A stretch of DNA of 64,000 bases from Planctomycetota bacterium. GTDB lineage: Bacteria; Planctomycetota; Planctomycetia; Planctomycetales; Planctomycetaceae. Each line of letters begins with the position of its first letter. Positions within the stretch are counted from its first letter, which is position 1. The position numbers and the translations under genes are program-made. The notes below the pieces were generated by a model. That model was not told the DNA's origin. It made no database searches and was given only the letters and a program-made list of their open reading frames with translations. The stretch is taken from positions 223 through 64,222 of the forward strand of contig CAVOEV010000001.1 of NCBI GenBank assembly GCA_963694825.1, written 5' to 3'. Below are positions 1-64,000 of the stretch, one piece after another.

Positions 1-194
1 TCGTGATGTCGTGGCAGGCCTCGGCGACGGCTCGAGCGTCCTGAACGTCGCCGGCGAACCAGGTGACGTTGTCGAGTCCCAGGCAGCCCGGTTCGCTGCG
101 GCAGAAGACTCGGACCGATTCCCCTTGTGCCACGAGTTGCTCGACAAGGTGGCGACCCAAAAAGCCTCCACCACCTGTGACCAGATTGCTCACG
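1..194 (-). CDS. NAD-dependent epimerase/dehydratase (extended SDR / 3-beta-HSD type), N-terminal fragment; the gene continues past the window start
   Basis: My reverse-strand translation from GTG at 194 reads (M)SNLVTGGGGFLGRHLVEQLVAQGESVRVF..., a Rossmann GxxGxxG motif. It is not in the ORF track because it is truncated. It starts about 23 nt after the stop of the AMP-ligase gene. Confidence 0.65.
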
Positions 195-217
195 CGAGGC
201 TTCTCATTTCAGACGGC

Positions 218-1909
218 TCATGCCAGGTGATGAACAATCGGGTCGTTTCCGGAAGATTGGCAGCGAGCGACGCAGTTGGCGGCCCATTCTGCGAGTTGTT
301 CGCGGTTGATTTTTACATTATGTCGAATATCGACCGGGAAGTTGTCATGGAAGAGCAGGAGCGGGATCGAGTCGGTGAGTGTCGAGCCGGCGGCCGTCTG
401 CTGGAGTTCCTTAGCGAGCTGTGTGCCCGATTCGTCGTTTCGATGGCGTTCGATGACGATGGCCGGTTTCTGGTGGGGTGGTTGTCCGAGTCCGACCAGT
501 GCACTTCGGCGAACGTCGGTGTGCTGGTTGAAGATGGCTTCGCACGGGACGCTGAAGAGTGTCTCGGTTTCGGTTTGGACACGGTGTGCCTTCCGGCCGC
601 AGAACCAAAGACGGCCGATGTCGTCGAGGTAGCCGACGTCCCCCATGCGGTGCCAGGTGGTATCCTGATCGCGAACCTTGGCGGCTCGGGTGTCCGAATC
701 GCGTCGGAAGTAGCTGGTCGTCACAGAGGGGCCGCGGACAAGGATTTCGCCGATCTGGCCGTCATCCAGGATGGTCAGGTCTTGAAAGTTGAGGATCGGT
801 TCGTCGTCAATTTCGATGATGCGGACATCGACTTCGGGGAACAGTGTGCCGACACAGGTGCCTTTGCCTTGTGCCGAGCTGGCGGCGGTGTGTTTCAGGA
901 TATCGTGTCCGCTGATGACTGCGACGGGGAGTGCTTCGGTGGCTCCATAGGGTGTGTGGATGTCGGCCGAGTCGCCGGTGAGTGCGTCGCGGATCGACTC
1001 GACCACATCGGGAGGAACGGGTGCCCCGGCCGAGAGGACACGAGTGAGGCTTGGCAGGGTGATGTTGTGTTTTCGGCAGTGGCGGCCGACCCGGTCCCAG
1101 AGTGCCGGCGAACCGAACGCCTGTGTGACCTGTTGTGCTCGGATCGGTGCAACGATCCGACTCGGATCGACGGCAGCGGGTCGTGTGGGGTCGATGTCGG
1201 GGAAGACAGTGGTGACACCCATGGTGACATTGAAGAGGGCAAACAGCGGAAAGCCGGGCAGGTCGCGTTCTTTGGCCCGGATCCCGAAACGTGCCTGGAG
1301 CAGGTCGGCCTGGGCACAGAACATTCCGTGTTCGTATTTCACACCCTTGGCCGGTCCGGTGCTGCCGCTGGTGAAGATGATGGCGGCGGGGTCGTCGGAT
1401 TCGATCTGCGGGGTGAGTGAGTTGTCGGGTGTGGTCCGTTCGAGTCGCGAGTAGCTGGTCAACGCCGGAGCCAGGCCTCCGACTCGGACGTTGAGCTTCG
1501 CCTGGGGAAACCGACGTCGGTAGAGGCAGCGGGCCCATTGGACTGCCGGGAGGGCAACGAACCCGTGTGGGTCGGCCTGTTCGAGGCAGGTGATGACCTT
1601 GCGGAGTCCCATGCCGGGATCGATCAGGACGACGACCGCCCCGGCTCGGAACAGGGCAAACGTCATCGCCAGGAATTCGACTCCGGGTCGGACCATCAGC
1701 ACGATGCGTTGCCCTTGTTCGACCCCCATGTGAGCCAGACCGGTGGCAAGGCGGTCGACCAGTTGATCGAGTTCTCGGAACGTCCGTTGTGCGGTGGCCT
1801 GACCATTCCGGTCGCAGACGATGAGGGCTGGCTGATCGGGAACGAGCCGAGCCGCAGCACTCAGGCGTGCCGAGACATTGTCTCGGGTTGATGGTGTCGA
1901 AGGCGGCAT
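218..1909 (-). CDS. AMP-dependent synthetase/ligase (fatty-acid CoA ligase / OleC-like adenylating enzyme)
   Basis: 563-aa ORF with the AMP-binding motifs IIFTSGSTGPAKGV and WHRMGDVGYLDDIGRLWFCGRKAHRV. ATG at 1909. Confidence 0.9.
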   Translation of the reverse strand: MPPSTPSTRDNVSARLSAAARLVPDQPALIVCDRNGQATAQRTFRELDQLVDRLATGLAHMGVEQGQRIVLMVRPGVEFLAMTFALFRAGAVVVLIDPGMGLRKVITCLEQADPHGFVALPAVQWARCLYRRRFPQAKLNVRVGGLAPALTSYSRLERTTPDNSLTPQIESDDPAAIIFTSGSTGPAKGVKYEHGMFCAQADLLQARFGIRAKERDLPGFPLFALFNVTMGVTTVFPDIDPTRPAAVDPSRIVAPIRAQQVTQAFGSPALWDRVGRHCRKHNITLPSLTRVLSAGAPVPPDVVESIRDALTGDSADIHTPYGATEALPVAVISGHDILKHTAASSAQGKGTCVGTLFPEVDVRIIEIDDEPILNFQDLTILDDGQIGEILVRGPSVTTSYFRRDSDTRAAKVRDQDTTWHRMGDVGYLDDIGRLWFCGRKAHRVQTETETLFSVPCEAIFNQHTDVRRSALVGLGQPPHQKPAIVIERHRNDESGTQLAKELQQTAAGSTLTDSIPLLLFHDNFPVDIRHNVKINREQLAEWAANCVARCQSSGNDPIVHHLA

Positions 1910-1966
1910 GGACGAGGGGGGAGTCGAAAGCAGACGACAGTCCGGGTTGGGCAGGGTCCGGTGAAT

Positions 1967-2791
1967 TCATGCGTGTCGGATCAGCAGTTCGCCTTTTCCT
2001 AGTTCGAGGAAGTCGCCGATGTGTCGTTGATAGTTGGCATCGAGTGAGCCATCGGGGACGGGCCAGCCGAGGTCTTTGAGGTGTTTGAGGTAGAGTCTGA
2101 GAAAAGTGGGTTGGCAGTGTCCGGCGTGCCGGAACGTGGGGAGCATATCGGGTGGCGAGCTGGGGTCGAGGAACACGATGGTACCGCGTTTCATGCCGGC
2201 TCCGTGTCGAATCCCCGGTTCACCTCCGACGACGATGGTCCCGGCGATCAGGTTGACTCCAGAGAGGTCCCCGATCCGTCCGCCGACCGCGATCAGTCCC
2301 CGTCTCATCGAGTGTCCAATTTCGTTACCGGCGTTCCCGTCGACGAGGATTTCGCCCCCTGTCATGCCGAGATATCCTCCGCGGTAGACGGCTCCGGGCA
2401 GGTGTCCGACGTTTCCGTGAACATGGATCCGACCGCCGTGCATTTCGGCTCCAACCCAATCCGTCGCGTTCCCATCGACGATCACGTCTCCGCCGGTCAT
2501 TTCGGCACCAAGATGCATGCCCGCATCCCCTTCGACTCGGACGGTGCCCTCGTCGAGTCCAACGGCGATCCGTTTGACGCGATGACAATCTCCGACCCAG
2601 ACCAGTGTGTTGTCGTCCTTGGCCGAGCCGTCGGCACCGAAGAACGTGCCGAGTGGTTCTCGGACATTGCCGTGCAGCACGGTGATGGCGAGTATCTGTT
2701 TGTGGGTTTGGCCTCGGACGTCGGCGAGTCGCACGGTGTCGACTTCGATCGGAACCTTGGAGTCGTTTCGGAGTGTGAGTGTCAGCGGCAT
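1967..2791 (-). CDS. FwdC/FhcC-like GXGXG-domain protein (formylmethanofuran dehydrogenase subunit C family)
   Basis: 274-aa ORF built from glycine-rich beta-helix repeats (GDAGMHLGAEMTGGDVIVDGNA, HGGRIHVHGNVG, GGEILVDGNAGNEIG), typical of the FwdC/FhcC/GltB C-terminal domain. Confidence 0.75.
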   Translation of the reverse strand: MPLTLTLRNDSKVPIEVDTVRLADVRGQTHKQILAITVLHGNVREPLGTFFGADGSAKDDNTLVWVGDCHRVKRIAVGLDEGTVRVEGDAGMHLGAEMTGGDVIVDGNATDWVGAEMHGGRIHVHGNVGHLPGAVYRGGYLGMTGGEILVDGNAGNEIGHSMRRGLIAVGGRIGDLSGVNLIAGTIVVGGEPGIRHGAGMKRGTIVFLDPSSPPDMLPTFRHAGHCQPTFLRLYLKHLKDLGWPVPDGSLDANYQRHIGDFLELGKGELLIRHA

Positions 2792-2846
2792 GGCGGGATC
2801 GAGGCCGAAGGGAGGGGGGGCGAGTCGACGTGAATGTTCGGGTTGG

Positions 2847-2876
2847 TTGAGAACGAGTATCAGGAAGGTTTACAAT
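2847..2876 (+). promoter_or_regulatory. Candidate sigma70-type promoter (TTGAGA-N18-TACAAT) for the SDR gene
   Basis: Read directly in the AT-richer divergent intergenic region, about 115 nt upstream of ATG 2991. No experimental support. Confidence 0.3.
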
Positions 2877-2990
2877 GTGCGATTGGTGGTAGGTGTCTTG
2901 TTTTTAACCGGGTCATCGGAACCATTCAACCAACGTCGTGGATCAGCGGCGTATCGAGTGTCGGCAGAGCCGAGGGGAAGAAGGACGAGT

Positions 2991-3770
2991 ATGCAGGGAT
3001 TGTCGGGTCGTGTGGCGTTGGTGACCGGAGCGGGTCGTGGGATCGGTCGGGCCATTTGTCTGGCTTACGGTTTAGCGGGAGCGAAGGTAGCGGTTTCGGC
3101 TCGATCCGAGGACGAATTGGAGTCGCTTGTCGGTGAGATTCGTTCGGCGGGTGGTACGGCCGAGTCGTTTCCAGCGGACCTGACCGATCCTGATGTGCCG
3201 GCGACGTTGCTGGCCGCGATCGAGTCGTCTTTGGGTAGTGTCGAGGTGTTGGTGAACAATGCCGGAGTCGGCAGCAGCTCGGATCCTCGGCCACTGGTCG
3301 ATTTCGACGACGACTTTTGGGCATTGACTCTTGCGGTGAATCTGACTGCACCATACCGGCTGACGAAGCTGTCATTGCCGTCGATGATTGAATCGGGTTG
3401 GGGCCGAGTGATCACCGTGGCGTCGATCAATAGTCGGATCGGCAGTTTTCACGGTGCGGCTTATGCGGCGAGCAAGCACGGCGTGTTGGGCCTGATGCGT
3501 ACGGCCGCGTCGGAGACGGCGTCGTTGGGAGTGACGGTCAACTGCATCTGTCCGGGTCCGGTACGAACATTGATGAACGACAAGCGGATCGCCTACGACG
3601 CCGATCGGTTGGGCCGGGTGTTGGATGAGCACGAATCGGGTTTGACTCCGATTGGCGGTCGTCTGGATCCGGAGGACATTGCCCCGATGGCGGTCTACCT
3701 GGCGAGCGACGCCGGCCGAATGATCACAGGCCAGGCCTACAACATCTGCGGCGGCGTCAACATGGCGTAG
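2991..3770 (+). CDS. SDR family oxidoreductase (FabG-like 3-oxoacyl reductase)
   Basis: The ORF track lists 2607..3770. The Rossmann motif MQGLSGRVALVTGAGRGIGRA begins at ATG 2991, preceded by GAAGGACGAG. The YxxxK motif (YAASKHG) is present. The upstream part of the ORF is antisense to the FhcC-like gene. Confidence 0.9.
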   Translation: MQGLSGRVALVTGAGRGIGRAICLAYGLAGAKVAVSARSEDELESLVGEIRSAGGTAESFPADLTDPDVPATLLAAIESSLGSVEVLVNNAGVGSSSDPRPLVDFDDDFWALTLAVNLTAPYRLTKLSLPSMIESGWGRVITVASINSRIGSFHGAAYAASKHGVLGLMRTAASETASLGVTVNCICPGPVRTLMNDKRIAYDADRLGRVLDEHESGLTPIGGRLDPEDIAPMAVYLASDAGRMITGQAYNICGGVNMA

Positions 3771-3805
3771 ACGTGGCGGGCCGACTGGGTCACCGAGTTG
3801 CGTTA

Positions 3806-5467
3806 CTAGAAATTCTCTTTTGAGAATTCCGCGAACTTTTTGCCGAGGAATCTGAGGACCCCGGTTCCGAGCGTGGTACGTCCGACTACTCGGTTGTCGA
3901 CGCGTTGCAGTTTGAGTTCGAGGGTGTCCTGTCCGCCCGCGAACGCCTTGATGGCCAGCTTGCGGTCGGAGACTTCTCCCTTGGTTCCCATACGTTTGTC
4001 GAGAGCCTGGATCCAGGGACTGAGTTTGATGGCGAGGTCGAAGAAGGTGGGGTCGGACTTGTCGGGAGCCGGTTGGTCTGCCTGCTCATTGATGGCGGCC
4101 TTGAGTGCTTCGAGGGCACCGGGTCCGGCGGCGCACCAGGCGGCGTTGTCGCTGGTTCCGACGAGCAGTGTGGTCGCGTCGCCGAAGATCGAAGCGAAGT
4201 CGGCACGCAGCTTGGCGGGGACGGTCACCACGTGAAGCGTGACATCACCGATCGTCTCGGAATCGAGTTGCACATTGGTGGGTGCGGTCGAGTTGGGAAG
4301 TGCGACGAGTGCGGCTCGGAGTTGTTGTCCCTTGTGGGTCCGGATTCCAGCGACCATGACATGGGCCCCTGTGGCCGTTGGCGTGACTTGGATGAAGGCG
4401 TCGAGGAGTCCTTTGGCGAGAGTGGACTGGATGACGGTGACGACGGAGTTGAGGGCGGTTTTGCTGTTGGCTTTTTGAGCATCGGTTGCCGAGGCAGTTC
4501 GATCGATTTCGGCCTGGCTGGCCTGCTGGATGGCGGCGAGCACTGCTTGCAGGCTGGTGCGACGGAATGCATCGAGTGGATGGTTGATACGAAACGAGAG
4601 GATGGAGTCGTCGGCTCGGGACACGTTGGTAAAGTGGCTGGGCGTATTGGCGAGGTCGTTGATCGCCTTTTCGAGGTCGGTGTCGGACAGGGCCACGAGG
4701 TCGATGTCCAGGTGAGCCTGCTTGGTTTTGCGGTCGATCCGGAATCCAAGCGACAGGGCTTCTGACTCGGCAAAGAAACGCCCGGCTTCACCCCATAGCA
4801 GTTCGGTAAGTTCTCTTCGCAGAGCTATCTGTTCGCGAGTCTCGTTTTTGCGAGGCTTGATGGCTGCAAGGAGGTTGTTCTTGATCTCAACGATTTTGTC
4901 TCGACGTGCGTCCTGTCCATCTGCCGAATTCTTGATTGTGGCCGAAAGGGTATGTTGTTTGGCGAGCAGTGCGGCGGTCGCGGCAGTCGGGTTGAAGACA
5001 GCATTGACATGATTACGGTTCCCGTCGATCGTGACGTAGCTGTTTTGGTAACGCATATAGGCGAGGATCTTCTTGTTCTCGCTGAGGCGATACAGAGTCG
5101 GACTAATTTTGCGAACGGTGTAATCGAAGCCCTCGAGATTGTCCGCAATGAACTTCTTGAGATTGGACACAGGCAGTACAAAGTGGAATTCTTCTTCCTT
5201 GCTGTCCAATATGACGTTGATGGAGACGGGCTTCTTGGTGTCGATTCCGAAGAGAAACGTCTCAATGACGTCTTTGACGTTGATCCATTGCTTCTGTTCG
5301 ACCTTGGAGGTCAGGTCCAAAAGCAGCTTGATGTCCTTGAGCGCAGCGTCGGTGCTTTGGAGGACGATCTTGACCTCGGGCGGAGTACTCTGAGCTCGGG
5401 CGGGCGCTGGCAGTGCGAGGGTGGTGAGCAGTGCGAGCGTGACGAGGATGCGGGTGGGGCGGTGCAC
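3806..5467 (-). CDS. Secreted hypothetical protein
   Basis: 553-aa ORF with a GTG start and the signal peptide MHRPTRILVTLALLTTLALPAPARAQS. The composition is protein-like. I recognise no domain. Confidence 0.75.
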   Translation of the reverse strand: MHRPTRILVTLALLTTLALPAPARAQSTPPEVKIVLQSTDAALKDIKLLLDLTSKVEQKQWINVKDVIETFLFGIDTKKPVSINVILDSKEEEFHFVLPVSNLKKFIADNLEGFDYTVRKISPTLYRLSENKKILAYMRYQNSYVTIDGNRNHVNAVFNPTAATAALLAKQHTLSATIKNSADGQDARRDKIVEIKNNLLAAIKPRKNETREQIALRRELTELLWGEAGRFFAESEALSLGFRIDRKTKQAHLDIDLVALSDTDLEKAINDLANTPSHFTNVSRADDSILSFRINHPLDAFRRTSLQAVLAAIQQASQAEIDRTASATDAQKANSKTALNSVVTVIQSTLAKGLLDAFIQVTPTATGAHVMVAGIRTHKGQQLRAALVALPNSTAPTNVQLDSETIGDVTLHVVTVPAKLRADFASIFGDATTLLVGTSDNAAWCAAGPGALEALKAAINEQADQPAPDKSDPTFFDLAIKLSPWIQALDKRMGTKGEVSDRKLAIKAFAGGQDTLELKLQRVDNRVVGRTTLGTGVLRFLGKKFAEFSKENF

Positions 5468-5834
5468 TGTGCATTCCTTGAAGTCGGAGAGCGGATCTGG
5501 AGTTGGCCAAAGGGGTTCGCGGCAGGTTGCCGGGAAATGATCGGATTGGGCGGCCCAAGGTCCGGGCCAGTTCTCGCGGCCAACTCGACGGTGATTCTAT
5601 GCCGATGCGGCCAAGGTGCAACCTAAAGTGCTTGTCGCCAGGCGAGTGGGAGTTGGTAACGGAAGATAAGCACCTATGCCGACTTCGGTCGATTGGCGTG
5701 TAGATCTTGAAGGATGGATTCGGGGATGGTGTGGGCGTTGCGACGCGAACGTGCGTTCCAGTCGGTTCGGGTCTCCCATCTTGCCCAGTTTCACGGTGGT
5801 GTGTGTGTGGTTTGGTTCTGGCGTTGAGTCGGCT

Positions 5835-8360
5835 TCAGGGTTTGTCGGTGGAAGGTGTTTCAGGTGGGAGTCCTTCGAGCAGTCCGGCGAGCAGTGCGAC
5901 GGTTTCGGTGGGTAATCGGTCGGCGTGCATGGCGAAGTCCCAGGCGATTGCGTGGTGGTGGTTGGAAGCCAGTTGTGCGGCGACCAGTCGATAGGCTTCT
6001 TCGCGCCAGATGGCCAGTCGCGGGTCGCGGATGAAACCGATGAGTTGGAGGGCGTGTTTTGGCGAGTCGGATGCGGCTGCGACGGCGAGGAGTTCGAAGA
6101 GGACGCGGCGTCGGTCGAAGCGTGAGATTCGATCGGTCCGCGAACGGGCATCGGCGTTTATGGCTTGGCTGACGGCCTGGAGGTTCCCTTGCTTGAGGGC
6201 GGTGCGTGCGGTTTGGCGGAGGGTTTCGGTGGCATCGATGGTCAGCCCGGGCGGGAGTGCCTGGTTCATGGCTGTTGTGGAGTCGGTGTTGCCGGCGGCC
6301 TGGAAGTTGAGGAAGAGGAACGAGGGGAGTGTGGAGGCCAGGAATGGGTCGCGGAGCGTGGTGTCGTTGGTGAGTCCGTGTTCGCGAATGTCGTTCCAGG
6401 CAGTTGGGCCGAGTCCGTGGAGGATGGCCCAGCGATGGAGTCGGTCGAGGCAGGCGGAGCGTTGTTGAGCCAGTTTCATCCAGTCGCGGCACTTGGAGGT
6501 GTATTGTACGGCAGCCTGTCGGGCGAGATCGTCGCCGGTCAATTCGAGCATGGCTTTGACCTGTTGCACGAGTCGATTGGTGCCGGCCGATTTGATGGCT
6601 TTGAGTTTGTTGGCGATATCGGTCTGAGCTGGTCCGAGTGAGCGAGCGGTGGCGAGCGTATCGGTGAGCAGAGATCGTGCCGGGTCGAGTTGTCCGGTGA
6701 GGCAGAGTGCTCCGAGCAGTTCGGCCTGGGCTTGGGCTTTGAGCCACCAGCCGGAGACGTCATCGATGGGGCTTTGGAATGTTTGTTTGAGGTTTCCGAG
6801 TGTGACGGTTCGAGTTTCGGGGCAGATCCTGAGAGCCATTTGGGCTTGTTGAATCGAGTGGTTGGCGGCGTCCGAATTGCCGTGTCCTGCGGCGTCGAGT
6901 GCCATGCGAGCGTGGACGAGTGCGGTGACGGCAGGGTTTTGATCGGCGAGTGTGAGTTCCAGCGACTTGGCTGAGTTGGGCGAGTTGACCTGGCGTGTCG
7001 CGACGGCCCAGGCTGCGATCCGATTTGCTCGGGCGGATTCAGTGCCGGCCTGGAGTGACCACTTGAGAGCGGCGGTTGAGTGTTGGTGGCTGCAGAGTCG
7101 AGCGATGACGAGGCAGTCGGGTGACGCGTCGTTCTGCATCGAGTGGAGGTGGGTGAGTCGGTTGTCGAGGTGGAATGTGCCGTCTTGTCGGCATTGGAGT
7201 TGATCGAGTCGGAGTTGCGAGGAGAGGCTTGGATTCCAGAGTCGATTGATGGTGGATTCGGCGAGTGCCACTTGGTCGGAGGCGATCAGTGCACACGTAA
7301 GGGTGATGGCGGCGTCGACTGCGAAGGGGTTGCTGGGGCTGAGGTGGGTGGAGCTCTGGACGGCCTGTTCGAGTTGTGGTCCCGGTTTTGCGGTGCCCGG
7401 CGATTGTTCGTGCCACCACAGTTGCACGAGTGCGTTGATGTGCAGGTGTGGCAGATCGGATCCAATCTGGGCGAGTTGTTTCAGTTCGGCATGGGCGGCG
7501 TCGGTCCGCCCGATGCGGGCGAAGTATTCGGCCGTCAACCTTCGACAAAACGGTTTGCTGCGGTTTCGGTCTCGTTGTTGGGCGGCCGCGACCATGAGTG
7601 GCGGCGCCTTGAGGCGGATGGTTTCGGTCGTGAATGCTGCGGAAGCCGGATTGCTGGCGTGTGTCTGTTTGGTCGTGGCCGTGCCGTCAGAGTGGTCCTT
7701 GGCGGTTTGTGCAGGGGCCGTGGTGTTGCCTGAGGGATCTGCAGTGGTGGTAGGGTTGGTGATTGCGGTGTCGGGTGGGCGGGTCAGGAACCACCAGCCT
7801 GTGGCGGCCGCCCCGGCGACTGCGATCAGCAGCAGTGCCACGACGGGTCCACGTCCGCCGGCTGCGTTGGTCGTTTCGGGGTTGTCTGGTTCGGGTGATT
7901 GTGGTGTCTCGTCCGAGCTGGCGGGTGCTGTGAAGATGGGGACGAGGCATTCGGGGTTAGCGCATTTGACTTCGTGTCCGGCGGCTTGTCGTGGGAGGAA
8001 TCCTGGCGTGTCACACATCGGACAGTGCACCCGCCAGGTCCGTTTCCGGGTGGGTTTGGAAGCGGCGGGGACGGTTTGTTTGGAGGCGACCGGGGTGACG
8101 GCGAACGGGTCGCTGTTGTCGCTGGATGGTGCCGGAGCGGCCTTGGCCTGGGTGTTGAAGCTGCTCGGTTGTGGGCTGCCGTCAGTCGCGACTTCGTCGT
8201 GTTCGGAGTCGGTTTGGGCGGGAGTCGTGGTAGGACTGGGGTGTTGCTGGACGGAGACGCTGGTCCCGTCGCCGCTCATGGAGACGCCACAAAAGGGGCA
8301 ATGGATGGCGTCGTCGTCGAGGACCGACTGATTGCAGGCGGGGCAGCTGGGCAGATCCAT
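5835..8360 (-). CDS. Membrane protein with two N-terminal zinc ribbons, one TM helix and a large helical-repeat (TPR-like) domain
   Basis: The ORF track lists 5835..8603. The credible start is ATG 8360 (MDLPSCPACNQSVLDDDAIHCPFCG). A second ribbon is CPMCDTPGF...CANPEC, and the TM helix is VVALLLIAVAGAAATGWWFL. The 81 codons upstream are translation of a DNA tandem repeat (SPRSPR...). Confidence 0.75.
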   Translation of the reverse strand: MDLPSCPACNQSVLDDDAIHCPFCGVSMSGDGTSVSVQQHPSPTTTPAQTDSEHDEVATDGSPQPSSFNTQAKAAPAPSSDNSDPFAVTPVASKQTVPAASKPTRKRTWRVHCPMCDTPGFLPRQAAGHEVKCANPECLVPIFTAPASSDETPQSPEPDNPETTNAAGGRGPVVALLLIAVAGAAATGWWFLTRPPDTAITNPTTTADPSGNTTAPAQTAKDHSDGTATTKQTHASNPASAAFTTETIRLKAPPLMVAAAQQRDRNRSKPFCRRLTAEYFARIGRTDAAHAELKQLAQIGSDLPHLHINALVQLWWHEQSPGTAKPGPQLEQAVQSSTHLSPSNPFAVDAAITLTCALIASDQVALAESTINRLWNPSLSSQLRLDQLQCRQDGTFHLDNRLTHLHSMQNDASPDCLVIARLCSHQHSTAALKWSLQAGTESARANRIAAWAVATRQVNSPNSAKSLELTLADQNPAVTALVHARMALDAAGHGNSDAANHSIQQAQMALRICPETRTVTLGNLKQTFQSPIDDVSGWWLKAQAQAELLGALCLTGQLDPARSLLTDTLATARSLGPAQTDIANKLKAIKSAGTNRLVQQVKAMLELTGDDLARQAAVQYTSKCRDWMKLAQQRSACLDRLHRWAILHGLGPTAWNDIREHGLTNDTTLRDPFLASTLPSFLFLNFQAAGNTDSTTAMNQALPPGLTIDATETLRQTARTALKQGNLQAVSQAINADARSRTDRISRFDRRRVLFELLAVAAASDSPKHALQLIGFIRDPRLAIWREEAYRLVAAQLASNHHHAIAWDFAMHADRLPTETVALLAGLLEGLPPETPSTDKP

Positions 8361-8502
8361 GCGGCGTTCTTCCGGATTTGCAGGCCACGGGGGACCGGTG
8401 AGGATCGATGCGTCGCGCGGTGGGGTGAGACGCGGCAGTCGGGGTGTTTGGCCGGTCTGTCCTGAAGGATAACACGGTGATGGTTGAAGTGGCCAGAGCG
8501 TC

Positions 8503-8562
8503 GGTGAGCGGGGTGAGCGGGGTGAGCGGGGTGAGCGGGGTGAGCGGGGTGAGCGGGGTGAG
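8503..8562. repeat. Perfect 9-bp tandem repeat GGTGAGCGG x6 plus a partial seventh copy
   Basis: Read directly. It lies in the divergent intergenic region between gene starts at 8360 (-) and 8658 (+). On the + strand it gives GGGG tracts every 9 nt. Confidence 0.95.
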
Positions 8563-8657
8563 GTGTTTCGATGTTTCGAGTTTGTAGCGAGGAGTCGAAG
8601 CAACGCTACAATGGCGACACGGTTTTGGCGGTCCGGTATTGGGGGGGAGACGAGTTG

Positions 8658-9626
8658 ATGTCAGGTCAGAATGAGGAGTTTTCGGTTCAGGCGGCTGTAT
8701 CGCGGCGTTATGCGGCGGCAGCTCGTGCGGTGGAGCCGGAGTTGTGTTGTGCGGTTCAGTACGATGCCAGGTTTTTGGAAGCGATTCCCTCTGAGGTGAT
8801 CGAGCGGGATTACGGATGCGGCGACCCGAGTCGTTATGTCGTCGAGGGTGACGTTGTGTTGGATCTGGGTTCCGGCGGCGGGAAGTCCTGTTTCATAGCG
8901 GCTCAGGTTGTCGGTCCAACGGGCGAGGTGATCGGGGTAGACGCGAGCGACGAGATGTTGGCGTTGGCGCGTGGTGCAAAGTCTCGGGTGGCGGCGGCGA
9001 TCGGTTACGACAACGTGAGTTTTCTGAAGGGCCGCATCCAGGACCTGTCGTTGGATCTCGAGCGGCTTGAAGTCCATCTGGCTGACGAGTCGATTGGAGA
9101 TCTCGAGAGTTGGCATCGGACGGAGGCGGCGATTCGTGGTTGGCGGCGGGACCGGCCGCTGGTGGCGTCGGATTCGATCGACATCGTGGTGTCCAACTGT
9201 GTATTGAATTTGGTGGATCCCGGCGATCGGATCCGGTTGTTTGACGAGTTGGCCCGCGTCTTGAAGCCGGGTGGACGGGCGGTGATCAGCGACATTGTCT
9301 CGAATCGTGATGTGCCGGAACATTTGCAGCGTGACGAGTCGCTTTGGAGCGGTTGCGTGAGCGGTGCGTACCGCGAGGACCGGTTGCTCGAGTCGTTTCG
9401 TGCGGCGGGGCTAGTGGGGGTCGAGTTGTTGGTGCGGCAGCAGGATCCGTGGACTGTAGTCGAGGGAATCGAGTTCCGTAGCGTGACGGTTCGAGCGTTT
9501 TCTCCGAAACCCGCTGATGGACCCGCTGATGGACCGGGTCCAGTGGGATTGGTTGATGTGATTGGTTTGGGTGAGTTGTCGAGCGGTGTTGGTCCGTGTT
9601 GCGGCCCGGACGGGGAATGCAGCTAG
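8658..9626 (+). CDS. SAM-dependent methyltransferase, arsenite methyltransferase (ArsM)-like
   Basis: ATG 8658 follows GGGGGGGAGA. The SAM motif is VLDLGSGGG. The cysteine pattern matches ArsM (ELCCAVQYD, YGCGDP, SNCVLNLV, WSGCVSGA). Confidence 0.75.
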   Translation: MSGQNEEFSVQAAVSRRYAAAARAVEPELCCAVQYDARFLEAIPSEVIERDYGCGDPSRYVVEGDVVLDLGSGGGKSCFIAAQVVGPTGEVIGVDASDEMLALARGAKSRVAAAIGYDNVSFLKGRIQDLSLDLERLEVHLADESIGDLESWHRTEAAIRGWRRDRPLVASDSIDIVVSNCVLNLVDPGDRIRLFDELARVLKPGGRAVISDIVSNRDVPEHLQRDESLWSGCVSGAYREDRLLESFRAAGLVGVELLVRQQDPWTVVEGIEFRSVTVRAFSPKPADGPADGPGPVGLVDVIGLGELSSGVGPCCGPDGECS

Positions 9627-9756
9627 TGGGGGGTTGGTGTTGAGTGCCTGACGCCGATTCTCGGGTGATTCCCAAATCGGCAGCGGATTGATAGGATCGG
9701 TTGTCGGCGGTGGAAGCGTGTTAGCGAGACGATCGAGGCGAGAGCACGATAGGCAC

Positions 9757-10785
9757 ATGTCTGGGCAGTTTCGAGTCATGTCGTGGTCGATCGCCTTGGG
9801 CGAGTGGACGGGGACGCGCATCCGGTTCAGCGTGTGGTTTGTGTTGGCTGGAGCGGTGTTGTGTCTTCAGTTGCCGAGTGTGTCGTTGGGGCTGATGGCG
9901 ACGGCGGTCTTGTGTTTCAGTGTCTTGTTGCACGAGCTGTCTCACGTGTGGGTGGCTCGCGGCACGGGTGGCTGGTGTGACGAGATCCTGGCCTGGCCTC
10001 TAGGCGGCTTGTTGTTTCCGTCCCCGCATGACACTCGTCGTGCCCAGGTCTTGACCGCCTTGGCCGGTCCAGCGGTTCATTCGATGGTTTGCCTGGTGAC
10101 GGGGATCACGGTCTGGCGAGCCGGGCTGATCGAGGGTGCCTTGAACCCGTTGTCGGGTTGGCCGGCGTTGAGTGTGTCGACGGGACTCGACGTGGTGCGT
10201 TCGGTGATCATGATGTTGTTTGTGATCAACTGGGCGTTGTTGCTGATCAACCTGCTGCCAGTGCATCCATTTGACGGAGGTCGTGTGCTGGAGTGTTTGT
10301 TGTCGGAGTGGCTGGTGGAAGAGACGGCGACCGACTTGTACCTTCGACTGGGTGCACTTTCTGGTGTGGGGTGTCTGATTTCGGGGATGCTGGCCGATCA
10401 ATCGGGTTGGCATGGCACGTGGGTGGTTGCCCTGGGTACCGTGGTGCTGGTGTTGAATCTCGACGAGATTTCCAGCCGGCGGGCCAGCGACGAATTGGAT
10501 TCCGCGTTGTTGGAGTACGAGTTGGCATTGGATGACGTGGTCGAGGAGTTTGAGCCAATCGAAGACGAGGAGGCTTTGTTGGAGCGGTGGCGCCAGCATC
10601 GCGAGGCGAGTGTTGAGGAGCAGGAGCAGGATCGGCAGCGGGCGTTCGAGCGTGAGGTCGACATGTTGTTGAAAAAGATCCACGGTTGTGGATTCGAAGG
10701 GCTCAACGAGGACGAACAGAGGCAATTACTACGAGCCAGTCGGCAGTACCGCGACCGCACGGGCCGGTCCGAGGAGACAGTTTAG
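9757..10785 (+). CDS. M50 family site-2 zinc metalloprotease (no PDZ domain)
   Basis: HExxH motif (LLHELSHVWVA) and NxxPxxxxDG motif (NLLPVHPFDGG), with multiple TM helices. ATG 9757 is preferred over the TTG at 9688. Confidence 0.85.
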   Translation: MSGQFRVMSWSIALGEWTGTRIRFSVWFVLAGAVLCLQLPSVSLGLMATAVLCFSVLLHELSHVWVARGTGGWCDEILAWPLGGLLFPSPHDTRRAQVLTALAGPAVHSMVCLVTGITVWRAGLIEGALNPLSGWPALSVSTGLDVVRSVIMMLFVINWALLLINLLPVHPFDGGRVLECLLSEWLVEETATDLYLRLGALSGVGCLISGMLADQSGWHGTWVVALGTVVLVLNLDEISSRRASDELDSALLEYELALDDVVEEFEPIEDEEALLERWRQHREASVEEQEQDRQRAFEREVDMLLKKIHGCGFEGLNEDEQRQLLRASRQYRDRTGRSEETV

Positions 10786-10787
10786 TG

Positions 10788-11426
10788 ATGAGTGGTATGA
10801 GTTCGAGTTGCGGGCTGTTGCTGATTGGGTGTTCCGCGTTGTCGTTGAGTACTGGTTGCGCCGAGGCACCGGTTTCGGAAGTGCGGGTGCGTTCGGCCGG
10901 TGAGGTGGTGGTTCGTAAGGCGGGAGACGACTCGAAGTCGTCGAGCAGTTCGTCAGATGACGGATTGGGATCGGGCACTGCGAGTCGAGTCAAGCAGTTG
11001 ATGGGGATCCGTTTCGATGTGCCCGCGTCGTGGGACGAACAGCCCGAATCGGAGTTCTACGAGGCGAAGTATATGATTGGTTCGGAGTCGGGCGAGATGA
11101 TGTTGACATTGACGACGATGGGCGGTGGGATTGAGGCGAATCTCGAACGTTGGGTCGGTCAGTTTCAGCAGTCGCCGGGTAGTCGTCCGCGTCGTGAGAC
11201 ATTGCGAGTCGACGGGACGTCATCGGAGTGGCTGGATGTTCGCGGGACGTTCGGCAGTCGGGTTGGCAGTCGACCGGGTCCTCACGAGGATTGGCGTTTG
11301 CTGGGCGTGGCGATCCCGATGCGGCCTCGGCCGTTCCTGTTGAAGTTGGTGGGGCCGCGAGCAGCGGTGTCGGAGTTCGAGGACGAATTCCGCAGTTTCG
11401 TGCGATCGGCTCAGTTGGACCACTAG
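10788..11426 (+). CDS. Putative lipoprotein, function unknown
   Basis: The ATG at 10788 directly abuts the stop of the M50 gene (10783-10785). Lipobox-like leader MSGMSSSCGLLLIGCSALSLSTGC. The listed ORF start 10686 lies inside the M50 gene. Confidence 0.7.
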   Translation: MSGMSSSCGLLLIGCSALSLSTGCAEAPVSEVRVRSAGEVVVRKAGDDSKSSSSSSDDGLGSGTASRVKQLMGIRFDVPASWDEQPESEFYEAKYMIGSESGEMMLTLTTMGGGIEANLERWVGQFQQSPGSRPRRETLRVDGTSSEWLDVRGTFGSRVGSRPGPHEDWRLLGVAIPMRPRPFLLKLVGPRAAVSEFEDEFRSFVRSAQLDH

Positions 11427-11447
11427 CCAGTCCAATAGGGCCCGCGG

Positions 11448-11720
11448 TCAGTTTCGGCGGCTCGAGCGGCAGACGGCGTAGATCGAGGCTCCGACGAGCA
11501 GGGTGACCATCAGGTATCCGATCGAGTTCCAGAACGTGCCACCTGAGGTGGCAACGCGTTGAGGCTGTTCGGATCCGTCGGTATCACCGGCATCGGCGGG
11601 AGCGGCATCGGCCTGGGCTTGGGCCTGTGGTGGTGCGACGAGCAGGGTGATGAACAGTGCGAGTGCCAGGCCGAGTGCGAGTCGTGTTGCGATACCGGCT
11701 CGAGTTGGGTGTGGGTTCAT
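11448..11720 (-). CDS. 90-aa protein: signal peptide, acidic Ala/Asp linker, GG motif, C-terminal TM helix and basic tail
   Basis: ATG 11720 (MNPHPTRAGIATRLALGLALALFITLLVAPPQAQA). The C-terminus is SGGTFWNSIGYLMVTLLVGASIYAVCRSSRRN. It is short, so coding status is uncertain. Confidence 0.5.
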   Translation of the reverse strand: MNPHPTRAGIATRLALGLALALFITLLVAPPQAQAQADAAPADAGDTDGSEQPQRVATSGGTFWNSIGYLMVTLLVGASIYAVCRSSRRN

Positions 11721-11819
11721 GATTGAGGTCTCGGTTCCCGTGCCGGATCGTTTCGGCGGCATCGCGTCTCTATTGGATTGGCATGATAGAAAGCGTCGTG
11801 AAGTTGGCAAGAGGAGGTG

Positions 11820-13157
11820 TCAGTCGTCGTATTGTTCGAGTGCGTCGGCGAGTGTTGTGACGAGTTGTTCGTCGTTGATCTCGAGTTGTTCCCCGCTGGC
11901 AAGATTCTTGATTTGCCACGTACCGTTTTCGAATTCATCGGCCCCGGCGATCACGACGAGTCGAACCCCTTTTCGGTCGGCGTACTTCAGTTGTTTACCG
12001 AGCGGCCGCGGGTCGGTGTAGACCTCACACGAGATGCCTGCGGTTCTGAGTCGTCGTGCTACGGCGAGGTAGTCGGCGGCGTGTTGCGAATCGAAGTGAG
12101 CCACAAGCACATCGGCGGCGTAGGTGTTCTGGTCGACGAGTTCGAGTTCCTGCATGGCGGCGAGGAGTCGATCGAGTCCGAGGCTGGCTCCGACGCCGGG
12201 CAGTGGTTGTGAGGTGAACAATCCGGCGAGGTTGTCGTAGCGGCCTCCGGAGCAGACGCTGCCGATTCCGGGCAATTGGTCGAGAAAGGTTTCGTAGATG
12301 GTGCCGGTGTAGTAGTCGAGTCCGCGAGCGATGGCGGGGTCGAGTTGAATGCGGTCGTCGGGGATCCCGGCCACCCGGCAGGCTTGGAAGAGTTCCCGGA
12401 GTTGTGACACACCCTGGGTCCCGATTTCGGATTGGTCGAGGCGGAGGGCGAGTTGATCGAGGATTGTGTCGGGTGTGCCGTGGCAGTCGGCGAGTTCGAG
12501 GATTCCGGCCGCCTGTTGACTCGAGAGCCCGACTCGTTGCTTGAGTTCCTCGGCAACTCGTTCGGGTCCGATTTTGGCGAGTTTGTCGAGGCAGCGGAGG
12601 ACTTGGTCGCTGTGGTCGTTGAGTTGGAGTGTTTCGAGCAGTCCGTTGAGCAATCGGCGATTGTTGATTCGGATTGTGAACCGAGTGAATCCGATGCGTT
12701 CCATGAGGTCATTGATGACGAACAGGGTTTCGATGTCGGCGGTATTGGACGTGGTGCCGATCGTATCGAAGTCGCACTGGATGAATTCTCGGTAGCGTCC
12801 TTTCTGGGGTTTCTCGGCGCGCCAGACGGTTCCCACGTGATAGCGTTTGAAGGGAGTGCCGATTTCGTGCAGGTGTTGTGCTGCATAGCGAGCTAGTGGG
12901 ATGGTGAGATCGAACCTCATGGCGACATCTCGACCGCCCTGGTCGGTGAAGCGGAACAGTTGTTTGTCGGAGTCCTCGCCGCCTTTCCCCAGCAGGATCT
13001 CACTGTACTCGAGTGCCGGAGTGTCGATGGGCGAGAAGCCGTAGCTGCGGTAGACACTTCGGACCGAGTCGATCAGTTGTTCTCGGGCGTGCATCGGTCC
13101 GGGCAGGTGGTCACGAAACCCCTTGAGGGTGACCGGCTTGATCCGTGGCTGGTTCAT
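11820..13157 (-). CDS. hisS: Histidine--tRNA ligase
   Basis: MNQPRIKPVTLKGFRDHLPG... and RYHVGTVWRAEKPQKGRYREFIQCDFD are class II HisRS motifs. ATG 13157 follows GGAGG. The ORF track's 13292 start is an upstream extension. Confidence 0.95.
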   Translation of the reverse strand: MNQPRIKPVTLKGFRDHLPGPMHAREQLIDSVRSVYRSYGFSPIDTPALEYSEILLGKGGEDSDKQLFRFTDQGGRDVAMRFDLTIPLARYAAQHLHEIGTPFKRYHVGTVWRAEKPQKGRYREFIQCDFDTIGTTSNTADIETLFVINDLMERIGFTRFTIRINNRRLLNGLLETLQLNDHSDQVLRCLDKLAKIGPERVAEELKQRVGLSSQQAAGILELADCHGTPDTILDQLALRLDQSEIGTQGVSQLRELFQACRVAGIPDDRIQLDPAIARGLDYYTGTIYETFLDQLPGIGSVCSGGRYDNLAGLFTSQPLPGVGASLGLDRLLAAMQELELVDQNTYAADVLVAHFDSQHAADYLAVARRLRTAGISCEVYTDPRPLGKQLKYADRKGVRLVVIAGADEFENGTWQIKNLASGEQLEINDEQLVTTLADALEQYDD

Positions 13158-13582
13158 GTTGCGGCCTCCAGAACGGGCAGCGAGACGGGTCCACGTTGTC
13201 GACGTCGACCGAGCAGGGCTTCGGCGTATTCTTGGATCTGTTCGGGCTGTTCGAACAGTCGGTCGTAGCAGGCGTCGTTGTCGAATTCGCAATTGGCGGT
13301 CGAGTAGGTTCGGCAGAGGGTGGGTCGGTTGTCGTAGATGCCGCAGCGGTTGGAGTGGTCGAGTTGATCGCAGGTGTTGTGGATGAGCAGGTACCAGTTG
13401 TCGTCGTCGACAAAGACCGAGACGTCACCGTGGAGCATGTACCAGCGGATGTTTTCGTAGTCGTTGCGGTCGACGGGGGTGTCGATGGGCAGTGCGAAGT
13501 ATCGGCAGCAGCGGCCGGTACAGTGATCGCAGAGCACCTGGTCCGGGGCGAGGTTGTGTCGGCGGACGGATGCGGAGTTCAT
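13154..13582 (-). CDS. YkgJ/UPF0153-type cysteine-cluster (CxxCxxCC) protein
   Basis: CDHCTGRCCRYF plus downstream Cys residues. ATG 13582. Its stop overlaps the hisS start (ATGA at 13154-13157). Confidence 0.75.
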   Translation of the reverse strand: MNSASVRRHNLAPDQVLCDHCTGRCCRYFALPIDTPVDRNDYENIRWYMLHGDVSVFVDDDNWYLLIHNTCDQLDHSNRCGIYDNRPTLCRTYSTANCEFDNDACYDRLFEQPEQIQEYAEALLGRRRQRGPVSLPVLEAAT

Positions 13583-13844
13583 TTGGACGGGAATCCGTGG
13601 CGTGCGATGTTCGCGGCGTGCCGCTGCTGGTGGGCAATTGTAGTCAAGAGTGGCGGGAGTGGGTATGTCTGTCTGTTGGGCAGGTTGTGCGGGTTTTGGT
13701 GTTGGGGGAGATCGGGGTGATTGCTTGGTCGGGTCGGCTGTCGGTCTGAGCGGCCTGGGGTTCATTCTTCTTGACCGACCGGGAAGTTTGGGCCTAAGAT
13801 TGCTTGGTCGTGTGGTCTGGCGGCAGATCTGGAGAGGAGCAGGA

Positions 13845-14768
13845 ATGCATTGGTCGGGGAAGGTGTTTGCTGGTTTGGTGTTGATCGGAGCTGTGGCGGC
13901 GATTGCGCTGTCGGCTCGGACTCACCAGGTTCGTTCGTCCTGGCACAAGAGATTGTCGGGTTACCGTGGCGAGTTTGAGACTGACCAGGAGGAGTTGCGT
14001 CGCGGGCGGTTCAGTCACGACGCGAGCCAGGTGGACCTGGCGAACGCCAAGCGAGGTTGGGGCGATTTCTCTGACGACGTGACCGTGACGGTCAACGCGC
14101 AAAACGGTTACCTACAGACACGTGATCAGGAAACGATGGCGGTTGTGTCGACCGGTGGAGGCAACGACCAGCAGCCATTGATGGTCCATGGATTCCTGAA
14201 GAACGCGGACGGGAGCGTGCGGTTTGTCGGCACGTTCGTTCAGGACGGAGCGGTTCAGAACGGGTTCCGTGTCTGGAAGCCGACGTGGCAGTTGCGGGCG
14301 GCGGACCAGGTGGCGAGTTGGGGAAGCGGCAAGTGGCGTCTGAGGTCTCTGATTCCCGCTCACCAGAAGACCCGTTTCGTCAATCTCGAGGTCCTACTGA
14401 CTCAGGCTGATCAGACATCCGACGACACGGGTCTGGATGCTCGGATCAAGGGCGAAGTGGACTTGAAGGCTGACGAGCAGTTGCGGTTGCGGTTTGCGGA
14501 GTTGATGGGTGGCAACGCCGACCTGGCGGGACTCGAGGGCAAGTTGCCCGGTTACATGATCGACGGCTTGGTGCGTGCGATTGCTGCGGCCGAGGAGGAT
14601 CGCAACCAGTCGATCGAGACGGTGGACACGTTGCGTCGGGACCTGAAGTCGAACCATGATCGAGCCAACCGGTTGTTGAAGCAGAACGGTGCGTTGGAAC
14701 GCAGTCTGCCGGGTTCGAGCAGTTCAGCGGCGACGGTATCTCGAGTGACGGGGAACCGACGGAAGTAG
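13845..14768 (+). CDS. Membrane-anchored hypothetical protein
   Basis: ATG 13845 follows GGAGAGGAGCAGGA. N-terminal TM helix VFAGLVLIGAVAAIALSA. C-terminal coiled-coil-like region. No recognised domain. Confidence 0.6.
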   Translation: MHWSGKVFAGLVLIGAVAAIALSARTHQVRSSWHKRLSGYRGEFETDQEELRRGRFSHDASQVDLANAKRGWGDFSDDVTVTVNAQNGYLQTRDQETMAVVSTGGGNDQQPLMVHGFLKNADGSVRFVGTFVQDGAVQNGFRVWKPTWQLRAADQVASWGSGKWRLRSLIPAHQKTRFVNLEVLLTQADQTSDDTGLDARIKGEVDLKADEQLRLRFAELMGGNADLAGLEGKLPGYMIDGLVRAIAAAEEDRNQSIETVDTLRRDLKSNHDRANRLLKQNGALERSLPGSSSSAATVSRVTGNRRK

Positions 14769-14863
14769 CACTCGGGTTCGAGCCGGAGTGTGTGGCACGA
14801 CGCCAAGACGGCCGGCCGGATTCCTAATCCGATTTCCGGTCCATGAGATGCCAGGGAGCGGGC

Positions 14864-16075
14864 ATGGGAATCCACAATCGCGATTATCACCGCGACGACG
14901 CCTCGTCATCGGCCTCATGGCAGGGGTCCTACGGCGGAACTGGTGGCGGATCTGGTGGCGGATCTGGCGGCGGCTTTGGCGGCGGCTTTGGCGGCGGTGC
15001 CCGTCCGTCCGGGCCGATGTCGGCCGTCAAGGTTCTGGTGATTCTCAACATTGTCGTCTTCTTTGCGACGTGGTTTTACAAGCCACTGGGTCACCTGTTG
15101 CATCTCCCGGCCACGTTCACCGTGGCTCGCGACGGAGCCAATCTTCACGTTCCGGCACCGGTCGAACGTGTTGAGGGCCAGTTGTTGTCGGCCGGGAGTT
15201 ACGTGGTGGTGTTACACGGTGGTGCACGAGAGTTGCAGCGTGTTCGTCTGAAGCACCCCGAGTTGTTTCTCGACGTCCGCACCGACTTCCGAACCGATCC
15301 GGACTCGTGGGTTGCTGTCGAGGCGGCGGTCGAATCGGACGGGGCGCGATATCGGGTACGGGGTGTGATGCGTCGTTCCGAGATCGGATCGATTGCCTGG
15401 CAGTTTCCCTGGCGAGTGATCACGTACGGGTTCTGTCACGACCAGACCACGTTATTGCACTTGGCCTTCAACATGATTTGTCTGTGGATGTTCGGTCGAT
15501 TGATCGAGGGGATCTACGGTCGGCGCGAGTTCTTTTGGGTGTATTTGCTGGGCGTTCTGGTCAGTGGTGTCTGTCATCTGGGTTGGCAGTTGGCATCGGG
15601 TGGCAGCGTGGTACCGATGGTGGGGGCATCGGGAGGCGTGATGGCGGTGATGGTCCTGTCGGCGGTCCATTTTCCGAAAATGAAGGTGTTGTTGATGATG
15701 TTCATCCCGGTCGAGTTGGGGATGTTGGTTGTGGGCCTGGTGGTGTTGGACGTGATACGTGCATTGGGGATGTTTGGCGGTGAGACTCATGTCGCCTACA
15801 TGGCTCATTTGGGCGGAGCGGCATTCGGGTATGGTTACCATCGAAGCGGGATCCGCTTGAGTTCGATTTCGGACGGGGTATCCAAACGAATGCGGTTCTG
15901 GCGTCGCCGTGCGGTTCGGCCTTCGGTCCGAGTCTACAAGCCGTCGGTCGATGGTCTCGATGACCAGGTCGATGCGTTGCTCGAGAAGATCAGTCGCGAG
16001 GGCGAGGCGAGCCTGAGCGATGGGGAGCGTGAGTTGCTGATGGAGGCGAGTCGGCGGAAGCGTGGCAAGATCTGA
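14864..16075 (+). CDS. Rhomboid family intramembrane serine protease
   Basis: HxxxN (HLAFN), GxSG (GASGG) and the catalytic His helix (AHLGGAAFG). ATG 14864. Gly-rich N-terminus, long loop 1 and a C-terminal charged tail. Confidence 0.9.
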   Translation: MGIHNRDYHRDDASSSASWQGSYGGTGGGSGGGSGGGFGGGFGGGARPSGPMSAVKVLVILNIVVFFATWFYKPLGHLLHLPATFTVARDGANLHVPAPVERVEGQLLSAGSYVVVLHGGARELQRVRLKHPELFLDVRTDFRTDPDSWVAVEAAVESDGARYRVRGVMRRSEIGSIAWQFPWRVITYGFCHDQTTLLHLAFNMICLWMFGRLIEGIYGRREFFWVYLLGVLVSGVCHLGWQLASGGSVVPMVGASGGVMAVMVLSAVHFPKMKVLLMMFIPVELGMLVVGLVVLDVIRALGMFGGETHVAYMAHLGGAAFGYGYHRSGIRLSSISDGVSKRMRFWRRRAVRPSVRVYKPSVDGLDDQVDALLEKISREGEASLSDGERELLMEASRRKRGKI

Positions 16076-16369
16076 ATCGGGCCTGGTGCCTGCCTGCCGC
16101 CTGTCGTCCCGTGGTCGTTTGATTCGTCCAGATCGCTCGTGACATGTGTCGGATATGTCCGCCGGGTCTGTATGTTCAATTCCATCACACCACCGAGTGT
16201 CCCGGGTCGAAATCCATGTCAGTATTCCAGTCGAGGCCCATTGGGGCAGGAGCAGGGGCAGGAGCAGGAGTCGCGTGTGGGAATGCCGCAGTCGGGTCGT
16301 GGTAGCGGCCGCCGTCCGGGCAGGGTTAGACTGAGCGGGTTGTCCCATGGCCCCGGGTGTCGAGAGAGC

Positions 16370-16996
16370 ATGTCCGAATCTGACAGCAGCGGTTCGATGT
16401 TGATCGATCTGCTCGAGCGGGCTCGCGCGGGCGACGACGGGGCGCGGGACAAGTTGTTTGCTCGTTGCCGCAACTACGTCCGGGTGTTGGCTCGGGTGCA
16501 CATCGAAAGTTGGCTGCAGGCGAAGGTGGATCCTTCGGATCTGGTTCAGCAGACATTGCTGGAGGCCTACCGTGGTTTGGACGGGTTCCAGGGTCAGACC
16601 GAGGGCGAGTGGCTGTCGTGGCTTAAACAGATACTCAAGCACAACGCCACCGACTACATCCGGCATTACAAGGGGACGGCCAAGCGGCGGATCCAGCGGG
16701 AGGTGCCGATGGAGTTGCCCGGTGACGGGTCGAGTCTGTTTCGGCTTGATCCAGCGGCTCGGAGCGAGACTCCGAGCCAGTTAGTGATGCAGCACGAGCG
16801 CGAAATCCAGTTGGCCGAAGCGGTGAGTCGTCTGGATGAGGATTACCAGGAGGTGATCTTGTTGCGAAATGTGCAGCGGTTGAGTTTCAACGAAGTGGCT
16901 GAGCGAATGGGTCGTTCACGTCCGGCGGCCCAGATGCTCTGGCTTCGGGCTTTGAGGAAACTGAAAGAGCAGTTGCAGGATGTCGAGAGTGCCTGA
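16370..16996 (+). CDS. ECF-type RNA polymerase sigma factor (kinase-associated, ECF43-like context)
   Basis: Region 2 (DPSDLVQQTLLEAYRGLDGF) and region 4 (YQEVILLRNVQRLSFNEVAERMGRSRPAAQMLWLRALRKL). ATG 16370. The 16139 start in the track is an extension. Confidence 0.9.
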   Translation: MSESDSSGSMLIDLLERARAGDDGARDKLFARCRNYVRVLARVHIESWLQAKVDPSDLVQQTLLEAYRGLDGFQGQTEGEWLSWLKQILKHNATDYIRHYKGTAKRRIQREVPMELPGDGSSLFRLDPAARSETPSQLVMQHEREIQLAEAVSRLDEDYQEVILLRNVQRLSFNEVAERMGRSRPAAQMLWLRALRKLKEQLQDVESA

Positions 16997-18785
16997 GGAG
17001 CGTGATTCTGACGCGACGCCACTCGAGTCCAACTTGATCGATGCGCTGGACCGGCTGGTCGACGCGATCCAGGCCGACGACCGCGAGGCGGGGGATCGGT
17101 TGCTGGTTTCTGAGCCAGAGTTAGCCGAGTTCATCGGGTGTCTGTCTCGTCTCGAGGCATTGGTTCCAGCGACAGTGGTGTTCGAACCGCGTGATGTTTC
17201 GGGATTGGAGTCAGAGAGCGGGCGGACTTTGGGTGTTGGAGAGTCCGAGTCTGATTCGAGTGGCGATCGGATTGGGACTCGGTTCGGCCGATACGAGTTG
17301 CTGGAGCGGATTGGTCGTGGTGCGATGGGTGTGGTGTATTTGGCGCGTCAGACGGACCTGGACCGCACGGTGGCATTGAAGTTGGTGACTCCGGGCCGAA
17401 TGGGAGCGGAGGTGGACGTGGCCCGTTTTCACAGTGAGGCTCGTGCGGCGGCTCGTCTACGTCATCCGGGGATCGTGGGGGTATTAGAGGTTGGTGAGTT
17501 TGATGGCCAGCACTTCATTGCGATGGACTACGTAGCGGGAGGCAGTTTGGAGCAGCAGTTGGTGAGCGAGTCGTACGGTGCGGATGCGCGTGCGGTTGGG
17601 TCGGACGATTCGGTTTTGTTGTTGACGTCTCCGGCGGGTCTGTGGCGTCGGTCGTCGGCGGGGAACCGGGTCGAGCCGGACATGGCTGCCGGTTGGGTCT
17701 CAGAGATCGCTCGTGCTGTGGACCATTTGCACAATCATGGGATCGTGCACCGCGACTTGAAGCCGGCCAACATTCTGTTGGACGAGGAGCAGCGTCCCTT
17801 GGTGACGGATTTCGGGTTGGCGTTGGTGCGTGGTGACGCGGCGACGTCGATCGCGGGTGGCACGATCGTGGGGACTCCGGCCTACATGGCTCCCGAACAG
17901 GCGGCGGGCGATGTCGAATCGATTTCGCCGCGAAGTGACATCTTCAGCCTGGGAGTGATCCTGTACGAGTTGATCACCGGCCGGGCCCCGTTCGGGGTCA
18001 GCAATCCGTTGGACACATTGGTTCGGGTGCTCGAGGTCGATCCCGAGTTGCCGACGTCGCTGGAGCCGTGGTTGTCTCGCGAGTTGGAGCACATTTGTTT
18101 GAAGTGTCTCGAGAAGGATCCTGCCAACCGGTACGACTCGGCGTCCGAGTTGGCCGATGATCTGGAGCGATACCTGAGGCGAGAGAACGTGCAGGCTCGG
18201 CCGGGAGGTGTTATTCATCGATTCCGGCGTTGGGGTCGCCGGCAGCCGGTGCTGTTGGCTCATCTGGTCGCCCTGGGCCTGGCGGCTGGGATCAACCAGG
18301 TCGGATTCCTGATCGGTGGCGACAGCGAGTCCCCGGGTGTGCATTTGCGGGTGATGTCGATCCTGGCCGGCTGGATGGTGCTGTCGGTTGTCTGCCAGTG
18401 GTTGTTGCGAGGCGATCGTGTTCAGGGGGCGGTGCGTTTCGGTTGGTGTGCTGCCGACGCCGGGTTGTTGACGGCCGTGTTGGCTCAGAACTCGGTCCCA
18501 CCCGGTCCGATCCTGGTGGGGTATCCGTTGTTGATTGTGGCATCGGGGTTGTTCTTCCGGGTTCGGCTGGTCTGGTTCATGACGTTGTCGTGCGTTGTGG
18601 GTTACGCCGTTTTGCTGGGTGTTCGTCGGCAGCAGTTTGCAGACACCTTGCCGGGTGAGCCTCCGTGGCAGTACCCGATCATTTTCGCTGCGGGCCTGGC
18701 GGTGATGGGGACTGTCGTGGCCTACCAGGTGTTTCGGGTCCGAGTGCTGAGTCGTTACTACCGGCGTGCCGGGCGTGTGGAATGA
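16980..18785 (+). CDS. Ser/Thr protein kinase with a C-terminal multi-TM domain
   Basis: GRGAMGVVY, VALK, HRDLKPANILLD, DFGLA and GTPAYMAPE motifs, followed by about 5 hydrophobic helices. It overlaps the sigma gene by 17 nt. Confidence 0.9.
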   Translation: MSRVPEERDSDATPLESNLIDALDRLVDAIQADDREAGDRLLVSEPELAEFIGCLSRLEALVPATVVFEPRDVSGLESESGRTLGVGESESDSSGDRIGTRFGRYELLERIGRGAMGVVYLARQTDLDRTVALKLVTPGRMGAEVDVARFHSEARAAARLRHPGIVGVLEVGEFDGQHFIAMDYVAGGSLEQQLVSESYGADARAVGSDDSVLLLTSPAGLWRRSSAGNRVEPDMAAGWVSEIARAVDHLHNHGIVHRDLKPANILLDEEQRPLVTDFGLALVRGDAATSIAGGTIVGTPAYMAPEQAAGDVESISPRSDIFSLGVILYELITGRAPFGVSNPLDTLVRVLEVDPELPTSLEPWLSRELEHICLKCLEKDPANRYDSASELADDLERYLRRENVQARPGGVIHRFRRWGRRQPVLLAHLVALGLAAGINQVGFLIGGDSESPGVHLRVMSILAGWMVLSVVCQWLLRGDRVQGAVRFGWCAADAGLLTAVLAQNSVPPGPILVGYPLLIVASGLFFRVRLVWFMTLSCVVGYAVLLGVRRQQFADTLPGEPPWQYPIIFAAGLAVMGTVVAYQVFRVRVLSRYYRRAGRVE

Positions 18786-18895
18786 GAGCGAGTTTCGGAT
18801 GGGTTGTGGAGAACTGATCTTGTTGGTTCGAGGATCCGGTCGGTAGGATCTGCGGCTGCCCGAATCGTCTCCCGTGGTTGACGTGTGTCCTTGTC

Positions 18896-19999
18896 ATGTT
18901 TTCCGACTCCATAGCCCGCCGTTTGGCCGAGACGGATGTGAAGCGGATCGCGGTGATCAAGCCAACGGCATTGGGCGACGTGGTCCAATCGCTGCCGGTG
19001 CTGGGTGCACTGGCCTCGCGATTTCCCGGGGCGAAGGTCACGTGGGTGATCAGCGACACGTTGTCGGATTTGGTCTCTGGCCATCCGGATCTGTCCGACT
19101 GGATCGTCTACCGGCGTCATGGTGGTTGGTCGGCCTGGCGTCGTCTGTTGTCCGAGTTGCGGAGTCGTCGATTCGACCTGGTTCTGGACTTGCAGGGCTT
19201 GTTGCGAACCGGGCTGATGACACGAGCCACTGGTGCGTCCGTGAGGCTGGGATTGGAGACAGCTCGCGAGGGGTCGGGTTGGTCGTGTCATGGATTACTC
19301 GAGGACACGGGTCGGGACGTTCCGGCCCATCGTCGGTATTGGCGTGTGGCCGAGAGCCTGGGCCAGGGTCATTTGAGGCCGGACGCTCGGATTGCGATTG
19401 GGAGTGCCGATCGCGCTTGGGCCGACGTGGTGTTGCGTCAGCTGGGCGGTTCGGTGGTGGCGTTGCATGCGGGTTCTCGTTGGGAGACGAAGCGTTGGCC
19501 GTTGGAGCAGTTCGCCAGGGTGGGAGCTCATGCCATTCACGAACATGGTGCGTCGGTGGTGTTGGTGGGTTCGCCGGACGAGCGGATCCGTGCGGCTCGG
19601 TTGAAGGAGTTGATCCTGGGCCAGGCGTCTGGTGGCCGCGTTGAAAATTTGGCGGGTCGGACGAGTTTGAAGTCGTTGGCGGCGGTACTGGGTGGTGTCG
19701 ACGCGTTGATCACTAATGACAGCGGTCCGATGCACTTGGCTGCGGCGATGGGGACTCGAGTGGTGGGCCTGTTCACCTGCACGTCGGCGCGTCGTTCGGG
19801 ACCACCTCCGTCGGGGCACGTGTTGCTCGAGACCGGCGTGTCCTGTCGAGCCAGTTATCACAAGACGTGTCCGTATTCCGGGAGCGGTCACATGTCCTGT
19901 TTGCGGGACGTGTCAGCCGCTGCGGCGTGTCGAGGCTTGGACAGTCTGTTGGACCGTGCGGTCCGGTCGGGCCATTTGATTCGTCGTGCGGTCGCCTAG
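18896..19999 (+). CDS. Glycosyltransferase family 9 (heptosyltransferase-like)
   Basis: IAVIKPTALGDVVQSLPVL and NDSGPMHLAAAMGT motifs. ATG 18896 is preferred over the TTG at 18878. Confidence 0.85.
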   Translation: MFSDSIARRLAETDVKRIAVIKPTALGDVVQSLPVLGALASRFPGAKVTWVISDTLSDLVSGHPDLSDWIVYRRHGGWSAWRRLLSELRSRRFDLVLDLQGLLRTGLMTRATGASVRLGLETAREGSGWSCHGLLEDTGRDVPAHRRYWRVAESLGQGHLRPDARIAIGSADRAWADVVLRQLGGSVVALHAGSRWETKRWPLEQFARVGAHAIHEHGASVVLVGSPDERIRAARLKELILGQASGGRVENLAGRTSLKSLAAVLGGVDALITNDSGPMHLAAAMGTRVVGLFTCTSARRSGPPPSGHVLLETGVSCRASYHKTCPYSGSGHMSCLRDVSAAAACRGLDSLLDRAVRSGHLIRRAVA

Positions 20000-20112
20000 T
20001 TTGGCGTGAAGTTGCCGGTCGGTTGGCGGGGTCTTAGACTGAAGTCGGCGACTGAAGGCGACAAGACTGCCTGTATCGCGGGTTTTCAATCAAGGTGAGG
20101 GGAGTGTCCGGC

Positions 20113-21402
20113 ATGCGTGATTCGACGGGGCTGGGTTTGAGTGGCTGCGGAGTCTGGTTGTGCCTGTTCGGGTTGGTGTGTTTCGGCGACACGGAGGCGG
20201 CCGATTCGCCGTCGTTCCGTGGAATCCGTGGCGACGGTCATTCGGACGAGCAGGTGCCGGTGAAGTGGAGTGCTCGGGAGAACGTCAAGTGGCGGATTGG
20301 GTTGCCGCATCCCGGCCACAGCACGCCAGTGATTTCTAAGGGCCGCGTGTTCCTGACCTGTGCCAGTCTGAACGGTCGCGAGCGTGGTCTGTACTGTTAC
20401 GACCGCCAAACGGGCAATGAGCTCTGGAAGCGGGTGGTTGAGTTCGGGTCGGTCGAGCCGACTCACAAGACCAATCCGTACGGTGCTTCGTCAGCCGTCA
20501 CCGACGGCACGCGAGTTGTGGTGTGGCATGGTTCGGCCGGCCTGTTTTGTTACGACCATGCTGGCGCGTTGCAGTGGGAACTCGATCCCGGCGACGCGAC
20601 TCATATCTGGGGCTACGCCTCGTCGCCGGTGATCCACAACGACCGGGTGTTCCTGCATCATGGGCCGGGTGTCGAGACGTTCATGCTGGCCGTCGAGTTG
20701 ACCAGTGGCAAGGTGTTGTGGAAGACGGAGGAGGCGGGTGGAGCGAACGATCGTGATCCACGCATGGTGGCTTCGTTCAGTACTCCGGTGATGGCCAGCG
20801 TGGGCGGATCGGACCAGTTGATCTGCAGTATGCCGACTCGAGTGGCCGCATTCGATCCTGAGACGGGCGAGGTGTTGTGGAGTGTGGGCGGTTTGCCGTC
20901 GCCTCGCGGCGACCTGGTGTACACGTCGCCGTTGATTGCCGGTGACATTGGCATTGCGATGGGCGGTTACCAGGGGCCGAGGATCGGTTTCCGGCTCGGA
21001 GGCAGTGGCGACGTGACGCGGACTCACCGATTGTGGCGAGTCGAGTCCAAGCAGCCTCAGAGGATCGGATCGGGAGTGGTCGTGGGCGAGCATGTTTACA
21101 TTGCCAATGCCGGCCCGGGTACGGTCGAGTGCATTTCGGTGAAGACGGGCGAGTTGGCGTGGCAGGCTCGGCTGCCGTCGGGCAACGTGTGGGGGTCGAC
21201 GGTGCGGGCTGGGGATCACCTGTACGTGACCGATCAGTCGGCGACGACTCATGTGTTTCGTCCATCTCCCGAGAAGTTTGAGTTGGTGTCGAGCAATCGG
21301 TTGGGTCCCGAAGAAAAAAGCAATTCGACTCCAGTGTTTTCTGACGGCGAGATCTTCCTGAGGACTCGGGCCGGCTTGTACTGCATTTCCGGCAGTCGCT
21401 AG
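20113..21402 (+). CDS. PQQ-like beta-propeller repeat protein, secreted
   Basis: Signal-like N-terminus. SPSFRG...WRIGLPHPGHSTPVISKGRVFL and repeated 'LYCYD..TGE.LW' blades. ATG 20113 follows GGTGAGGGGAG. Confidence 0.8.
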   Translation: MRDSTGLGLSGCGVWLCLFGLVCFGDTEAADSPSFRGIRGDGHSDEQVPVKWSARENVKWRIGLPHPGHSTPVISKGRVFLTCASLNGRERGLYCYDRQTGNELWKRVVEFGSVEPTHKTNPYGASSAVTDGTRVVVWHGSAGLFCYDHAGALQWELDPGDATHIWGYASSPVIHNDRVFLHHGPGVETFMLAVELTSGKVLWKTEEAGGANDRDPRMVASFSTPVMASVGGSDQLICSMPTRVAAFDPETGEVLWSVGGLPSPRGDLVYTSPLIAGDIGIAMGGYQGPRIGFRLGGSGDVTRTHRLWRVESKQPQRIGSGVVVGEHVYIANAGPGTVECISVKTGELAWQARLPSGNVWGSTVRAGDHLYVTDQSATTHVFRPSPEKFELVSSNRLGPEEKSNSTPVFSDGEIFLRTRAGLYCISGSR

Positions 21403-21429
21403 TCCGCAGTTCTCACCAGGGTGCCGCGG

Positions 21430-23208
21430 TCATTTCTGGTTGACCTTGACCAGCACGGCGACGCGCACGTCGTGGACTTTCAGTTCCCACTCCGGCTGAT
21501 CGGCCAGGAAGCGAGCTCCCGAGGGATGCACTCGCGGGTCCATCAGTCGTCCCATCCTGGCGTACATCACCATGTACTGGGCCTCGGCGGTCCCGACCAG
21601 TTGAATGTCGTCTCTCAGGTGTCCCCATTCCTTGAGCAGGTGTCGTCCGTAGTGTTCGGGGAAGAACGTGAGGCGGGCCTGGTGTGGGAGGTGGGATTGC
21701 ATGTCTTCGATGGCGTCGCGGTTGAAGAGTTCCCACCAGTAGGTGACTTCGTAGAGTGGTCTGCGGAGGACGGGGAGTGAGCGGGGTTGTCGGACGGGTT
21801 GGGCGGCTTGAGTGAAGCCACCGACTGCGGCGTTGTAGTAGGAGAGTCCGGCGGGGTGAATCGACAGGTTGGTCCAGGCGGTGGTGGCCACAAGAGTTGC
21901 CACGGCGGTCCAGGCGCAAGGTGTTTGCGAGCGGGCGGGGAGTCTTCGCCTGATGCGTTCGAAGCCGGCGGCGGCGAGGATGGCGGCGAAGTAGAAGGCG
22001 GGTCGATAGAGTCGGGTGCCGTCATGAGCGGGCGTGCTGGGGAGCATCACGATCAGCGGCAGCACGAGAGCGGCGAACAGCCAGAGTCCCTGGAGTTCTG
22101 TTGGTGCGGGGTGGTTGGAGCCATCCGGGCTGTTTGTTTGCCTGGTTGTCCGGTGGGTTTTGGATCGTCGGGCGAGGCCATTGGCGAGCAGGTTGAGTGC
22201 CAGGCCGAGCACCTGGATGGTGACGAGTGCCAGGATCCAGGGCGGCGTGGTGATGATCGAGAGCCACGGCACGCTGTGCCAGGGGACCGGGACGGGCTGG
22301 GCACCGGGGACGAGTTCGGCCTGGAAGATGTGCCCCAGGTAATAGACATCGATCTTCCAGCCGACGGGGTCGTCGAGCAGCAGTCGGACGTAGTCGAAGA
22401 ATCCGAGAATGGGGTTGCTCCACCAGGGCGGCATCAGTAGCAGTCCGGCCAGGGGGGCGACGGTGACCAGGCAGGCGGCGGCTTTGGCGTTTCGTCGTGG
22501 CCCGGTCACGAGTCCCCAGACGATCCAGACGGGGACGATCAGCCAGAAAGTCGGCTTGGCCATGGCTCCGACACCCGCGAGCACTCCGAAGGCGATCGCC
22601 CATCGCCACCGGGTTTGTCCTTGCGAGTCGACTTGTGCGTGGCTTTGCCAGAGCGCCCAGCAGGCGAGGATCTGGAACGAGGCGACCAGCGGATCGATGC
22701 TCATCAACATCGCGTTGGTCCACAGTCGCGGCATGCCGATCAGGGCGAGAACGGCGACGGCAGCTGCCTGGGCCGAGAGTTCTTCGCAGATCCAGGAAAA
22801 GACGACGCCACAGGTGACCGCCAGTACCAGAAGGTTACCCCATCGGTGAGAGTGTGGTGGCGAGTCGAAGAGTCCGAGGGTGTATTGGCCTAATGATCCG
22901 ACCAGGCTGACCAGTGGCAGGTTCTTGCTTTCTGTGCGAGCCCAATACCACCCGTCGTCGAGTTGATCGTCGGCAAAGGCAACTGACGGGCCGCGGGTGA
23001 CGAGTTCGCCGAACCACTGCTGGAGTCTTTGGCTGTTGTTGATGTAGCGGGGTTCGTCGGTGGTGAGTCCCAGGTCACGCGAGGCCCAGGCGGAGAGGGC
23101 CAGGCAGAGCAGTCCGACTGCGACCGAAGCCAGTTGTCTTTGTTTTGCTTTGGTTGCTGCGGTGGCTGCGGTGAGTCGGTCTGTGTTTGGGTCCGCGGAT
23201 CCGGTCAC
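21430..23208 (-). CDS. GT-C fold glycosyltransferase (family 39/83, ArnT/PMT-like), polytopic membrane protein
   Basis: DExxY loop motif ([10 protein letters not shown]) after the first TM helix, and more than 10 TM helices. The GTG start at 23208 overlaps the fabI stop (GTGA). The rest of the 846-aa ORF is an alternate frame over fabI. Confidence 0.75.
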
Positions 23209-24044
23209 GGCGCAGGTTGGGGGCTGGAGTTGGGTTGCGTGTCGGTGCCGCTGACGAGTTGGCTGTCGAAGTAGTTGACGCCCATGCCGGCATCGACGAC
23301 GAGTCCTTGAGCGTTGATGCCGGCGGAGCGTGGCGAGAGGAGGAAAGCGGCGGTGTTGGCGACTTCGCTGGTGTGGACGGCTTGTTTTCTGAGGGTGGCT
23401 TTTTCGGCGTAGAGGTAACTGTCGACATAGCCGGGGATACCGGCCGAGGCGGAGGTCTTGAGCAGTCCGGGGCAGACGGCGTTGAAGCGGATTCGGCTGA
23501 AGGCCGAGAAGCTTTTGGCGAGGAAGCAGACGGAACTGTCGAGTGCGGCTTTGACGGGTGCCATGTAGCCGTAGTTTTCGGCGGTCATGCGAGTGGTGGA
23601 GATCGAAACGGTGACGACGCTGCCGTTGTCGGGGTCGAGTTGTTGGCTGAGTGCGTTGGAGACAGCGATCAGCGAGAAGCAGCTGATATCGACGGCCTGG
23701 AGGAAGGCGGCGCGGGGTGTTTCGTGAAACGGCAGCCATCCGGCCGAATAGTCGGCAAAGGCGATGGAATGGACGATGCCGTGCAGTTGGTCGGTGTTCT
23801 CGGCCACCTGTTTGGCCAGTCGTTCGATGTCTTCGGGCCGTTCGACATCGCAGCGGATCACGACGGCATCGTCGCCGGCGAGTTGTTTGACGGTGTTGGC
23901 TCGTTCGTCGCTTCGGACAGCGTAGAGCACGCGAGCTCCGGCGTGACCGAGCTCCTGGGCCACGTGCCACGCGACGCTTTTGCGGTTGGCCACACCCATC
24001 ACCAGGACGTCGCGGCCGTCGAGGTCGAGAAAGTCAGCGGGCAT
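23205..24044 (-). CDS. fabI: Enoyl-[acyl-carrier-protein] reductase (NADH)
   Basis: [30 protein letters not shown]... is the FabI-type glycine motif, with an SDR fold. ATG 24044 (the alternative GTG is at 24056). Confidence 0.9.
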
Positions 24045-24185
24045 GATGCGCGACACTGTGACAGAATCTTAGGCGGAACGCAACGGGCGTGGCCAGTCGG
24101 CGTTGACGGGTTGGTGGGCTGCCGAAAGAATCGACATGTGCTGGTTGTTGTGATGCGAATCTTCGGGTCGTGCGAGGCGTAAGCT

Positions 24186-25223
24186 GTGTTGAGAAGTCAG
24201 ATTCGAAAGACGGCATTGGCGATTGCCTGTCGCAACTTGGCCACGATGTTGTATTCGGGCGTTCCGGTGGTGCGGGCCTTGGAGTTGGCCGGCCGAAAGG
24301 TGCGGGACGTGCGTTGCCGCGAGTCGTTCGCGGATCTGGCGAGTCAGGTGCGTTCGGGCGAGGAAATTTCCGACGCGATGTCTCGGCAGGGTCGCAGTTT
24401 TCCGCCGTTAGTGATCGACATGGTGCGGTTGTCTGAGCACAGTGGCGCTTTGCCGGAGGTGTTGGAGCACCTGGCCGATCATTTCGACAACACCGTAGCG
24501 TTACGGCGTCGTTTTGTGTCTCAGATCACCTGGCCGGTGCTGCAGTTCCTGTTGGCGACCGGAGTGATTGCGTTGGTGATCCTGGTCTTGGGCATGTTGC
24601 CTGGTGGTGAGATGGTTTCGGAGATCACGTTTGGTTTACGTGGTCCGGGCGGAGCGATCACGTTCTTGGCGATTGTCTATGGTACGTTGATGTGTTTGGG
24701 TGGTGGTTACCTGCTGGCTTCGAAGGTCACCACGGCTCGGCAGATCGTCGACCGGTTGTCGTTGTCGATGCCGGTGATCGGGAGTTGCCAGCGATCGTTT
24801 GCGATCGCGAGGTTTTCGTGGGCGTATTATCTGACTCAGCAGACAGGGATGTCGATCCGCGAGAGTTTGCGTGCGACATTTCAGGCGACTGGGAACGGGG
24901 CATTTCAGTCGAAGTGTGAATCGGTGTGTCGGTCGATCGAATCGGGTGATTCGTTGACGGTTGCCCTGGCTGACACGGGTTTGTTTCCCGAGGACTTCAT
25001 CGAAATGGTCGACGTGGGTGAGACGTCGGGCACGGTGCCCGAGCAGTTGGAGCGTCTGAGTCCTCGATTTCGCGAGCAGGCGGAGCGGTCGTTGCGACTG
25101 TTGTGCAATGCCATTGCCTGGGCGGTCTGGGGAGTGGTGGCTACGTTCATCGTATTCTTCGTGTTTCGATTTTTCCTGTGGTATGTCGAACAGATCAATG
25201 ATGCACTGGAGGGGATTCAGTGA
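24186..25223 (+). CDS. Type II secretion system F (GspF/PilC) family membrane protein, orphan
   Basis: Two T2SS-F repeats ([16 protein letters not shown]...[22 protein letters not shown], and [33 protein letters not shown]) flank TM helices. GTG start. There is no GspE/PilB ATPase in the window. Confidence 0.85.
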
Positions 25224-26350
25224 GTGATCGTGCGACGGGTTTTGAATTCGAGATCACGGCAACGAGTACGGCGACGTCGGCCCGTTGCGGTGCCTGGCAC
25301 ACGCCTCATGGAACGGTCCAGACACCGGCCTTCATGCCGGTGGGGACGCGTGGGACGGTGCGGGGTTTGTGGCCGGAGCAATTGCGAGCGACGGGTGCCG
25401 AGATGGTGTTGGCCAACACATATCATCTGGCATTGCGACCGGGCGCGGAAGTGGTCGAGGCACTTGGGGGCCTGCATGGCTTCATGCAGTGGGACGGGCC
25501 GATCCTGACCGACAGTGGTGGGTTCCAGGTCTACAGTCTGGCTGAATCGTCGCGGCTGACCGACGAAGGTGTGTCGTTCAAGTCGCACATTGACGGCAGT
25601 TGGATGGAATTGACTCCGGAACGGGCGGTTGGGTTGCAGGAGCAGTTGGGAGCCGACTGCATCATGTGTCTGGACGAGTGTCCGGCGTCGGATGTTTCGC
25701 CCGAGAGACTCAGGCGGGCCGTCGACCGAACGACCGACTGGGCCCGTCGCTGTAAGGACGTTCAGACTCGCACGGACCAGGCTCTGTTCGGGATCGTGCA
25801 GGGTGGGACCGATCCATCGATGCGTGAGATTTCGGCCGAGGGGTTGTTGCGGTTGGATTTTCCCGGCTACGCAGTCGGGGGGCTGAGTGTCGGAGAATCA
25901 CCGGAGTCGATGTATGCGACGCTGGATGTGACGACGGTGATGTTGCCCGAGGATCGGCCGAGATACTTGATGGGTGTGGGGACGCCGAGGGATTTGTACG
26001 AGGCGGTAATTCGGGGTGTGGATCTGTTTGACTGCGTGATGCCGACGCGAAATGGCCGGAGTGCATCGGCGTTCACGTCCGAGGGTGTGGTGCGGTTGAA
26101 GAATTTGAAGCACCGAACCGACGATCGGCCACTGGATGCCGGGTGCGCGTGCACGGTTTGCAGTCGATTTAGTCGCGGTTATCTGCGTCACCTGTTCCTG
26201 GCTCAGGAGATGCTGGGGCCGATCCTGGTCTCATACCACAACCTCGTGTTCTACCAGGACTTCCTGCGATCGTTGCGTGAAGCGATCCGTGTGGGCGGGC
26301 TGGATGAGTTTAGATCGGTTCACCTTGCTGAGGTTTCGGCATCTCTCTAG
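25220..26350 (+). CDS. tgt: tRNA-guanine transglycosylase (queuine tRNA-ribosyltransferase)
   Basis: [19 protein letters not shown] and GGLSVGE motifs, plus the zinc site [17 protein letters not shown]. The start overlaps the preceding stop (GTGA). Confidence 0.95.
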
Positions 26351-26443
26351 AATACGAGTTTGGCCCGTCCCGGGAGCCGGGTGGTCGCGTTCCGGCCTGT
26401 GGTCGGTGTCGTGTAACAAGACGATGTGTGAGAGGTACGGGGG

Positions 26444-26944
26444 ATGCGTGTGATGTTCTGGGCACGTGGGCGAGCGAGGTTCAGTGATATTTTAGCAGCG
26501 ACCCTTTTGGGGCTGCTGGTGTTGGTGTTTGCGGGGTCGGTTACTGCCCAGGACGGTAAGGCGTCCGAACCACCTGCTGCCGCGGCCGCGGCTGCGACTG
26601 ACGCGGTTGCCGATGGCGAAGCGGCGGGCGAAGTGTCCGAGCCGCCGTCGTTGTCGGGTATGGCTGTGCCGATCATCGGCATGGGTTTGATCTTCTACTT
26701 CATCGTACTGCGTCCTCAGAAGAAGGCTCGAAAGAAACAAGAGGCGTTGGTCGAGTCTTTGAAGAAGCACGACCGTGTGGTGACCATCGGCGGCATCGTG
26801 GGGACGATCATTTCGATCGACACGGACAACGAAGAGGTGGTGTTGGAGGTTGGGCCAGACACTCAATTGAGACTGTTGCGTCGTAGCATCCAGGGTCCCA
26901 AGCCGTTCGGCAGTGATGTCGATTCGGATTCGGGCCTTAGTTAG
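26444..26944 (+). CDS. yajC: Preprotein translocase subunit YajC with an N-terminal signal-peptide/acidic extension
   Basis: YajC core IIGMGLIFYFIVLRPQKKARKKQEALVESLKKHDRVVTIGGIVGTI, preceded by about 70 extra residues (hydrophobic leader plus Ala/Glu/Asp-rich linker). Confidence 0.85.
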   Translation: MRVMFWARGRARFSDILAATLLGLLVLVFAGSVTAQDGKASEPPAAAAAAATDAVADGEAAGEVSEPPSLSGMAVPIIGMGLIFYFIVLRPQKKARKKQEALVESLKKHDRVVTIGGIVGTIISIDTDNEEVVLEVGPDTQLRLLRRSIQGPKPFGSDVDSDSGLS

Positions 26945-27023
26945 AGGAAGTCGTCACGGCGAGTCGGTTCCAGGGACTCGGTTTCACAGGTCAGGCTGGC
27001 ACAGGTAAGGACAGGTCAAGGCG

Positions 27024-27878
27024 ATGAACGAACTCGGATTGCTGCGGATCTTGGCCGAGATTCCTGCTTGGGGGACGGGTCTGGGGTTTGTGGCTGCGGT
27101 GATTGGCGGAATTCTGGTTTCGCGGCGGTTGTCGGTTCGCGAGGAGTTTGCCGACAGTTATGTGACGATGGGCGTGCTGGGTTTTGGTGGCCTGATTGCC
27201 GTGGGGTCTCTTGTCCCCGGCCTGTTCTTCGATCTGGAGAACGGTACGCGGTTCCTGTTGGGGCTGGGCGTGGTCTTGATCGGTCTGGGCATCTGGATGT
27301 TTTCGCGAGAAATGTTACCGGGCCGACTGGTGGCCGTGCTCTGCCTGTTGTACGTGGCGATCGTGGCAACGGTGTATTGTCTGCAGCCGCAGTGGTATTT
27401 CGACAGTGGTGACGGGACGCGAGCCATCCTGTTGATTTCGGCGACGTTCGTGGTGCCTTTGAGCCTGGGTCGATTGCTGGCGATGGCATTACGGATGGAG
27501 GACCTGACGTTTCGCTTGGGTTTTGTGCTGACGGCGATCACGCTGGCCCTGTGGCCGATGGCCAAAGAAGTGGTCGCTCGAGCCGCGGAGAACTGGGTGC
27601 ACGAAGAAGCCGAGAAGAAGTGGGACGCGGGGACCAAGTCGTATCCGGTCACGGCCGAGATCAAGGAAACTCTGGGTCGAGTTCGTCCGAAGCTGACGGT
27701 TCACTATCTGTCGGACGGAAAGAGTTCGGATAGGGTGAAGCCGGCGAGTCGGCCGAGTACGATTGGTGAGCCGGCTGAGAAACCGGCTGAGAAACCGGCT
27801 GAGAAACCGGCTGAGAAACCAGCTGAGAAACCAGCTGAGAAACCGGCTGAGAAACCGGCTGAAACGGGCACGAAGTGA
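27024..27878 (+). CDS. Polytopic membrane protein (about 6 TM) with a C-terminal (PAEK)n repeat, function unknown
   Basis: 284-aa ORF between yajC and secDF. It has hydrophobic helices throughout its first 190 aa and a C-terminal EPAEKPAEKPAEK... tail. Confidence 0.65.
   Translation: MNELGLLRILAEIPAWGTGLGFVAAVIGGILVSRRLSVREEFADSYVTMGVLGFGGLIAVGSLVPGLFFDLENGTRFLLGLGVVLIGLGIWMFSREMLPGRLVAVLCLLYVAIVATVYCLQPQWYFDSGDGTRAILLISATFVVPLSLGRLLAMALRMEDLTFRLGFVLTAITLALWPMAKEVVARAAENWVHEEAEKKWDAGTKSYPVTAEIKETLGRVRPKLTVHYLSDGKSSDRVKPASRPSTIGEPAEKPAEKPAEKPAEKPAEKPAEKPAEKPAETGTK
27771..27866. repeat. 12-bp in-frame tandem repeat CC(G/A)GCTGAGAAA x7 plus a partial copy
   Basis: Read directly. It encodes (PAEK)7-8 at the 3' end of the 27024..27878 gene. 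Confidence 0.95.
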
Positions 27879-30800
27879 TGGTTGATCGAATGGTGAGTGG
27901 AATCACGATGAGCAAGTCGACCGGGAGTGGCGTGATGAGGAGTGTGTGGAGTCTGGCCTGTGTGCCGGCGTTGTTACTGGTGTTGTCGGTGTCGGGTTGC
28001 AGTGACACGGATCCGATGATCAAGTTGCGTCGTGCCGGTGCGGTGGTCGAGCAGGATGACGAGCGCGAGAAGATCGAGCGAGTGGTGTTGTCTCGTTCGG
28101 CAAGTCCGTCTCAGTTGGCCGAGCAGCTTACTGACCTGGCTCGGGTGTCTCGCGTGTTGGTGCTGGACCTTTCGGGGACTCGCATCACCGACGAGCAGTT
28201 GGGTGAATTGTCCGAGTTGGACGAACTGCACAGCTTAGATTTGTCGGACACGGCGATCACGAGTGCGGGGTTGTCGAACCTGTCGAAGCTGACGGGTTTG
28301 CGCAAGTTGACTCTTTCGAACACACTGGTGAACAATGCGGGTTTGGAGAAGCACATCCCGAGTTTTACGGCGTTGGAAACTTTGGAGTTGTCGAGATCAA
28401 AGCGTCCCGAGCGGGACATCGTGTCGGACGACGACGCGGGCCTGATCGAGACGATTTTTTCGGGCATCAATCTAGGCATTGATTTGGCTGGCGGAGCGAT
28501 TCTGATCCTGGAAGTGGACGAGGAGTTGCGTGCGAAGCAGGGCAAGGAGTTGACCGCCGACGTGATGTCTCAGATGGCCACCGCGATCAACAAGCGGGCC
28601 AACCCTGGCGGCAACAAGGAATTGACGGTTCGGCCGGTGGGTACGAACCGGATCGAGGTGATCATCCCCAAGGCGGACCCGCAGGTGGTCGAGCAGACCA
28701 AGCGGATGATGACGCGTCTGGGGAGTCTCGAGTTGGCGATCTTGGCCAATTCTCGAGACGCCAAGTTCCAGAACCTGGTCCAGAAGGCAGGGGCGTTGCC
28801 AGACGGCGAGACGCAGGTCATCGAGATTGTGGTGGACGGCGGTTCGAGTCGATCGCGACTGTTGGGTGAGTGGTTGCCGGTGGATCCCAATGGTGAGGTG
28901 GACAGCAGTTACGACGTGTTGGTCGAGCCGCGTGCGAACCTGAAGGGTGTGGAGGTCGAGCACGTATTGGTGTCGTACGAGGACGAGAACCTGCGTGTCA
29001 AGGGTGAGCATCTTTACCGTGTCTACCAGACCAACGACGACAACGGCCGGTTGGCGGTCGGTTTCACTCTGAACATTGGCGGTTCGAACCGCTTTGCCGA
29101 TTTGACCGGCAGCAACGAGCCGGACAAGTCCGAGGGGTTTTACCGTCGGTTGGCGATCATCCTGGACGGAAAGGTCTTTTCGGCGCCGACTCTTGAGAGT
29201 CGGATCAGCAGCAGCGGCATCATCCGAGGCGACTTCACTCGCCAGGAGATCAACGAGTTGATTGGTGTGCTTGAGGCGGGGGCATTGGAAGTGCCCTTGA
29301 AGCCCGAGCCGATCAGCGAGATGACAATTTCTCCGACACTTGGCGGCGACGTTCAGAGGAAGGGTGTGGTAGCGATCTCGATCGCATCGATCACAGTGGT
29401 TGTGTTCATGATCGGCTACTACCGTTTCTCGGGTGTTGTGGCCGTGATTTGTCTGATGTTGAACCTGGTGTTGGTGATGGGGACGATGATCTTCATCGAG
29501 GCGACCTTCACGTTGCCGGGCTTGGCCGGTTTGGTGCTGACTATCGGAATGGCAGTCGATGCGAACGTATTGATTTTCGAGCGGATCCGTGAGGAGCAGC
29601 GACGTGGTGGCGTGGTCCGAATGGCGATCCAGAACGGTTTCAACCGGGCGTTCACCACGATTGTCGACGCCAACGTGACCACGTTGTTGGTGGCGGTGGT
29701 GTTGTACATGATCGGCACTGATCAGGTTCGCGGTTTTGCGGTGACACTGTTCATCGGGATCGTGATGAGCATGTTCACGGCGTTGTTTGTGGGCCGGTTG
29801 TTGTTTGACATCTGGGAGCGGCTCAAGCATCGCGAGCAGTTGAAGATGAACAGTCTGCCGGGCATTACCGGTCGGGAGTTCAATTTTGTCGGGCGTCAGA
29901 AGATTGCCGCGGTGGTGTCGTTGATTGTGATCGTCTGCGGTATGACCGCCTTGTTTTCTCGGGGCGCGAGTAATTTCGATATCGATTTTCGTGGTGGTCG
30001 CGCGGTAAGTTTCGAGTTGTTGAGAACACCGGATGATGCGTCAACGGACACGGTTCGCGACAAGTTGCAGAGTGTCGAGGACGCGAAATCGCTGAGCGAT
30101 TCTATGTCGCTTGAGGAATTGACGGGGATCGGTGCAGATGACGCGGCGGTTGCGATCGATGGTCGGCGACGGTTTCGTTTGCGGACGACGACCACTCGGA
30201 CGTCCGGGGGCGACGGAGATACGGTCAACCAGCGTATCCAGAATTGGATCGCCTCGGCATTCGCTGCGGATTCGGAATACCAGTTGGCGACCATGTCTGT
30301 TCGTCCGGGTCCTGTTGCGGAAATCGACGATCCATTGGATGCGGATTACCACCAAGGGCACCAAGTCACCGTGTCGTTTTCGAGTGACGACAAGGTCGAG
30401 GTACAACGTGAGAACGTCCAGGCGTACGTGGCGGAGGCATTGGCTGGTGCGTTGGGCGGTGGGAGTGAGTCAGCGAAGGGTGACGCGGTTCAGGCCGAGT
30501 TGGAGTTCGAGATTTCAGCTGGCGGATCCGATCCGCTTGCGGCTCGATCCCTGATCTGGGCCGTGCGGTTCAAGAAGTCGATCACCGGTGCGACGATCGA
30601 GACGGCATTGGCCGGTATGGTTGCGAGTCTGGACGGTCAACCTCGTTTTGACGAGGTGACATCGTTCGACAGTGCTGTGGCGAACGAAATGCAGCAGTCA
30701 GCGATTTTGGCGATGCTGTTCAGCCTGGTGGCGATCGTGGCCTATATCTGGTTCCGTTTCCAGCGAATTGATTTCGGCTTGGCGGCGGTTGTGGCGTTGG

Positions 30801-31306
30801 TACACGACGTACTGGTTGTGTTGGGTGGTGTTGCACTGGCGGGTTTGGCGGCTTCGGAGATGGGGATGGACGGTGGCGTATTTCTGTTGCAGGACTTCAA
30901 GATCAACCTGCCGATGGTGGCCGCCTTCTTGACCATTGTCGGGTATTCGTTGAACGACACGATCGTCGTGTTTGACCGTATCCGCGAGGTGCGTGGCAAG
31001 AATCCCTCGTTGACGCCCGAGATGGTCAACCAGAGTCTGAACCAGACCTTGGCACGAACTCTGTTGACCTCACTGACCACATTGATCGTGGTCGTGATCC
31101 TGTACTTTGGAGGAGGAGACGGGATCCACGGTTTCGCCTTCTGCTTGGTGGTGGGCGTGGTGGTGGGAACCTACAGTTCGATCTTTGTGGCGAGTCCGGC
31201 GTTGCTTTGGATGATGAACCCGAACAGCCTGTTCAATCGTCTGGTCGGGAGTGCTCCGGGCGGGTCGAATGTTCGATCGAGGCAGGCGACGGCGACCGAG
31301 TCGTAG
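27875..31306 (+). CDS. secDF: Fused protein translocase subunit SecDF with an N-terminal lipoprotein-like leader and an LRR insert
   Basis: SecD P1 motif GINLGIDLAGGAILILEV, and two RND-like 6-TM bundles (SecD then SecF). Leader MRSVWSLACVPALLLVLSVSGC. LRR units at about aa 85-175. The start is GTG 27875 or ATG 27878, overlapping the previous stop. Confidence 0.9.
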   Translation: MMVDRMVSGITMSKSTGSGVMRSVWSLACVPALLLVLSVSGCSDTDPMIKLRRAGAVVEQDDEREKIERVVLSRSASPSQLAEQLTDLARVSRVLVLDLSGTRITDEQLGELSELDELHSLDLSDTAITSAGLSNLSKLTGLRKLTLSNTLVNNAGLEKHIPSFTALETLELSRSKRPERDIVSDDDAGLIETIFSGINLGIDLAGGAILILEVDEELRAKQGKELTADVMSQMATAINKRANPGGNKELTVRPVGTNRIEVIIPKADPQVVEQTKRMMTRLGSLELAILANSRDAKFQNLVQKAGALPDGETQVIEIVVDGGSSRSRLLGEWLPVDPNGEVDSSYDVLVEPRANLKGVEVEHVLVSYEDENLRVKGEHLYRVYQTNDDNGRLAVGFTLNIGGSNRFADLTGSNEPDKSEGFYRRLAIILDGKVFSAPTLESRISSSGIIRGDFTRQEINELIGVLEAGALEVPLKPEPISEMTISPTLGGDVQRKGVVAISIASITVVVFMIGYYRFSGVVAVICLMLNLVLVMGTMIFIEATFTLPGLAGLVLTIGMAVDANVLIFERIREEQRRGGVVRMAIQNGFNRAFTTIVDANVTTLLVAVVLYMIGTDQVRGFAVTLFIGIVMSMFTALFVGRLLFDIWERLKHREQLKMNSLPGITGREFNFVGRQKIAAVVSLIVIVCGMTALFSRGASNFDIDFRGGRAVSFELLRTPDDASTDTVRDKLQSVEDAKSLSDSMSLEELTGIGADDAAVAIDGRRRFRLRTTTTRTSGGDGDTVNQRIQNWIASAFAADSEYQLATMSVRPGPVAEIDDPLDADYHQGHQVTVSFSSDDKVEVQRENVQAYVAEALAGALGGGSESAKGDAVQAELEFEISAGGSDPLAARSLIWAVRFKKSITGATIETALAGMVASLDGQPRFDEVTSFDSAVANEMQQSAILAMLFSLVAIVAYIWFRFQRIDFGLAAVVALVHDVLVVLGGVALAGLAASEMGMDGGVFLLQDFKINLPMVAAFLTIVGYSLNDTIVVFDRIREVRGKNPSLTPEMVNQSLNQTLARTLLTSLTTLIVVVILYFGGGDGIHGFAFCLVVGVVVGTYSSIFVASPALLWMMNPNSLFNRLVGSAPGGSNVRSRQATATES

Positions 31307-31317
31307 GCCGGAACGTG

Positions 31318-32154
31318 TTAGGCGGACCAGGCCTGGTGTCCGCCATCGACTCGGATAGTCTGTCCGCTGACGAACTGGCCCAACGGTCCGGCGAAGAATT
31401 CGACGACTCGAGCCACCTCGTCGACCGTGGCGATTCGTTCGAGAGTACCTTCGGTGACCATCCGCTGCTGGTCGACATCTCGGGTGTTCATGAACCGTCC
31501 GGTGCGTGTATCACCGGGTGCGAGGCTGTTGACGGTGATGTTGTGCGGTCTGAGTTGTTGAGCGAGGCTTCGAGTGTAGGCCACCTGACCGGCCTTGGCC
31601 GTGGCATAGATGGCACCTTGTGCGGTTCCAGTGAAGGCTGCGATCGAGCTGATCGTGATGATCCGTCCTCCTGGGCTCGGATCCTCGCTGGATTGTTCGT
31701 TGCGTTGGATCATCCTGCCGGCGACGTCTCGGCAGACGAGGATGGTGGTCAGCAGGTTGCGGTCGAGCACGGCCTTGATGTCATCGGGGCTGATCATCAC
31801 GGCGTCGTTGGGGTCGGGTTTTCCGCCCAGTGCGGCGATATCGCCTCCGGCGTTGTGGACCAGGATGTCGATTGGTCCCAGTTGTTGTGTGACATCGCTG
31901 ACGATCCGTTCGACGTGTTCGCCGTCAGTAAGATCGGCGAGTACTTTGAGTGTCTGGACCTGTCCGAATTCACCGATTTCTCGGGCGGTATCGGTCAGCG
32001 TGGTGCCTTCGCCGTATTCACTGGGCCCTTGCTCCCGCATTCCGTGGACACCGACTTTGGCTCCGGCTGCGGCGAGGTGTTCGGCGAACGCTCGGCCGAG
32101 TCCTCGTCCGGCGCCGGTCACCAGCGCCACCTGGCCTTCAAGAAATCGGGTCAT
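31318..32154 (-). CDS. SDR family oxidoreductase
   Basis: MTRFLEGQVALVTGAGRGLGRAFA Rossmann motif and YATAKAG (YxxxK). Confidence 0.9.
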   Translation of the reverse strand: MTRFLEGQVALVTGAGRGLGRAFAEHLAAAGAKVGVHGMREQGPSEYGEGTTLTDTAREIGEFGQVQTLKVLADLTDGEHVERIVSDVTQQLGPIDILVHNAGGDIAALGGKPDPNDAVMISPDDIKAVLDRNLLTTILVCRDVAGRMIQRNEQSSEDPSPGGRIITISSIAAFTGTAQGAIYATAKAGQVAYTRSLAQQLRPHNITVNSLAPGDTRTGRFMNTRDVDQQRMVTEGTLERIATVDEVARVVEFFAGPLGQFVSGQTIRVDGGHQAWSA

Positions 32155-32202
32155 GATTAGCCTGTTGTTTCCGGCTGCTGAAGTTGCCCGGGGTGAAAAG
32201 GA

Positions 32203-33162
32203 TCATTTATCGGCCGAGGGGTCGGCGAGCGTCCGGACGGTCTTGTGTTGGACTCCATCGAGCATCAGGTTGGCCAGCACGGGGCCCTTGGCGGTCATGG
32301 TGACCCAGACGAAGTGATCGAACCGACCATCCTGTTGTCCGGTGAGCGTGGAGCTGCCGCCGGTTGTGGCGAGCATGTAGTATTCTTGGCCCCGTCGGAT
32401 GAAGCGTGCGTAGGCGTGTTTGTGTCCACTGAATACGGTGTACTGCCTGCCGGAAAGTGCGTCTTCGATTTGAGTCCAGCCCTGTTTGGCGAGATCGGTT
32501 TGTGGGTAGGTCCAGGTTGGCTTGTGGGTGATGACAAACGTCCATCTGACGTCTCGGTTTTCCTTGAGCGTCTTCACGGCCCAGTCACGTTGGGGTTGGC
32601 TGAAGTGGAACGGGCCGGTCTTGGGTGGGTCTTCGGAGTTGAGCACCAGGAACAGGCAGTCGTGGTAGAGGAAGTGGTAGTAGCTGCGTCGGAACCGTCG
32701 GTTCCAGTCGTCGTTCATTGGAATGTTACTGATGTCGTGGTTGCCGGCACAGAAGAAGAAAGGCATTTCGAGCCGATCGACAACCGTTTCGAACTCGGAC
32801 CATTCGAGTGCCCACTGTCCCGGGTCTTCGGTGTAGCCTTCGATGAGGTCACCGACGGAGAGGACGAATTCGGGTTGCATGAGGTTGATTTGATCGACAG
32901 CCCGGCTGAAGACACCAGGCCGTCGGCCTCCGGTTCGGTCGGTGACGATCACGAACTGAAAGTTTTCGCGTCGGTCGTTGAACTGAAGGTTGGTCCACGG
33001 GTTGCGGTCTCCGGTCTGAATCCGGACATGTTCGGGCAACGGGTTGGTTTGGGGCGCCGTGCTGGAAACGGTGGCAGCAGCGGCGAGGATGAGCGCGACG
33101 GTCAGTGCCAGACAGAATTGTTTCACGGTGTGTGTCCCAAAGGAGGGTTGGGTTGGGTGCAC
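32203..33162 (-). CDS. Metallophosphoesterase (calcineurin-like), secreted
   Basis: The VTDRTGG, GDLIEGY and GNHD motifs fit the calcineurin-like metallophosphoesterase pattern, and the leader is hydrophobic. GTG start at 33162, with an alternative GTG at 33126. Confidence 0.8.
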   Translation of the reverse strand: MHPTQPSFGTHTVKQFCLALTVALILAAAATVSSTAPQTNPLPEHVRIQTGDRNPWTNLQFNDRRENFQFVIVTDRTGGRRPGVFSRAVDQINLMQPEFVLSVGDLIEGYTEDPGQWALEWSEFETVVDRLEMPFFFCAGNHDISNIPMNDDWNRRFRRSYYHFLYHDCLFLVLNSEDPPKTGPFHFSQPQRDWAVKTLKENRDVRWTFVITHKPTWTYPQTDLAKQGWTQIEDALSGRQYTVFSGHKHAYARFIRRGQEYYMLATTGGSSTLTGQQDGRFDHFVWVTMTAKGPVLANLMLDGVQHKTVRTLADPSADK

Positions 33163-33204
33163 AGGTTAGACTTCGTGAGTCGCAGTCGCAATCGTCGACG
33201 GTGT

Positions 33205-34431
33205 TTAGCGGAGGCGTTGTCCGTTGAAGAAGACGGCTTCGAGAGAGCCTGGGAAGGTGGTGCCCTCGAACGGAGACCATCCACAGAGAGTGGCCAGGTT
33301 GTCGCGATGGATCGTGACGGGGCGATTGAGGTTGAGCACGGTCAGTGCGGCGTTGTAGCCGGGTGCGATTCGTCCAAAGCGTCGTGGAGCGGTGTAGGGA
33401 TTGACGAATGTGCCGGGGTTCTCGCAGCAGACGGCTGCGATGCGTTGTGGAGTGAATTGGGCTTCGGCGATCATCCAGGTCACGAAGGCTGCGTAGGTGT
33501 CCAGGTGTGGTTGGCCGGAGACTCCGTCGTCTTTTTCTTCGAGTGTGTGCGGTGCGTGATCGGTGGCGAGGTAATCGAGTGTTCCGTCGCGGAGTGCTTC
33601 GAGCATGGCCAGTCGATCGTCACCGGTTCGAAGCGGTGGGTTCATCTGCATCAGACCACGATTCTCGTCGGTGATTGACTCGGTATCGTAATAGATGTGG
33701 TGCGGGGTCACCTCGCAGGTGACTGCAACCCCGGCTGCTCGAGCGGCTCGGATCAGCGGCAGTCCGTCCTTGGCCGAGTAGTGGCAGAGTTTTCCGCTGA
33801 GTCCGTACTTTTGGATCATTTGCAGTGCGAAGCGAGTTGCGGACACTTCACATTCGGGTGGTCGTTTCTGTTCGTGTGTCGGGGCATCGGCATGTGTGAC
33901 GAGCAGTTCGGGGTCTTCGCAGTGAAAGCTGACCGAGCAGCCTCGATAGTGTGCCAGCGTGGTCTCGAGTTCTGCGAGCGAGCTGAAGAACAGGTCTCCG
34001 ACACTGGGCCCCATGTAGGCTTTGTAGGGGACGGTCGAGGTGAGTGGTCGAGTGCCGGGTCCGATTCCGGCGTAGAGAGTCACGTGGACATCGCAGTTGC
34101 GGGATGCGAGGTGTTGGCATTTGGCGTCGTAGCTGTCGTCATCAACAGGTGCGTCGGGGTTGTTGGGCATGTCGGCCACGTGGACGATTCCGCCGTTGAG
34201 TGCTGCCTGGCCGACTGTGACGAAGTTTTCCTTGTGAGTTTCGCGGCCGCTGGTGTCGTCGCGAGCGTGGATGTGAATGTCTCCCATCCCGGCAAACACC
34301 AGGCAGTCGTCATCGAAGACGGCATCGGGTGTGCCCAGTCGCTCGCCCACTTCGGCAATCTCGGTGCCGTCGAAGCGAACCTGTGCGGTGGTGATGGTGT
34401 CGGTGCTGACCAGCCGTCCCTGGATAATCAC
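33205..34431 (-). CDS. Dihydroorotase-like cyclic amidohydrolase
   Basis: GDIHIHARD (HxH metal site) and HVADMPNNPDAP, with an amidohydrolase fold. GTG start at 34431. Confidence 0.8.
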   Translation of the reverse strand: MIIQGRLVSTDTITTAQVRFDGTEIAEVGERLGTPDAVFDDDCLVFAGMGDIHIHARDDTSGRETHKENFVTVGQAALNGGIVHVADMPNNPDAPVDDDSYDAKCQHLASRNCDVHVTLYAGIGPGTRPLTSTVPYKAYMGPSVGDLFFSSLAELETTLAHYRGCSVSFHCEDPELLVTHADAPTHEQKRPPECEVSATRFALQMIQKYGLSGKLCHYSAKDGLPLIRAARAAGVAVTCEVTPHHIYYDTESITDENRGLMQMNPPLRTGDDRLAMLEALRDGTLDYLATDHAPHTLEEKDDGVSGQPHLDTYAAFVTWMIAEAQFTPQRIAAVCCENPGTFVNPYTAPRRFGRIAPGYNAALTVLNLNRPVTIHRDNLATLCGWSPFEGTTFPGSLEAVFFNGQRLR

Positions 34432-34581
34432 TGTTGGTCGCCTTGCGATGCCGGCGTACGGGTTGTGTGGAGTGTGTGAATCGGTGGTCGGTTTGAACTG
34501 TGCGAGTGACCAGAATACGCTATACGAGGCTGCTCGCCAAATGGGTGTCCTACGGGAAGTGTCTTCTGGAGAGTGTTCAGC

Positions 34582-36756
34582 ATGCTGGGTCGAATCGTGT
34601 TTTCAGTCGTTGTCGTGTCGCTGATGGTCGTTGACATCGAGGCGGCTCGACCGGATCGCCTGTTTGCCGAGGGCGAGTTTCCGGCCGACAGTCGGTTCGG
34701 GGCGTCTCGGAATCTGCGTGACAAGTACCACCCGTGGGTCGTCCCCAAGACACTCAAGGAGTGGAACGCCGAGTCTGCTCGAGTGCGGCGTCAGCTGAAG
34801 GTGGCCACGGGTCTGTGGCCGGCTTGGCCGCGCGGGCCGATCCAGGCGGTGATTCACAGTCGAGTGGACCGTGGCGACTACACGGTCGAGAAGGTCTATT
34901 TTTCCAGTCTGGCAGGACACTACGTGACGGGTAGCCTGTATCGGCCCAAGGCTGATAGACCAACCAGCAAGCGTCGTCCCGGCATACTCTGTCCTCACGG
35001 TCATTGGCCCGAGGGACGATTCTACGATGCGGGGACCGACAAGGCTGCGGAGCAGTTGAAGCGTGGTGCCGAGATGTTCGAGGCGGGTGCCAGGTATCCC
35101 TTGCAGGCTCGGATGGTGCAATTGGCTCGGATGGGTTGTGTGGTGTTTCATTACGACATGGTCGGGTATGCCGACAGTCGTGCGTTGCCGCATCGGAGTG
35201 GTTTCGGAGACGTCGGGGCTGTCTTGCGGCTACAGAACCTGATGGGTTTGCAGACATTCAATTCGATCCGTGCGTTGGATTTTCTGGAATCGTTGCCAGA
35301 CGTTGACCGGAAGCGAATCGCCGTCACCGGTGCCAGCGGCGGTGGAACTCAGACCTTCATGCTCTGTGCACTGGACACTCGGCCCAGCGTCGCCTTCCCG
35401 GCTGTAATGGTTTCGACGGGCATGCAGGGTGGTTGCGTGTGCGAGAACTGTTGTTTCCTGCGAACGGGCATCAACAACATCACGATTGCCGCACTGTTTG
35501 CTCCTCGCCCGATGGCACTCAGCGGAGCCAACGACTGGACGATCGACATCGAGACGAAGGGGTTGCCGGAACTCAAGGCGGTTTACGGATTTTACGGCAA
35601 GGCTGACCTGATTGATGCCAAGTGTTATCCACGTTTTGGCCACAACTACAACCAGGTGTCTCGCGAGTTGATGTACTCGTGGATGAACAGGCACTTGAAG
35701 CTGGGCGGGAAGGAACCGATCCGGGAGCGGGACTTCAAGCCGATTGTCCCGGGCGATTTGAAGGTGTTTGACGTCGAGCATCCCCAGCCTCGGGACGCGA
35801 TGACGTTGGAGCAGTACCGCGTCTTTCAGACGCGGTTGATTGAGGGTCAGTACGCGAAGTTACTGAGTGGTGCTCGCAAGGGTTTGAAGGAGTACCGTCG
35901 GGTGGTGGGATCGGCAGCCCGAGTGCTTTTGGCAGGGACTCCGTCGACGGGCTACAGTGCCAGCGGGATCGCTCGAGGCAAGTTGTCTGGAGGTGGGACG
36001 TTCGAGACGGGAACGGTGACTCGAACGGGTTTGGGGCATGCGATTCCCTGGACGTTGTTGACACCTGCCAAGGGGCCGGGACCGTCGCTGGTGGCCTGGT
36101 TTGATGGGCTTGGCAAGGCTGCGTTGTTTGACGAGCAGGGTAAGCCGATTCCGGCTGTCCGCCGACTCTTGGATGCCGGCCACAGTGTTCTGTCGGCGGA
36201 CGTGTATCTAACCGGCGAATTGACTCGGGACGGAAAACCGGTCACTCGAGTTGACACTCATGGGAGCTTTGTCGGGTACACCTATGGCTACAACCTGCCT
36301 CCGTTGACTCATCGCATCCGCGACGTGCTGACGGTCGTATCGGCATTTACGACGAAGCTGAGTGCTGCCGTAAATGGGGGGCAGGGCGGTCGAATAGGAG
36401 TACACCTGGTGGGGACTGGTGGAGCGGGGACGTGGGTCGTATTGGCTCGAGCGGTGATGTCTCGCGGCAGGGCGTCTCGCGGCGTGACGATCGCGGACGT
36501 TGGAGGTTTTTCGTTTTCGAAGATCACACGTCGCGACGACCCGATGTTGTTGCCCGGCGCGTTGAAATACGGCGGCCTGGGCGGTCTGGCTGCGTTGGCG
36601 GCTCCGTCGGTCCTGGTGCTTGGTGGTACCGAGGGTGTTCCCAAGTCGGAGTTGAGTCCATTGCGGCGGATCTACGACGTGGCCGATGGCGAATTGTCGA
36701 TCAAGGCGGGTTCGATTTCCGCCGATTCAGTCGCCTTCATGATTCTTGGTCGTTGA
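34582..36756 (+). CDS. Secreted alpha/beta hydrolase (acetyl-xylan-esterase/dienelactone-hydrolase-like) with a C-terminal extension
   Basis: Signal peptide MLGRIVFSVVVVSLMVVDIEAA. Nucleophile elbow VTGASGGGTQ. ATG 34582 (GTG 34573 is also possible). The 3' end overlaps tsaB convergently by 30 nt. Confidence 0.7.
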   Translation: MLGRIVFSVVVVSLMVVDIEAARPDRLFAEGEFPADSRFGASRNLRDKYHPWVVPKTLKEWNAESARVRRQLKVATGLWPAWPRGPIQAVIHSRVDRGDYTVEKVYFSSLAGHYVTGSLYRPKADRPTSKRRPGILCPHGHWPEGRFYDAGTDKAAEQLKRGAEMFEAGARYPLQARMVQLARMGCVVFHYDMVGYADSRALPHRSGFGDVGAVLRLQNLMGLQTFNSIRALDFLESLPDVDRKRIAVTGASGGGTQTFMLCALDTRPSVAFPAVMVSTGMQGGCVCENCCFLRTGINNITIAALFAPRPMALSGANDWTIDIETKGLPELKAVYGFYGKADLIDAKCYPRFGHNYNQVSRELMYSWMNRHLKLGGKEPIRERDFKPIVPGDLKVFDVEHPQPRDAMTLEQYRVFQTRLIEGQYAKLLSGARKGLKEYRRVVGSAARVLLAGTPSTGYSASGIARGKLSGGGTFETGTVTRTGLGHAIPWTLLTPAKGPGPSLVAWFDGLGKAALFDEQGKPIPAVRRLLDAGHSVLSADVYLTGELTRDGKPVTRVDTHGSFVGYTYGYNLPPLTHRIRDVLTVVSAFTTKLSAAVNGGQGGRIGVHLVGTGGAGTWVVLARAVMSRGRASRGVTIADVGGFSFSKITRRDDPMLLPGALKYGGLGGLAALAAPSVLVLGGTEGVPKSELSPLRRIYDVADGELSIKAGSISADSVAFMILGR

Positions 36757-37425
36757 GTTTCGTCGCCGTGATTCTTCAGCGGCACTTTGTCTGAGGTAGA
36801 GCGGTTCGAGTGTGACGGGGTTGTCGAGTCGTCCTTCGTCTGCGGCCAGTTGTCCGAGTTGTGCGATGGTTTGTGCGTTAGGTATGGCGGTGACAGCGGT
36901 GACGGCGTTGTGGAAGTGTGGTTCAAGGATTGGTGTGTCGGGCGTGATGATGGTGTCGGTTGGTGTCCGTTCGCCGCACCAATCGACGGTATTGACGATT
37001 GCGTGGTTGCCGTCGGGCGTCCAGATCTCTGGGTGTTGCCTGCGGTAGTATCGAACGAAGAGTTGTTGTCTTTGGGCATCGGCGGCAACGTAGAGTGAGT
37101 TGGCTGTCGATGGGGCGTGTGCGGCGATGGCGGCGAAGGTGTCGACGGCGACCAGTTGGCAGCGGGTGGACCAGGCGAGGGTTTTTGCGAAGGCGATCCC
37201 GACGCGGAGTCCGGTGAAGCTACCTGGTCCGTGGCTGATCGCGATCAGGTCAATGTCGGCGGTCGTGAGCGCGTGGTCGTGGAGCAGTTTGGCGACGACG
37301 GGTGGGAGTGCCTGGGCGTGTCGCAGTCCATCGTGGTCGAGAGTGGCTTTGGCCAGACAGCGCGAGTCACGTCGCAGTGCGACGGAGCCTGGTTGTCGGG
37401 AGGTTTCGATTCCGAGCACGAGCAT
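36727..37425 (-). CDS. tsaB: tRNA threonylcarbamoyladenosine biosynthesis protein TsaB
   Basis: MLVLGIETS... and ISHGPGSFTGLRVGIAFAKTLA are YeaZ/TsaB signatures. Confidence 0.85.
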   Translation of the reverse strand: MLVLGIETSRQPGSVALRRDSRCLAKATLDHDGLRHAQALPPVVAKLLHDHALTTADIDLIAISHGPGSFTGLRVGIAFAKTLAWSTRCQLVAVDTFAAIAAHAPSTANSLYVAADAQRQQLFVRYYRRQHPEIWTPDGNHAIVNTVDWCGERTPTDTIITPDTPILEPHFHNAVTAVTAIPNAQTIAQLGQLAADEGRLDNPVTLEPLYLRQSAAEESRRRNSTTKNHEGD

Positions 37426-37445
37426 GTCGAGGATCCCGTCGAGTG

Positions 37446-38342
37446 TTACTCGCGGACACCTTCGAGCCGCTGGCGTGCGTCGCGGAAGCGGGCGACCATT
37501 TGTGCGGCGGAGGACCAGCGGGAATCGGGATCGGATTCGAGGCCACGCATGATCGTTTCAGCGACGTCCTCGTCAATGTCTGAAACAAACTCGCGGATGT
37601 CGGTGGCCGGCTGGTTGATTCGTTGTTGCATCAATTCGATGGTTTGTCCGCTGGAGTCCCATGGCAGTCGGTTGGCGAACAATTCGAAGCAGGTCATGGC
37701 GTAGCTGAAGATGTCGATCCGCTGATCGGTTTTCCTACGTTTCATCAGTTCGGGCGCCATATACATCGCGGTCCCGGTACGATTTCCGGGCTGTTGGAAC
37801 GGTGGTGTATTGGGGACGACCAGGCCAAAGTCGATCAACTTGATGTGGTAATCCTGATCGAGAAGGATGTTTCGAGGGCAGATGTCTCGGTGAATCAGGT
37901 TCTTCGAGTGAAAGTACTCGATCGCCTCACCTAACTCGATCAGGAACCTCAAGCGTCCCTGCAGCAGGTGTTCGTTTTGGGTGTCGACAAGGAAGCTGAG
38001 TCCAACGCCTTCGACGAACTCCATGACGAGGAACATTTCGTCTTCGGTGGTCCACCCGTATTCGTAGGTCTTGACGATTCTGGGGTGGTCCAACTCAATG
38101 GCGACTTCGCCTTCGCTGAGTCGCTGGAGTCCCTTGGCGAGGAATCGTTCGTCGAGTTTACGGGTCTTGGGACCATCGAGCACTTTGACGGCGTACATGC
38201 GGTCGGTAGCGGGGTCGCGTGCCCGGAAGACCTTCGACATGCTTCCCTGTCCGATGCGTCCGATCAAGTCGAATCGCGATGCGAGGTCGACCTTGGCGAC
38301 CTTGTCTTTCTTTTCGAAGAGTGCCTTGAGGAATTCGAGCAT
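37446..38342 (-). CDS. Stand-alone minimal protein kinase (298 aa) with an atypical catalytic loop
   Basis: GQGSMSKVF, AVKVL, HRDICPRNILLD, DFGLV and AMYMAPE motifs. There are no extra domains. Confidence 0.85.
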   Translation of the reverse strand: MLEFLKALFEKKDKVAKVDLASRFDLIGRIGQGSMSKVFRARDPATDRMYAVKVLDGPKTRKLDERFLAKGLQRLSEGEVAIELDHPRIVKTYEYGWTTEDEMFLVMEFVEGVGLSFLVDTQNEHLLQGRLRFLIELGEAIEYFHSKNLIHRDICPRNILLDQDYHIKLIDFGLVVPNTPPFQQPGNRTGTAMYMAPELMKRRKTDQRIDIFSYAMTCFELFANRLPWDSSGQTIELMQQRINQPATDIREFVSDIDEDVAETIMRGLESDPDSRWSSAAQMVARFRDARQRLEGVRE

Positions 38343-38351
38343 GGCTTGGGC

Positions 38352-39200
38352 TTATTGACCGCAGTAGTCGATCAGTCGTGCGAGTTCACTACGAAGGTTG
38401 TGTCGTCGGATGATCCGGTCGACGAATCCACACTGGAGCAGGAATTCGCTGGTTTGGAAACCGTCGGGCAATTCCATATTGACGGTATTCTTGATGACTC
38501 GTGGTCCGGCGAACCCGATGAGTGCCCTGGGTTCGGCGACGACGAAGTCCCCGAGCGAGGCGAAGCTGGCGGCGACTCCCCCCATGGTGGGGTTGGTGAG
38601 CACCGAGATGAACAGTCCTCCTGACTGGTCGAATCGAGCGAGTGCAGCGGAGACCTTTCCCATTTGCATCAGCGAGAGAATCCCCTCGTGCATGCGGGCT
38701 CCTCCACCCGACCCACTGACGATAACCAGTGGCAGTTTCAGTCGAGTGGCTTCTTCGATTGCCCGAGTCAGTTTTTCTCCGACGACCGAACCCATGCTGC
38801 CCATGATAAATCCGGCATCGGTGAGTCCAAACACCAGTGGCCGGCCTCTCATGTAGCCTCGCCCCACCACGCAGGCTTCGGTCAGACCGGTCTTTTTTTG
38901 TTCGGCAGCGATCCGTTCGGGGTAGGACTTCTGGTCAGAGAACTTGAGCGGATCGCATGGCAGCAGTCCTTCGTACCATTCTTCGAAGCTGTCTTGATCG
39001 AGGAGTTGCGCGATGCGTGTGGCGGCCGGGACGTAGAAGTGGTGTTCACATTCGGGGCAGACTTCGAGATTGTCTTCGACCTGTTTGCGATAGAGGGTTG
39101 TTCCACAGCCGCCACAGGCCATCCACAGGCCTTCGGGCACGCCCCGCTTGTTGCGGTCTCCGTGAGTCAACCAGTCTTGGACATGAGATTGTTCAGCCAA
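38352..39200 (-). CDS. accD: Acetyl-CoA carboxylase carboxyltransferase subunit beta
   Basis: Zinc ribbon [27 protein letters not shown], and the carboxyltransferase core SMGSVVGEK...SGGARMHEG. Confidence 0.95.
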
Positions 39201-39852
39201 GGGTTGCGCTCCGGTTGTTGCCAGCCACCGGCAGTAGGCTGCCGGTGGCTGCCTTTGTTCGCCAGGGGTGCTCGGGATCGGCGACTGGAACGCGGCCGTT
39301 GGTCGAGTAGATGGAGATGAGCTGGTCCTGTCCGCGGCAGCCGGTAACCGATTCGAATTCTGGTCGCGTCGAGGTGATGGCGGATCCGAGCAGTGTCGCG
39401 AGCGGGTCGGAGGTGACGATGGCGAAGGATTCTTCGCGTTTCATAGGTTTCTTAAGGACTGCCAGCGTTCGTGCCAGGGCTTCCTGGATCGTTTCGCCTT
39501 CAGGCGGGCGAATGGTTTCGGGCGATTCTTGCCAGAGCTTGAGCACCTTGGGCGACTTGCGGCGAATGTCATCGAGCGAGAGTCCTTGCCAGAGACCGTG
39601 GTCGATATTCTGGAGTTCTTCGTGGAATCGCACGGGAAGGTCGAGGGCTTCTGCGATCGCTTCGGCTGTCGATCGTGCGGGGTCCAGCGGTGCCGAGACA
39701 ATCGCTTCGAGCGGCCATGCGGCGAGTTGCTCGATCGAGACGGCCAGTTGATCTCGGCCTTTGTCGTTGAGTGGCAGATCGAGATTGCCCTGGATCCGGT
39801 TCTGGACGTCGAAGTCTGTCGAGCCGGGTCGGACGACGGCAATAATCGGCAT
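39193..39852 (-). CDS. Histidine phosphatase superfamily (PGM-like) fold protein lacking the catalytic histidines
   Basis: Family-like layout: [17 protein letters not shown]...PLNDKGRDQ...[17 protein letters not shown]. The RHG motif reads RPG, and the C-terminal His position reads VTSDP. It overlaps the accD start by 8 nt. Confidence 0.75.
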
Positions 39853-39857
39853 CGTCT

Positions 39858-40589
39858 TCAGGCCTCGCGAGTCGTACAGGTCTGTGTGGCAGCGTGTTCG
39901 AGGTTGCCGATGGCTTCGCGGTAGTTGTTACTTTTGAAGATGGCACTTCCGGCAACAAAGACACGGGCTCCGGCCTGGTAGGCTCGAGGGATGGTCTCGT
40001 CGGCGATTCCGCCGTCGATGGCCAGAGTGGCCAGGGGTGTGCAGGTGTCGGCGAGTTGTTCGAGTTTGTCCAGAGCGGCGGGTTGGAAGGTCTGGCCTCC
40101 AAAGCCCGGTTCGACACTCATCACGAGTACCAAGTCGGCTAAGTCGAAGAGTCCGTCGAGTTGTTTGACGTCAGTGGCAGGGTTGATGGCGATTCCGGCG
40201 ACGGCATCGGCCGACCGAATCGTTTCGAGTGTCTTTGCGAGCGTATCGGGATTGTCGAGGAAGGCTTCGACGTGGACGGTGATTCCGTCACAGCCGGCGT
40301 CGAGGTACTGGTCGAGTACGGGATCGGGGTCGGTGATCATCAGGTGGGCATCGAGTGGGAGTTGAGTGATGTGTCTGAGTCCTTCGACGACGACGGGTCC
40401 GTAGGTGAGGTTGGGGACGAAGTGTCCGTCCATCACATCCAGATGCAGGACTTGTGCCCCGGCGGATTCGAGCAGTTCAACCTCACGGTGCAGATTGCCA
40501 AAATCGCAGCCCAGCATGGACGGTGCGATCGTCGGCGTGTTGCTGGTGTAGATCTCCAGAAGATCCCGGCGACTCATCGGTGTGTCCAT
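39858..40589 (-). CDS. rpe: Ribulose-phosphate 3-epimerase
   Basis: IAPSMLGCDFGNLHREV...LHLDVMDGHFVPNLTYGP and VMSVEPGFGGQ. Confidence 0.95.
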   Translation of the reverse strand: MDTPMSRRDLLEIYTSNTPTIAPSMLGCDFGNLHREVELLESAGAQVLHLDVMDGHFVPNLTYGPVVVEGLRHITQLPLDAHLMITDPDPVLDQYLDAGCDGITVHVEAFLDNPDTLAKTLETIRSADAVAGIAINPATDVKQLDGLFDLADLVLVMSVEPGFGGQTFQPAALDKLEQLADTCTPLATLAIDGGIADETIPRAYQAGARVFVAGSAIFKSNNYREAIGNLEHAATQTCTTREA

Positions 40590-40728
40590 CCGGCGCGGGT
40601 CGCGCGGAACTGGAACTGGAACTGAAATTGGGGCAGGGGCAGCTCAGGACAATGATGTCCGAGAGTCTGACCGAGCTGTCGTCCGGCGTCCAGTGAAATC
40701 GTGGTGCTGAGATGGTGTTGGTGTTGCC

Positions 40729-41748
40729 TTACAGCGCTGCCAATCGAGCGATGAGGTCGGCGGTTCGGTTGGAATAGCCGAATTCGTTGTCGTACCAGCC
40801 GAGCACCTTGACCATGTTGTTTCCGATCGAGGTGGTCCAGCTGCCATCGAAGATGCAGCTGTGTGTATTGCCGATGATGTCACTGGAGACGATGGGGTCG
40901 GTGGTATATTCCATGATCCCCTTGAGTGGTCCATCTGCGGCGTCCTGCATGGCCTGGTTGATGGCTTCGGGGGTGGCTTCGCGATCGAGCGTAGCGACGA
41001 GGTCGGTGATGCTGCCGGTGAGGACAGGGACTCGGAGCGAGATCCCGGTGAGTCGTCCATCGAGTTCGGGGAGCACGAGCCCGACGGCCTTAGCGGCTCC
41101 GGTCGAGGTGGGGATGATATTGGCGGCAGCCGCACGAGCCCTGCGTGGATCGGAGTGCAATTGATCGCCGGTCCGCTGGTCGTTGGTGTAGGCGTGGACG
41201 GTGGTCATCAGTCCGTAGGCGAGGCCAAACTGTTCGTGCAGCACCTGAACCATTGGTGCCAAGCAATTGGTGGTGCAGCTGGCATTGGAGACACAGAGGT
41301 GTTCGGGGGTCAGTTGTTCGTCGTTGACTCCGAGTACGACGGTGAGATCTGGCGGATCGCTGGCGGGTGCCGAGATGATCACCTTGCGGGCACCGGCGGC
41401 GAGGTGGCTGTCGTAGCCAGGCCGTCCATCGGCGGCACGGTTGGTGAAGAAGCCGGTCGATTCCAGAGCCACTTCGACTCCGAGTTCTCCCCACGGAAGG
41501 TTTCCGGGATCGCGTTCGGCACAGATTCGGATCGATCGTCCGTTGACGATCAGCGTATTGCCATCGACTTCGACGGTGCCGGGGAACCGGCCCTGTGTGC
41601 TGTCGTATTTCAGGAGATTGGCCAGTGCGGCGGGATCGCCGAGATCGTTGATGGCGACCACTTCGAATTCGTCGCTGCGGGCGGCCATGGCCCGGAAGGT
41701 GATCCGTCCGATGCGGCCAAAACCATTGATGCCTACCTGAACTGCCAC
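40729..41748 (-). CDS. gap: Type I glyceraldehyde-3-phosphate dehydrogenase
   Basis: (M)[14 protein letters not shown] and [12 protein letters not shown]. The GTG start at 41748 follows GGGAG. The track's 41850 start is an extension. Confidence 0.95.
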
Positions 41749-41891
41749 GACGAGACTCCCGGTTTGTGATGTGCGTGGAACAAGTCTGCTACGTCGTCGT
41801 CGGACCGTGATCCGGACGCAGCCAGTAGCGGACCATGGCCAAACGTCCAACTTTAGTGTCGCCTACCGGGAGCGACAAGGAAGGGGGGTGG

Positions 41892-43283
41892 CTACCCGAG
41901 CAACTGCGGTTGGACGTCGCCGGTTGGGACGATGCGATAGGGCCGATCGAGTCGGTCGTGGATTTCTCCGTCATGAGAAATCCCCAGGCAGGCGAAGAGT
42001 GTGGAGATGACATCGCCGGGGACCAGCGGGTCGGCGTCTGGGTAGGCTCCGATTCGATCACTGCGTCCATGGATCAGTCCTTGCTGGAAACCTCCACCGA
42101 CCATCATCAGGCTGTAGCAGAAGTTCCAGTGATCACGGCCGGCATTGGGGTTAATCTTGGGAGTGCGGCCGAAGTCGCCGAAGATGCCGACGACGGTGCG
42201 TTGGAGCAGTCCACGTTGATCGAGATCATGGATCAGGCTACTGGCGGCTGCGTCGAACTGGGGCAGGAGGCTATTCTTGAGTTTGCCGAAGTTGTTGGTG
42301 TGAGTGTCCCAGGTGGCGTTGGCATCGGGTGCCCAGGCGATGGTGACCAGTCGGGTGCCCGCTTCGATCAGTCTGCGGGCCAGCAGGGTGCTTTGTCCGT
42401 AAATGTTTCGTCCGTAGGCTTCGCGTGTCGAATCGGGTTCTTCGGAGATACGGAAGGCGCGTTGTGTGGTCTCGGAGGTCAGCAGGTCGAGAGCCTTGCC
42501 CTGAAAGCTGTTCATGGCTTGGGCGTTGCGGTCGCTGATTTCGGGTTGGGTTCCGAGCCCGGCTTGTTGATTGAGGTTGTCGAAGAGTTTGCGTCGGACC
42601 GAGAGTCGTTGTGCCGAGACTCCGGTTTGGAGTGTCAGTTCGGGGACTCCAAAATCGGCACGATTGGGGTCACGGAGCACGAACAGGGGATCGAGAGCCC
42701 GTCCGAGGAATCCACCGAAGAACCCGGGTTGCGGCGGTCCGCCTCGTCCTTCCTGGGTCATGTAGGGCAGTGTGACGTGTGGCACGACGATTTGTTCGGG
42801 AGCTCGAAGGCGTGTCAGGATCGAACCGGGCGAGGGGTGATCGGTCTGTTTGGCTCCGCCTCCGAGTTCGCCTCGATCGTGGCCAGTCAGCGAGCAGTAC
42901 ACGGCGGCCGCGTGTGCGTTGTTGACGCTGTGGTGCATTGAGCGAACGACGGTCGCCCGGTGCATGTGGCGGGCGAGTTTCGGCATCAGTTCACCGACTC
43001 GATAGCCGGGGATCGACGAGGCGATTGTCGAGAATTCGCCTCGAATGGCCTGAGGCGCGTCGGGTTTGGGGTCCCACATGTCCAGGTGGGGTGGTCCGCC
43101 GTTGAGATGGATCAGGATACAGGCGTCGGCCGTCGGACGGCCACCTCGAGTTCGAGTCGTCTCGTTGGCCGCCAGCAGTCCCGACAAGGTCGCACCGGTC
43201 AGTCCCAATCCGCCGACCTGAAGCAGGTCGCGGCGAGAGAGCCCAGTCTGTGGCGGCGGCGTGAGGGGGCGGAGGCAGGCCAT
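41892..43283 (-). CDS. DUF1501 domain protein (sulfatase-fold, Tat-type leader)
   Basis: LSRRDLLQVGGLGLTGATL leader, LNGGPPHLDMWDPKP and RDHW motifs, characteristic of planctomycete DUF1501 proteins. Confidence 0.85.
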   Translation of the reverse strand: MACLRPLTPPPQTGLSRRDLLQVGGLGLTGATLSGLLAANETTRTRGGRPTADACILIHLNGGPPHLDMWDPKPDAPQAIRGEFSTIASSIPGYRVGELMPKLARHMHRATVVRSMHHSVNNAHAAAVYCSLTGHDRGELGGGAKQTDHPSPGSILTRLRAPEQIVVPHVTLPYMTQEGRGGPPQPGFFGGFLGRALDPLFVLRDPNRADFGVPELTLQTGVSAQRLSVRRKLFDNLNQQAGLGTQPEISDRNAQAMNSFQGKALDLLTSETTQRAFRISEEPDSTREAYGRNIYGQSTLLARRLIEAGTRLVTIAWAPDANATWDTHTNNFGKLKNSLLPQFDAAASSLIHDLDQRGLLQRTVVGIFGDFGRTPKINPNAGRDHWNFCYSLMMVGGGFQQGLIHGRSDRIGAYPDADPLVPGDVISTLFACLGISHDGEIHDRLDRPYRIVPTGDVQPQLLG

Positions 43284-43433
43284 GAGGGCATTAGACCACA
43301 GTGGTCAGGCGATGGGAACGGGTATCGAGGAGTCGCTGAGAACTCGGGTGTCCTTGATCGAACGCCGTGGTCAAGGTATTTCAGGTGTTGGATGCAGAGA
43401 TGGGTCGGCCGATTGATTGGGAGGGCGTGAACG

Positions 43434-44330
43434 ATGACGACACGAGTGGGGCAGGGGGAGTACCGTTACGAGGTGGTCAGTGATTGGGCGAAGTTGCCCG
43501 ATGGCTGGTCGTTTGGCTGGATTCCCAGTGTGGGGGTCGATAGTCGGGACCGGGTGATTGTTTCGAGTCGCAGCGAGCACACTTTGATCATCTTCGACAC
43601 GGACGGCAACGTGATCGAGTCGTGGGACGACACGGTGCTGGTGCCCGAGAACGCTCATGGGATCTACATTGACGTCGAGGACAACATTTACCTGACCGAG
43701 TGGTTGGGTCATTGCGTCTACAAGTTCAGTCCGGGCGGAGAGTTGCAGTGGACACTGGGGACTCCGGGTGTGCCTCGTCCGCCGGGCGTGCCATTCAACC
43801 GGCCGACCGATCTGGCAATTGCTCCGGACGGTTGTTTGTTTGTCAGCGACGGTTACGTGAATCACAAGGTGCACAAGTTTTCACCCGAGGGCGTGTTGAT
43901 CAAGAGTTGGGGCGAGCCGGGAAGCGGTCCGGGTCAGTTTGACCTGGTGCATTCGGTCTGGGTCGACAGCGATTATCGGGTGTACATCTGCGACCGCGAG
44001 AACAATCGGATTCAGTTGTTTGATGCCGAGGGTGAGTACCTGGACGAGTGGACGGGTTTTCTGCGTCCGGACAAGTTGTGGTTCGATTCGGACGAGACGA
44101 TTTTCATGGCCGAGATCGGCCCGCGGGTGACGATTTTGGATCGGCAGGGCAGTGTGTTGAGTCAGTGGGGGGAGGCGGGAGACGAGCCGCATCAGTTCAA
44201 ATCGTTTCCTCACGGCATCTGGGGTGACAGCCGCGGCGACCTGTACGTGAGCGAGGTGGCGGCCGACGGGTTGATCAAGAAGTTTGTCAGGGTGCGGGAC
44301 GAACTGGTGGCGGATTCAGTGGGTTGTTAG
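43434..44330 (+). CDS. NHL-repeat six-bladed beta-propeller protein (peptidyl-hydroxyglycine lyase-like)
   Basis: Repeated 'P..vavDs.g.iyV.Dr.N.RIq.Fd..G' units (for example YRVYICDRENNRIQLFDAEGEY). There is no signal peptide. Confidence 0.75.
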   Translation: MTTRVGQGEYRYEVVSDWAKLPDGWSFGWIPSVGVDSRDRVIVSSRSEHTLIIFDTDGNVIESWDDTVLVPENAHGIYIDVEDNIYLTEWLGHCVYKFSPGGELQWTLGTPGVPRPPGVPFNRPTDLAIAPDGCLFVSDGYVNHKVHKFSPEGVLIKSWGEPGSGPGQFDLVHSVWVDSDYRVYICDRENNRIQLFDAEGEYLDEWTGFLRPDKLWFDSDETIFMAEIGPRVTILDRQGSVLSQWGEAGDEPHQFKSFPHGIWGDSRGDLYVSEVAADGLIKKFVRVRDELVADSVGC

Positions 44331-45541
44331 TGGAGAACGCGGCATCCGTGGAAGCGTTGTCGCAGGCGAGAGGCGAGGTCGCTGGTGACCCGAGTGTTTT
44401 GGAGGTCGAGGCCTTTGAGGGCGGGCAGTTGGTTTCGGGCGAGTGGTTCGACCGAAGCATTGGTGATGCGGGTTCCGGAGAGTCTGAGGAACCGGAGGCG
44501 GGTGTGGACGTGGGAGCCGAGCAGTTTTTCGATTGCCCGGTCGTTGACGGCTCGACAGCCATCCAGCGAGACCAGTTCGAGTTGTGAGTTGTTGGCGAGG
44601 TCTTGAAGCAGTTGGGGGCCGGCGGCCGTCTGGTCGAGTTTGAGCTGGGTGAGATTGGGAAGAGTGGCGAGCACTGCGAGACCGTTGTCGGTCAACCGGC
44701 TGCAGTCGGAGAGGTCCAGTTCCGAGAGTGCGTCGGTGTGGTTGAGCAGTTCCTTGAGGCCTTGGTCGGTGATGGCGGTCCCGGCGGCGACGAGGTACTT
44801 GAGATCGGCGAGTTGGTGCAGGTGTCGGAAACCTCGATCGGTGATCCGTCGCGGTAGTTCGAGTCCCTGGAGTCCCTGGGCGTTGTGGAGTCTGAGCAGT
44901 CCTGCGTCGGTGATTTCGGTTCCCGAGAGTGCCAATTTGCGATTGCCGAGGACTCCGTGCGGCGAGTTGATCTGCAGAGTGTCGTGTTGACTCGAGAGGG
45001 CAATCAGAGCCGGGAGCGTGACGGTGGTGTCGAGGAGGCTGAGTTCTTCGAGGCTTTCGAATCTTGCCAGTGTGTCGAGTCCTTCATCGGTGACGTGGTA
45101 GGAGGAATTCAGGATCAGCGTGCCGAGTCGAGGCAGGTGAGCGAGGTGAGCCAGTCCGTCGTTGGTGACAGCGGTGCGAACCAGCGAGAGTCGTTTGAGT
45201 TGGGTGAGTTGTGCGAGGCGTTTGAGATCGTTGTCTGTGACGTTGGATTCGTCGAGCACGAGGTCTTCGAGTTGTGTGAGACGTGCGAGGCTGGCGACGG
45301 TGTTGGGTCCGAGTGTGGCACCGGAGAGCCGGATCCAGGAGGGATCATTGGTCCGGTCGTCGAAGATGGCTCCGGCCTGTTCGAGTTGTCTGAGGTCGTG
45401 TGAGCGTTGCCCGACGGACCAGGCGATCGAGCCGATGATGAGACTCGAGGTGATGGCGGCGGCGATCAGTAGCCGGTGTCCCAGGCGACTGCGTCGCGTC
45501 GTGGGTGGTGTGTTGGTCTTGGTGTGTGAGTGGTCGATCAT
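44327..45541 (-). CDS. Membrane-anchored leucine-rich repeat protein (RI-like LRRs)
   Basis: TM anchor LLIAAAITSSLIIGSIAW followed by about 12 units of the form L..L.L..T.VTD.GL..La.L. ATG 45541 was chosen; ATG 45616 is also possible. The 3' end overlaps the NHL gene by 4 nt. Confidence 0.7.
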   Translation of the reverse strand: MIDHSHTKTNTPPTTRRSRLGHRLLIAAAITSSLIIGSIAWSVGQRSHDLRQLEQAGAIFDDRTNDPSWIRLSGATLGPNTVASLARLTQLEDLVLDESNVTDNDLKRLAQLTQLKRLSLVRTAVTNDGLAHLAHLPRLGTLILNSSYHVTDEGLDTLARFESLEELSLLDTTVTLPALIALSSQHDTLQINSPHGVLGNRKLALSGTEITDAGLLRLHNAQGLQGLELPRRITDRGFRHLHQLADLKYLVAAGTAITDQGLKELLNHTDALSELDLSDCSRLTDNGLAVLATLPNLTQLKLDQTAAGPQLLQDLANNSQLELVSLDGCRAVNDRAIEKLLGSHVHTRLRFLRLSGTRITNASVEPLARNQLPALKGLDLQNTRVTSDLASRLRQRFHGCRVLH

Positions 45542-45715
45542 CACGGTCCAGACTAGCGGTCGCTGTGTCGGGCGGCCATGCCGCGATCCCCCTTGACAGG
45601 GGGCGCGTGACGTCATGTAATCCTCGCCTGAGGCTCGAGACGTCACGGCCAGGGGGGTGAGAATCCATCGACCGAGACCGACCGAGTTGGTTCTTGCGCC
45701 AGGAAGGCGGCTGCC

Positions 45716-46840
45716 GTGCTGACGACGTTTGACCGCTACCTGATGAAGCGGTATTTCCACGCCTTTTTCACCTGTTTCGTGGCGGCGTTGGGTGTATTTT
45801 TCGTTTTCGATGCGTTCACCAACGCCGACGAGTTTCAGAAAGTGAGTCCCGACGGTTCGGTGTGGCCAGTGGTCCGCCGGATGGCATTGTTCTATGCGTG
45901 CCAGTCGAGTCTGTTGTTGAGTCTAGTGGGTCACATGCTTTGCGTGCTGGCCGTGATGATCACATTGGTCGGAGTCCAACGGACTGGCGAACTTCATCCG
46001 TTGCTGGCCGCGGGTGTGCCCCTGTATCGCATCGTGTTGCCGTTGATCCTGGGTGTGGTCCTGATCAACGGGGCGATGATCGCCAACCAGGAGTGTCTTC
46101 TGCCTCGAGTGGCTCACGTCCTGCAGACTCCCAGGGGCCGCCAACTCGAGCAGGGCATCGACGTCCGGCCGTCGCTGGATTTTGCCAGTCACATATTGAT
46201 TTCCGCGAGGCGAGTATTTCCGTCTTCGTCTCGGTTGGTGGATGCCGAATTCGTGTTACCGGTTCCCGACGTGGTGACACGGCTGACCACATTGAAGGCT
46301 CGGCGGGCGAAGTACGTGGGTCGCGGTCCTCGAGGCCAATCGGGCTGGTTGCTGGCGGGGCTGGATCCGTCGGCGGAGACGTTGTTGTTGGGTGTGACCG
46401 GTCGCGAGGTACTGCGTCCGGGTCCTCGCCCAGGCACGCTGTTTCTTGTTTCGGGAGTCACTCCGGACCAGTTAGCGAAGAAGTCTGGCAGCGTGAAATT
46501 TTTGTCGACGCCCGAGTTGTTGCGTCGAATCCGCAACCCGTCGCAGGCCGCCCGAGCGGCTCACGAACAGTCGCTCGCCGTCCACGCCCGGTTGACCAGA
46601 CCACTGCTCAACATCGCCGCCGTTTTCCTGGCGATCCCGTTCCTGGTACGGCGTGAGAGTCGCGGTGTGGTGGCCAACCTGGCGATGGCGGGCATGGTGA
46701 TGCTGGCGTTGTTGGGTGCTGGCGAGGCGTGCCTGTACCTGGCCAGTTTCCAGGTCCTGTCTCCCGACGTCGCTGCCTGGTCGCCGGTGGTGGCTTGTGG
46801 AGTGGGAGCGACCTGGTGTGCACGGCAGGCTGAGACGTAG
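45716..46840 (+). CDS. LptF/LptG family LPS export permease
   Basis: MLTTFDRYLMKRYFHAFF N-terminus, 3+3 TM helices around a periplasmic beta-jellyroll region, GTG start. Confidence 0.8.
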   Translation: MLTTFDRYLMKRYFHAFFTCFVAALGVFFVFDAFTNADEFQKVSPDGSVWPVVRRMALFYACQSSLLLSLVGHMLCVLAVMITLVGVQRTGELHPLLAAGVPLYRIVLPLILGVVLINGAMIANQECLLPRVAHVLQTPRGRQLEQGIDVRPSLDFASHILISARRVFPSSSRLVDAEFVLPVPDVVTRLTTLKARRAKYVGRGPRGQSGWLLAGLDPSAETLLLGVTGREVLRPGPRPGTLFLVSGVTPDQLAKKSGSVKFLSTPELLRRIRNPSQAARAAHEQSLAVHARLTRPLLNIAAVFLAIPFLVRRESRGVVANLAMAGMVMLALLGAGEACLYLASFQVLSPDVAAWSPVVACGVGATWCARQAET

Positions 46841-46899
46841 GCTGGGGAGCGGCTCGAGGCTGGAACAGAGTCACCCCGAGGATTAGCCTGCGGCGAACG

Positions 46900-47982
46900 C
46901 TATGCGGCTTGGTGGCGAGCCGGTCGTCTGGTTGAACGTCTGGCGTTGGGGCCTTTGGCTCCGGCTGCGTGTCCATCCCAGAGGTGTTCGTTGACTGATT
47001 CCAGCACTTGGTCGGCGGCGACCATGGCACGGAGTGCTTCGGGGCCTCCGACGAGTGGCCGGCTTCGATTCTGAATGCAGTCGGCAAAGTGTTGCAGTTC
47101 GGCGGTCAGTGCGTCGGCATCGGAGACCTCAGTTTCGCGGACCGTAATAAATTCGCCAAAGACCTTCTGCTTGAGTTGTTCGATATCGGTTCCGGGGACG
47201 GCAGCCAGTTCCAGAGGCGAGGGGCCTGCGAGCAGTGTTTGGGAGGGTCGATAGGTCTTGAGGGTACGGTTGTGCAGGTCGACGTGCACACATCCTGAGG
47301 CGGACCACGACGTCAGGACGCGTCGCGGTTCGGGGTGGACTCGGCTGGCCGAGATGTCGGCGATGCAGCCATTTTCGAATTCCAATCGAGCCTGGACCGA
47401 GTCTTCGTGGCCGCCCATCAGGCTGATTCCAAAGGCGGAGACCGAGCGGACGGGTGATTCGACGAGTGCGAGGGCGAGTTCGAGGTCGTGAATCATCAGG
47501 TCGTGGACGACGCCGATATCGGTTGAGCGGAAGGCAAAGGGGCTGAGTCGTTCGATCTTGAGGTACCTGGGTCGATCGATCTGCCCGAACGCGGCCTGGA
47601 CGGCGGGGTTGAATCGTTCGACGTGTCCGACCTGGAGGACGACATTCTGTCGGTCGGCGAGGTCGACGAGCAGTGCGGCATCGCGGAGAGTGGCGGCAAT
47701 TGGTTTTTCGACCATCACGGGCAAGCCGGCCTTGAGGCAATCTCCGGCGACTGCCAGGTGAGCCGACGTGGGGACGGCGACGGTGACGGCGTCGACATCG
47801 TCGAGCAGGTCGTGAAAGTCGGTGACATGTGCACACCCGCAGGCTTCGGCGATCGGTCGTCCGATGTCGCTGTTGGGCTCAGCGACTCCGACGAGGTCGA
47901 CGGACTCGAGGTTGGCGAGAATACGGGCGTGGTGTCGGCCGAGGGCACCTACGCCCACGACAGCGATTTTCAGACGAGTCAT
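46900..47982 (-). CDS. Gfo/Idh/MocA family NAD(P)-dependent oxidoreductase
   Basis: MTRLKIAVVGVGALGRHHARIL Rossmann motif. The start overlaps the lpxA stop (ATGA at 47979-47982). Confidence 0.85.
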   Translation of the reverse strand: MTRLKIAVVGVGALGRHHARILANLESVDLVGVAEPNSDIGRPIAEACGCAHVTDFHDLLDDVDAVTVAVPTSAHLAVAGDCLKAGLPVMVEKPIAATLRDAALLVDLADRQNVVLQVGHVERFNPAVQAAFGQIDRPRYLKIERLSPFAFRSTDIGVVHDLMIHDLELALALVESPVRSVSAFGISLMGGHEDSVQARLEFENGCIADISASRVHPEPRRVLTSWSASGCVHVDLHNRTLKTYRPSQTLLAGPSPLELAAVPGTDIEQLKQKVFGEFITVRETEVSDADALTAELQHFADCIQNRSRPLVGGPEALRAMVAADQVLESVNEHLWDGHAAGAKGPNARRSTRRPARHQAA

Positions 47983-48866
47983 GCAGCCTGCCGTTTCGGA
48001 AGAGTGTCAGTGTTGTCGGTCTGTTCGGGGGTGTCCCGCGGTACAGCCGATTTCGAGTTGCCGACCGGGTCACGGGCTCGGAGGTTGTGTCCCTGGTTCT
48101 GGCTGGTGATGAACGAGAGCCAGTGAGTCAGTTCGTGCGGCAGCTGGCCGTGGAGTTCGGCTTCGAAGTGTTGCTGGACGGTCTCGATGTTCTGGCGTTT
48201 GCGGAAGTGCATCCGGAAGGCCTGCCGGATCAGCATCATGGTGTCCGAGGGGATCCCTGCACGTTGCATCCCGATCTTGTTGATCGATGTCAGTCGCGGG
48301 TTGTCGCTGCCGGCGGCCAGCATGTAAGGGGGGATGTCGTGCGGGACGCGGCAGCCACCGCTGACGAACACCAGTGTGCCGATCGAGGAGTAGTGGTGGA
48401 CGACCGAGTTGCCCGAGATGATGGCTCGGTCGGCGACATCGACATGTCCTCCGAGCAGGACACCATTGACCAGGATCACGTCGTTGTGCACATGGCAGTT
48501 GTGAGCCACATGGGCGTTGGCCATTAGCAGGTTGCGGTTCCCGATCCGTGTTGTCCCGTCGTCCTTTTCGGCCCCGCGATTGATCGTGACCCCTTCGCGA
48601 AACATGTTGTCGTTGCCGATGAGCAGGCGAGTTTCGGATTCTTCGTAGCTCTTGTCCTGAGGATCGGCACCGATGACGCAGTGTGGCAGAAAGCGGTTGT
48701 TGCAGCCGGTTTCGGTGTTTCCGGTGAGCACGACATGGCTGTCGAGTCGAGTACCTTCGCCGAGTCGGACTCCTGGTCCCACCAGGCAGAACGGGCCGAT
48801 GGTGACATCGGAACCGAGCAGAGCCGCCGGATCGACATGGGCCAGTGGTGAGATGTTGGCAGGCAT
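47979..48866 (-). CDS. lpxA: Acyl-ACP--UDP-N-acetylglucosamine O-acyltransferase
   Basis: MPANISPLAHVDPAALLGSDVTIGPFCLVGPGVRLGEG... gives left-handed beta-helix hexapeptide repeats followed by a helical C-domain. ATG 48866. The rest of the 499-aa ORF runs over lpxC in another frame. Confidence 0.9.
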   Translation of the reverse strand: MPANISPLAHVDPAALLGSDVTIGPFCLVGPGVRLGEGTRLDSHVVLTGNTETGCNNRFLPHCVIGADPQDKSYEESETRLLIGNDNMFREGVTINRGAEKDDGTTRIGNRNLLMANAHVAHNCHVHNDVILVNGVLLGGHVDVADRAIISGNSVVHHYSSIGTLVFVSGGCRVPHDIPPYMLAAGSDNPRLTSINKIGMQRAGIPSDTMMLIRQAFRMHFRKRQNIETVQQHFEAELHGQLPHELTHWLSFITSQNQGHNLRARDPVGNSKSAVPRDTPEQTDNTDTLPKRQAA

Positions 48867-48891
48867 GGTGCTTTGTGGGGGGTGACTGGAT

Positions 48892-49830
48892 TCAGGCTGC
48901 GTTGAGGGAAGCCACAGGTTGTTGTTGTTGTTGCAGGTCGAGGAGTTGAGCAGTGGCTTGGTGGTTGTGGGTGTGTCCGGTCCGGCAGGCGTGGATGTGT
49001 CCCCAGAGGTCGGTGCCCAGCAGGGCGAAGTCACCGATGCAGTCGAGGATTTTGTGTCGAGCGCATTCGTCGGGGAACAGCAGCGGGTTGTCGATCGGTC
49101 CCTGGGGTCCGAAGACGAGCAGGTCTTGGTGAGTGAGTCCGTTGCCGAGTCCCTGTTTCCTGAGGGCTTCGACTTCGCTGTCGAGGACGAATGTGCGGCA
49201 GCCGGCGATTTCGGTCGCGAACTGATCGGGGTCGAGCTCAAACGTACGAGTTTGTGGCCGGATGGGTGACTGGGTTCCATAGTCGAGGTGATAGGTGATG
49301 GCGAGTCCGGGTCGAGCCATCGGTCTGAGCGTGATGTTCTGTTCGGGTGTGCCGAGCGAGAGGACTCGATCGATGACCTGACAGGGTCGTGCTGCGTCCT
49401 GGGTGACTCGACCGGCTTCAAGAATCGCATCGACGACTGGTCGACAGGATCCGTCGAAGCCTGGCGGTTCGGGGGCATCGAGCGTGATCAGGCAGTTGTC
49501 GATCTGCATTCCGGCGAGTGCAGCAACGACGTGTTCGACGAGTTCGACGACGATGCCCTCGCGTCCGATGGCGGTCCGCCGTTGTCGGGGCAGTACGAAC
49601 TGGCGGGTGGCCGGGATAGGTTGTGAGCCGGCGCAATCGAGTCTCTGGAAGGCGAGTCCCAATCCGGGTTCAGCCGGGTGGAGCCCCAGGTGGACGGTCG
49701 ATCCGGTGACAAAGCCGACCCCCTGGCATTCGACGGAACGGCCCAGTGTGCACTGGTTTCTAAACGACCGAAGCGGGCTGACCCGTGCGGGCGTTGTGTG
49801 CAGCGGCTGTTCAGTGCAGGTGACTGGCAT
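48892..49830 (-). CDS. lpxC: UDP-3-O-acyl-N-acetylglucosamine deacetylase
   Basis: GVGFVTGSTVHLGLHPA, VELVEHVVAALAGMQIDN and DPLLFPDECARHKILDCIGDFAL are LpxC signatures. There is no fused FabZ domain. Confidence 0.9.
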   Translation of the reverse strand: MPVTCTEQPLHTTPARVSPLRSFRNQCTLGRSVECQGVGFVTGSTVHLGLHPAEPGLGLAFQRLDCAGSQPIPATRQFVLPRQRRTAIGREGIVVELVEHVVAALAGMQIDNCLITLDAPEPPGFDGSCRPVVDAILEAGRVTQDAARPCQVIDRVLSLGTPEQNITLRPMARPGLAITYHLDYGTQSPIRPQTRTFELDPDQFATEIAGCRTFVLDSEVEALRKQGLGNGLTHQDLLVFGPQGPIDNPLLFPDECARHKILDCIGDFALLGTDLWGHIHACRTGHTHNHQATAQLLDLQQQQQPVASLNAA

Positions 49831-49964
49831 GCGGGGCAGTACTGGAGTGTGCGGGCTGTGTGACCTGCGTTACGCCGAACGGCCCCGTGACAGTCGTCAC
49901 GGGGCAATTGGCGTCTCGGGGGCCGTCGTGATTCGAATCCGAGTCGGACCCGTTGAGTCTGGAC

Positions 49965-50618
49965 TCAGCGGGTCTTGGTCTTGGTGGCTCCGACCGGCTG
50001 AGCGCCGGTGCGTGGTGCAGGAGATTCCTTGACGAATTGTTTGTTGAGGAATTCGATGACCGGCTTGGTGATGTCGTCTTCGGGCCGGTGGTAGACCACT
50101 TGGCGTTGGAGTTCTCCGACGACGCTGTCGGGCGTCGTAGTGTTCGAGGCGGAGCTGTTGAATCGCAGGACCAGTGTGTAGCCCCAGGCGTCGGCGGCTC
50201 GTTTGACGACCGCCTTGATTTCGCCATGGATGGTCTTGAGCAGTTGCGCTTCGCGTCGGAGTATCCGTTTGCGTTCGTTCTTGTTGAACACGACCAGTTC
50301 GGCCTTGACCTGGTCGGCTTGTTGTTCGAGTTCAGCAGCCTTGGCACTACCGCGTTCGATGCTGCCAGATTTGAGTCTCTTGTCGAGTGTTTCGAGCTGT
50401 TTCATCATGGCAGCACGCTTAGGTTCACTCTTGGCGATCTCTGCTTTGATCTCTGCTCGAAGGGCATCGACTTTTTTGTACTTTTTGAGTACTCCGGCGA
50501 TGTCAATCAGTGCGATCTTGTGCGGACTCGACGGTGACGTCGTGTCCTGGGCAAGGGTTCCGGCGGACGGTGCGACCAAGAGGATGGTGGCGACGAGAAT
50601 AAAAGCGAATCTAGTCAC
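49965..50618 (-). CDS. OmpH/Skp family periplasmic chaperone
   Basis: The GTG start at 50618 lies 10 nt after AAGGAG. Signal peptide TRFAFILVATILLVAPSAGTLAQ. Long K/E-rich helices (VLKKYKKVDALRAEIKAEI...), then YTLVLRFNS. Confidence 0.8.
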   Translation of the reverse strand: MTRFAFILVATILLVAPSAGTLAQDTTSPSSPHKIALIDIAGVLKKYKKVDALRAEIKAEIAKSEPKRAAMMKQLETLDKRLKSGSIERGSAKAAELEQQADQVKAELVVFNKNERKRILRREAQLLKTIHGEIKAVVKRAADAWGYTLVLRFNSSASNTTTPDSVVGELQRQVVYHRPEDDITKPVIEFLNKQFVKESPAPRTGAQPVGATKTKTR

Positions 50619-50739
50619 GGCCGAGACACTCCTTGTTTTGCTTGGCAGTGCCTGAGCGAGGTACGAGCTGGAAGGGCGATTGGCAGCTTCCGTGCTACTG
50701 TCTCGGTCAGACGAATCCATTCGTTGACTGTTTGGCGAG

Positions 50740-50769
50740 TTATATGGCAAAGATGTCGGAACACGTCAA
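50740..50769 (-). promoter_or_regulatory. Candidate sigma70-type promoter (TTGACG-N17-CATATA) for skp-lpxC-lpxA
   Basis: Read on the minus strand in the 313-bp intergenic region, about 120 nt upstream of the skp start. Sequence resemblance only. Confidence 0.3.
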
Positions 50770-50931
50770 TAGGAGTGTTGCGGCGATTGCCTCCTGAAAT
50801 CTTGAATCGGCTCAGTAGCTCGCGGCTCTGGATTCCAATTGCGCAGATTTGGGAAAATGGGTCGACTTTTTCGGTTGTGCCACTCGTACTGGCCAGTGGG
50901 TCCGTCGCGCCCGATCTGTTGCAACACTCGT

Positions 50932-51753
50932 CTAGGACTTGGGAGTGGGAGTCCAGAGCGGGTTGCTGATCTGTGTTTCGGCACGTTGTCGTCGGCGTGC
51001 CTTGATGCGAACGTAGGGCGGGAAGAAGCGTCCGCGGTGTCGAAAGTCGCCTGGCTGTGCGGTCCGATCGGCTCGGAGCGGTTCGCGGAGGTCTTCGATG
51101 ACGAAGCCGGCCTGGCAGAGAGTTCCGACGAGTTCTTCCCACCGGTGCAGGAACTCGACAGTTCCTTGTTCGCGGTAGGCTGAATCGGGCACATCCGGCA
51201 GCGGCCCTTCGTGGTAGTACTCAATCCCGACGACATATCGATCGCGTCGGTCACGGTGCGAGACCTGGAGGCTGGCGGGTTGTTTGTGTTGGCTGACGTA
51301 AAGTCCTCCGTCGCGAAGGACACGAGCGACCTCACGAAACACCGGTTCCAGCGAGGGGACATAGCAGGTGCTGACAGGTTGATGAACGATATCGAAGGCT
51401 TCGTCTCTGAGAGCTGAGAGGTCATCCATGGAGGCTTGGACGACATCGACCTGGAGCCGTCGTTTTTTGGCTTCGCGGCTGTCGATGGCCAGCATCTCGT
51501 CGCTGATGTCGACGACGGTGACGCGTGCTCCGGCGGCGGCGTAGAGAATCGACTGCCAGCCACCGGCAGCAGCAAGGCAGAGCACATCCAGTCCCTGCAC
51601 GCTTGCCGGCAACCAGCCTCGGCCGTCGAGCACATCGAGAGGATTGGCGAGTTCGGAGTCGGTGACCACTCGGGCGAACTGGCTGCCCGCCCGGACCAAC
51701 CGGTTCCATGCCGCCTGGTTGTGACGCAGGAATTCGGATCCGGAAGCGGTCAT
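50932..51753 (-). CDS. Class I SAM-dependent methyltransferase
   Basis: SAM-binding motif DVLCLAAAGGWQS...VTVVDISDEML...VLRDGGLYV. ATG 51753. The track's 51891 start is an extension. Confidence 0.8.
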   Translation of the reverse strand: MTASGSEFLRHNQAAWNRLVRAGSQFARVVTDSELANPLDVLDGRGWLPASVQGLDVLCLAAAGGWQSILYAAAGARVTVVDISDEMLAIDSREAKKRRLQVDVVQASMDDLSALRDEAFDIVHQPVSTCYVPSLEPVFREVARVLRDGGLYVSQHKQPASLQVSHRDRRDRYVVGIEYYHEGPLPDVPDSAYREQGTVEFLHRWEELVGTLCQAGFVIEDLREPLRADRTAQPGDFRHRGRFFPPYVRIKARRRQRAETQISNPLWTPTPKS

Positions 51754-51779
51754 GGCGAGGTGTTGGTGTTGCGAGTGGG

Positions 51780-52949
51780 TCAGTCGCTGGTGGGGTCGGT
51801 TGCTCCGATGAGGGCACCGACCCAGGTGACCAGGTCGCCTCGGCTGCGGGCGGTGTCGCGGAGCAGGTCGAGTCGTCCGGTGGATTGGCACAACTCGGAG
51901 AAGCTGAATCCGGTGGAGTCTTCGAGATGGGCCAGGTGGGTGACGGCAAGTTCGACCGCGTCATCCACCCGCCCAATCCGTCTCAGCAGGTCCACAACCA
52001 CGTAGGCGATCAGCTGCTTGTCTTCTTCATCGGGTTCGGCTTCGAGTTGGCCGGCGAAGTAGTCGACGGCTTCATCGCGTCCGTCATCGAGCAGGGCACG
52101 GAGGAAGTGTCCGTGTGCGGTGTAGAAGTCGCCGAAGGGGACTTCGCCGGCGTAGTGGAACTGCTGGTCGAGTCGTTGGCCGTATTCGGCCAGTTCGAGA
52201 GCTTTCTGGAGATCGGGGGAGTCGTTTTCCAGGAAGCGTGCGAAGCGAACGACGGAGCTGAGGTGCGAGACATCAATGTGGTAGTTGTTGTCGGCGAAGA
52301 GCCAGTCGCGGTCACCGGCGATGAGTTCCCGGAGGTTGTCGGACGGTTCGATCATCGGCAGTCTTTGTGTGATTTCGGCACTGATCGTGTGGCAGAGGTC
52401 TCCGTAGAGTTGTTTGACGAGCAGCGAGGCTGCGGCGCGTCGGTCGTCGGGCGGCAGTTGGGTGATCTGCTGGTCGAGTGCGGTGATGGTGTTGCAGGTG
52501 CCGTGCGAGTTGAGCATCAGCTCGAGACCCTTGACCGGGTGAGCTCCTTCGTAGAGGGCCACGTTGATCAGTTCTTCGGTCTTCTCGTAGTCCTCGCCAT
52601 CGGAAGCAACCTGTTCGAGTGCTTCTCGGACGGGGCCGGGTTCCTGGATGGTTTGGAAATACACCCACGCATCACCGACGCGTCCTTTTTCGAGCAGCAG
52701 TCGACCGACAGTTCGGGCGGACTCGACATAGTGCGTCTCGAACCCGCTGCGGTCGTCGTCGGGGACATCGTCGAACGAGGTGGGCCGCACCAAAGGCAGC
52801 TGGAGTTCGAGTTTCTTCTGCATCAGCAGGACGTCGAACAGCCGATGGTAGTTCGCTTCGTCGGTCAGCACTCGAGCCAATTGCTCGAGTGCTGCCTGTG
52901 GTCCGTCGTTTTGCTGAAGTTCTTCGAGCGTGGCAAACGTGTCACTCAT
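51780..52949 (-). CDS. Hypothetical all-helical cytoplasmic protein
   Basis: Protein-like composition (MSDTFATLEELQQNDGPQAALEQLARVL...), with ATG 52949 after GAGAGA. The long + strand ORF over it is G/V/E/D-rich shadow. No recognised domain. Confidence 0.65.
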   Translation of the reverse strand: MSDTFATLEELQQNDGPQAALEQLARVLTDEANYHRLFDVLLMQKKLELQLPLVRPTSFDDVPDDDRSGFETHYVESARTVGRLLLEKGRVGDAWVYFQTIQEPGPVREALEQVASDGEDYEKTEELINVALYEGAHPVKGLELMLNSHGTCNTITALDQQITQLPPDDRRAAASLLVKQLYGDLCHTISAEITQRLPMIEPSDNLRELIAGDRDWLFADNNYHIDVSHLSSVVRFARFLENDSPDLQKALELAEYGQRLDQQFHYAGEVPFGDFYTAHGHFLRALLDDGRDEAVDYFAGQLEAEPDEEDKQLIAYVVVDLLRRIGRVDDAVELAVTHLAHLEDSTGFSFSELCQSTGRLDLLRDTARSRGDLVTWVGALIGATDPTSD

Positions 52950-53002
52950 CGGTTGGTCTCTCGTGGTGGACTGACCCGGGGCCAATCATTATGCCGGTCA
53001 TC

Positions 53003-54799
53003 TTAGGATGTGGGAAGTGCCCGACCGGTCGGTTCGACCATCACCAGTCCGCGGAAGTCTCCGTTGGATTCCAGCAGACCGATCACGGTTTCGTGTTGAG
53101 TGTGGAGTCCGAGTACGGAACGCGGTGTGAGGGGGGGGGCGAGGCTGCGGTAGAGGACCAGTTGCGAGTCGCCGAGTCGGGCTCGGAATCCGACAGCCTG
53201 TTGTGTCGATACGACCTGTCGGTTTTCGGTCACGGTGAGGCGATTCCATTCGGGTCGGCTTCGCGATCGGTGTTTGGAGAAGTCGATGACGAGTGGCAGG
53301 TAGAGTGCGGGTCCGGTTCCGGCGTGTGTCCATTCGAGTCGCCTGTCGTGGCAGTCGATGCTGGATCGTCCGGTGGCTAGCAGCGGGTCGTCGGGCAATG
53401 CCAGCGGGAGGATGCGTGCCACGCCGCCGACTCCTTTGATTTTCCAGTCTCGGCGGCCGGTGCGTGCGGGGCCGGCGACGACGCCGTGTGCGAGTCCGAG
53501 GCTGGAGCGGACGGTGAGTGGTGTTGTGTTGGCGGGCTGGTCGGTGTCGGGAGATGCGGGCGTGTTGATGACAACGTCGGCGAGCACGAGCAGTTCTTCT
53601 GATCGCGAGAGCAGGATCTGGCGGTCGACTCGCCGTCCCTGTCCCGCATCGGCCTGCAATTCGATGTAGTCGGCGTCGTCGTCGCTTTGCCAGCAGACAC
53701 AGGTCCAATCGTCCAGGACCCAGTCCGAGTGACCACAGGTGACGCGTATCGACCAGGCGTCCTGCAGCAGTGAGCGGCCGTCGACGGACAGGTCGAGTTC
53801 CGGTTTGGGGCCGTCGTGGGTGACCAGCAGGGCCGGAGTCCGTGTTGGTGTGTCGCATTGGAGCATGGCGACGTGAGCCCAATCGGACTGAGTCCTGGTT
53901 GGTTGGTTGGGGTGTGTGGCGAGGCGGTTGGCTTCATCGAGCAGTTCGCGGAGTCCTCGGGTCGGCCGTTTCGAGAGGGCCAGTCGGTTCGGGTGTCGGT
54001 AGAGCGAGTTGGTCAATGCGACCAGGCGGTCGAAACGTTTCTTGGCAGTCGTGTTCCAGGTCGGTGATGCCAGTCGTCGTCCCCAGTATTCAGAGCGAAC
54101 GAGGGAGCCGAGCCATTCGGGGAGGTCTGCGAGGATTCCGGCGTGCGGTGTACCGTCGGTGTCGGTTCGTTCGAGCAGTTCTTCTTGGAGTGCTCGACGG
54201 CCGTCTTGTCTGAGCCTGGCGGTACCTTTGAGTGGTGCGAGCAGCAGGCCGGTGGTGAATGCGAGTTCGGGGGAGAGCGAGCGGGTGGCGGTGAGTTGAA
54301 TGACGTTTTTCCAGGCGGTGAGCCATTGGATGGTTCGATGTGGTGGCGTGGGCAGGCCAAGTAGAGCGAGAGCGGCCAGCAGGTCGCCATCCGAAGCGCC
54401 GGGTTCGAGTCGTGTGAGGTAGGGTAGGGGCGATCGATGTGGGTCTCGGCCACCGATGGTTGGCCGACCTTGAGCCGGCTGGTTCGCCGTCTGTGTTCGC
54501 GTCGCGGCTCGCCAGGCCGCTGACAGGTTGGGTTGAACGGCGATCCATTCAAAGGCCTTGCGAGGAAGTTGGCGATTGTTCGAGTCGATTCGGCAAGTCA
54601 GTTGATCGAACCAGAGGCGGACAAACCTGACGGAGTCCTGTTGGGCGGCTGCCTGTCTGAGTGCCTGCGGCGCCCCTCGATCAAATTCGAGTCCGCTCAG
54701 GAATGTACTCAGCGCGTCGCTGTTGTTGTGCTCGTCGCCGGGATGTCCGGAGTTGGCGTCGGTGTCGGCGTCGGCGTCGGCGTGGGGACGGATGGTCAT
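53003..54799 (-). CDS. Hypothetical protein (598 aa) with an acidic N-terminus; there may be a distant polysaccharide-lyase/heparinase-II/III-like architecture
   Basis: Long ORF co-directional with its neighbours, starting 6 nt after the amidohydrolase stop. The family suggestion is only a weak impression from the C-terminal beta-rich half. Confidence 0.6.
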   Translation of the reverse strand: MTIRPHADADADTDANSGHPGDEHNNSDALSTFLSGLEFDRGAPQALRQAAAQQDSVRFVRLWFDQLTCRIDSNNRQLPRKAFEWIAVQPNLSAAWRAATRTQTANQPAQGRPTIGGRDPHRSPLPYLTRLEPGASDGDLLAALALLGLPTPPHRTIQWLTAWKNVIQLTATRSLSPELAFTTGLLLAPLKGTARLRQDGRRALQEELLERTDTDGTPHAGILADLPEWLGSLVRSEYWGRRLASPTWNTTAKKRFDRLVALTNSLYRHPNRLALSKRPTRGLRELLDEANRLATHPNQPTRTQSDWAHVAMLQCDTPTRTPALLVTHDGPKPELDLSVDGRSLLQDAWSIRVTCGHSDWVLDDWTCVCWQSDDDADYIELQADAGQGRRVDRQILLSRSEELLVLADVVINTPASPDTDQPANTTPLTVRSSLGLAHGVVAGPARTGRRDWKIKGVGGVARILPLALPDDPLLATGRSSIDCHDRRLEWTHAGTGPALYLPLVIDFSKHRSRSRPEWNRLTVTENRQVVSTQQAVGFRARLGDSQLVLYRSLAPPLTPRSVLGLHTQHETVIGLLESNGDFRGLVMVEPTGRALPTS

Positions 54800-54805
54800 C
54801 GGAAT

Positions 54806-56008
54806 TCAGGCGGCCTGCCAGCGGCCTCGACGGAGGACTCCGGCAATGCGACCGCATTCGAGGAGGGATGTGAGAGTGAGTGATGTATTGGGGTCGGGTT
54901 GCAGGCCGATGGCGGTCGCCTGTTTTCCGGGTGCGAGCGAACCGCAGTCGTGTTCGATTCCGAGTGCTGCCGCGGGGGTCGAGGTGGCCATTGCCAGCAG
55001 TTCGTCGGCGGGGATGGTGTTGGTATGTCGTGCGAGGAATTGTAGCTCGTTCCAGATCGAGAGGTCGGGGTTGGAGGCTCGACTGTCGGTGCCCAGTGCC
55101 ACCGGTGTGCCCTGTTCGAGCAGACGTGGCCAGGGGTGAGGTGGGAGGCGAAAGTGAGCGTGAGTTCTTGGGCAGAAGACGACGGCGACATGAGTGTGTT
55201 GCCCGAGCCAGTTGATTTCGTCGTGATCGAGCAGGTTGCCGTGGATGACCAGTGGGTGCTGCAAGGGGGCGAGTGGGACGAGGTAGTCGAGCGGGCGAGT
55301 TGCATGGGGAATGGCCGAGTCATGCCACGCTCCGAGCGACTCGAGTCGTTGTCTCATCGGGCCGCTTCCGTGGGCGAGCAGTTGCAGTTCATCAGGGGAT
55401 TCGGCGAGGTGCGTGGCGAGTGGGACATCGTGGCTGGCGGCGAGTTGGATCAGGTCGTTGTAGAGGTTGGGGTGCACCGAGTAGGGAGCATGCGGGCTGA
55501 GTCCTCGGATGCAGCCGGGTGTTGCGGGTTGGGCGAGGAAGTTGCTGGCGGTGTCCAGGGCGTGCTCGTGTCGGTCGGGTCGCAGTGCGATGATTTCGCG
55601 AAAGACGACGCAGGTGGGGTCATCGGGTTTCAGGCGGGTTGAGTTCCAGTCGGCGGTCGCGATTTCGCCCACGGCTGCGGTGCCGGCCTTGTTGAGTTCC
55701 TGGAGGCCGATGCGGATCGGGTCGAGTTGGCTGGTTCGCTGTCGTCGGCTGTCGGTGACAGCTCCAATCCAGGCAGCCATGCCGTTGTTGGCGGCGAGTG
55801 GCTGGGTGATTGTCGAGAATTCGAGGTGTGTGTGGGCGTTGACCAGGCCGGGCAGCAGGACGATATTGCCGAGGTCGGTGGCTGAGCTGTCGGGGCCGGA
55901 AAAAATGTCGGTGATGATTCCGTCGGCGACTTCGACGATTCCGTTATGGATCGGCGGTCCGTCGCCGGTGACAACCAGCCTGGCGGAGAAACGGCCCGGT
56001 TCACTCAC
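54806..56008 (-). CDS. Amidohydrolase, aminofutalosine-deaminase / chlorohydrolase family
   Basis: LLPGLVNAHTHLEFS (HxH), GLSPHAPYS, ATHLAES and ALGTDS metal-ligand motifs. The GTG start at 56008 overlaps the upstream stop (GTGA). The listed 705-aa ORF is an extension over the permease. Confidence 0.8.
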   Translation of the reverse strand: MSEPGRFSARLVVTGDGPPIHNGIVEVADGIITDIFSGPDSSATDLGNIVLLPGLVNAHTHLEFSTITQPLAANNGMAAWIGAVTDSRRQRTSQLDPIRIGLQELNKAGTAAVGEIATADWNSTRLKPDDPTCVVFREIIALRPDRHEHALDTASNFLAQPATPGCIRGLSPHAPYSVHPNLYNDLIQLAASHDVPLATHLAESPDELQLLAHGSGPMRQRLESLGAWHDSAIPHATRPLDYLVPLAPLQHPLVIHGNLLDHDEINWLGQHTHVAVVFCPRTHAHFRLPPHPWPRLLEQGTPVALGTDSRASNPDLSIWNELQFLARHTNTIPADELLAMATSTPAAALGIEHDCGSLAPGKQATAIGLQPDPNTSLTLTSLLECGRIAGVLRRGRWQAA

Positions 56009-58395
56009 GCTGGGCTCCCAGACGCATTGGCGGACGTGTCTGGAGGCGTGGTTGTCCGTCCGAGTTTCACGAGCAGTGCCAGTGCGACCAGTGCGGCTGG
56101 CACAAGGACGGGCCAGTCGTAGTGCAATCCGGAGCCTCCTGCGGCAACGGTCACGCGTTCCTGGATGACTGAGATGGCGTTGAATGTGAGGTGGAACAGG
56201 AGTCCCGGCCAGATGCTTCGGGACCGGATGGCCAGCAGTCCGAGCACGAGTCCCAGCAGTGTGGCGTAGAACACCTGTTGGGGGATCATGTGGACGGCTC
56301 CGAAGGCGACGGCCGAGATCACGACGGCGAGTGTGTGTCGTCCGGGGCGGTTGAAGGCCGAGAGCACATAGCCTCGAAAAAGGAATTCTTCGCAGACGGC
56401 CGGCGTGACCGCGATCGCGAGCAGCACGAGCCATGCAGGTTGAGCGGGTCCGAGCATTTTTTCGAGGAAGTCTCGACTGCCTTCGGGCAAGCCTGGCGGG
56501 AAGAACCACTGGAGGTGGTTCATCAGTTCGTGGACGAGTGGGTGGAGTGCAACGGCGAGTGTGGTGGCGAGGGCGAGCGAAGCGATGGTGGGTTGTCGCA
56601 GTCGAAAAGTGGCTCGGACGTCCTTGAGCAGGGTGCAGGCGAGCAGCCAGGCGGGGAACAGGAACAGCAGGACTTGCTGAGCGATCAGTGCGTAGATGGC
56701 GGCGCGTGGTTGTTGGCTTGAGTCGAGCGAAGCGAGCCAGTTGCCCAGGGGTTGCATCAGCAGCAGTTGTCCGAGCATGGCAATGCCCAAGCAGGTCCAG
56801 GCGGCTGGGGGCCCGGGGAGGTTGGGTTTGTGAGTCCGGAGTCGTTTGAGCCAGAGTCTCAGGTCGAAGCGTTCGGCTTCGCGAAACAGCACCGATTCGC
56901 TGTGGAACTGTGCGACGGCCCACCAGAGTGCCAGGCCGGCGTAGGCAAAGCTGGCTGCGAGGACTGCGGGCAGGTAGGCGAGGGTTTCGGCCGAGTCGGG
57001 ATCGAGCATCAGTTGTTTGAGCAGCAGAACCGGTCCGATGACGGGGAGGACCGAGTGAAACGGCTGGATGTCGATTCCCGGTGCGGCGGTCATGGCCACG
57101 AGCAGCATCACGACGATCATCAGTGGCGAGAGGTAGTATTGTCCTTCGCGCGTGCTGCGGGCGAAGGTGGCGAGTGCGAGACTGAGTGCGCTAAAGAGAG
57201 CGGCGAGGGGGACGAGCATGACCAGGATCCACAGCATGCCTGCGATCGAGGGGGCGACAACCGCGATCCCGGCGTCGGGATTGACCTGGGCGACGAGTTG
57301 GAACATGTAGCTGGCGGTCAGTCCGAGGCTGACAAGGTTCAGGAGTGCAGTGGTGAGGCTGAAGACGAGTACGGTGAAGAACTTGGCCAGGACCAGTTCG
57401 ATGCGTCGGACGGGGCTGATCAACAGTGTTTCCATGGTCCCGCGTTCCTTCTCGCCGGCGGCCAGATCGACTGCGGGGTAGAAGGCGCCGGTGACGGTCA
57501 TCAGGACCAGGATGATCGGGTAGAGTTTGCTCCAGACCAAAGCGGATTTCCGGGCTTCGCCAACCACCTGGACGACCGTGGCCGCGACGGGAGCGGGGAG
57601 CGACGTGGGCAGCCCGGCGGCTTCGAGTCTGAGTCGCAGCAGTTCCTGCTCCCAGGCCTCGAACACTCGCTCGACACGTCGTGAAGCGACCATCGACTTC
57701 TCGTCGCCGTTGACCAGGATCACGGGTCGGGGGTAGTCGGCGTCGGTCTGGTCTTGGTTCTGGTCTTGGTTCTGGTCTTGGTTCTGGTCTTGGTTCTGGT
57801 CTTGGTTCTGGCCTTGAGTTATCGACGCGATCTGTCGGTTGACCTGTTCGAGCCGATCTCGGAAGCCGTCGGGGATGACGACGAGCACATCGATGTGCGC
57901 ATCGCGGAGCATGGCGTTGATGGATTCGTTGAGTCGTGCCAGTTGGGATGCGGTGCCGGGTGTTTGGGGTTGTGGGGTGTCGTGGGTCGAGTCGATCAGT
58001 TGTTGTCGTTGCTGGTAGAGGCGGCGTACGTTGTGGGCGATTTCGAATCGCCGTGCGGGGTCGGTGTTGTCGGCGGCTTGTTTGGATGCTGATCCAGAGG
58101 TTTCGACAGTGAGTGTTCGTGCATCGTCGGGGTTGGCGAACCATCGTGAGTCGAAGGCGGATCCTTGGATCAGTTGGGGTTCGGGCAGCGAATTGGAGCC
58201 GAGAACGACGACGGTTCGGGGCTTTTCGTTGAAGAGGACTGCCATCTGCAGCATGCCGATCCCCAAGGCGGGGTAGAGCAGGACGGGCAGGGCCAGCACC
58301 ATGAACAGTGTGCGGCGATCGCGGATCTGGTCCCGGAGTTCTCGGAAGAACACGATTCGGATCTTGCGGAGATCGAGGCGAGGTGTGGCGGTCAT
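56005..58395 (-). CDS. ABC-2 (NatB-like) transporter permease fused to a CPBP/CAAX-type intramembrane glutamic protease domain
   Basis: The N-terminal part has one TM helix, a large extracytoplasmic loop and 5 further TM helices (ABC-2 layout). The C-terminal 230 aa carry the CPBP motifs EEFLFRG, FGAVH and HLTFN. Confidence 0.85.
57747..57818. repeat. 12-bp in-frame tandem repeat TCTGGTCTTGGT x5 plus a degenerate sixth copy
   Basis: Read directly. It encodes (QNQD)n in the extracytoplasmic loop of the ABC-2/CPBP protein. Confidence 0.95.
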
Positions 58396-59194
58396 GAGCG
58401 GGTTTCGGGTCCGTCATCGTGTTCTATGTCGTTGGTTGTCGACTGGGCCGGAGTCCTGTCGTGTTCGAACTGCGAGACGATGCTGAAGAAGTGTTCCTCG
58501 AGGTTGGGTTGGTTGGATTCGGCGAGGATGTCGGCTTGTGTCCCTGTAGCGAGGATGCTGCCCCGGTGGATGATGGCCAGTCGATCGCACAGCCGTTCGA
58601 CCTCGCTCATGATGTGCGTCGAGTAGATGATGCATTTGCCCTGGTCTCTGAGTCGTGCAACGGTATCGAGTACGGCTCGAGCGACGAGCACATCGAGGCC
58701 ATTGGTGGGCTCGTCGAAGATCAGGACTGGCGGGTCGTGGACGAGGGCACGAGCGATCGAGACTTTTTGTCTCATCCCGGTCGAGAGTCGGATATTGAGT
58801 GTGTCGGCGAATTCGTGGATCGAGAGTTTTGTGAAGAGGTCGTGGATGGTCTTGGCCAGGCGAACTTCATCGAGTCCATGGAGTCGCCCGAAGTACTCGA
58901 CCGTTTCGCGGGCGGTCATGCGGTCGTAGAGGCCGGTGGTTCCGGAGAGGAACCCGATGCAGGATCTGACCTGTCCGGGGTGCTGAACGATATCGTGTCC
59001 GTCGATCGATGCGGTCCCGGCGGTGGGTGAGAGGATGGTGGCGAGTAGTCTGAGGCAGGTGGTTTTTCCGGCTCCGTTTGGTCCGAGCAATCCGAAAATT
59101 TCACCGGGTGCGACATCGAAACTGACGGAATCCAGAGCGACGACTTCGCCCTGCTGCAGATCGGGGAAGGTCTTGGAGAGGTCCCGAACCCGGA

Positions 59195-59198
<4 letters not shown>
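58392..59198 (-). CDS. ABC transporter ATP-binding protein (NatA-like)
   Basis: Walker [10 protein letters not shown], signature LSTGMRQK, Walker B VLIFDEP. ATG 59198 overlaps the upstream stop (ATGA), and its own stop overlaps the permease start (ATGA). Confidence 0.9.
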
Positions 59199-60319
<1,121 letters not shown>

Positions 60320-60375
60320 GGCGAGGGGGTTGTTCTGTTGTGTGGGTGGGGTTGGGCGTGGATTGACGGTGAGAA

Positions 60376-61239
60376 TTAACCGGGATGCAGGATGGGCTGT
60401 GCGGTTAGAGTGGTGTCGCGGAAGATCAGTTCGAGGTTGTCGGAGGCGAGGCCCTGTTCGACGGCCAGTCGTTGGAACAATTCCATCCCGTACCGTTCGG
60501 CTGCTCCGAGGTGGAAGTGCAGGTTGTGCTTGAGGTAGTCGGCGGCTGCGGAACTCGAGATGCCAAGTGCGTCCGATTCGCGTTGTGCGATTTGATCGAG
60601 ACGTTCGAGTCCGAGGTCTCGGGCTGTGGCGAGTGTTTCGGGGACCCGTCCGAGTGGTGTACCGCGTCGAGTGGCCCAGACGGCGAACACGAAGGGCAAC
60701 CCGGTCCATTGGCTCCAGACTTCGCCCAGATCCCAGGTCGCGATGAAGGACTCGTCCAACGGACGCATCGCGCGGTCGCCAATCAGCAACACGGCGTCGG
60801 CCGAGCTGGCATCGACGGATCGACCCAGCGGTAAGGGTTCGAGTTCGGGGTGTAAGCCGTACTGTTCGGCGAGGAGAATTCGGGCCAGAGCTGCACTGGT
60901 GCGTGATCCCTCGTCGAGAGCGAGGGTTGTGATCGAGTTCACTGGGACACGGCTGTAGAGCTTGACCGAGAGGACCGGGCCATGAGTGGCGACGCAGGCG
61001 TCGGTGACCACTTCGTAGTTGGAATTACGGAGACACTCGATCGATGGCACCAGGGCCACATCCAGTCGACCGGCCTCGAGATCGTCGGCCAGGCGGCTGG
61101 GATAGTCGAGCACCAAGATGGCACCAGGGGCCATTCGAGATAACTCGGACTCGAGACCCTCTATCAATGGCTTGGAGTTCAGGTAATTGACCGCACCGAT
61201 GCGGATTCGCGGCGGATCGGTCGGCACCGCATTACTCAT
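60376..61239 (-). CDS. mqnA: Chorismate dehydratase (menaquinone via futalosine, step 1)
   Basis: IRIGAVNYLNSKPLIEGL, DVALVPSIE and PFVFAVWATR are the MqnA/periplasmic-binding-like fold signatures. ATG 61239. Confidence 0.85.
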   Translation of the reverse strand: MSNAVPTDPPRIRIGAVNYLNSKPLIEGLESELSRMAPGAILVLDYPSRLADDLEAGRLDVALVPSIECLRNSNYEVVTDACVATHGPVLSVKLYSRVPVNSITTLALDEGSRTSAALARILLAEQYGLHPELEPLPLGRSVDASSADAVLLIGDRAMRPLDESFIATWDLGEVWSQWTGLPFVFAVWATRRGTPLGRVPETLATARDLGLERLDQIAQRESDALGISSSAAADYLKHNLHFHLGAAERYGMELFQRLAVEQGLASDNLELIFRDTTLTAQPILHPG

Positions 61240-61542
61240 GTGACCTGGTGACTCGATGTCGGCAAGAGAATGGGAAACAACAGGAGCGGGCATTATAAGG
61301 TCTCGTGGTGGGTCTCTGAAACCGTCGGATGATCGGCTTCTGGTCAGTTGCAGGAGTCCAGCGTCTGCCGGTACGTCCTGCTGTTGGGTTGACCGTGCTG
61401 GGCGCGGCCTTTTAACGGCCAATTGTCCTTTTCCCCGGCATGCTCGGCGTTGGCCTGGGGAAAAGTGAAAACCGTTCATCCGTTCTGGCGCCTGCGACCG
61501 ATAGTGCGAAACAGACACATCGGAGACTCCCGATGCAACATA

Positions 61543-61571
61543 TTGACTCGAACAGTGTCTCTGGATACGAT
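61543..61571 (+). promoter_or_regulatory. Candidate sigma70-type promoter (TTGACT-N17-TACGAT)
   Basis: Read directly in the 458-bp intergenic region, about 125 nt upstream of the DUF1501 ATG at 61698. Confidence 0.3.
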
Positions 61572-61697
61572 CCACTCGGTCGATGGCACAGAGTTTCGGC
61601 CGACGGAGTTGTAGTGCTGTTGCGCGTTGGGCGAGATGTGTTGGCTACTGAGTGAGCAGTGTGGTGGGACCGGGTCTGTCTTTGAGGGAGATGTATC

Positions 61698-62999
61698 ATG
61701 TTGACAGTGACAACGGATCGACGTTACCGGGACTGCGACGGGACGACACGTCGTGACTTTCTGCGGGTTGGCGGCTTGGGGGCGATGGGTCTGGGCGGTT
61801 TGATGCAGGCTCGCAGTGCCGTCGCGGCGGCCAGCGGTCAATCTGCGAATCAGACGTCGGTGGTATGGCTCTGGCTGGGCGGCGGTCCGACACATGTCGA
61901 GACATTCGACCCGAAGATGACGGCTCCGGTCGAGTACCGCAGCGTGACGGGTGCAGTCCAGACACGGATCCCGGGCGTTTCTCTGGGCGGCAATTTTCAG
62001 CAGATGGCCCAGGTGGCCGACAAGATGGCATTTGTCCGCTCTTTTCATCATGGCAACAGTGGTCATGGTGGCGGGACGCACTGGGTGATGACCGGCTACA
62101 ACAACCGCGGCATCGACAACGGCGGCCTACCTTCACGGCCGTCGATCGGATCGATCGCATCGAAGTCCCGCGGTCCGAACCATCGGGACACGGGGATGCC
62201 GACGTACGTGCGGATTGGTGGGATTGCTTCTGACGGCCCGGCCTTTCTGGGCACACCGTACGCTCCGTTTGGCAGCAGTGGCGAGGCCCGCAACAACATG
62301 AATCTGCAGACTCGGGTCGAACGTCTCGAGGACCGGCGTGGCCTGTTGAGTGGTCTGGACCGTTTACGCCGCACGGCAGACCGCAACGGCGTCGTCGAGG
62401 GACTCAACGCTTTCGAGCAGCAGGCCTTCAACCTGGTATTGGGCAAGGCGCCTCGAGCATTTGATCTGAAGCAAGAGGATCCTCGCACGGTCGCCAAGTA
62501 CGGTAGTGGCCTGGGCAGCAGCCTGTTGATGGCTCGACGATTGTGCGAAGCCGGCTGTGGTTTTGTGACGATGTCGTATGGTGGATGGGACATGCACAGC
62601 AACATCGAGGGTGCGATGAACAGTCGCGGGCCGGTTGTCGACCGCGCGGTGTCGACATTCGTGGACGACGTGAGTCAGCGTGGTTTGTCGGACCGGATCC
62701 TGTTGGTGATCACCGGCGAATTTGGTCGGACTCCAAAGATTAATCGTAATCGGGGACGTGACCACTGGGCACCTCTTTCGACGCTGGCTCTCTCGGGTGG
62801 CGGATTGCGGATGGGCCAGGCGGTTGGGGAGTCCGACACCAAGGCCTACCGGCCCAAGAGCGATCCAGTCACGCCTCAGGACCTGATGGCCACGGTGTTC
62901 CACGTACTGGGCATCGATCCTCAGATCCAGTTCAGCGATCCGGGTGGTCGACCCGTGTCGATGATTGAGGACGGCGAGGCGATTGCGAGCCTGGTCTGA
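61698..62999 (+). CDS. DUF1501 domain protein (second copy)
   Basis: TRRDFLRVGGLGAMGLGGL leader, WLGGGPTHVETFDPK and RDHW. It is a paralogue of 41892..43283. Confidence 0.85.
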   Translation: MLTVTTDRRYRDCDGTTRRDFLRVGGLGAMGLGGLMQARSAVAAASGQSANQTSVVWLWLGGGPTHVETFDPKMTAPVEYRSVTGAVQTRIPGVSLGGNFQQMAQVADKMAFVRSFHHGNSGHGGGTHWVMTGYNNRGIDNGGLPSRPSIGSIASKSRGPNHRDTGMPTYVRIGGIASDGPAFLGTPYAPFGSSGEARNNMNLQTRVERLEDRRGLLSGLDRLRRTADRNGVVEGLNAFEQQAFNLVLGKAPRAFDLKQEDPRTVAKYGSGLGSSLLMARRLCEAGCGFVTMSYGGWDMHSNIEGAMNSRGPVVDRAVSTFVDDVSQRGLSDRILLVITGEFGRTPKINRNRGRDHWAPLSTLALSGGGLRMGQAVGESDTKAYRPKSDPVTPQDLMATVFHVLGIDPQIQFSDPGGRPVSMIEDGEAIASLV

Positions 63000-63038
63000 G
63001 CTTGACGAGCCGGCGGTTTTCTTTGAGCCGGGTTCTTG

Positions 63039-64000
63039 TCAGTGTCGGCAGCAGCGGCGAAACAGCACTCCGCCGGCGACCAGCAGCATCCCGTTGCCGA
63101 TCCACATGGCCCAGGCCGGGTCGATCGCCCCGGCCCGTGATTGGCTCATGCAGAGAATCACGATCGGGTAGTAGAGCAGGATGATTGGAAGGAAGCAGAT
63201 GAGGAAATTGGTCAGGATTTGTCGTCTCGCCTGCGTGATGGCCAGCGGGGCTCCGACGAGGACGAAGAAGAAACAGCTGCTGGAGAAGGCTATCCGGCTG
63301 TGCAGTTCGGTTCTCAGTCTGGCATGAGTCGAGTGCAGGTCTTTGACTTGTCGTGCGGCGGTCTTGTCGAGTGACCACGACTGGAAGTCCCCGGTGGTCA
63401 AGTTGAAGCAGGCCTTGATGGCTTTGTGTTCGTCGATTGCTTTGAGTTGACGTTCCTGTTCGGCGAGTTGTCGTTCGAGCGTATCGATACTCATGTGTCT
63501 CGGCTTGGCGCGATTCAGGCCTCCGGGCAGTGGCAGAGCCCGTGTCTCTTCGGCGAGCCAGATCGACCCGTGACCGGGCACATCGAGGTGGCAATCGGTG
63601 AGTTTCAGGAGTATTCGTCCCTGTTGGGAATCGAATTCGAGGCTGGCCTGTCGCGCCTGTGCGGTGACGGGGTGTCCACCGGCCGAGGTGAACTTGACGA
63701 TTGGGCGTTGCAGTGTCTGCCCCGAGACACCTCGGACGGAGATCGACATACCGGCCTGCGGCAGGGCGAGTTCGTTCTGAGTCTTGAGCATGTCGAGCAC
63801 GATGTCTTCCATGGCCATGGCGACCACGCTGCGGATATTGCCGACGGACCAGGGGATGGCCTGGTCGGTGAGCATCAGCGATCCGGCGCTGAGAAGGCCT
63901 CCGAGGAAGAGGGCGGGCCAGAGCATAGTGAGGATGGGGATGCCGGCCGCTTTGGCTGCCGTAACTTCCTGGTTGGCGGCCATTCGGCCATAGACGATAC
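63039..64000 (-). CDS. LptF/LptG family permease, 5'-truncated by the window end
   Basis: C-terminal 3-TM bundle (RIAFSSSCFFFVLVGAPLA..., FLPIILLYYPIVIL, WAMWIGNGMLLVAGGVLF). The reading frame stays open to position 64000 (..IVYGRMAANQE). Confidence 0.8.
   Translation of the reverse strand, partial: IVYGRMAANQEVTAAKAAGIPILTMLWPALFLGGLLSAGSLMLTDQAIPWSVGNIRSVVAMAMEDIVLDMLKTQNELALPQAGMSISVRGVSGQTLQRPIVKFTSAGGHPVTAQARQASLEFDSQQGRILLKLTDCHLDVPGHGSIWLAEETRALPLPGGLNRAKPRHMSIDTLERQLAEQERQLKAIDEHKAIKACFNLTTGDFQSWSLDKTAARQVKDLHSTHARLRTELHSRIAFSSSCFFFVLVGAPLAITQARRQILTNFLICFLPIILLYYPIVILCMSQSRAGAIDPAWAMWIGNGMLLVAGGVLFRRCCRH

What the first reader, a model, noticed from the sequence alone, without database searches (positions are those of the whole stretch)
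10648..16063. The same ~35-aa C-terminal tail on two unrelated intramembrane proteases (M50 site-2 protease and rhomboid)
The M50 metalloprotease ends with EREVDMLLKKIHGCGFEGLNEDEQRQLLRASRQYR (nt 10648-10752). The rhomboid ends with DDQVDALLEKISREGEASLSDGERELLMEASRRKR (nt 15959-16063). Aligned without gaps, 14 of 35 positions are identical (pattern VD-LL-KI---G---L---E---L--ASR--R). Both segments lie 3-10 residues from the stop codon, after the last predicted TM helix and a charged linker. The two catalytic folds have no common ancestry, so this looks like a portable module shared by two proteases encoded about 4 kb apart, close to an ECF sigma/kinase pair. For the rhomboid it should be cytoplasmic (6-TM core, C-in). 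It could be a docking or regulatory helix pair. I cannot assign it a characterised function, and I cannot check whether it already matches a named DUF.
Basis: seen in the sequence. Interest (0 to 1): 0.7.

Follow-up and report, generated by a model that had tools for sequence, protein, structure and literature searches.

The report
Shared hairpin tail on two membrane proteases
Two unrelated membrane-embedded proteases of a planctomycete really do end in the same small two-helix module, which is the already catalogued but unstudied Pfam domain DUF6576; because the two genes are also kept together across the phylum, the module probably docks them to each other or to a shared partner.

Summary
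Both 35-residue tails sit at the stated coordinates and share 14 of 35 residues. None of 100,000 shuffles reaches that identity or score.

A profile built only from rhomboid tails scores every M50 tail at 33-64 bits, against at most 14 bits for shuffles. The reverse test gives the same result. AlphaFold2 predicts a confident helix-turn-helix hairpin.

Rhomboid+DUF6576 is common (8,629 cluster representatives, mostly rhomboids among the best 150). M50+DUF6576 was found only in Planctomycetota, in about 35 lineages, at the position where related site-2 proteases carry CBS domains.

The two genes are adjacent, apparently in one operon, in Phycisphaerae and in one Planctomycetia lineage, in both gene orders. 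In Planctomycetaceae, including this window and Gimesia alba, they lie 4-9 kb apart.

My best reading is a cytoplasmic docking or oligomerisation hairpin that ties the two proteases to one partner or to each other. That step is inferred, not shown. Tests for co-variation and charge complementarity between the paired tails gave weak or negative results.

It is a known domain in a little-noticed context, of moderate interest.

The parts
9757..10785 (+). Site-2 protease (Peptidase_M50) gene. The likely start is the ATG at 9757 (MSGQFRV...), chosen by alignment with orthologues; the mechanical ORF starts at the TTG at 9688.
   Evidence: Pfam PF02163, E=3.6e-15. HExxH and NxxPxxxxDG residues are invariant in alignment A4. 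The AF2 model has pLDDT 82.5, and its best PDB matches are mjS2P 3B4R (E=1.5e-9) and SpoIVFB 8VJL/8VJM.
10474..10647 (+). Cytoplasmic linker of the M50 protein. It comprises the extension of the last TM helix, an acidic break, and a long charged helix (conserved GLLERWRQ motif) that runs straight into hairpin helix 1.
   Evidence: The AF2 model shows helix 219-263, low confidence at 264-269, and helix 271-311. Conservation is seen in alignment A4.
10648..10752 (+). DUF6576 helical hairpin at the C-terminus of the M50 protease.
   Evidence: Pfam PF20216 scores 25.2 bits (E=1.8e-5) for the tail alone, below the gathering score of 27.3. A rhomboid-only tail HMM scores it 36.8 bits, against a shuffle maximum of 14. 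The tail is present in all 26 M50 relatives of the tail-bearing clade.
14864..16075 (+). Rhomboid intramembrane serine protease gene. The likely start is the ATG at 14864 (MGIHNRDY...), chosen by alignment with orthologues. It has a large periplasmic L1 insert, a GASGG serine motif and an AHLGG histidine motif.
   Evidence: Pfam PF01694, E=3.7e-22. Orthologue starts are seen in L001 and L037.
15959..16063 (+). DUF6576 helical hairpin at the C-terminus of the rhomboid.
   Evidence: Pfam PF20216 scores 33.3 bits (E=5.5e-8) for the tail alone. An M50-only tail HMM scores it 46.4 bits, against a shuffle maximum of 15. AF2 on the tail alignment gives pLDDT 86 with helix 6-22, a turn, and helix 29-45.

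Best explanation
Both tails are homologous copies of one small domain, Pfam DUF6576. It is a roughly 35-residue antiparallel two-helix hairpin: helix 1 has the pattern ..VDxxLxKIxxxG, the turn is xSLT with an S/T-x-x-E helix cap, and helix 2 has the pattern ExxLxxASRxYR. It sits in the cytoplasm at the extreme C-terminus of a rhomboid serine protease and of a site-2 metalloprotease. In the site-2 protease clade it occupies the position that the CBS domain holds in SpoIVFB-type relatives. I propose that it is a protein-protein docking or oligomerisation module. In this reading it either pairs with another hairpin into a four-helix bundle or binds one conserved cytoplasmic partner or substrate domain. 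In Planctomycetota this would place the two genetically linked proteases in the same pathway or assembly. Shown here: homology, domain identity, predicted fold, C-terminal position, host range, and gene linkage. Inferred: cytoplasmic location (from the known topology of both families) and the docking function.
For: Domain identity and homology: both tails hit PF20216, as do all 55 non-redundant tails. Cross-family HMMs separate real tails (33-65 bits) from 20,000 shuffles (maximum 14-15 bits). Conservation: the tail is present, always within 11 residues of the C-terminus, in 26/26 M50 and 121/121 rhomboid relatives. It is also present in M50 genes of about 35 Planctomycetota lineages. Fold: AF2 predicts a hairpin with pLDDT 86, above 93 in the core. 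In the full M50 model it sits at the end of a long charged helix. Seven positions are invariant in both hosts: D5, L8, K10, G15, L19, E23 and L27. Each helix carries a three-position hydrophobic stripe (V4, I7, L8, I11 and 26, 27, 30, 34), which is wider than a lone hairpin needs. Natural tandem double hairpins exist (P0249, P0244). Positional analogy: more distant M50 homologues carry CBS domains at the same C-terminal position. In SpoIVFB the post-TM6 linker plus CBS region is the cytoplasmic substrate-docking platform (PMC11486902). Linkage: rhomboid+DUF6576 and M50+DUF6576 are directly adjacent on the same strand in Phycisphaerae UBA1845, Phycisphaerales bin11 and Planctomycetota H52-bin107, in the order rhomboid then M50. 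They are also adjacent in a Planctomycetia MAG in the opposite order, with overlapping or 10-bp junctions. They lie 4-9 kb apart in Planctomycetaceae, including Gimesia alba and this window. Of 20 M50 loci with at least 5 kb on both sides, 8 have the rhomboid within reach.
Against: There is no direct evidence of binding. Within-genome similarity of the two tails (14.0/35) is barely above between-lineage similarity (13.7/35). In the permutation test 7/120 pairings reach the observed identity and 2/120 the BLOSUM score. Charge complementarity is not consistent in the paired genomes. Most M50+tail loci (12 of 20 with good flanks) have no rhomboid within 10 kb, and rhomboid+tail genes occur without a nearby M50. 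The hairpin's basic role therefore cannot depend on the pairing. Many invariant residues can be explained as purely structural (Gly C-cap, S/T-x-x-E N-cap, Ala/Ser packing), which leaves few conserved surface positions. No solved structure or significant fold match exists to transfer a function from.
Confidence: 0.45

Rival explanations
1. The hairpin acts within its own protein and has no shared partner. In this reading it is a stable, highly charged C-terminal cap that fixes the C-in topology, protects the C-terminus from degradation, or lies on the anionic membrane surface through its basic RRYRxR end. Each protease would have acquired it independently for that generic benefit.
For: Most invariant residues have plausible fold-stabilising roles, and the C-terminal end is basic. 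AF2 folds the hairpin confidently as a monomer. Most loci show no linkage between the two proteases. No co-variation is seen.
Against: A generic cap does not explain why it was found on only two intramembrane protease families among the proteins sampled. It does not explain why the two genes stay operonic across classes. It also does not explain why K10, R24 and the S31-R-R-Y segment are so conserved on what should be the hairpin surface. In the M50 model the hairpin sits at the end of a helix of about 40 residues (271-311), which probably places it away from the membrane; the hairpin-to-membrane distance itself was not measured.
Confidence: 0.2
2. The hairpin docks both proteases to a shared cellular machine rather than to each other. 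Candidates are the Sec/YidC translocon region, the ribosome, or FtsH-type quality control. This would place both proteases where newly inserted or damaged membrane proteins appear.
For: The M50 and rhomboid genes sit in an old synteny block with tgt-yajC-secDF, both in the window and in Gimesia alba. In L037, TGT directly follows the protease pair. The hairpin has a basic C-terminal end. From general knowledge, B. subtilis rhomboid YqgP uses a cytosolic domain to cooperate with FtsH.
Against: The synteny with tgt-secDF may be historical rather than functional. No machine component is consistently adjacent to the proteases. No similarity to known ribosome- or FtsH-binding motifs was found.
Confidence: 0.15
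3. The hairpin is a phospho-regulated switch. The conserved Ser/Thr residues in the turn (S18-L-T20) and in helix 2 (S31) would be targets of the many planctomycetal Ser/Thr kinases, so that both proteases are controlled by one kinase signal.
For: Ser/Thr kinase genes recur nearby. The order rhomboid, ECF sigma, kinase is seen in the window, L001, L093 and Gimesia. A kinase gene follows the stand-alone double hairpin in L090. A kinase gene lies three genes upstream of the M50 gene in L006.
Against: Kinase genes are very abundant in these genomes, so proximity is weak evidence, and there is none next to the Phycisphaerae operons. T20 and E23 form a classical helix N-cap box, which explains their conservation without phosphorylation. 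S18 is G or A in many M50 tails.
Confidence: 0.08
4. The resemblance is either chance similarity between two charged helices, or a recent local copy or gene conversion between neighbouring genes.
For: The tails are short, charged and helical, and the two genes are only 4 kb apart.
Against: None of 100,000 shuffles reaches the observed identity or score. Cross-family HMM scores of 33-65 bits compare with at most 15 bits for shuffles. M50 tails are conserved across two classes and carry a host-specific signature: position 16 is M/F/I in M50 tails but E in 87% of rhomboid tails. Within-genome identity is not elevated, so the fusion is old and not a recent copy.
Confidence: 0.01

Closest known systems
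Pfam PF20216 (DUF6576) as found on planctomycetal rhomboid proteases (for example 'Rhomboid protease GluP' of Gimesia alba, P0195)
   Same: The window rhomboid tail is an ordinary member of this family. It has the same motif, the same C-terminal position and the same rhomboid host.
   Different: Nothing is known about the family's function, and full-text searches for DUF6576 and PF20216 return no papers. The second host, M50/site-2 protease, and the gene linkage between the two hosts came up in none of my literature searches.
SpoIVFB / mjS2P-type (CBS-bearing) site-2 proteases
   Same: The membrane core has the same fold (Foldseek 3B4R E=1.5e-9; 8VJL/8VJM E about 1e-6). The nearest sequence relatives outside the tail-bearing clade carry CBS domains. 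Both types have a cytoplasmic C-terminal extension after the last TM helix. In SpoIVFB that extension is the substrate-docking platform (PMC11486902).
   Different: The window protein has no CBS domain. Instead it has a long charged helix followed by the DUF6576 hairpin. Nothing suggests nucleotide sensing.
Cytoplasmic accessory domains of bacterial rhomboids (E. coli GlpG N-terminal domain; B. subtilis YqgP/GluP N-terminal domain)
   Same: These are also small soluble cytoplasmic domains attached to a 6-TM rhomboid core. They are implicated in oligomerisation (GlpG domain swapping, cited in PMC12615303) or in adaptor function (from general knowledge).
   Different: They are N-terminal, have different folds and show no sequence relationship to this tail. 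They are not shared with another protease family.
Small helical docking or dimerisation modules (ROP-type hairpin dimers, SHOCT C-terminal domains, PKS docking domains)
   Same: These are short terminal helical elements that occur on diverse host proteins and work by pairing. They illustrate the proposed mode of action.
   Different: There is no detectable sequence relationship. No tail hits SHOCT at E<=1. ROP and GCN4 appear only as insignificant matches to helix 1 (E 0.02-0.3). The resemblance is functional analogy only.

Membership tests
Pfam PF20216 / DUF6576 | Score against the Pfam HMM at or above the curated gathering score (27.3 bits) | tested here: inconclusive
   The rhomboid tail alone scores 33.3 bits, which meets the threshold, but the full-length rhomboid scores 27.1 bits, just below it. 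The M50 tail scores 25.2 bits alone and 22.2 bits in the full-length protein, below the threshold, with E=1.8e-5. Many M50 orthologues carry a precomputed PF20216 hit.
Pfam PF20216 / DUF6576 | Homology to bona fide members shown independently of the curated threshold | tested here: met
   An HMM built from rhomboid tails only scores the window M50 tail at 36.8 bits and all 54 M50 tails at 33-64 bits; 20,000 shuffles score at most 14 bits. An exhaustive search with the tail profile finds 8,629 cluster representatives at E<=1e-3.
Pfam PF20216 / DUF6576 | Short C-terminal domain that follows the last TM helix of a membrane protease, with the conserved pattern VD-L-K-G-L-E-L-AS | tested here: met
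   The domain ends within 11 residues of the C-terminus in all 150 proteins examined. The conserved columns are shared by both hosts.
Peptidase M50 / site-2 protease | HExxH and NxxPxxxxDG catalytic motifs within the S2P membrane fold | tested here: met
   The protein hits PF02163. H59, E60, N165, P168, P171, D173 and G175 are invariant, and H63 is conserved in at least 90% of sequences. Foldseek matches 3B4R and 8VJL.
CBS-bearing (SpoIVFB-type) S2P subgroup | C-terminal CBS domain(s) (PF00571) | tested here: not met
   The window protein and its 25 nearest homologues have no PF00571 hit. CBS domains appear only in more distant homologues.
Rhomboid intramembrane serine protease | Rhomboid domain with a GxSG serine and a TM6 histidine | tested here: met
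   PF01694 hit with E=3.7e-22. GASGG and AHLGG motifs are present in the translation.
Rhombosortase / GlpG equivalogs | Score above the NCBIfam equivalog cut-off | tested here: not met
   TIGR03902 scores 23.3 bits against a cut-off of 84. GlpG models score about 12 bits against cut-offs of 250-335.
SHOCT or other named short helical C-terminal domains | Match to the Pfam model | tested here: not met
   Scanning the 55 tails against Pfam at E<=1 gives only PF20216 consistently. Other families are hit by at most 7 tails, with E>=0.002.
Hairpin-dimer four-helix bundle (ROP-like mode of action) | Two hairpins pack into an antiparallel four-helix bundle | not testable with these tools
The only support is indirect: the wide hydrophobic stripes and the natural tandem hairpins.

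The most novel reading that the evidence does not exclude
In Planctomycetota the rhomboid and the site-2 protease form one physical two-protease machine, held together by heterotypic pairing of their DUF6576 hairpins or by one bridging partner. The rhomboid would make the first cut near the periplasmic face, and the site-2 protease the second cut near the cytoplasmic face, on the same substrate. This would be a self-contained regulated intramembrane proteolysis cascade built from two unrelated intramembrane proteases.
Probability: 0.13. Interest if true: 0.8.

Novelty: new variant of a known kind. Interest (0 to 1): 0.5.

Why it matters
How intramembrane proteases are regulated and how they find substrates is largely unknown for bacterial rhomboids. 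[quoted passage not shown]

This finding offers a concrete handle on that question. One small, conserved cytoplasmic module is shared by two mechanistically unrelated intramembrane proteases, and their genes are operonic in several lineages. The module could be used as bait to find partners or substrates in tractable planctomycetes such as Gimesia or Planctopirus.

If the two proteases are physically coupled, that would be a new way of wiring sequential intramembrane cleavage. If they are not coupled, the result still assigns a fold, a host range and an evolutionary history to a domain of unknown function, including its replacement of the CBS domain in one S2P clade.

Tried and rejected
- **First homologue search.** A word-indexed search with the two tails alone found only 3 near-identical fragments. 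It was replaced by full-length searches and one exhaustive profile search.
- **Solved structures.** A sequence search of the PDB with the tail profile gave only insignificant GCN4, ROP and Cas9 helix matches. Foldseek on the hairpin model gave no hit better than E=2.7, all generic hairpins in ATPase subunits. No function can be transferred from either.
- **Tail co-evolution.** I first thought the two tails co-vary within genomes (both ...ASRxYR in Planctomycetia, both ...ATERQR in Phycisphaerae). A formal within-genome versus between-genome test gave 14.0 against 13.7 identities, with 7/120 and 2/120 permutations reaching the observed values. This is too weak, so I do not use it as evidence.
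- **Charge complementarity.** Rhomboid tails tend to be acidic and M50 tails basic or hydrophobic at positions 9, 16 and 29. This holds in the pooled sample but not in the paired genomes, so I rejected it.
- **Stand-alone hairpin family.** The scan with P0244 alone found no relatives, so P0244 is treated as a singleton.
- **ECF sigma/kinase as part of the system.** This pair is conserved only within Planctomycetaceae, so I did not count it as part of the core.
- **Literature.** No paper mentions DUF6576 or PF20216. No paper combines rhomboid, site-2 protease and Planctomycetes. A 2025 review of the rhomboid superfamily does not mention such a C-terminal domain.

Full report
**Observation**

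They are the C-terminal ends of ORF 9688..10785(+) and ORF 14843..16075(+). By Pfam the first ORF is a Peptidase_M50 / site-2 protease (E=3.6e-15) and the second is a rhomboid (E=3.7e-22). Alignment with orthologues places the likely starts at 9757 and 14864.

The tails end 10 and 3 residues before the stop codons. Without gaps they share 14 of 35 residues, with a BLOSUM62 score of 57. None of 100,000 composition-preserving shuffles reaches either value. The best 35-mer score between the two C-terminal 100-residue regions is 58, against 14.6 +/- 5.9 (maximum 47) for shuffled tails. Only these two copies exist in the 64-kb window.

**What it is**

Both tails match Pfam PF20216, 'DUF6576, family of unknown function'. 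The rhomboid tail alone scores 33.3 bits (E=5.5e-8). The M50 tail alone scores 25.2 bits (E=1.8e-5), slightly below the gathering score of 27.3. All 55 non-redundant tails I collected match PF20216 and no other family consistently.

I tested homology independently of that threshold. An HMM built only from 255 rhomboid tails scores all 54 M50 tails at 33-64 bits (window M50 tail: 36.8), while 20,000 shuffled M50 tails never exceed 14 bits. The reciprocal HMM, built only from M50 tails, scores all rhomboid tails at 35-65 bits (window rhomboid tail: 46.4), against a shuffle maximum of 15. The similarity is therefore homology, not the chance resemblance of two charged helices.

**Conservation in relatives**

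All 121 rhomboid homologues and all 26 M50 relatives of the tail-bearing clade (the window protein plus its 25 best-scoring homologues, down to about 29% identity in the catalytic core) carry the tail. It always ends within 11 residues of the C-terminus.

**Fold**

AlphaFold2 on the 55-tail alignment gives a confident hairpin, with mean pLDDT 86 and above 93 in the core. It has helix 6-22, a short turn, and helix 29-45.

In a full-length model of the window M50 protein (pLDDT 82.5), the last TM helix extends into the cytoplasm (219-263). A low-confidence acidic break follows (264-269). A long charged helix (271-311) then runs directly into hairpin helix 1, followed by the turn and helix 2 (318-341). 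The membrane core of this model matches the solved site-2 proteases mjS2P (3B4R, E=1.5e-9) and SpoIVFB (8VJL/8VJM).

Column statistics over 309 distinct tails show seven positions invariant in both hosts: D5, L8, K10, G15, L19, E23 and L27. V4, I/L7, I/V11, S/T20, R/K24, A30, S/T31 and Y34 are nearly invariant. I read G15 as the C-cap of helix 1 and S/T20-x-x-E23 as an N-capping box of helix 2. A30 and S31 would be close-packing residues. This reading is inference from sequence.

Each helix has a three-position hydrophobic stripe: V4/I7/L8/I11 on helix 1 and 26/27/30/34 on helix 2. That is wider than a lone hairpin needs and is typical of helices that pack against further helices. No solved structure contains the domain, and Foldseek finds no significant match for the hairpin.

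**Location**

The cytoplasmic location is inferred. The rhomboid has the 6-TM core with no further hydrophobic segment after the AHLGG helix, and this family is N-in/C-in. In the site-2 protease the tail follows the same last TM helix after which SpoIVFB-type relatives carry their cytoplasmic linker and CBS domain.

The rhomboid active site opens to the periplasmic side, whereas the S2P zinc site lies near the cytoplasmic side. This is established knowledge for both families. A shared tail therefore cannot play the same steric role at both active sites. That argues for a role in docking or assembly rather than in gating.

**Host range**

An exhaustive HMMER search of 1.84 billion cluster representatives with the tail profile finds 8,629 at E<=1e-3. 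The best 150 are almost all rhomboids or rhomboid fragments. The exceptions are one further full-length M50 protein and some chimeric-looking metagenome ORFs. Rhomboid+DUF6576 is thus common and already catalogued.

A scan of one genome per GTDB species with an M50+tail alignment returned 80 M50 loci. About 30 of them carry the tail, and all named ones are Planctomycetota (Planctomycetaceae, Pirellulales, Gemmatales, Phycisphaerales, Tepidisphaerales and unclassified lineages); UBA1845 comes from the contig look-ups. Of the 51 tail-less loci, 50 are from other phyla. More distant M50 homologues carry CBS domains at the same position. The simplest history is that one planctomycetal S2P clade replaced its CBS region with the hairpin that was already widespread on rhomboids.

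The fusion is old. M50 tails have their own signature, for example M/F/I at position 16 where 87% of rhomboid tails have E. They are also no more similar to the rhomboid tail of their own genome than to those of other lineages.

Two oddities exist. One is a rhomboid with two tandem hairpins (P0249). The other is a stand-alone 149-residue protein made of two hairpins (P0244). The metagenome scan found no relatives of P0244, so I treat it as a singleton.

**Gene linkage**

This is the main new point. In Phycisphaerae UBA1845 the order is NUDIX, rhomboid+DUF6576, M50+DUF6576, on one strand with gaps of roughly 100-150 bp. This was seen in two species, whose M50 is about 30% identical to the window's. 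There is a promoter-like site upstream of NUDIX and no terminator-like site until after the M50 gene. The same order occurs in Phycisphaerales bin11 and in Planctomycetota H52-bin107.

In a Planctomycetia MAG the order is NUDIX, M50, rhomboid, TGT. The NUDIX/M50 and rhomboid/TGT junctions overlap by 4 bp, and the M50/rhomboid gap is 10 bp.

In Planctomycetaceae the two genes are 4-9 kb apart within a conserved block. The block runs M50, HisRS (opposite strand), CxxCxxCC protein (opposite strand), an unknown protein, rhomboid, ECF sigma, Ser/Thr kinase, GT9. It is seen in the window, in three MAG lineages and in the complete genome of Gimesia alba.

Of 20 M50+tail loci with at least 5 kb on both sides, 8 have the rhomboid+tail gene within reach. 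By my rough estimate, the chance expectation for one specific gene in a genome of 5-8 Mb is well under 1%. Linkage that survives across classes, in two gene orders and partly as tight operons, is the usual signature of functionally coupled products. It is not universal, however. 12 of those 20 loci lack the rhomboid nearby, and rhomboid+tail genes occur without a nearby M50.

**Direct tests of coupling through the tails**

I first thought the paired tails co-vary. A formal test does not bear this out. Within-genome identity is 14.0/35 against 13.7/35 between lineages. Exhaustive permutation of five lineage representatives gives 7/120 pairings (identity) and 2/120 (BLOSUM) that reach the observed value. 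Charge complementarity appears in the pooled sample at positions 9, 16 and 29 but is not consistent in the paired genomes. I therefore do not claim sequence evidence for hairpin-hairpin pairing.

**Most likely mechanism**

I commit to the following reading, at about 0.45. DUF6576 is a cytoplasmic helical-hairpin module for docking or oligomerisation. It works either by pairing with another hairpin into a four-helix bundle or by binding one conserved cytoplasmic partner or substrate domain.

In the S2P it takes over the place of the linker-plus-CBS region. In SpoIVFB that region is the cytoplasmic platform that engages the substrate (PMC11486902). In Planctomycetota the hairpin gives the genetically linked rhomboid and S2P a common address.

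What is shown: homology, the predicted fold, the C-terminal position, the host range, the replacement of CBS, and the gene linkage. What is inferred: the cytoplasmic location and the docking function.

**Rivals**

- A purely within-protein stabilising, topology-fixing or membrane-surface cap (0.2).
- Docking to a shared machine such as the translocon or FtsH. This is suggested only by the old synteny with tgt-yajC-secDF and the basic C-terminal end (0.15).
- A phospho-switch for the abundant Ser/Thr kinases (0.08).
- Chance similarity or a recent local copy, which the data refute (0.01).

**Comparison with what is known**

The rhomboid tail is an ordinary member of PF20216. The M50 tail is a divergent member that the curated threshold narrowly misses.

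The S2P is a relative of the CBS-bearing SpoIVFB/mjS2P group but fails that group's defining feature, because it has no CBS domain. The rhomboid is neither a GlpG nor a rhombosortase equivalog.

No paper in the searchable library mentions DUF6576 or PF20216. No paper combines rhomboid, site-2 protease and Planctomycetes. A 2025 review of the rhomboid superfamily does not mention such a domain.

**Verdict**

This is a real, ancient, portable hairpin domain that is already named but functionally blank. What appears new is its presence on a planctomycetal site-2 protease clade in place of CBS, together with the conserved and partly operonic linkage of the two hairpin-bearing proteases.

Interest is moderate (0.5). 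I rate the novelty as a new variant of a known kind. The most novel reading not excluded by the evidence is a physically coupled rhomboid-S2P two-step cleavage machine. I put its probability at about 0.13, and it would be of high interest if true.

Noticed in passing
L003 8403-8927, L004 8428-8940, L006 7802-8332(-), L037 8916-9887 and others; absent next to the window M50 gene (a methyltransferase sits at window 8571-9626 instead): A NUDIX hydrolase gene of about 170-190 aa is the most conserved neighbour of M50+DUF6576. It appears in 16 of 36 loci across Phycisphaerae, Tepidisphaerales, Pirellulales, Gemmatales and Planctomycetia, either co-directional with or divergent from the M50 gene. 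From motifs visible in its sequence I take it to be of the ADP-ribose-pyrophosphatase type, but I ran no family scan. I have no functional explanation for the link.
   Followed up: partly
window 24186-31303: This stretch encodes T2SSF, TGT (queuine tRNA-ribosyltransferase), YajC, an unknown 284-aa protein, and a fused SecDF. The same block, without the 284-aa ORF, lies downstream of the rhomboid in Gimesia alba (L091). In L037, TGT directly follows the M50-rhomboid pair. The two proteases therefore belong to an old synteny block next to tgt-yajC-secDF.
   Followed up: partly
window 16139-18785; L001 17254-19657; L091 10937-13292; L093 12970-15346: The gene order rhomboid, ECF sigma factor, Ser/Thr kinase, then a family-9 glycosyltransferase is conserved from the window to Gimesia alba, whose rhomboid is 48% identical to the window's. 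It is not seen in Phycisphaerae. In the window, the sigma and kinase genes overlap by 17 nt.
   Followed up: partly
window 13845-14765 (+): A protein of about 307 aa with one N-terminal hydrophobic anchor and no Pfam match sits directly upstream of the rhomboid on the same strand. This is also the case in L001, L091 and L093. It is a possible rhomboid substrate or partner.
   Followed up: no
L090 6001-6450: P0244 is a stand-alone 149-aa protein made of two DUF6576 hairpins, with no membrane domain. Its gene overlaps the end of a T2SSF gene that follows three T2SSE ATPase genes, and it is itself followed by a Ser/Thr kinase gene. Its cluster has a single member, and a metagenome scan found no relatives.
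   Followed up: partly
L089 6001-6966: P0249 is a rhomboid with two tandem DUF6576 hairpins at its C-terminus. It comes from MAG GCA_964557725.1, whose taxonomy I did not determine, and its gene lies near flagellar genes (FliD, FliS). Its K/N/I-rich protein sequence suggests a low-GC genome, but I did not compute the GC content.
   Followed up: no
window 14864-14900 and the N-termini of orthologues in L001, L003, L004 and L037: The rhomboids of this family share a short N-terminal cytoplasmic motif, MG..(D/N)R(D/E)Y. In the window protein it is followed by a Gly-rich low-complexity stretch.
   Followed up: no
window 10785-11423 (+): A 213-aa protein with a lipoprotein-type signal (…LSLSTGC) and no Pfam match immediately follows the M50 gene. 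The same neighbour is found at this position in five loci (L001, L002, L009, L011 and the window). L093 has a 214-aa ORF with no Pfam hit at the same position, which I did not compare.
   Followed up: no
L006 9692-11353; L091 1765-3423; also L007, L010 and L020: A protein of about 550 aa with HD_5/HD domains (HD-GYP-like, with GAF or HDOD) directly follows M50+DUF6576 in several Planctomycetia lineages, including Gimesia alba.
   Followed up: no

What the first reader, a model, noticed from the sequence alone, without database searches (positions are those of the whole stretch)
28127..28400. Leucine-rich-repeat module inserted between the N-terminal anchor and the P1 domain of SecD
The 1143-aa SecDF starts with a lipoprotein-like leader or TM helix (LLLVLSVSGC). 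It then carries about 4 RI-type LRR units (VLVLDLSGTRITDEQLGELSELDELHSLDLSDTAITSAGLSNLSKLTGLRKLTLSNTLVNNAGL...) before the canonical SecD GIDLAGG P1 entry. In ordinary SecD, TM1 leads directly into P1. This insert would therefore place a protein-binding LRR solenoid in the periplasm, next to the domain thought to pull substrates out of SecYEG. The LRR type matches the separate membrane-anchored LRR protein at 44327-45541.
Basis: partly seen in the sequence, partly recalled or inferred. Interest (0 to 1): 0.6.

Follow-up and report, generated by a model that had tools for sequence, protein, structure and literature searches.

The report
SecD split by an inserted LRR gene
In this planctomycete a small leucine-rich-repeat lipoprotein gene landed inside the protein-export gene secDF in rearranged order and cut it into two genes, each keeping one piece of the repeat domain; the two pieces probably snap together outside the membrane to rejoin the export machine.

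Summary
ORF 27875-31306 is the genome's only SecDF. Between an N-terminal hydrophobic leader and the GIDLAGG entry of P1 it carries a real LRR module: an N-cap plus four 24-25-residue units.

The interpretation needs correcting. The leader is not SecD's own anchor. It is a lipoprotein signal peptide (invariant G-C lipobox) that arrived with the LRR. SecD's ancestral N-terminal TM hairpin, including canonical TM1, now sits on the separate upstream gene 27024-27878. A profile of that hairpin from sister genera hits only this ORF in the whole genome (E 2.6e-12).

After the hairpin, the upstream protein carries the missing C-terminal cap of the LRR. A free-standing 221-aa LRR lipoprotein from the same genus aligns colinearly: its N-cap and four repeats match the SecDF module (E 2e-32), and its last 22 residues match the end of the hairpin protein in a relative (E 2e-6). 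One LRR gene was therefore inserted in circularly permuted order, splitting secDF.

All 17 relatives' loci I examined, from 10 of at least 92 Planctomycetaceae genera, show the same split. A read-through pseudo-complex fold (pLDDT 81, pTM 0.70) places the cap at pLDDT 94-96. This suggests the two LRR halves reassemble and re-tether TM1. That last step is inferred, not shown.

The parts
26444..26944 (+). yajC, first gene of the yajC / hairpin gene / secDF block
   Evidence: Pfam YajC, 84.7 bits, aa 73-150.
27024..27878 (+). Upstream gene (284 aa). It encodes four clade-specific TMs, the ancestral SecD TM0-loop-TM1 hairpin, a linker helix, an LRR C-cap remnant and a PAEK repeat tail.
   Evidence: The hairpin HMM from 12 sister-genus SecDF N-termini hits only this ORF among 54,892 genome ORFs (47.7 bits, E 2.6e-12; next best E 0.91). 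There are 16 orthologous clusters, all 'hypothetical' with no Pfam domain.
27423..27563 (+). TM0, cytoplasmic loop (ALRMEDLTFR) and TM1 hairpin (aa 134-180). It is homologous to the N-terminus of fused SecDF in sister genera.
   Evidence: hmmsearch alignment at aa 138-189. This is the most conserved segment of the protein (mean pairwise identity 0.76).
27639..27707 (+). Degenerate LRR C-terminal cap (aa 206-228, SYPVTAEIKETLGRVRPKLTVHY).
   Evidence: The spacing V0, T1, L8, P13, L15, V17 equals the canonical cap TxVTxxGVxxLxxxLPxCxI. hhalign of the tails against the genome's own LRR C-termini gives P 1.1e-4 in the correct register. The orthologous tails in G067, G086 and G220 are significant caps (34.0, 20.3 and 18.1 bits). 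Conservation is 0.56, against 0.35 for the sequence after it.
27771..27862 (+). 12-bp tandem repeat (7.7 copies) encoding (PAEK)n at the end of the upstream protein.
   Evidence: TRF score 170. It is absent or different in relatives.
27875..31306 (+). LRR-SecDF ORF (1143 aa from GTG; likely start ATG 27908 or 27935). It is the only SecDF in the genome.
27935..28000 (+). Lipoprotein-type signal peptide MRSVWSLACVPALLLVLSVSG|C, with the lipobox Cys at aa 42.
   Evidence: G-C is invariant in every relative's LRR-SecDF whose N-terminus was recovered. The same SP+GC(S/G)xxDP start is seen on free-standing LRR lipoproteins. LspA is present in the genome.
28001..28153 (+). LRR N-terminal cap (aa 43-93; DPMIKLRRAGAVVEQDDEREKIERVVL...).
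   Evidence: Aligns with the N-cap of the free-standing LRR lipoprotein (DPVAALKKLGATIKQNEQGEVVEVSL). AF2 gives strands at 57-60 and 67-71.
28154..28393 (+). Three full LRR units of 24-25 aa plus a final bare beta-strand LETLELS (aa 94-173). There is no C-cap.
   Evidence: Read directly from the sequence. AF2 strands at 94-98, 120-122, 144-148 and 169-173 alternate with helices. phmmer hits 20 genomic LRR paralogues.
28394..28495 (+). Linker (aa 174-197) and SecD GG motif (INLGIDLAGG), where the ancestral SecD sequence resumes.
   Evidence: Pfam Sec_GG at 195-216. Relatives' SecDF matches start at aa ~191-198.
44327..45760 (-). Free-standing membrane-anchored LRR paralogue with an intact C-cap (…TRVTSDLASRLRQRFHGCRVLH*).
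   Evidence: (E 1.3e-13).

Best explanation
**What happened.** An ancestral Planctomycetaceae SecDF had the order TM0, loop, TM1, then GIDLAGG/P1 and so on. It was cut between TM1 and P1 by insertion of a small LRR lipoprotein gene in circularly permuted order. The inserted order was: last half-repeat/C-cap, stop, short spacer, start, lipoprotein signal peptide, N-cap, four LRR units.

**The two genes that resulted.**
1. 27024-27878 encodes SecD's TM hairpin, followed in the periplasm by a linker helix and the LRR C-cap.
2. 27875-31306 encodes a lipoprotein signal peptide, an uncapped LRR, and then the rest of SecDF (P1, TM2-12, P4).

**Proposed working.** Both proteins insert co-translationally from one operon. 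The SecDF N-terminus is exported and probably lipidated at Cys42 and cleaved. In the periplasm the cap on the hairpin protein completes the open end of the LRR on SecDF. This brings TM1 back to its place beside the TM2-12 bundle and P1, so a normal proton-driven 12-TM SecDF is rebuilt from two chains.

**Shown and inferred.**
- Shown: the fission, the permuted LRR origin and their conservation.
- Inferred: lipidation, reassembly in trans and function.
- The concave LRR face may in addition bind something, but nothing here speaks to that.
For: **Ancestral state**
- 12 sister genera and two other families carry the TM0-loop-TM1 hairpin directly before GIDLAGG.

**Fission**
- The hairpin profile hits only the upstream ORF in the whole genome (E 2.6e-12).
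- It also hits a separate upstream ORF in all 17 relatives' loci checked, at 31-81 bits.
- The two ORFs differ in frame or are separated by one or more stops in every genome. A sequencing error is therefore excluded.

**Permutation**
- A free-standing 221-aa LRR lipoprotein of the same genus aligns aa 77-198 to the SecDF module (48% identity, E 2e-32). Its last 22 aa align to the last 22 aa of the G067 hairpin protein (59% identity, E 2e-6). The break falls exactly after the beta-strand LxxLxL.
- A cap HMM trained only on this genome's LRR C-termini scores the tails of G067 at 34 bits (E 3.6e-8 at Z=54,892), G086 at 20 bits and G220 at 18 bits.
- hhalign for the window's clade gives P 1.1e-4.

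**Lipoprotein leader**
- The G-C lipobox is invariant in every relative's SecDF N-terminus recovered.
- LspA is present.

**Reassembly**
- I folded a natural read-through chain from G067, where the two genes are in frame across one TAG. Mean pLDDT is 81 and pTM is 0.70.
- The cap segment has pLDDT 94-96, with a helix and a DSSP beta-strand at 48-50 that needs a partner strand.
- The translated spacer and signal peptide lie below pLDDT 50-65.
- A pTM of 0.70 over 274 residues cannot be reached unless the 52-residue tail is rigid with the ~150-residue LRR.
- In the window's clade the cap-like segment is more conserved (0.56) than the sequence after it (0.35).

**Housekeeping role**
- This is the sole SecDF in a 96.5%-complete genome.
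- The conserved motifs GMAVDANVLIFERIRE, SLNDTIVVFDRIRE and QTLARTLLTS are present in the sequence.
Against: - No coordinates or PAE were available, so cap-to-LRR docking is inferred from pLDDT, DSSP and pTM. It was not seen.
- The fold used a relative (G067), not the window's own pair.
- The window clade's cap is degenerate. It scores no better than 9.8 bits with the cap HMM, and the window's own tail gives no hit.
- The full-length window model is poor (pLDDT 47) and says nothing about where any TM1 sits.
- Lipidation and cleavage are predicted from sequence only.
- On the SecDF-core tree the split state needs at least 3 changes, and monophyly is only borderline acceptable (AU p 0.069). The history (one origin with reversions, cassette spread, or repeats of the event) is unresolved.
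Confidence: 0.66

Rival explanations
1. The LRR is an added periplasmic protein-binding module on SecDF, placed next to P1 to capture substrates or a partner. The upstream protein is irrelevant to it.
For: - LRRs are generic protein-binding scaffolds (established knowledge).
- The module is kept in 10 genera, with four regular repeats and a free concave face.
- This role is compatible with the clasp model as an additional function.
Against: - The anchor is not SecD's TM1, and the LRR lacks its own C-cap, whose sequence lies on the upstream protein.
- The repeat residues are the family consensus (LDLSxTxITDxGL), with no lineage-specific conserved concave patch evident.
- No candidate ligand was identified.
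Confidence: 0.15
2. After the fission the two proteins went separate ways. The uncleaved signal peptide, or a lipid anchor alone, replaces TM1, so SecDF works with the new N-terminus. The hairpin protein has a new, unrelated role and its cap is a decaying relic.
For: - In the window's clade the hairpin protein gained four extra TMs and a variable low-complexity tail, and its cap has drifted to 9.8 bits or less.
- The N-terminal segment of SecDF is hydrophobic enough to span the membrane (KD 2.06 over 19 aa).
Against: - The hairpin is the most conserved part of the upstream protein (0.76) and is still recognisable as the SecDF N-terminus (47.7 bits).
- The gene stays immediately upstream of secDF in all 17 relatives' loci.
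- The cap positions V, T, L, P, L and V keep exact spacing and are invariant or nearly invariant within the clade.
- An invariant Gly-Cys at the end of the leader makes sense for lipoprotein processing, not for a plain TM helix.
Confidence: 0.18
3. Artefact. The two ORFs are really one gene (frameshift or assembly error), or the LRR is a separate gene joined to secDF by an error.
For: The window comes from a fragmented assembly (426 contigs).
Against: - The same two-gene layout is found in 17 independently assembled relatives from 10 genera, with differing frames, spacers and stop codons.
- The LRR-P1 junction is in frame in all of them and in about 20 metagenomic protein clusters.
- A single chain would put the LRR and P1 on the wrong side of the membrane.
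Confidence: 0.01

Closest known systems
Canonical SecDF (Thermus thermophilus / Bacillus-type fused SecDF; RND superfamily)
   Same: Two SecD_SecF_C membrane domains, the GG motif, P1 base and head, P4, and the conserved TM4 Asp and TM11 Arg motifs. It lies in an operon with yajC.
   Different: TM1 (with an extra TM0) is on a separate polypeptide. The main chain starts with a lipoprotein signal peptide and an uncapped LRR of ~130 aa before P1.
E. coli-type SecD + SecF (naturally two polypeptides)
   Same: It shows that SecDF tolerates being encoded as separate chains that assemble in the membrane (established knowledge).
   Different: There the cut lies between the two pseudo-symmetric halves (TM6 | TM7). 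Here it lies after TM1, inside the first half, and is bridged by pieces of a foreign domain.
Free-standing planctomycetal LRR lipoproteins (e.g. the 221-aa protein in L053 and the 315-aa one in L052; 20 paralogues in this genome)
   Same: Same signal peptide and lipobox, the same N-cap (DPxxxLxxxGAxV...), the same 24-aa repeat (LxxLxLxxTxITDxGLxxLxxLxx) and the same C-cap (ITDxGVxxLxxALPxCxIxx*).
   Different: In those the parts are colinear on one chain. Here the cap is on one protein and the rest is on another, each welded to a piece of SecD.
Naturally split polytopic membrane proteins and insertional gene fission (Split-Doa10, PMC3464245; cox2a/cox2b, PMC5374615)
   Same: A membrane protein gene is cut into two complementary genes whose products are thought to reassemble. 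In cox2, the cut comes from inserted DNA.
   Different: In those cases the inserted DNA does not itself supply two halves of one foldable domain that could hold the fragments together.
RI / cysteine-containing (FBXL) / Legionella LegL-type LRRs
   Same: Beta-strand plus alpha-helix repeats. The closest solved folds are LegL1 4xa9 (rmsd 2.0 Å over 99 columns, 32% identity), 4q62, RI 1a4y and FBXL2 6o60.
   Different: The period is 24-25 residues rather than 28-29 (RI) or 26 (CC), and the caps are bacterial.

Membership tests
SecDF (protein translocase subunit, RND superfamily) | Two SecD/SecF C-terminal membrane domains scoring above curated cut-offs | tested here: met
   PF02355 at 250 bits (cut-off 20.5), two stretches. 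TIGR01129 secD at 367 bits (244) and TIGR00966 SecF at 335 bits (160).
SecDF (protein translocase subunit, RND superfamily) | GG motif and P1 head domain | tested here: met
   PF07549 at 25.5 bits (20.3) at aa 195-216. PF22599 at 70 bits (27) at aa 372-473.
SecDF (protein translocase subunit, RND superfamily) | TM1 immediately preceding P1 on the same chain (12 TMs in SecDF, or 6+6 in SecD and SecF) | tested here: not met
   The chain has 11 core TMs plus a lipoprotein-type leader. The homologue of TM1 is on the upstream ORF. The feature is met only if the two chains assemble.
SecDF (protein translocase subunit, RND superfamily) | Proton-pathway residues (TM4 Asp, TM10 Asp, TM11 Arg) | tested here: met
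   GMAVD562ANVLIFERIRE, SLND1028TIVVFDRIRE and QTLAR1061TLLTS were read in the translation. Their assignment to the pathway rests on established knowledge of T. thermophilus and E. coli SecDF.
Leucine-rich repeat domain | Pfam LRR model above gathering score | tested here: not met
   Best hit is LRR_4 at 21.7 vs 27 bits; LRR_6 is 17.4 vs 23.4. Orthologues do carry precomputed PF12799/PF13516 hits.
Leucine-rich repeat domain | Tandem LxxLxLxx(N/T) units forming a beta/alpha solenoid; homology to bona fide LRR proteins | tested here: met
   Units of 24, 24 and 25 aa on the sequence. 20 genomic LRR paralogues at E 6e-40 to 4e-7. AF2 solenoid at pLDDT 93-98 in the orthologue. Foldseek probability 1.00 to solved LRRs.
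Leucine-rich repeat domain | N- and C-terminal caps shielding the hydrophobic core | tested here: inconclusive
   The N-cap is present on the SecDF chain. The C-cap is absent from it and is found on the upstream protein. Capping in trans is inferred from the pseudo-complex model.
RI-type LRR subclass | 28-29-residue repeats | tested here: not met
   The repeats are 24-25 residues (counted on the sequence). The fold class is RI/CC-like by Foldseek.
Bacterial lipoprotein | Signal peptide ending in a lipobox [LVI][ASTVI][GAS]C; Lgt/LspA machinery present | tested here: met
   VSG|C in the window, and G-C is invariant in every relative's SecDF N-terminus recovered. Peptidase_A8 (LspA) scores 97 bits in the genome. 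Lgt was not searched.
Bacterial lipoprotein | Actual acylation and signal peptidase II cleavage | not testable with these tools
   Needs globomycin sensitivity, lipid labelling or mass spectrometry.

The most novel reading that the evidence does not exclude
This would be a natural case of 'self-healing' gene fission. A foldable repeat domain was inserted in circularly permuted order into an essential membrane machine. At the moment of the cut it supplied two halves with built-in affinity, the LRR body and its cap. These act as a periplasmic clasp that keeps the severed TM1 attached to SecDF. If so, the LRR is primarily an assembly device, and the arrangement is a ready-made natural split-LRR heterodimerisation pair.
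Probability: 0.5. Interest if true: 0.8.

Novelty: new variant of a known kind. Interest (0 to 1): 0.68.

Why it matters
- SecDF is a conserved, well-studied accessory motor of protein export, and its TM1-to-P1 connection is normally unbroken.
- Here the only SecDF of the cell is built from two chains cut at that point, so the covalent TM1-P1 link is dispensable.
- The case also shows in sequence how such a cut can arise and be tolerated. A permuted domain insertion leaves complementary fragments of one fold on the two products.
- It offers a testable model for how gene fissions in polytopic membrane proteins survive.
- It is a possible source of a small natural split-domain pair that works in the periplasm.
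- It corrects annotation. The 'hypothetical' 6-TM protein between yajC and secDF in these genomes is part of SecD.

Tried and rejected
- **Full-length AF2 of the window protein** with 19 close orthologues gave a poor model (pLDDT 47). Only the LRR part was usable, and nothing could be said about TM packing.
- **First cap test.** The cap HMM against the 8 tails of the window's clade gave only 3.5-7.9 bits. It became convincing only after the second group of genera was fetched.
- **Alignment A3.** With unpaired tail rows, MAFFT slid the caps onto an internal LRR unit. I discarded it and used paired read-through rows instead (A4).
- **Census of LRR-SecDF fusions.** I tried the 1.84-billion-protein representative library and a third homologue search. 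Both were swamped by long multi-repeat LRR proteins: 178,258 hits, with only two further fusions visible. They gave no usable count.
- **Tree and AU tests for a single origin** were inconclusive.
- **Promoter and terminator scan** of the junction found nothing above chance.
- **Programmed read-through or frameshift** joining the two ORFs was rejected. Frames and the number of stops differ among genomes, and a single chain would have the wrong topology.
- **P0051** (Singulisphaera, LRR plus ACR_tran) was looked at as a possible independent fusion. It is an LRR followed by an AcrB-like soluble domain, not a SecD.
Full report
**1. What is at the coordinates**

The ORF 27875-31306 (+) is intact and is a SecDF fusion protein.
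- NCBIfam secD covers aa 200-643 and SecF covers aa 822-1113.
- Pfam finds SecD_SecF_C twice, the P1 head at 372-473 and the GG motif at 195-216.
- It is the only SecDF homologue among all six-frame ORFs of the 96.5%-complete genome.
- It lies downstream of yajC (26444-26944) and of a 284-aa membrane protein gene (27024-27878).

Pfam LRR models score below their thresholds (best 21.7 vs 27 bits). Three other results establish that it is an LRR:
- The segment hits 20 other LRR ORFs of the same genome, at E 6e-40 to 4e-7.
- It folds as a regular strand/helix solenoid.
- The model matches solved LRRs at probability 1.00: LegL1, RI, NLRP1 and FBXL2.

Its anatomy is an N-cap (aa ~43-93), three full units of 24, 24 and 25 residues, and a final bare beta-strand LETLELS. 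A ~24-aa linker then leads to INLGIDLAGG.

**2. The leader is not SecD's anchor**

I translated the SecDF loci of 27 relatives.
- In four other families of the class, a single TM1 runs straight into G(I/V)DLxGG. This is the textbook arrangement.
- In 12 other genera of the window's own family (Planctomycetaceae) and in two further families, the N-terminus is a hairpin. It consists of a hydrophobic helix, a basic loop L(K/R)(L/M)K(D/E)xxxR, and a second helix (canonical TM1), followed within ~10 residues by GIDLAGG.
- The window's SecDF has no such hairpin. The hairpin motif (…LLAMALRMEDLTFRLGFVLTAITLALWPMA…) is in the upstream ORF.

A profile of the 12 sister hairpins tests this directly. It hits that ORF at aa 138-189 with 47.7 bits. 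Against all 54,892 six-frame ORFs of the genome this is E 2.6e-12, and the next hit has E 0.91. So canonical TM1 of SecD is now encoded by a different gene.

**3. The split is real and conserved**

A family-wide scan covered 398 genomes in at least 92 genera. SecDF with the leader+LRR in front of P1 occurs in about 22 genomes of 10 genera.

In all 17 relatives' loci I fetched, a separate ORF immediately upstream carries the hairpin, at 31-81 bits. The relative frame, the spacer length and the number and kind of stop codons differ between genomes. An assembly error or a conserved recoding event is therefore excluded.

A single chain would also be topologically wrong. After TM1 (in to out), the next hydrophobic segment would return the LRR and P1 to the cytoplasm.

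Other searches gave these results:
- A phylum-wide sample (401 genomes, 288 genera) showed no such fusion outside the family.
- The big protein collection holds about 20 clusters of the window's type, at most annotated 'SecDF'.
- It holds 16 clusters of the upstream protein, where named only 'hypothetical' and with no Pfam domain.
- Literature searches found no description.

**4. The LRR is itself split and came from one gene**

The SecDF leader ends in an invariant Gly-Cys lipobox followed by (S/G)xxDP in all genomes. This is the same start that free-standing LRR lipoproteins of these genomes have. LspA is present.

Those free-standing proteins end in a characteristic cap, TxVTxxGVxxLxxxLPxCxIxx*. 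The SecDF LRR has no cap. The tails of the upstream hairpin proteins do:
- G067: …FRVTDEGVAKLKKALPGCEIKR*
- G220: …GKITPAGIDALQEKLPEVVITR*
- G086: …SKVTDQGIEKLRQALPELQVIR…

A cap HMM trained only on 12 LRR C-termini of the window's genome scores these tails, with Z set to the whole genome's ORF count:

| Tail | Bits | E-value |
|---|---|---|
| G067 | 34.0 | 3.6e-8 |
| G086 | 20.3 | 8.5e-4 |
| G220 | 18.1 | 4e-3 |

The window's own tail (SYPVTAEIKETLGRVRPKLTVHY, aa 206-228) is a drifted version. It gives no significant HMM hit. It does keep the exact spacing V0-T1-L8-P13-L15-V17. The clade's tail profile aligns to the cap in the right register (hhalign P 1.1e-4). It is also better conserved than the sequence after it (0.56 vs 0.35).

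The clearest single result is. A 221-aa LRR lipoprotein from another species of the window's genus aligns in two parts:
- aa 77-198 (N-cap plus four repeats, ending …LQWLTL) align to the SecDF module (48% identity, E 2e-32);
- aa 200-221 align to the last 22 residues of the hairpin protein (59% identity, E 2e-6).

One LRR gene therefore lies in the locus in the order cap-stop … start-SP-Ncap-LRR1-4, cut after the beta-strand of its last unit. That order is what a single crossover between secDF and a circularised or tandem copy of an LRR gene would produce. This mechanism is my inference.

**5. How it probably works**

I could not run a true complex prediction. In G067, however, the two genes are in the same frame with a single TAG between them. 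I folded the natural read-through chain: tail, stop, spacer, signal peptide, LRR, GG motif (274 aa). The alignment had five such paired rows plus 12 LRR rows.

The results were:
- Mean pLDDT is 81.1 and pTM is 0.70.
- The LRR has pLDDT 93-98.
- The cap (aa 31-51) has pLDDT 94-96, with a helix and a beta-strand at 48-50. DSSP only assigns a strand when a partner strand exists.
- The translated spacer and signal peptide are below pLDDT 50-65.
- With 204 confident residues out of 274, a pTM of 0.70 requires the 52-residue tail to be rigidly placed relative to the LRR.

I had no coordinates, so docking onto the open end of the solenoid is inferred, not observed.

The model I favour has these steps:
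1. The hairpin protein and the lipoprotein-LRR-SecDF are made from one operon.
2. The cap completes the LRR in the periplasm.
3. This holds TM1 next to P1 and the TM2-12 bundle, restoring a 12-TM SecDF.

Because both fragments came from one fold, they would have had affinity at the moment of insertion. That would explain how a cut in the cell's only SecDF survived.

**6. What remains open**

- On SecDF-core trees the split state needs 2 changes in the 28-taxon tree. In the 37-taxon tree it needs 4 changes, of which at least 3 are forced by well-supported branches.
- The window's genus plus one other form a basal clade. Most other carriers form a second clade, and two carriers sit next to fused forms.
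- Monophyly is not clearly rejected (AU p 0.31 with 28 taxa and 0.069 with 37).
- One origin with later re-fusions, spread of the cassette by recombination, and repeated events cannot be told apart here.
- In the window's clade the hairpin protein has gained four N-terminal TMs and a (PAEK)n tail (12-bp repeat, 27771-27862). Their meaning is unknown.

**7. Verdict**

It misses the main point, which is an insertional fission of SecD by a circularly permuted LRR lipoprotein gene.

This is a new variant of a known machine. Its anatomy and origin are well supported. The assembly mechanism is plausible but unproven.

Noticed in passing
L020 (G017) and L021 (G010), between TM1 and GIDLAGG: Two other genera of the family carry an unrelated ~100-aa in-frame insert (…YAYKTPTGVWVSAPDVQEKTDP…) at the same TM1/P1 junction, without fission. 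This site looks like a hot spot for insertions in planctomycetal SecDF.
   Followed up: no
L016, L027, L028, L029 (G016, G031, G036, G026): In some fused SecDFs a signal-peptide-like segment and a long acidic or Pro/Ala-rich low-complexity stretch precede TM0. The extra N-terminal helix TM0 (N-out topology) seems general in several Planctomycetia families and is not part of textbook SecD.
   Followed up: partly
window 26444-26944: YajC has ~70 extra N-terminal residues, a hydrophobic leader and an Ala/Glu/Asp-rich linker, ahead of the Pfam YajC core (aa 73-150).
   Followed up: no
window 27771-27862: A perfect-looking 12-bp tandem repeat (7.7 copies, 97% matches) encodes (PAEK)n at the 3' end of the hairpin gene. 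Its length and sequence differ among close relatives, so it is probably a fast-evolving or slippage-prone tail.
   Followed up: partly
P0051 (Singulisphaera rosea, 815 aa): An LRR protein of the same repeat type is fused to an AcrB-like periplasmic (ACR_tran) domain without the membrane part. This is another LRR / RND-piece combination in Planctomycetota.
   Followed up: partly
G008:C6:61990-62751: One genome of the window's genus has a second SecD-like ORF (957 aa open frame, 51% identical to aa 277-536), i.e. a possible SecDF paralogue that is absent from the window's genome.
   Followed up: no
own genome, 20 ORFs (e.g. C94:11362-14532, C211:5043-7238, C31:739-2079): There is a large family of lipoprotein or membrane-anchored LRR proteins with the same 24-aa repeat, N-cap and Cys-containing C-cap. 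In the public collections the repeat type is fused to Ser/Thr kinases, BlaR1-type peptidases, sigma-70 factors and WD40 proteins.
   Followed up: partly
L038 (G007) 2884-3438: A masked or unresolved run (translated as X) interrupts the LRR-coding part of secDF in this assembly. This explains the split match for G007.
   Followed up: no

Follow-up and report, generated by a model that had tools for sequence, protein, structure and literature searches.

A putative ABC exporter/intramembrane protease module within the futalosine menaquinone genes of a planctomycete

Organization of the locus

The window (the whole analysed stretch of 64,000 nucleotides from a bacterium of the Planctomycetaceae) carries on its minus strand, in this order, mqnA, mqnC, a gene for an ABC ATPase, a gene for an ABC-2 permease fused to a CPBP domain and a gene for an aminofutalosine-deaminase-like amidohydrolase. 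All five ORFs translate cleanly from the window sequence at the coordinates of the first-pass annotation, and the gene identities named there were borne out by family matches, the radical SAM protein being MqnC.

60376–61239, minus strand: mqnA, chorismate dehydratase (287 aa; PF02621, 8.4e-54)
59195–60319, minus strand: mqnC, cyclic dehypoxanthinyl futalosine synthase, radical SAM (374 aa; TIGR03699)
58392–59198, minus strand: ABC transporter ATP-binding subunit, DrrA/NodI-like (268 aa; PF00005)
56005–58395, minus strand: permease-CPBP fusion gene, whole (796 aa; NF041647)
56902–58395, minus strand: ABC-2 (type V) permease half of the fusion, residues 1–498 (PF12698 and PF12679)
56056–56811, minus strand: CPBP half of the fusion, residues 529–780, Rce1-like glutamic-type intramembrane protease (PF02517, 3.9e-21)
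54806–56008, minus strand: amidohydrolase, aminofutalosine-deaminase-like, GTG start (400 aa; PF01979)

The three 4-nt start/stop overlaps described earlier were all found in place: the stop of mqnC and the start of the ATPase gene share ATGA at 59195–59198, the ATPase stop and the fusion start share ATGA at 58392–58395, and the fusion stop and the amidohydrolase start share GTGA at 56005–56008. Between mqnA and mqnC there are 56 nt and no overlap. As read from the sequence, the overlaps imply that the genes they join are co-transcribed in the window's genome. The best promoter-like site in 50500–62000, and the only one near the cluster on this strand, lies upstream of mqnA.

61292–61320, minus strand: promoter-like site TTCAGA-17-TATAAT, ~50 nt upstream of the mqnA start (consensus match only, 10/12)

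The whole string may be transcribed from this candidate promoter, and an analogous strong promoter-like site is located upstream of mqnA in Gimesia aquarii. Terminator-like sites near the cluster do not rise above chance level.

The co-directional string continues past the amidohydrolase with two ORFs and a class I methyltransferase.

53003–54799, minus strand: 598-aa ORF without family match; its start lies 6 nt beyond the stop of the amidohydrolase
51780–52985, minus strand: 401-aa ORF, no family match, part of an extended block of Planctomycetaceae
50932–51753, minus strand: class I SAM methyltransferase, last gene of the extended block (PF08241, 1.4e-17)

The 598-aa ORF, which follows the amidohydrolase in 7/80 loci, probably belongs to the same transcript; the 401-aa ORF shows 49–67% identity in 6 loci. 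Gimesia aquarii has a 633-aa ORF and a 388-aa ORF at the respective positions, both without a Pfam match. The methyltransferase likely starts with the ATG at 51753 and is weakly UbiE-like (28 bits with PF01209; 32 bits with the MenG/UbiE model TIGR01934, with a cut-off of 158), and its Gimesia counterpart matches PF01209.

Menaquinone enzymes

The best PDB matches of MqnA are the chorismate dehydratases 7ahr and 2nxo (both 1e-34). The radical SAM protein had been left as "MqnE/C"; the MqnC part of this assignment stands, with 469.1 bits against TIGR03699 (cut-off 428.1), and the MqnE part was rejected, with 341.9 bits against TIGR03700 (cut-off 434.55). In NCBIfam the amidohydrolase best matches the aminofutalosine deaminase family NF006269 (131 bits, short of the cut-off of 320), and its top PDB matches are DR_0824 (2imr, 1.5e-24), 7lkj "Aminofutalosine deaminase" (2.6e-17) and 3v7p/4m51. 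We take DR_0824, 7lkj and Nis0429 (3v7p) to be characterised aminofutalosine deaminases (DR_0824 and 3v7p: Goble et al. 2013). The locus thus resembles futalosine clusters (mqnA, mqnC, aminofutalosine deaminase) in its bona fide mqnA and mqnC and in an amidohydrolase closest to these deaminases, and differs from them in its transporter and protease genes: among the described clusters that could be found, none has an ABC transporter or CPBP protease gene. No mqnB, mqnD or mqnE was found within the window.

The ATPase and the permease-CPBP fusion

The ATPase is best matched in NCBIfam by the drrA subfamily (227.7 bits, below the cut-off) and belongs to the DrrA/NodI-like class that is paired with ABC-2 permeases; in 76/80 related loci its gene immediately precedes the fusion gene. 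The permease half (ABC2_membrane_3) is formed by TM1, an extracytoplasmic domain of ~225 residues and TM2–TM6, and carries an invariant motif of 13 residues. Its AF2 model has a pLDDT of 85.4 and a pTM of 0.74, with low confidence (pLDDT ~54) in a (QDQN)n region of the extracytoplasmic domain.

57747–57816, minus strand: 12-nt tandem repeat encoding (QDQN)n (5.8 copies, 98% identity)

The top Foldseek matches of the permease are ABCH-9C, a mycobacterial ABC efflux pump, NosY, ABCA1/4, ABCG5/8 and TarG, with modest E-values (4e-4 at best) and TM-scores that are low owing to the multi-domain query. The six-TM ABC-2 core, the large domain that separates TM1 from TM2 and the separate ATPase subunit are common to the N-terminal half and the type V (ABC-2) exporters compared with it (ABCH-9C, the mycobacterial pump 8k1m/n/p, NosFY, ABCA1/4, ABCG5/8, TarGH, Wzm-Wzt, KpsMT), but none of these has the protease domain present in the fusion.

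The CPBP half contains the motifs CEEFLFRG (56394–56371), FGAVH (56304–56290) and HLTFN (56193–56179). The fusion architecture and the intact EEFLFRG, FGAVH and HLTFN motifs proposed from the sequence were confirmed. The catalytic residues E669, E670, R674, H702, H735 and N739 are invariant both in 80 Planctomycete homologues and across the Planctomycete and Firmicute members. The PF02517 match and the EExxxR, FxxxH and HxxxN motifs are shared with the CPBP/Rce1-like proteases (Rce1, MroQ, SpdC, Abi immunity proteins, myxosortase-type Mrt), from which the window domain differs by its covalent fusion to an ABC-2 permease. The model of the domain (pLDDT 93, pTM 0.90) has SpdC 6u0o_A as its best PDB fold match (probability 1.0, TM 0.51/0.56), and Rce1 is not among its top 50 Foldseek matches. 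The eight-helix bundle resembles that of SpdC in the SagB-SpdC complex; SpdC is devoid of the catalytic residues, whereas the window domain keeps all of them. For this domain, neither a CAAX-type nor a sorting-signal substrate is apparent.

The whole fusion protein scores 540.9 bits against NCBIfam NF041647 (ABC_perm_CPBP; cut-off 435) and is therefore a member of an already known curated family, not a new one. Experimental characterisation was found for no member of it. A Paraclostridium sordellii plasmid protein (704 bits with the same model) has a collinear architecture and 27% identity over 498 aa (E 1e-56), and is encoded with its ATPase within a LanM/lichenicidin lantibiotic cluster; in Clostridioides difficile, Romboutsia ilealis and the cultured Planctopirus ephydatiae the ATPase-fusion pair stands alone among unrelated neighbours, in Planctopirus away from the mqn genes. 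The Firmicute members share with the window fusion the succession of TM1, extracytoplasmic domain, five TMs, linker and CPBP domain, the motifs AGEKERGT(M/L)ETLL and PA(I/V)CEE..FRG, and a cognate ATPase gene immediately upstream, usually overlapping. They differ in the low identity (~27%), in an extracytoplasmic domain that in the window is ~110 residues longer and carries the (QDQN)n repeat, and in context, which is a stand-alone pair or lantibiotic cluster as opposed to mqnA-mqnC and an aminofutalosine-deaminase-like gene.

Conservation of the arrangement in Planctomycetia

Comparison across related genomes, the check proposed with the first-pass annotation, found the arrangement kept in many of them. 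The mqnA-mqnC pair, itself generally adjacent (54/60 loci), lies directly upstream of the module in 39/64 informative loci, and the amidohydrolase directly downstream in 29/62. The conserved arrangement exceeds chance; its recurrence across Planctomycetia is far above that of the window's other neighbours, kept in just 2–7/80 loci. Of the Planctomycete loci, 53 are informative for both flanks: the full block is present in 20, mqnAC only in 13, the amidohydrolase only in 6 and neither in 14. Same-strand adjacency is seen in at least four family- or order-level groups from several orders of Planctomycetia, including Planctomycetaceae/Gimesia, Pirellulales (with Lacipirellulaceae and Thermoguttaceae) and Isosphaeraceae/Singulisphaera. 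In the fusion-protein tree the full block occurs on both deep branches and the losses are scattered, which suggests that linkage of the module to the mqn genes was lost several times independently.

The amidohydrolase follows mqnC directly, with no ABC module between, in 6 Planctomycete-like and 2 distant loci, and in one of these arrangements (L125) the two genes share a 4-nt overlap; a module after mqnC was found in 0/16 distant loci. In other lineages of Planctomycetia aroA and a second, non-homologous ABC module (ATPase and PF16949 permease) lie upstream of mqnA, the module directly so, and both modules flank mqnAC in four loci (L073, L095, L098, L132).

The tight junctions of the window are less widespread. 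Between mqnC and the ATPase gene the median gap is 158 nt, with an overlap in 3/46 loci only, the spacers being truly non-coding; the ATPase-to-permease gap is ≤10 nt in 28/76 loci. The earlier description of the transporter as embedded and translationally coupled holds for the overlaps and the conserved block, but the mqnC/ATPase coupling itself is specific to the window's lineage. A -10-like motif, TA[AGC][AG][CGA]T, often as TGnTAnnnT, occurs in 27/35 spacers against 9.9 in shuffles, mostly 77–125 nt before the ATPase start, and is absent within the window's cluster; it was defined post hoc, after inspection of the data. It is found 60–140 nt upstream in just 6/23 stand-alone loci, and a formal promoter scan of the Gimesia and Singulisphaera spacers gave nothing convincing.

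Possible function of the module

The best explanation, to which we give about an even chance, is that the ATPase and the fusion are an autonomous exporter/protease module of two genes that entered a menaquinone operon of greater age. The exporter, of type V (ABC-2), would be built from two copies each of the ATPase and the permease, and every permease would carry its own eight-helix glutamic intramembrane protease via a short cytoplasmic linker on TM6. Powered by ATP hydrolysis, the exporter would extract or expel a substrate embedded in the membrane, with peptides and lipid-anchored molecules as the likeliest candidates, and the CPBP domain with its intact catalytic residues may cleave or hold this substrate; this core function would be independent of menaquinone synthesis. 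Similar logic is known from systems in which an ABC transporter is coupled physically or genetically to a protease processing a membrane-associated or exported peptide (the bacteriocin-exporting PCATs, which carry a C39 peptidase domain, EcsAB-RasP, SagE with SagFGHI). The window fusion shares this coupling, its matches to SagH being weak; it differs from PCATs in the ABC fold (type V, not type IV) and in having an intramembrane glutamic rather than a cytoplasmic cysteine protease, and from these systems generally in that a precursor peptide gene is absent from the window cluster.

It is unlikely that the module is a dedicated menaquinone accessory in Planctomycetia. The exporter could flip, extract or distribute menaquinone or prenylated precursors between membranes or leaflets, or expel toxic nucleoside-like intermediates (aminofutalosine, futalosine, 5'-deoxyadenosine), with the CPBP domain as a polyprenyl-binding groove or a processor of a late-pathway membrane enzyme. 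Cross-order synteny well above background, the translational coupling in the window, and the aroA and second ABC module in other lineages speak for such a role, as do structural neighbours that export lipid or hydrophobic substrates (ABCH-9C with ceramide, ABCA1/4, ABCG5/8, TarGH) and the fold match to SpdC, which in the SagB-SpdC literature acts on a polyprenyl-anchored substrate. Indeed, the adjacency counts are the pattern expected from selection for a functional link, the amidohydrolase stays beside the module in the 6 loci where mqnAC is gone, and two non-homologous ABC modules near mqnAC are hard to credit to accident alone. These points, together with the post hoc definition of the -10-like motif, its presence in just 6/23 stand-alone loci and the unconvincing formal scan, count against the autonomous module, and the second ABC module keeps a functional link open. 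The first-pass view of the transporter as integral to quinone biosynthesis is not supported in view of the Peptostreptococcaceae members without mqn neighbours, one of them in a lantibiotic cluster, of the 14/53 Planctomycete loci and Planctopirus in which the module is apart from the mqn genes, and of the contiguous mqnA-mqnC-amidohydrolase units without it; the repeated loss of linkage and the spacer in most relatives likewise argue against a dedicated quinone role. The idea that it handles prenylated or quinone intermediates fares no better: mqnA, mqnC and the deaminase catalyze early, soluble steps of the menaquinone pathway, before prenylation, decarboxylation or methylation, and therefore the prenyl argument from Rce1 is unconnected to these neighbours. 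No paper tying futalosine to CAAX or CPBP was found in a literature search.

Somewhat less probable still is self-protection or peptide handling unrelated to quinones, in which the module would expel membrane-active peptides (for example bacteriocins, lantibiotics or remnants of signal peptides) and cleave them, in the manner of LanFEG immunity transporters and Abi/CPBP immunity proteins, or of SagE with SagGHI. The Paraclostridium pair does occupy the usual place of immunity genes, after those for LanM, LanA2, LanT and a regulator, the fusion and its Paraclostridium homologue weakly match the SagH permease and MroQ/Mrt CPBP models, and the catalytic residues are invariant across phyla. Yet this lantibiotic context is a single plasmid, neither the window nor the related loci of Planctomycetes contain bacteriocin, RiPP or precursor-peptide genes, for which the window cluster leaves no space, PADLOC gave no match for the fusion, and the fusion gene behaves like a conserved orthologous chromosomal gene across Planctomycetia, unlike an accessory island gene. 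A NatAB-type sodium extrusion pump is very improbable: many homologues bear the JGI/KEGG name "sodium transport system permease protein" and the permease falls within the ABC2_membrane_2/3 families, which include NatB, but this name comes from automatic transfer and would not account for a protease domain that is strictly conserved and catalytically intact, and no sodium-related neighbours were seen at the inspected loci (window, Planctopirus, Gimesia).

For the autonomous module, the comparative data suggest that the ancestor of Planctomycetia gained it between mqnC and the amidohydrolase of an older mqnA-mqnC-amidohydrolase operon, and that it was kept there in roughly half of the present lineages and lost several times. 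In the marine Planctomycetaceae lineage of the window the usual ~160 nt spacer between mqnC and the ATPase gene would have been lost, and the module would now be read from the promoter of mqnA, with translational coupling both to mqnC and to the amidohydrolase. With the spacer gone and the genes coupled, co-expression with the early menaquinone genes would therefore be real in the window. This co-expression reflects shared regulation or entrenchment of the insertion rather than a demonstrated step of quinone synthesis.

Genes of the cluster

Translation of the five minus-strand genes of the cluster gave uninterrupted open reading frames at the following coordinates, listed with the CPBP motifs and the genes that follow downstream.

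61239-60376, minus strand: mqnA; PF02621, closest solved relatives are chorismate dehydratases (7ahr, 1e-34)
60319-59195, minus strand: mqnC, radical SAM gene
59198-58392, minus strand: ABC ATPase; PF00005, drrA-type subfamily match
58395-56005, minus strand: 796-aa ABC-2 permease-CPBP fusion; ABC2_membrane_2/3 and Rce1-like PF02517
56394-56371, minus strand: CPBP motif CEEFLFRG
56304-56290, minus strand: CPBP motif FGAVH
56193-56179, minus strand: CPBP motif HLTFN
56008-54806, minus strand: amidohydrolase; Amidohydro_1
53003-54799, minus strand: 598-aa ORF starting 6 nt past the amidohydrolase; no match in Pfam, NCBIfam or PADLOC
51780-52985, minus strand: 401-aa ORF next after the 598-aa ORF; no match in Pfam, NCBIfam or PADLOC
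50932-51753, minus strand: generic class I methyltransferase after the 401-aa ORF, in the same direction

The radical SAM gene, which the first-pass annotation had left as either MqnE or MqnC, is assigned to MqnC: it scores 469 bits with TIGR03699 (cut-off 428) and only 342 with the MqnE model (cut-off 434.55). It is separated from mqnA by 56 nt. The proposed coupling of the following genes is borne out by the sequence, three consecutive junctions sharing four nucleotides each: ATGA at 59195-59198 (mqnC stop and ATPase start), ATGA at 58392-58395 (ATPase stop and permease start) and GTGA at 56005-56008 (permease stop and the GTG start of the amidohydrolase). The best NCBIfam model for the amidohydrolase is NF006269 (aminofutalosine deaminase), with 131 bits, below the cut-off of 320; its closest solved relatives are DR_0824, 7lkj (named 'Aminofutalosine deaminase') and 3v7p/4m51. 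No further mqn paralogues were found within the 64-kb window. The downstream methyltransferase was considered as a MenG/UbiE orthologue, scored 32 bits against a cut-off of 158, and is not counted as a menaquinone gene. Gimesia aquarii and a small number of other Planctomycetaceae also have the 598-aa, 401-aa and methyltransferase trio 3' of the amidohydrolase.

The cluster is flanked by outer-membrane biogenesis genes: OmpH/Skp-like at 49965-50750, a 499-aa hexapeptide/LpxA-type acyltransferase at 47979-49478, a GFO/IDH/MocA oxidoreductase at 46900-47982 and an LptF/G permease at 63039-63983. The genes in 46900-50750 and 63039-63983 are rarely syntenic with the cluster in other genomes. Two DUF1501 paralogues with 31% identity are found at 61698-62999 (plus strand) and 41892-43283 (minus strand); one of them is divergent to mqnA, with 459 intergenic nt between the two genes. 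Throughout the window the GC skew is strongly positive (0.10-0.32 in each 2-kb bin) and the cumulative skew rises monotonically, with no strand switch or origin/terminus signal in the 64 kb.

The fusion protein

The fusion belongs to a known and already curated protein family, NF041647 (ABC_perm_CPBP). It scores 540.9 bits in two stretches (curated NCBI cut-off 435), the best of which aligns residues 217-746 with model positions 118-634 of 636. Like other members, it combines an ABC-2 permease and a CPBP domain in one chain and has an ATPase gene directly upstream. The single polypeptide matches PF12698/PF12679 at residues 15-490 and PF02517 at 654-741. The homologues number more than 3,000, the nearest being from Planctomycetota such as Gimesia, Schlesneria and Planctopirus.

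The CPBP motifs had been described as intact, and this is correct: EExxxR, FxxxH and HxxxN/D are present in the window protein and invariant both in an alignment of 80 Planctomycete homologues and in one of Planctomycete and Firmicute members. The residues E669, E670, R674, H702, H735 and N739 are thus unchanged in the 80 Planctomycete sequences and across both phyla. The three motifs and the helical-bundle fold of this putative protease domain are shared with CPBP/Rce1-like glutamic proteases. No candidate gene for a protease substrate was seen.

The AlphaFold2 model of the full-length protein, built with the 80-sequence alignment, is confident (pLDDT 85.4, pTM 0.74). The modelled chain consists of an N-terminal helix, TM1, an extracytoplasmic domain of ~225 residues, five more transmembrane helices, a short and poorly ordered linker (residues 499-528) and an eight-helix bundle. 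A Foldseek search of the PDB with this model gave, for the N-terminal half, matches to type V (ABC-2) exporters only: insect ABCH-9C with ceramide (8yzp), a mycobacterial ABC efflux pump (8k1p), NosY and ABCA1/4, as well as ABCG5/8, TarG, KpsM and Wzm. The Foldseek probability is 1.0 for the first 14 matches except ranks 7, 10, 12 and 13 (0.99); the best E-value is 4e-4, and the TM-scores are low because the query is multi-domain. The module of ATPase and fusion shares with these exporters the six-TM fold and the separate nucleotide-binding subunit. The CPBP domain modelled by itself (pLDDT 93, pTM 0.90) has as its best PDB match SpdC of the SagB-SpdC complex (6u0o_A, probability 1.0, TM 0.51/0.56), and Rce1 is absent from the top 50 fold matches. 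Comparison of the fusion profile with PDB sequences returned nothing meaningful.

A near-perfect 12-nt tandem repeat (5.8 copies, 98% identity) at 57747-57816 codes for (QDQN)n within the permease's extracytoplasmic domain. The protein is 9-13 residues longer than its close homologues, and the number of copies may therefore vary.

Conservation of the gene order

The best 80 genome loci encoding fusion relatives, dominated by Planctomycetota, were compared. Homologues of the window genes were placed by tblastn, and conclusions on neighbours rest on these matches and on called genes, crude ORF calls having given antisense artefacts. The ATPase lies directly upstream of the fusion in 76 of the 80 Planctomycete loci, and also in the non-Planctomycete loci L081, L085 (C. 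difficile) and L086; in the window the two overlap by 4 nt. The arrangement reported for the window is kept in many relatives: mqnA-mqnC lies directly upstream on the same strand in 39 of the 64 loci with enough upstream sequence (mqnC is within 10 kb in 3 more), and the amidohydrolase lies directly downstream in 29 of 62 with enough downstream sequence. Both flanks are informative in 53 loci, of which 20 show the full block (mqnA-mqnC upstream and the amidohydrolase downstream of the module), 13 mqnAC only, 6 the amidohydrolase only and 14 neither. Other window neighbours at the same flank distance are seldom kept (LptF/G in 2, OmpH in 5 and LpxA-like in 5 of 80 loci; the 598-aa, 401-aa and methyltransferase genes in 6-7 of 80).

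The full block occurs in Planctomycetaceae and Gimesia, in Pirellulales, Lacipirellulaceae, Thermoguttaceae and Isosphaeraceae, and in a complete Singulisphaera genome. The cultured Gimesia aquarii has an eight-gene order identical to that of the window according to independent Pfam calls. The module is not always found with mqn genes: besides the 14 Planctomycete loci with neither neighbour, the cultured Planctopirus ephydatiae has the ATPase-fusion pair alone among unrelated genes. In a neighbour-joining tree of the fusion proteins, which is not a species tree, the full block is found on both deep branches while loci lacking it are scattered over several clades, which points to an ancestral arrangement with repeated losses.

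A homoserine dehydrogenase-like gene (identified by eye) is divergent from and adjoins mqnA, ~4.6 kb upstream of the fusion, in 18 loci labelled mostly Planctomycetaceae, Schlesneria and Fuerstiella (L006, L007, L011-L015, L018, L021, L023, L024, L028, L038, L040-L042, L048 and L050); the window has DUF1501 at that spot. A miaA-like gene (tRNA dimethylallyltransferase, also by eye) lies ~3 kb downstream of the fusion in L055, L062, L067, L068 and L069, labelled mostly Pirellulales or Thermoguttaceae. This recurrence is probably local synteny only.

The same region was viewed from mqnC in the best 80 metagenome loci encoding MqnC relatives, again dominated by Planctomycetota. In 54 of the 60 informative loci, mqnA immediately precedes mqnC. 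Where MqnC is at least 62% identical (44 informative loci), the next gene is the ATPase in 21, the amidohydrolase in 6 and another gene in 17; the fusion is also on the contig in 17 of the 21 loci with the ATPase. Among 16 informative loci with distant MqnC (52-60% identity), the ABC module is found in none, and the amidohydrolase directly follows mqnC in 2. It seems from this that only Planctomycetia have the ABC module in the position after mqnC. Direct adjacency of mqnC and the amidohydrolase without the module, with a 4-nt overlap in locus L125, means that the amidohydrolase is tied to mqnAC in its own right. At L121 (9134-11200) and L138 an ATPase orthologous to that of the window follows mqnC with no recognisable permease/CPBP gene within 8 kb, and ~1.3 kb past the ATPase in L121 holds no plus-strand ORF of at least 200 aa; gene decay or an assembly problem may account for this.

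A second ABC module upstream of mqnA

The lineage in which the amidohydrolase directly succeeds mqnC has another ABC module, in the order aroA (EPSP synthase), a 335-aa protein of no family, an ABC ATPase, a 592-aa PF16949 'ABC_tran_2' membrane protein and mqnA (L125, 147-9372; also L122, L123, L128, L136, L141 and L144). Both modules, one on either side of mqnAC, are found in L073 (Lacipirellulaceae), L095, L098 and L132. No homology was detectable between the PF16949 permease and the fusion profile (hhalign probability 0.8%), and the two ABC modules are therefore treated as unrelated. Among the matches listed, the closest homologues of the PF16949 protein are all from Planctomycetota. The window contains neither this module nor aroA.

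Spacing and signals

Gaps were measured from the stop codon to the best-fitting start codon. mqnA and mqnC overlap in most loci, ATPase and permease are at most 10 nt apart in 28 of 76, and the gap between permease and amidohydrolase has a median of 59 nt. The median gap between mqnC and the ATPase is 158 nt, and the two overlap in only 3 of 46 loci, all close relatives of the window; translational coupling of mqnC and the ATPase is lineage-specific.

The mqnC-ATPase spacers are truly non-coding and often open with a hairpin directly past the mqnC stop. A -10-like hexamer TA[AGC][AG][CGA]T, often as TGnTAnnnT, occurs in 27 of 35 spacers (9.9 in shuffles), an enrichment that is indicative only since the pattern was defined after inspection of the sequences. 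It lies mostly 77-125 nt before the ATPase start (spacers among loci L004-L080, e.g. L084, 9080-9233); of 23 stand-alone loci, only 6 have it 60-140 nt before the ATPase. The element could be a promoter or a novel RNA element, and in most relatives the module may have its own transcription start. Rfam searches covering the clusters of the window and of Gimesia matched no RNA family at or close to the spacers, and the consensus promoter scan gave nothing decisive in the Gimesia or Singulisphaera spacers. Counts from the promoter and terminator scans are near shuffle expectation, so that internal signals are neither supported nor ruled out by them. In the window, the final 300 nt of mqnC lack the -10-like motif, the sole good promoter-like site (consensus match) on the minus strand near the cluster is upstream of mqnA at 61320-61292, and terminator-like sites are at chance level. 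Judged from these signals, the module of the window is very probably co-transcribed with mqnAC.

Contexts outside Planctomycetota

The non-Planctomycete contexts come only from a plasmid tblastn match and the Paraclostridium-seeded search; the PF16949 search returned Planctomycetota only. The Paraclostridium sordellii plasmid member is collinear with the window fusion (27% identity over 498 residues, E 1e-56) and matches the full NF041647 model with 704 bits. Members are also common among Peptostreptococcaceae (C. difficile, Romboutsia, Paraclostridium). The plasmid-borne ATPase and fusion genes of Paraclostridium lie 3' of LanM, two lichenicidin-type LanA2 genes, a flavodoxin, a peptidase-containing ABC exporter and regulators. 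Such a position in a lantibiotic cluster is the usual place of immunity genes. The pair has only unrelated neighbours in C. difficile and Romboutsia ilealis, and no mqn genes are present in the Paraclostridium, C. difficile and Romboutsia loci. C. difficile has an Amidohydro_1 gene (L085, 2686-3867) 1.3 kb upstream of the pair, with a cotA-like gene on the other strand between them; this proximity is probably a coincidence.

Origin and possible role of the module

The reading that we favour, though we hold it with no better than even confidence, is that the ATPase and the ABC-2/CPBP fusion form an autonomous module, the core activity of which is independent of menaquinone and which became entrenched in an older mqn operon. 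In this view, a glutamic intramembrane protease would be tethered to a type V exporter, and the substrate would be a peptide embedded in the membrane or a lipid-anchored molecule. Early in Planctomycetia, the module would have entered an operon that already consisted of mqnA, mqnC and the amidohydrolase, settling between the last two, and it would have been kept at that site in about half of the lineages; in the lineage of the window the spacer would then have been lost and the module translationally coupled. Shared regulation might explain its retention, as might entrenchment if the amidohydrolase depends on transcription through the module.

It is rather unlikely, in our estimate, that the module, perhaps together with the PF16949 module, is a real accessory of menaquinone physiology. 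The strong synteny across orders, the loci in which fusion and amidohydrolase stay paired although mqnAC has been lost, and the second transporter beside mqnA are consistent with such a role, but the adjoining enzymes catalyse early soluble steps, the family is widespread without mqn neighbours, and many Planctomycetia can do without the module at that position. The role in handling quinone intermediates raised by the first-pass annotation is not borne out. We regard as unlikely, too, a more specific form in which the early futalosine genes of Planctomycetia were selected to adjoin two unrelated ABC modules, both parts of menaquinone physiology. The modules would then extract menaquinone or a prenyl-naphthoquinone and distribute it among the cytoplasmic membrane, its invaginations and the outer membrane or, alternatively, export nucleoside-like futalosine intermediates, with the CPBP domain as a polyprenyl-recognising or processing element. 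Peptide immunity or peptide handling, suggested by the single plasmid context in Paraclostridium, is quite unlikely for the window, as no bacteriocin/RiPP genes occur in it or in the Planctomycete loci. A NatAB-type sodium pump, to which automatic JGI names alone point, is very improbable. Anti-phage defence (Abi) was rejected: PADLOC gave no match for the fusion and only generic ABC-like matches for the ATPase.

The literature searched contained no paper combining futalosine with CPBP or CAAX. In an evolutionary survey of the futalosine pathway, mqn genes are listed for 4-5 of the 5 Planctomycetes genomes covered, the count varying by gene; gene order and transporters are not discussed there. 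NF041647 is named only as a domain match, for a stand-alone CPBP gene in a Listeria lantibiotic island. The conserved mqn-ABC/CPBP neighbourhood thus appears to be undescribed so far, the protein family itself being already curated.

The curated and uncharacterised family NF041647 now has a large conserved branch in Planctomycetes and, in Gimesia aquarii, a cultured species that shares the block and lends itself to study of the family. If the module is indeed autonomous, it would be a clear case of an exporter/protease module entrenched inside a biosynthetic operon, and a caution against inferring function from the overlapping genes of one genome. The PF16949 module beside mqnA strengthens the reason to ask about a menaquinone link. 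Should both modules have been selected as parts of menaquinone physiology, the futalosine route would have a transporter/protease component assigned to it for the first time. A functional linkage would suggest that menaquinone biology includes a transport or processing step so far unrecognised, in a phylum of unusual membrane organisation, and would give the first physiological handle on ABC-2/CPBP fusions.
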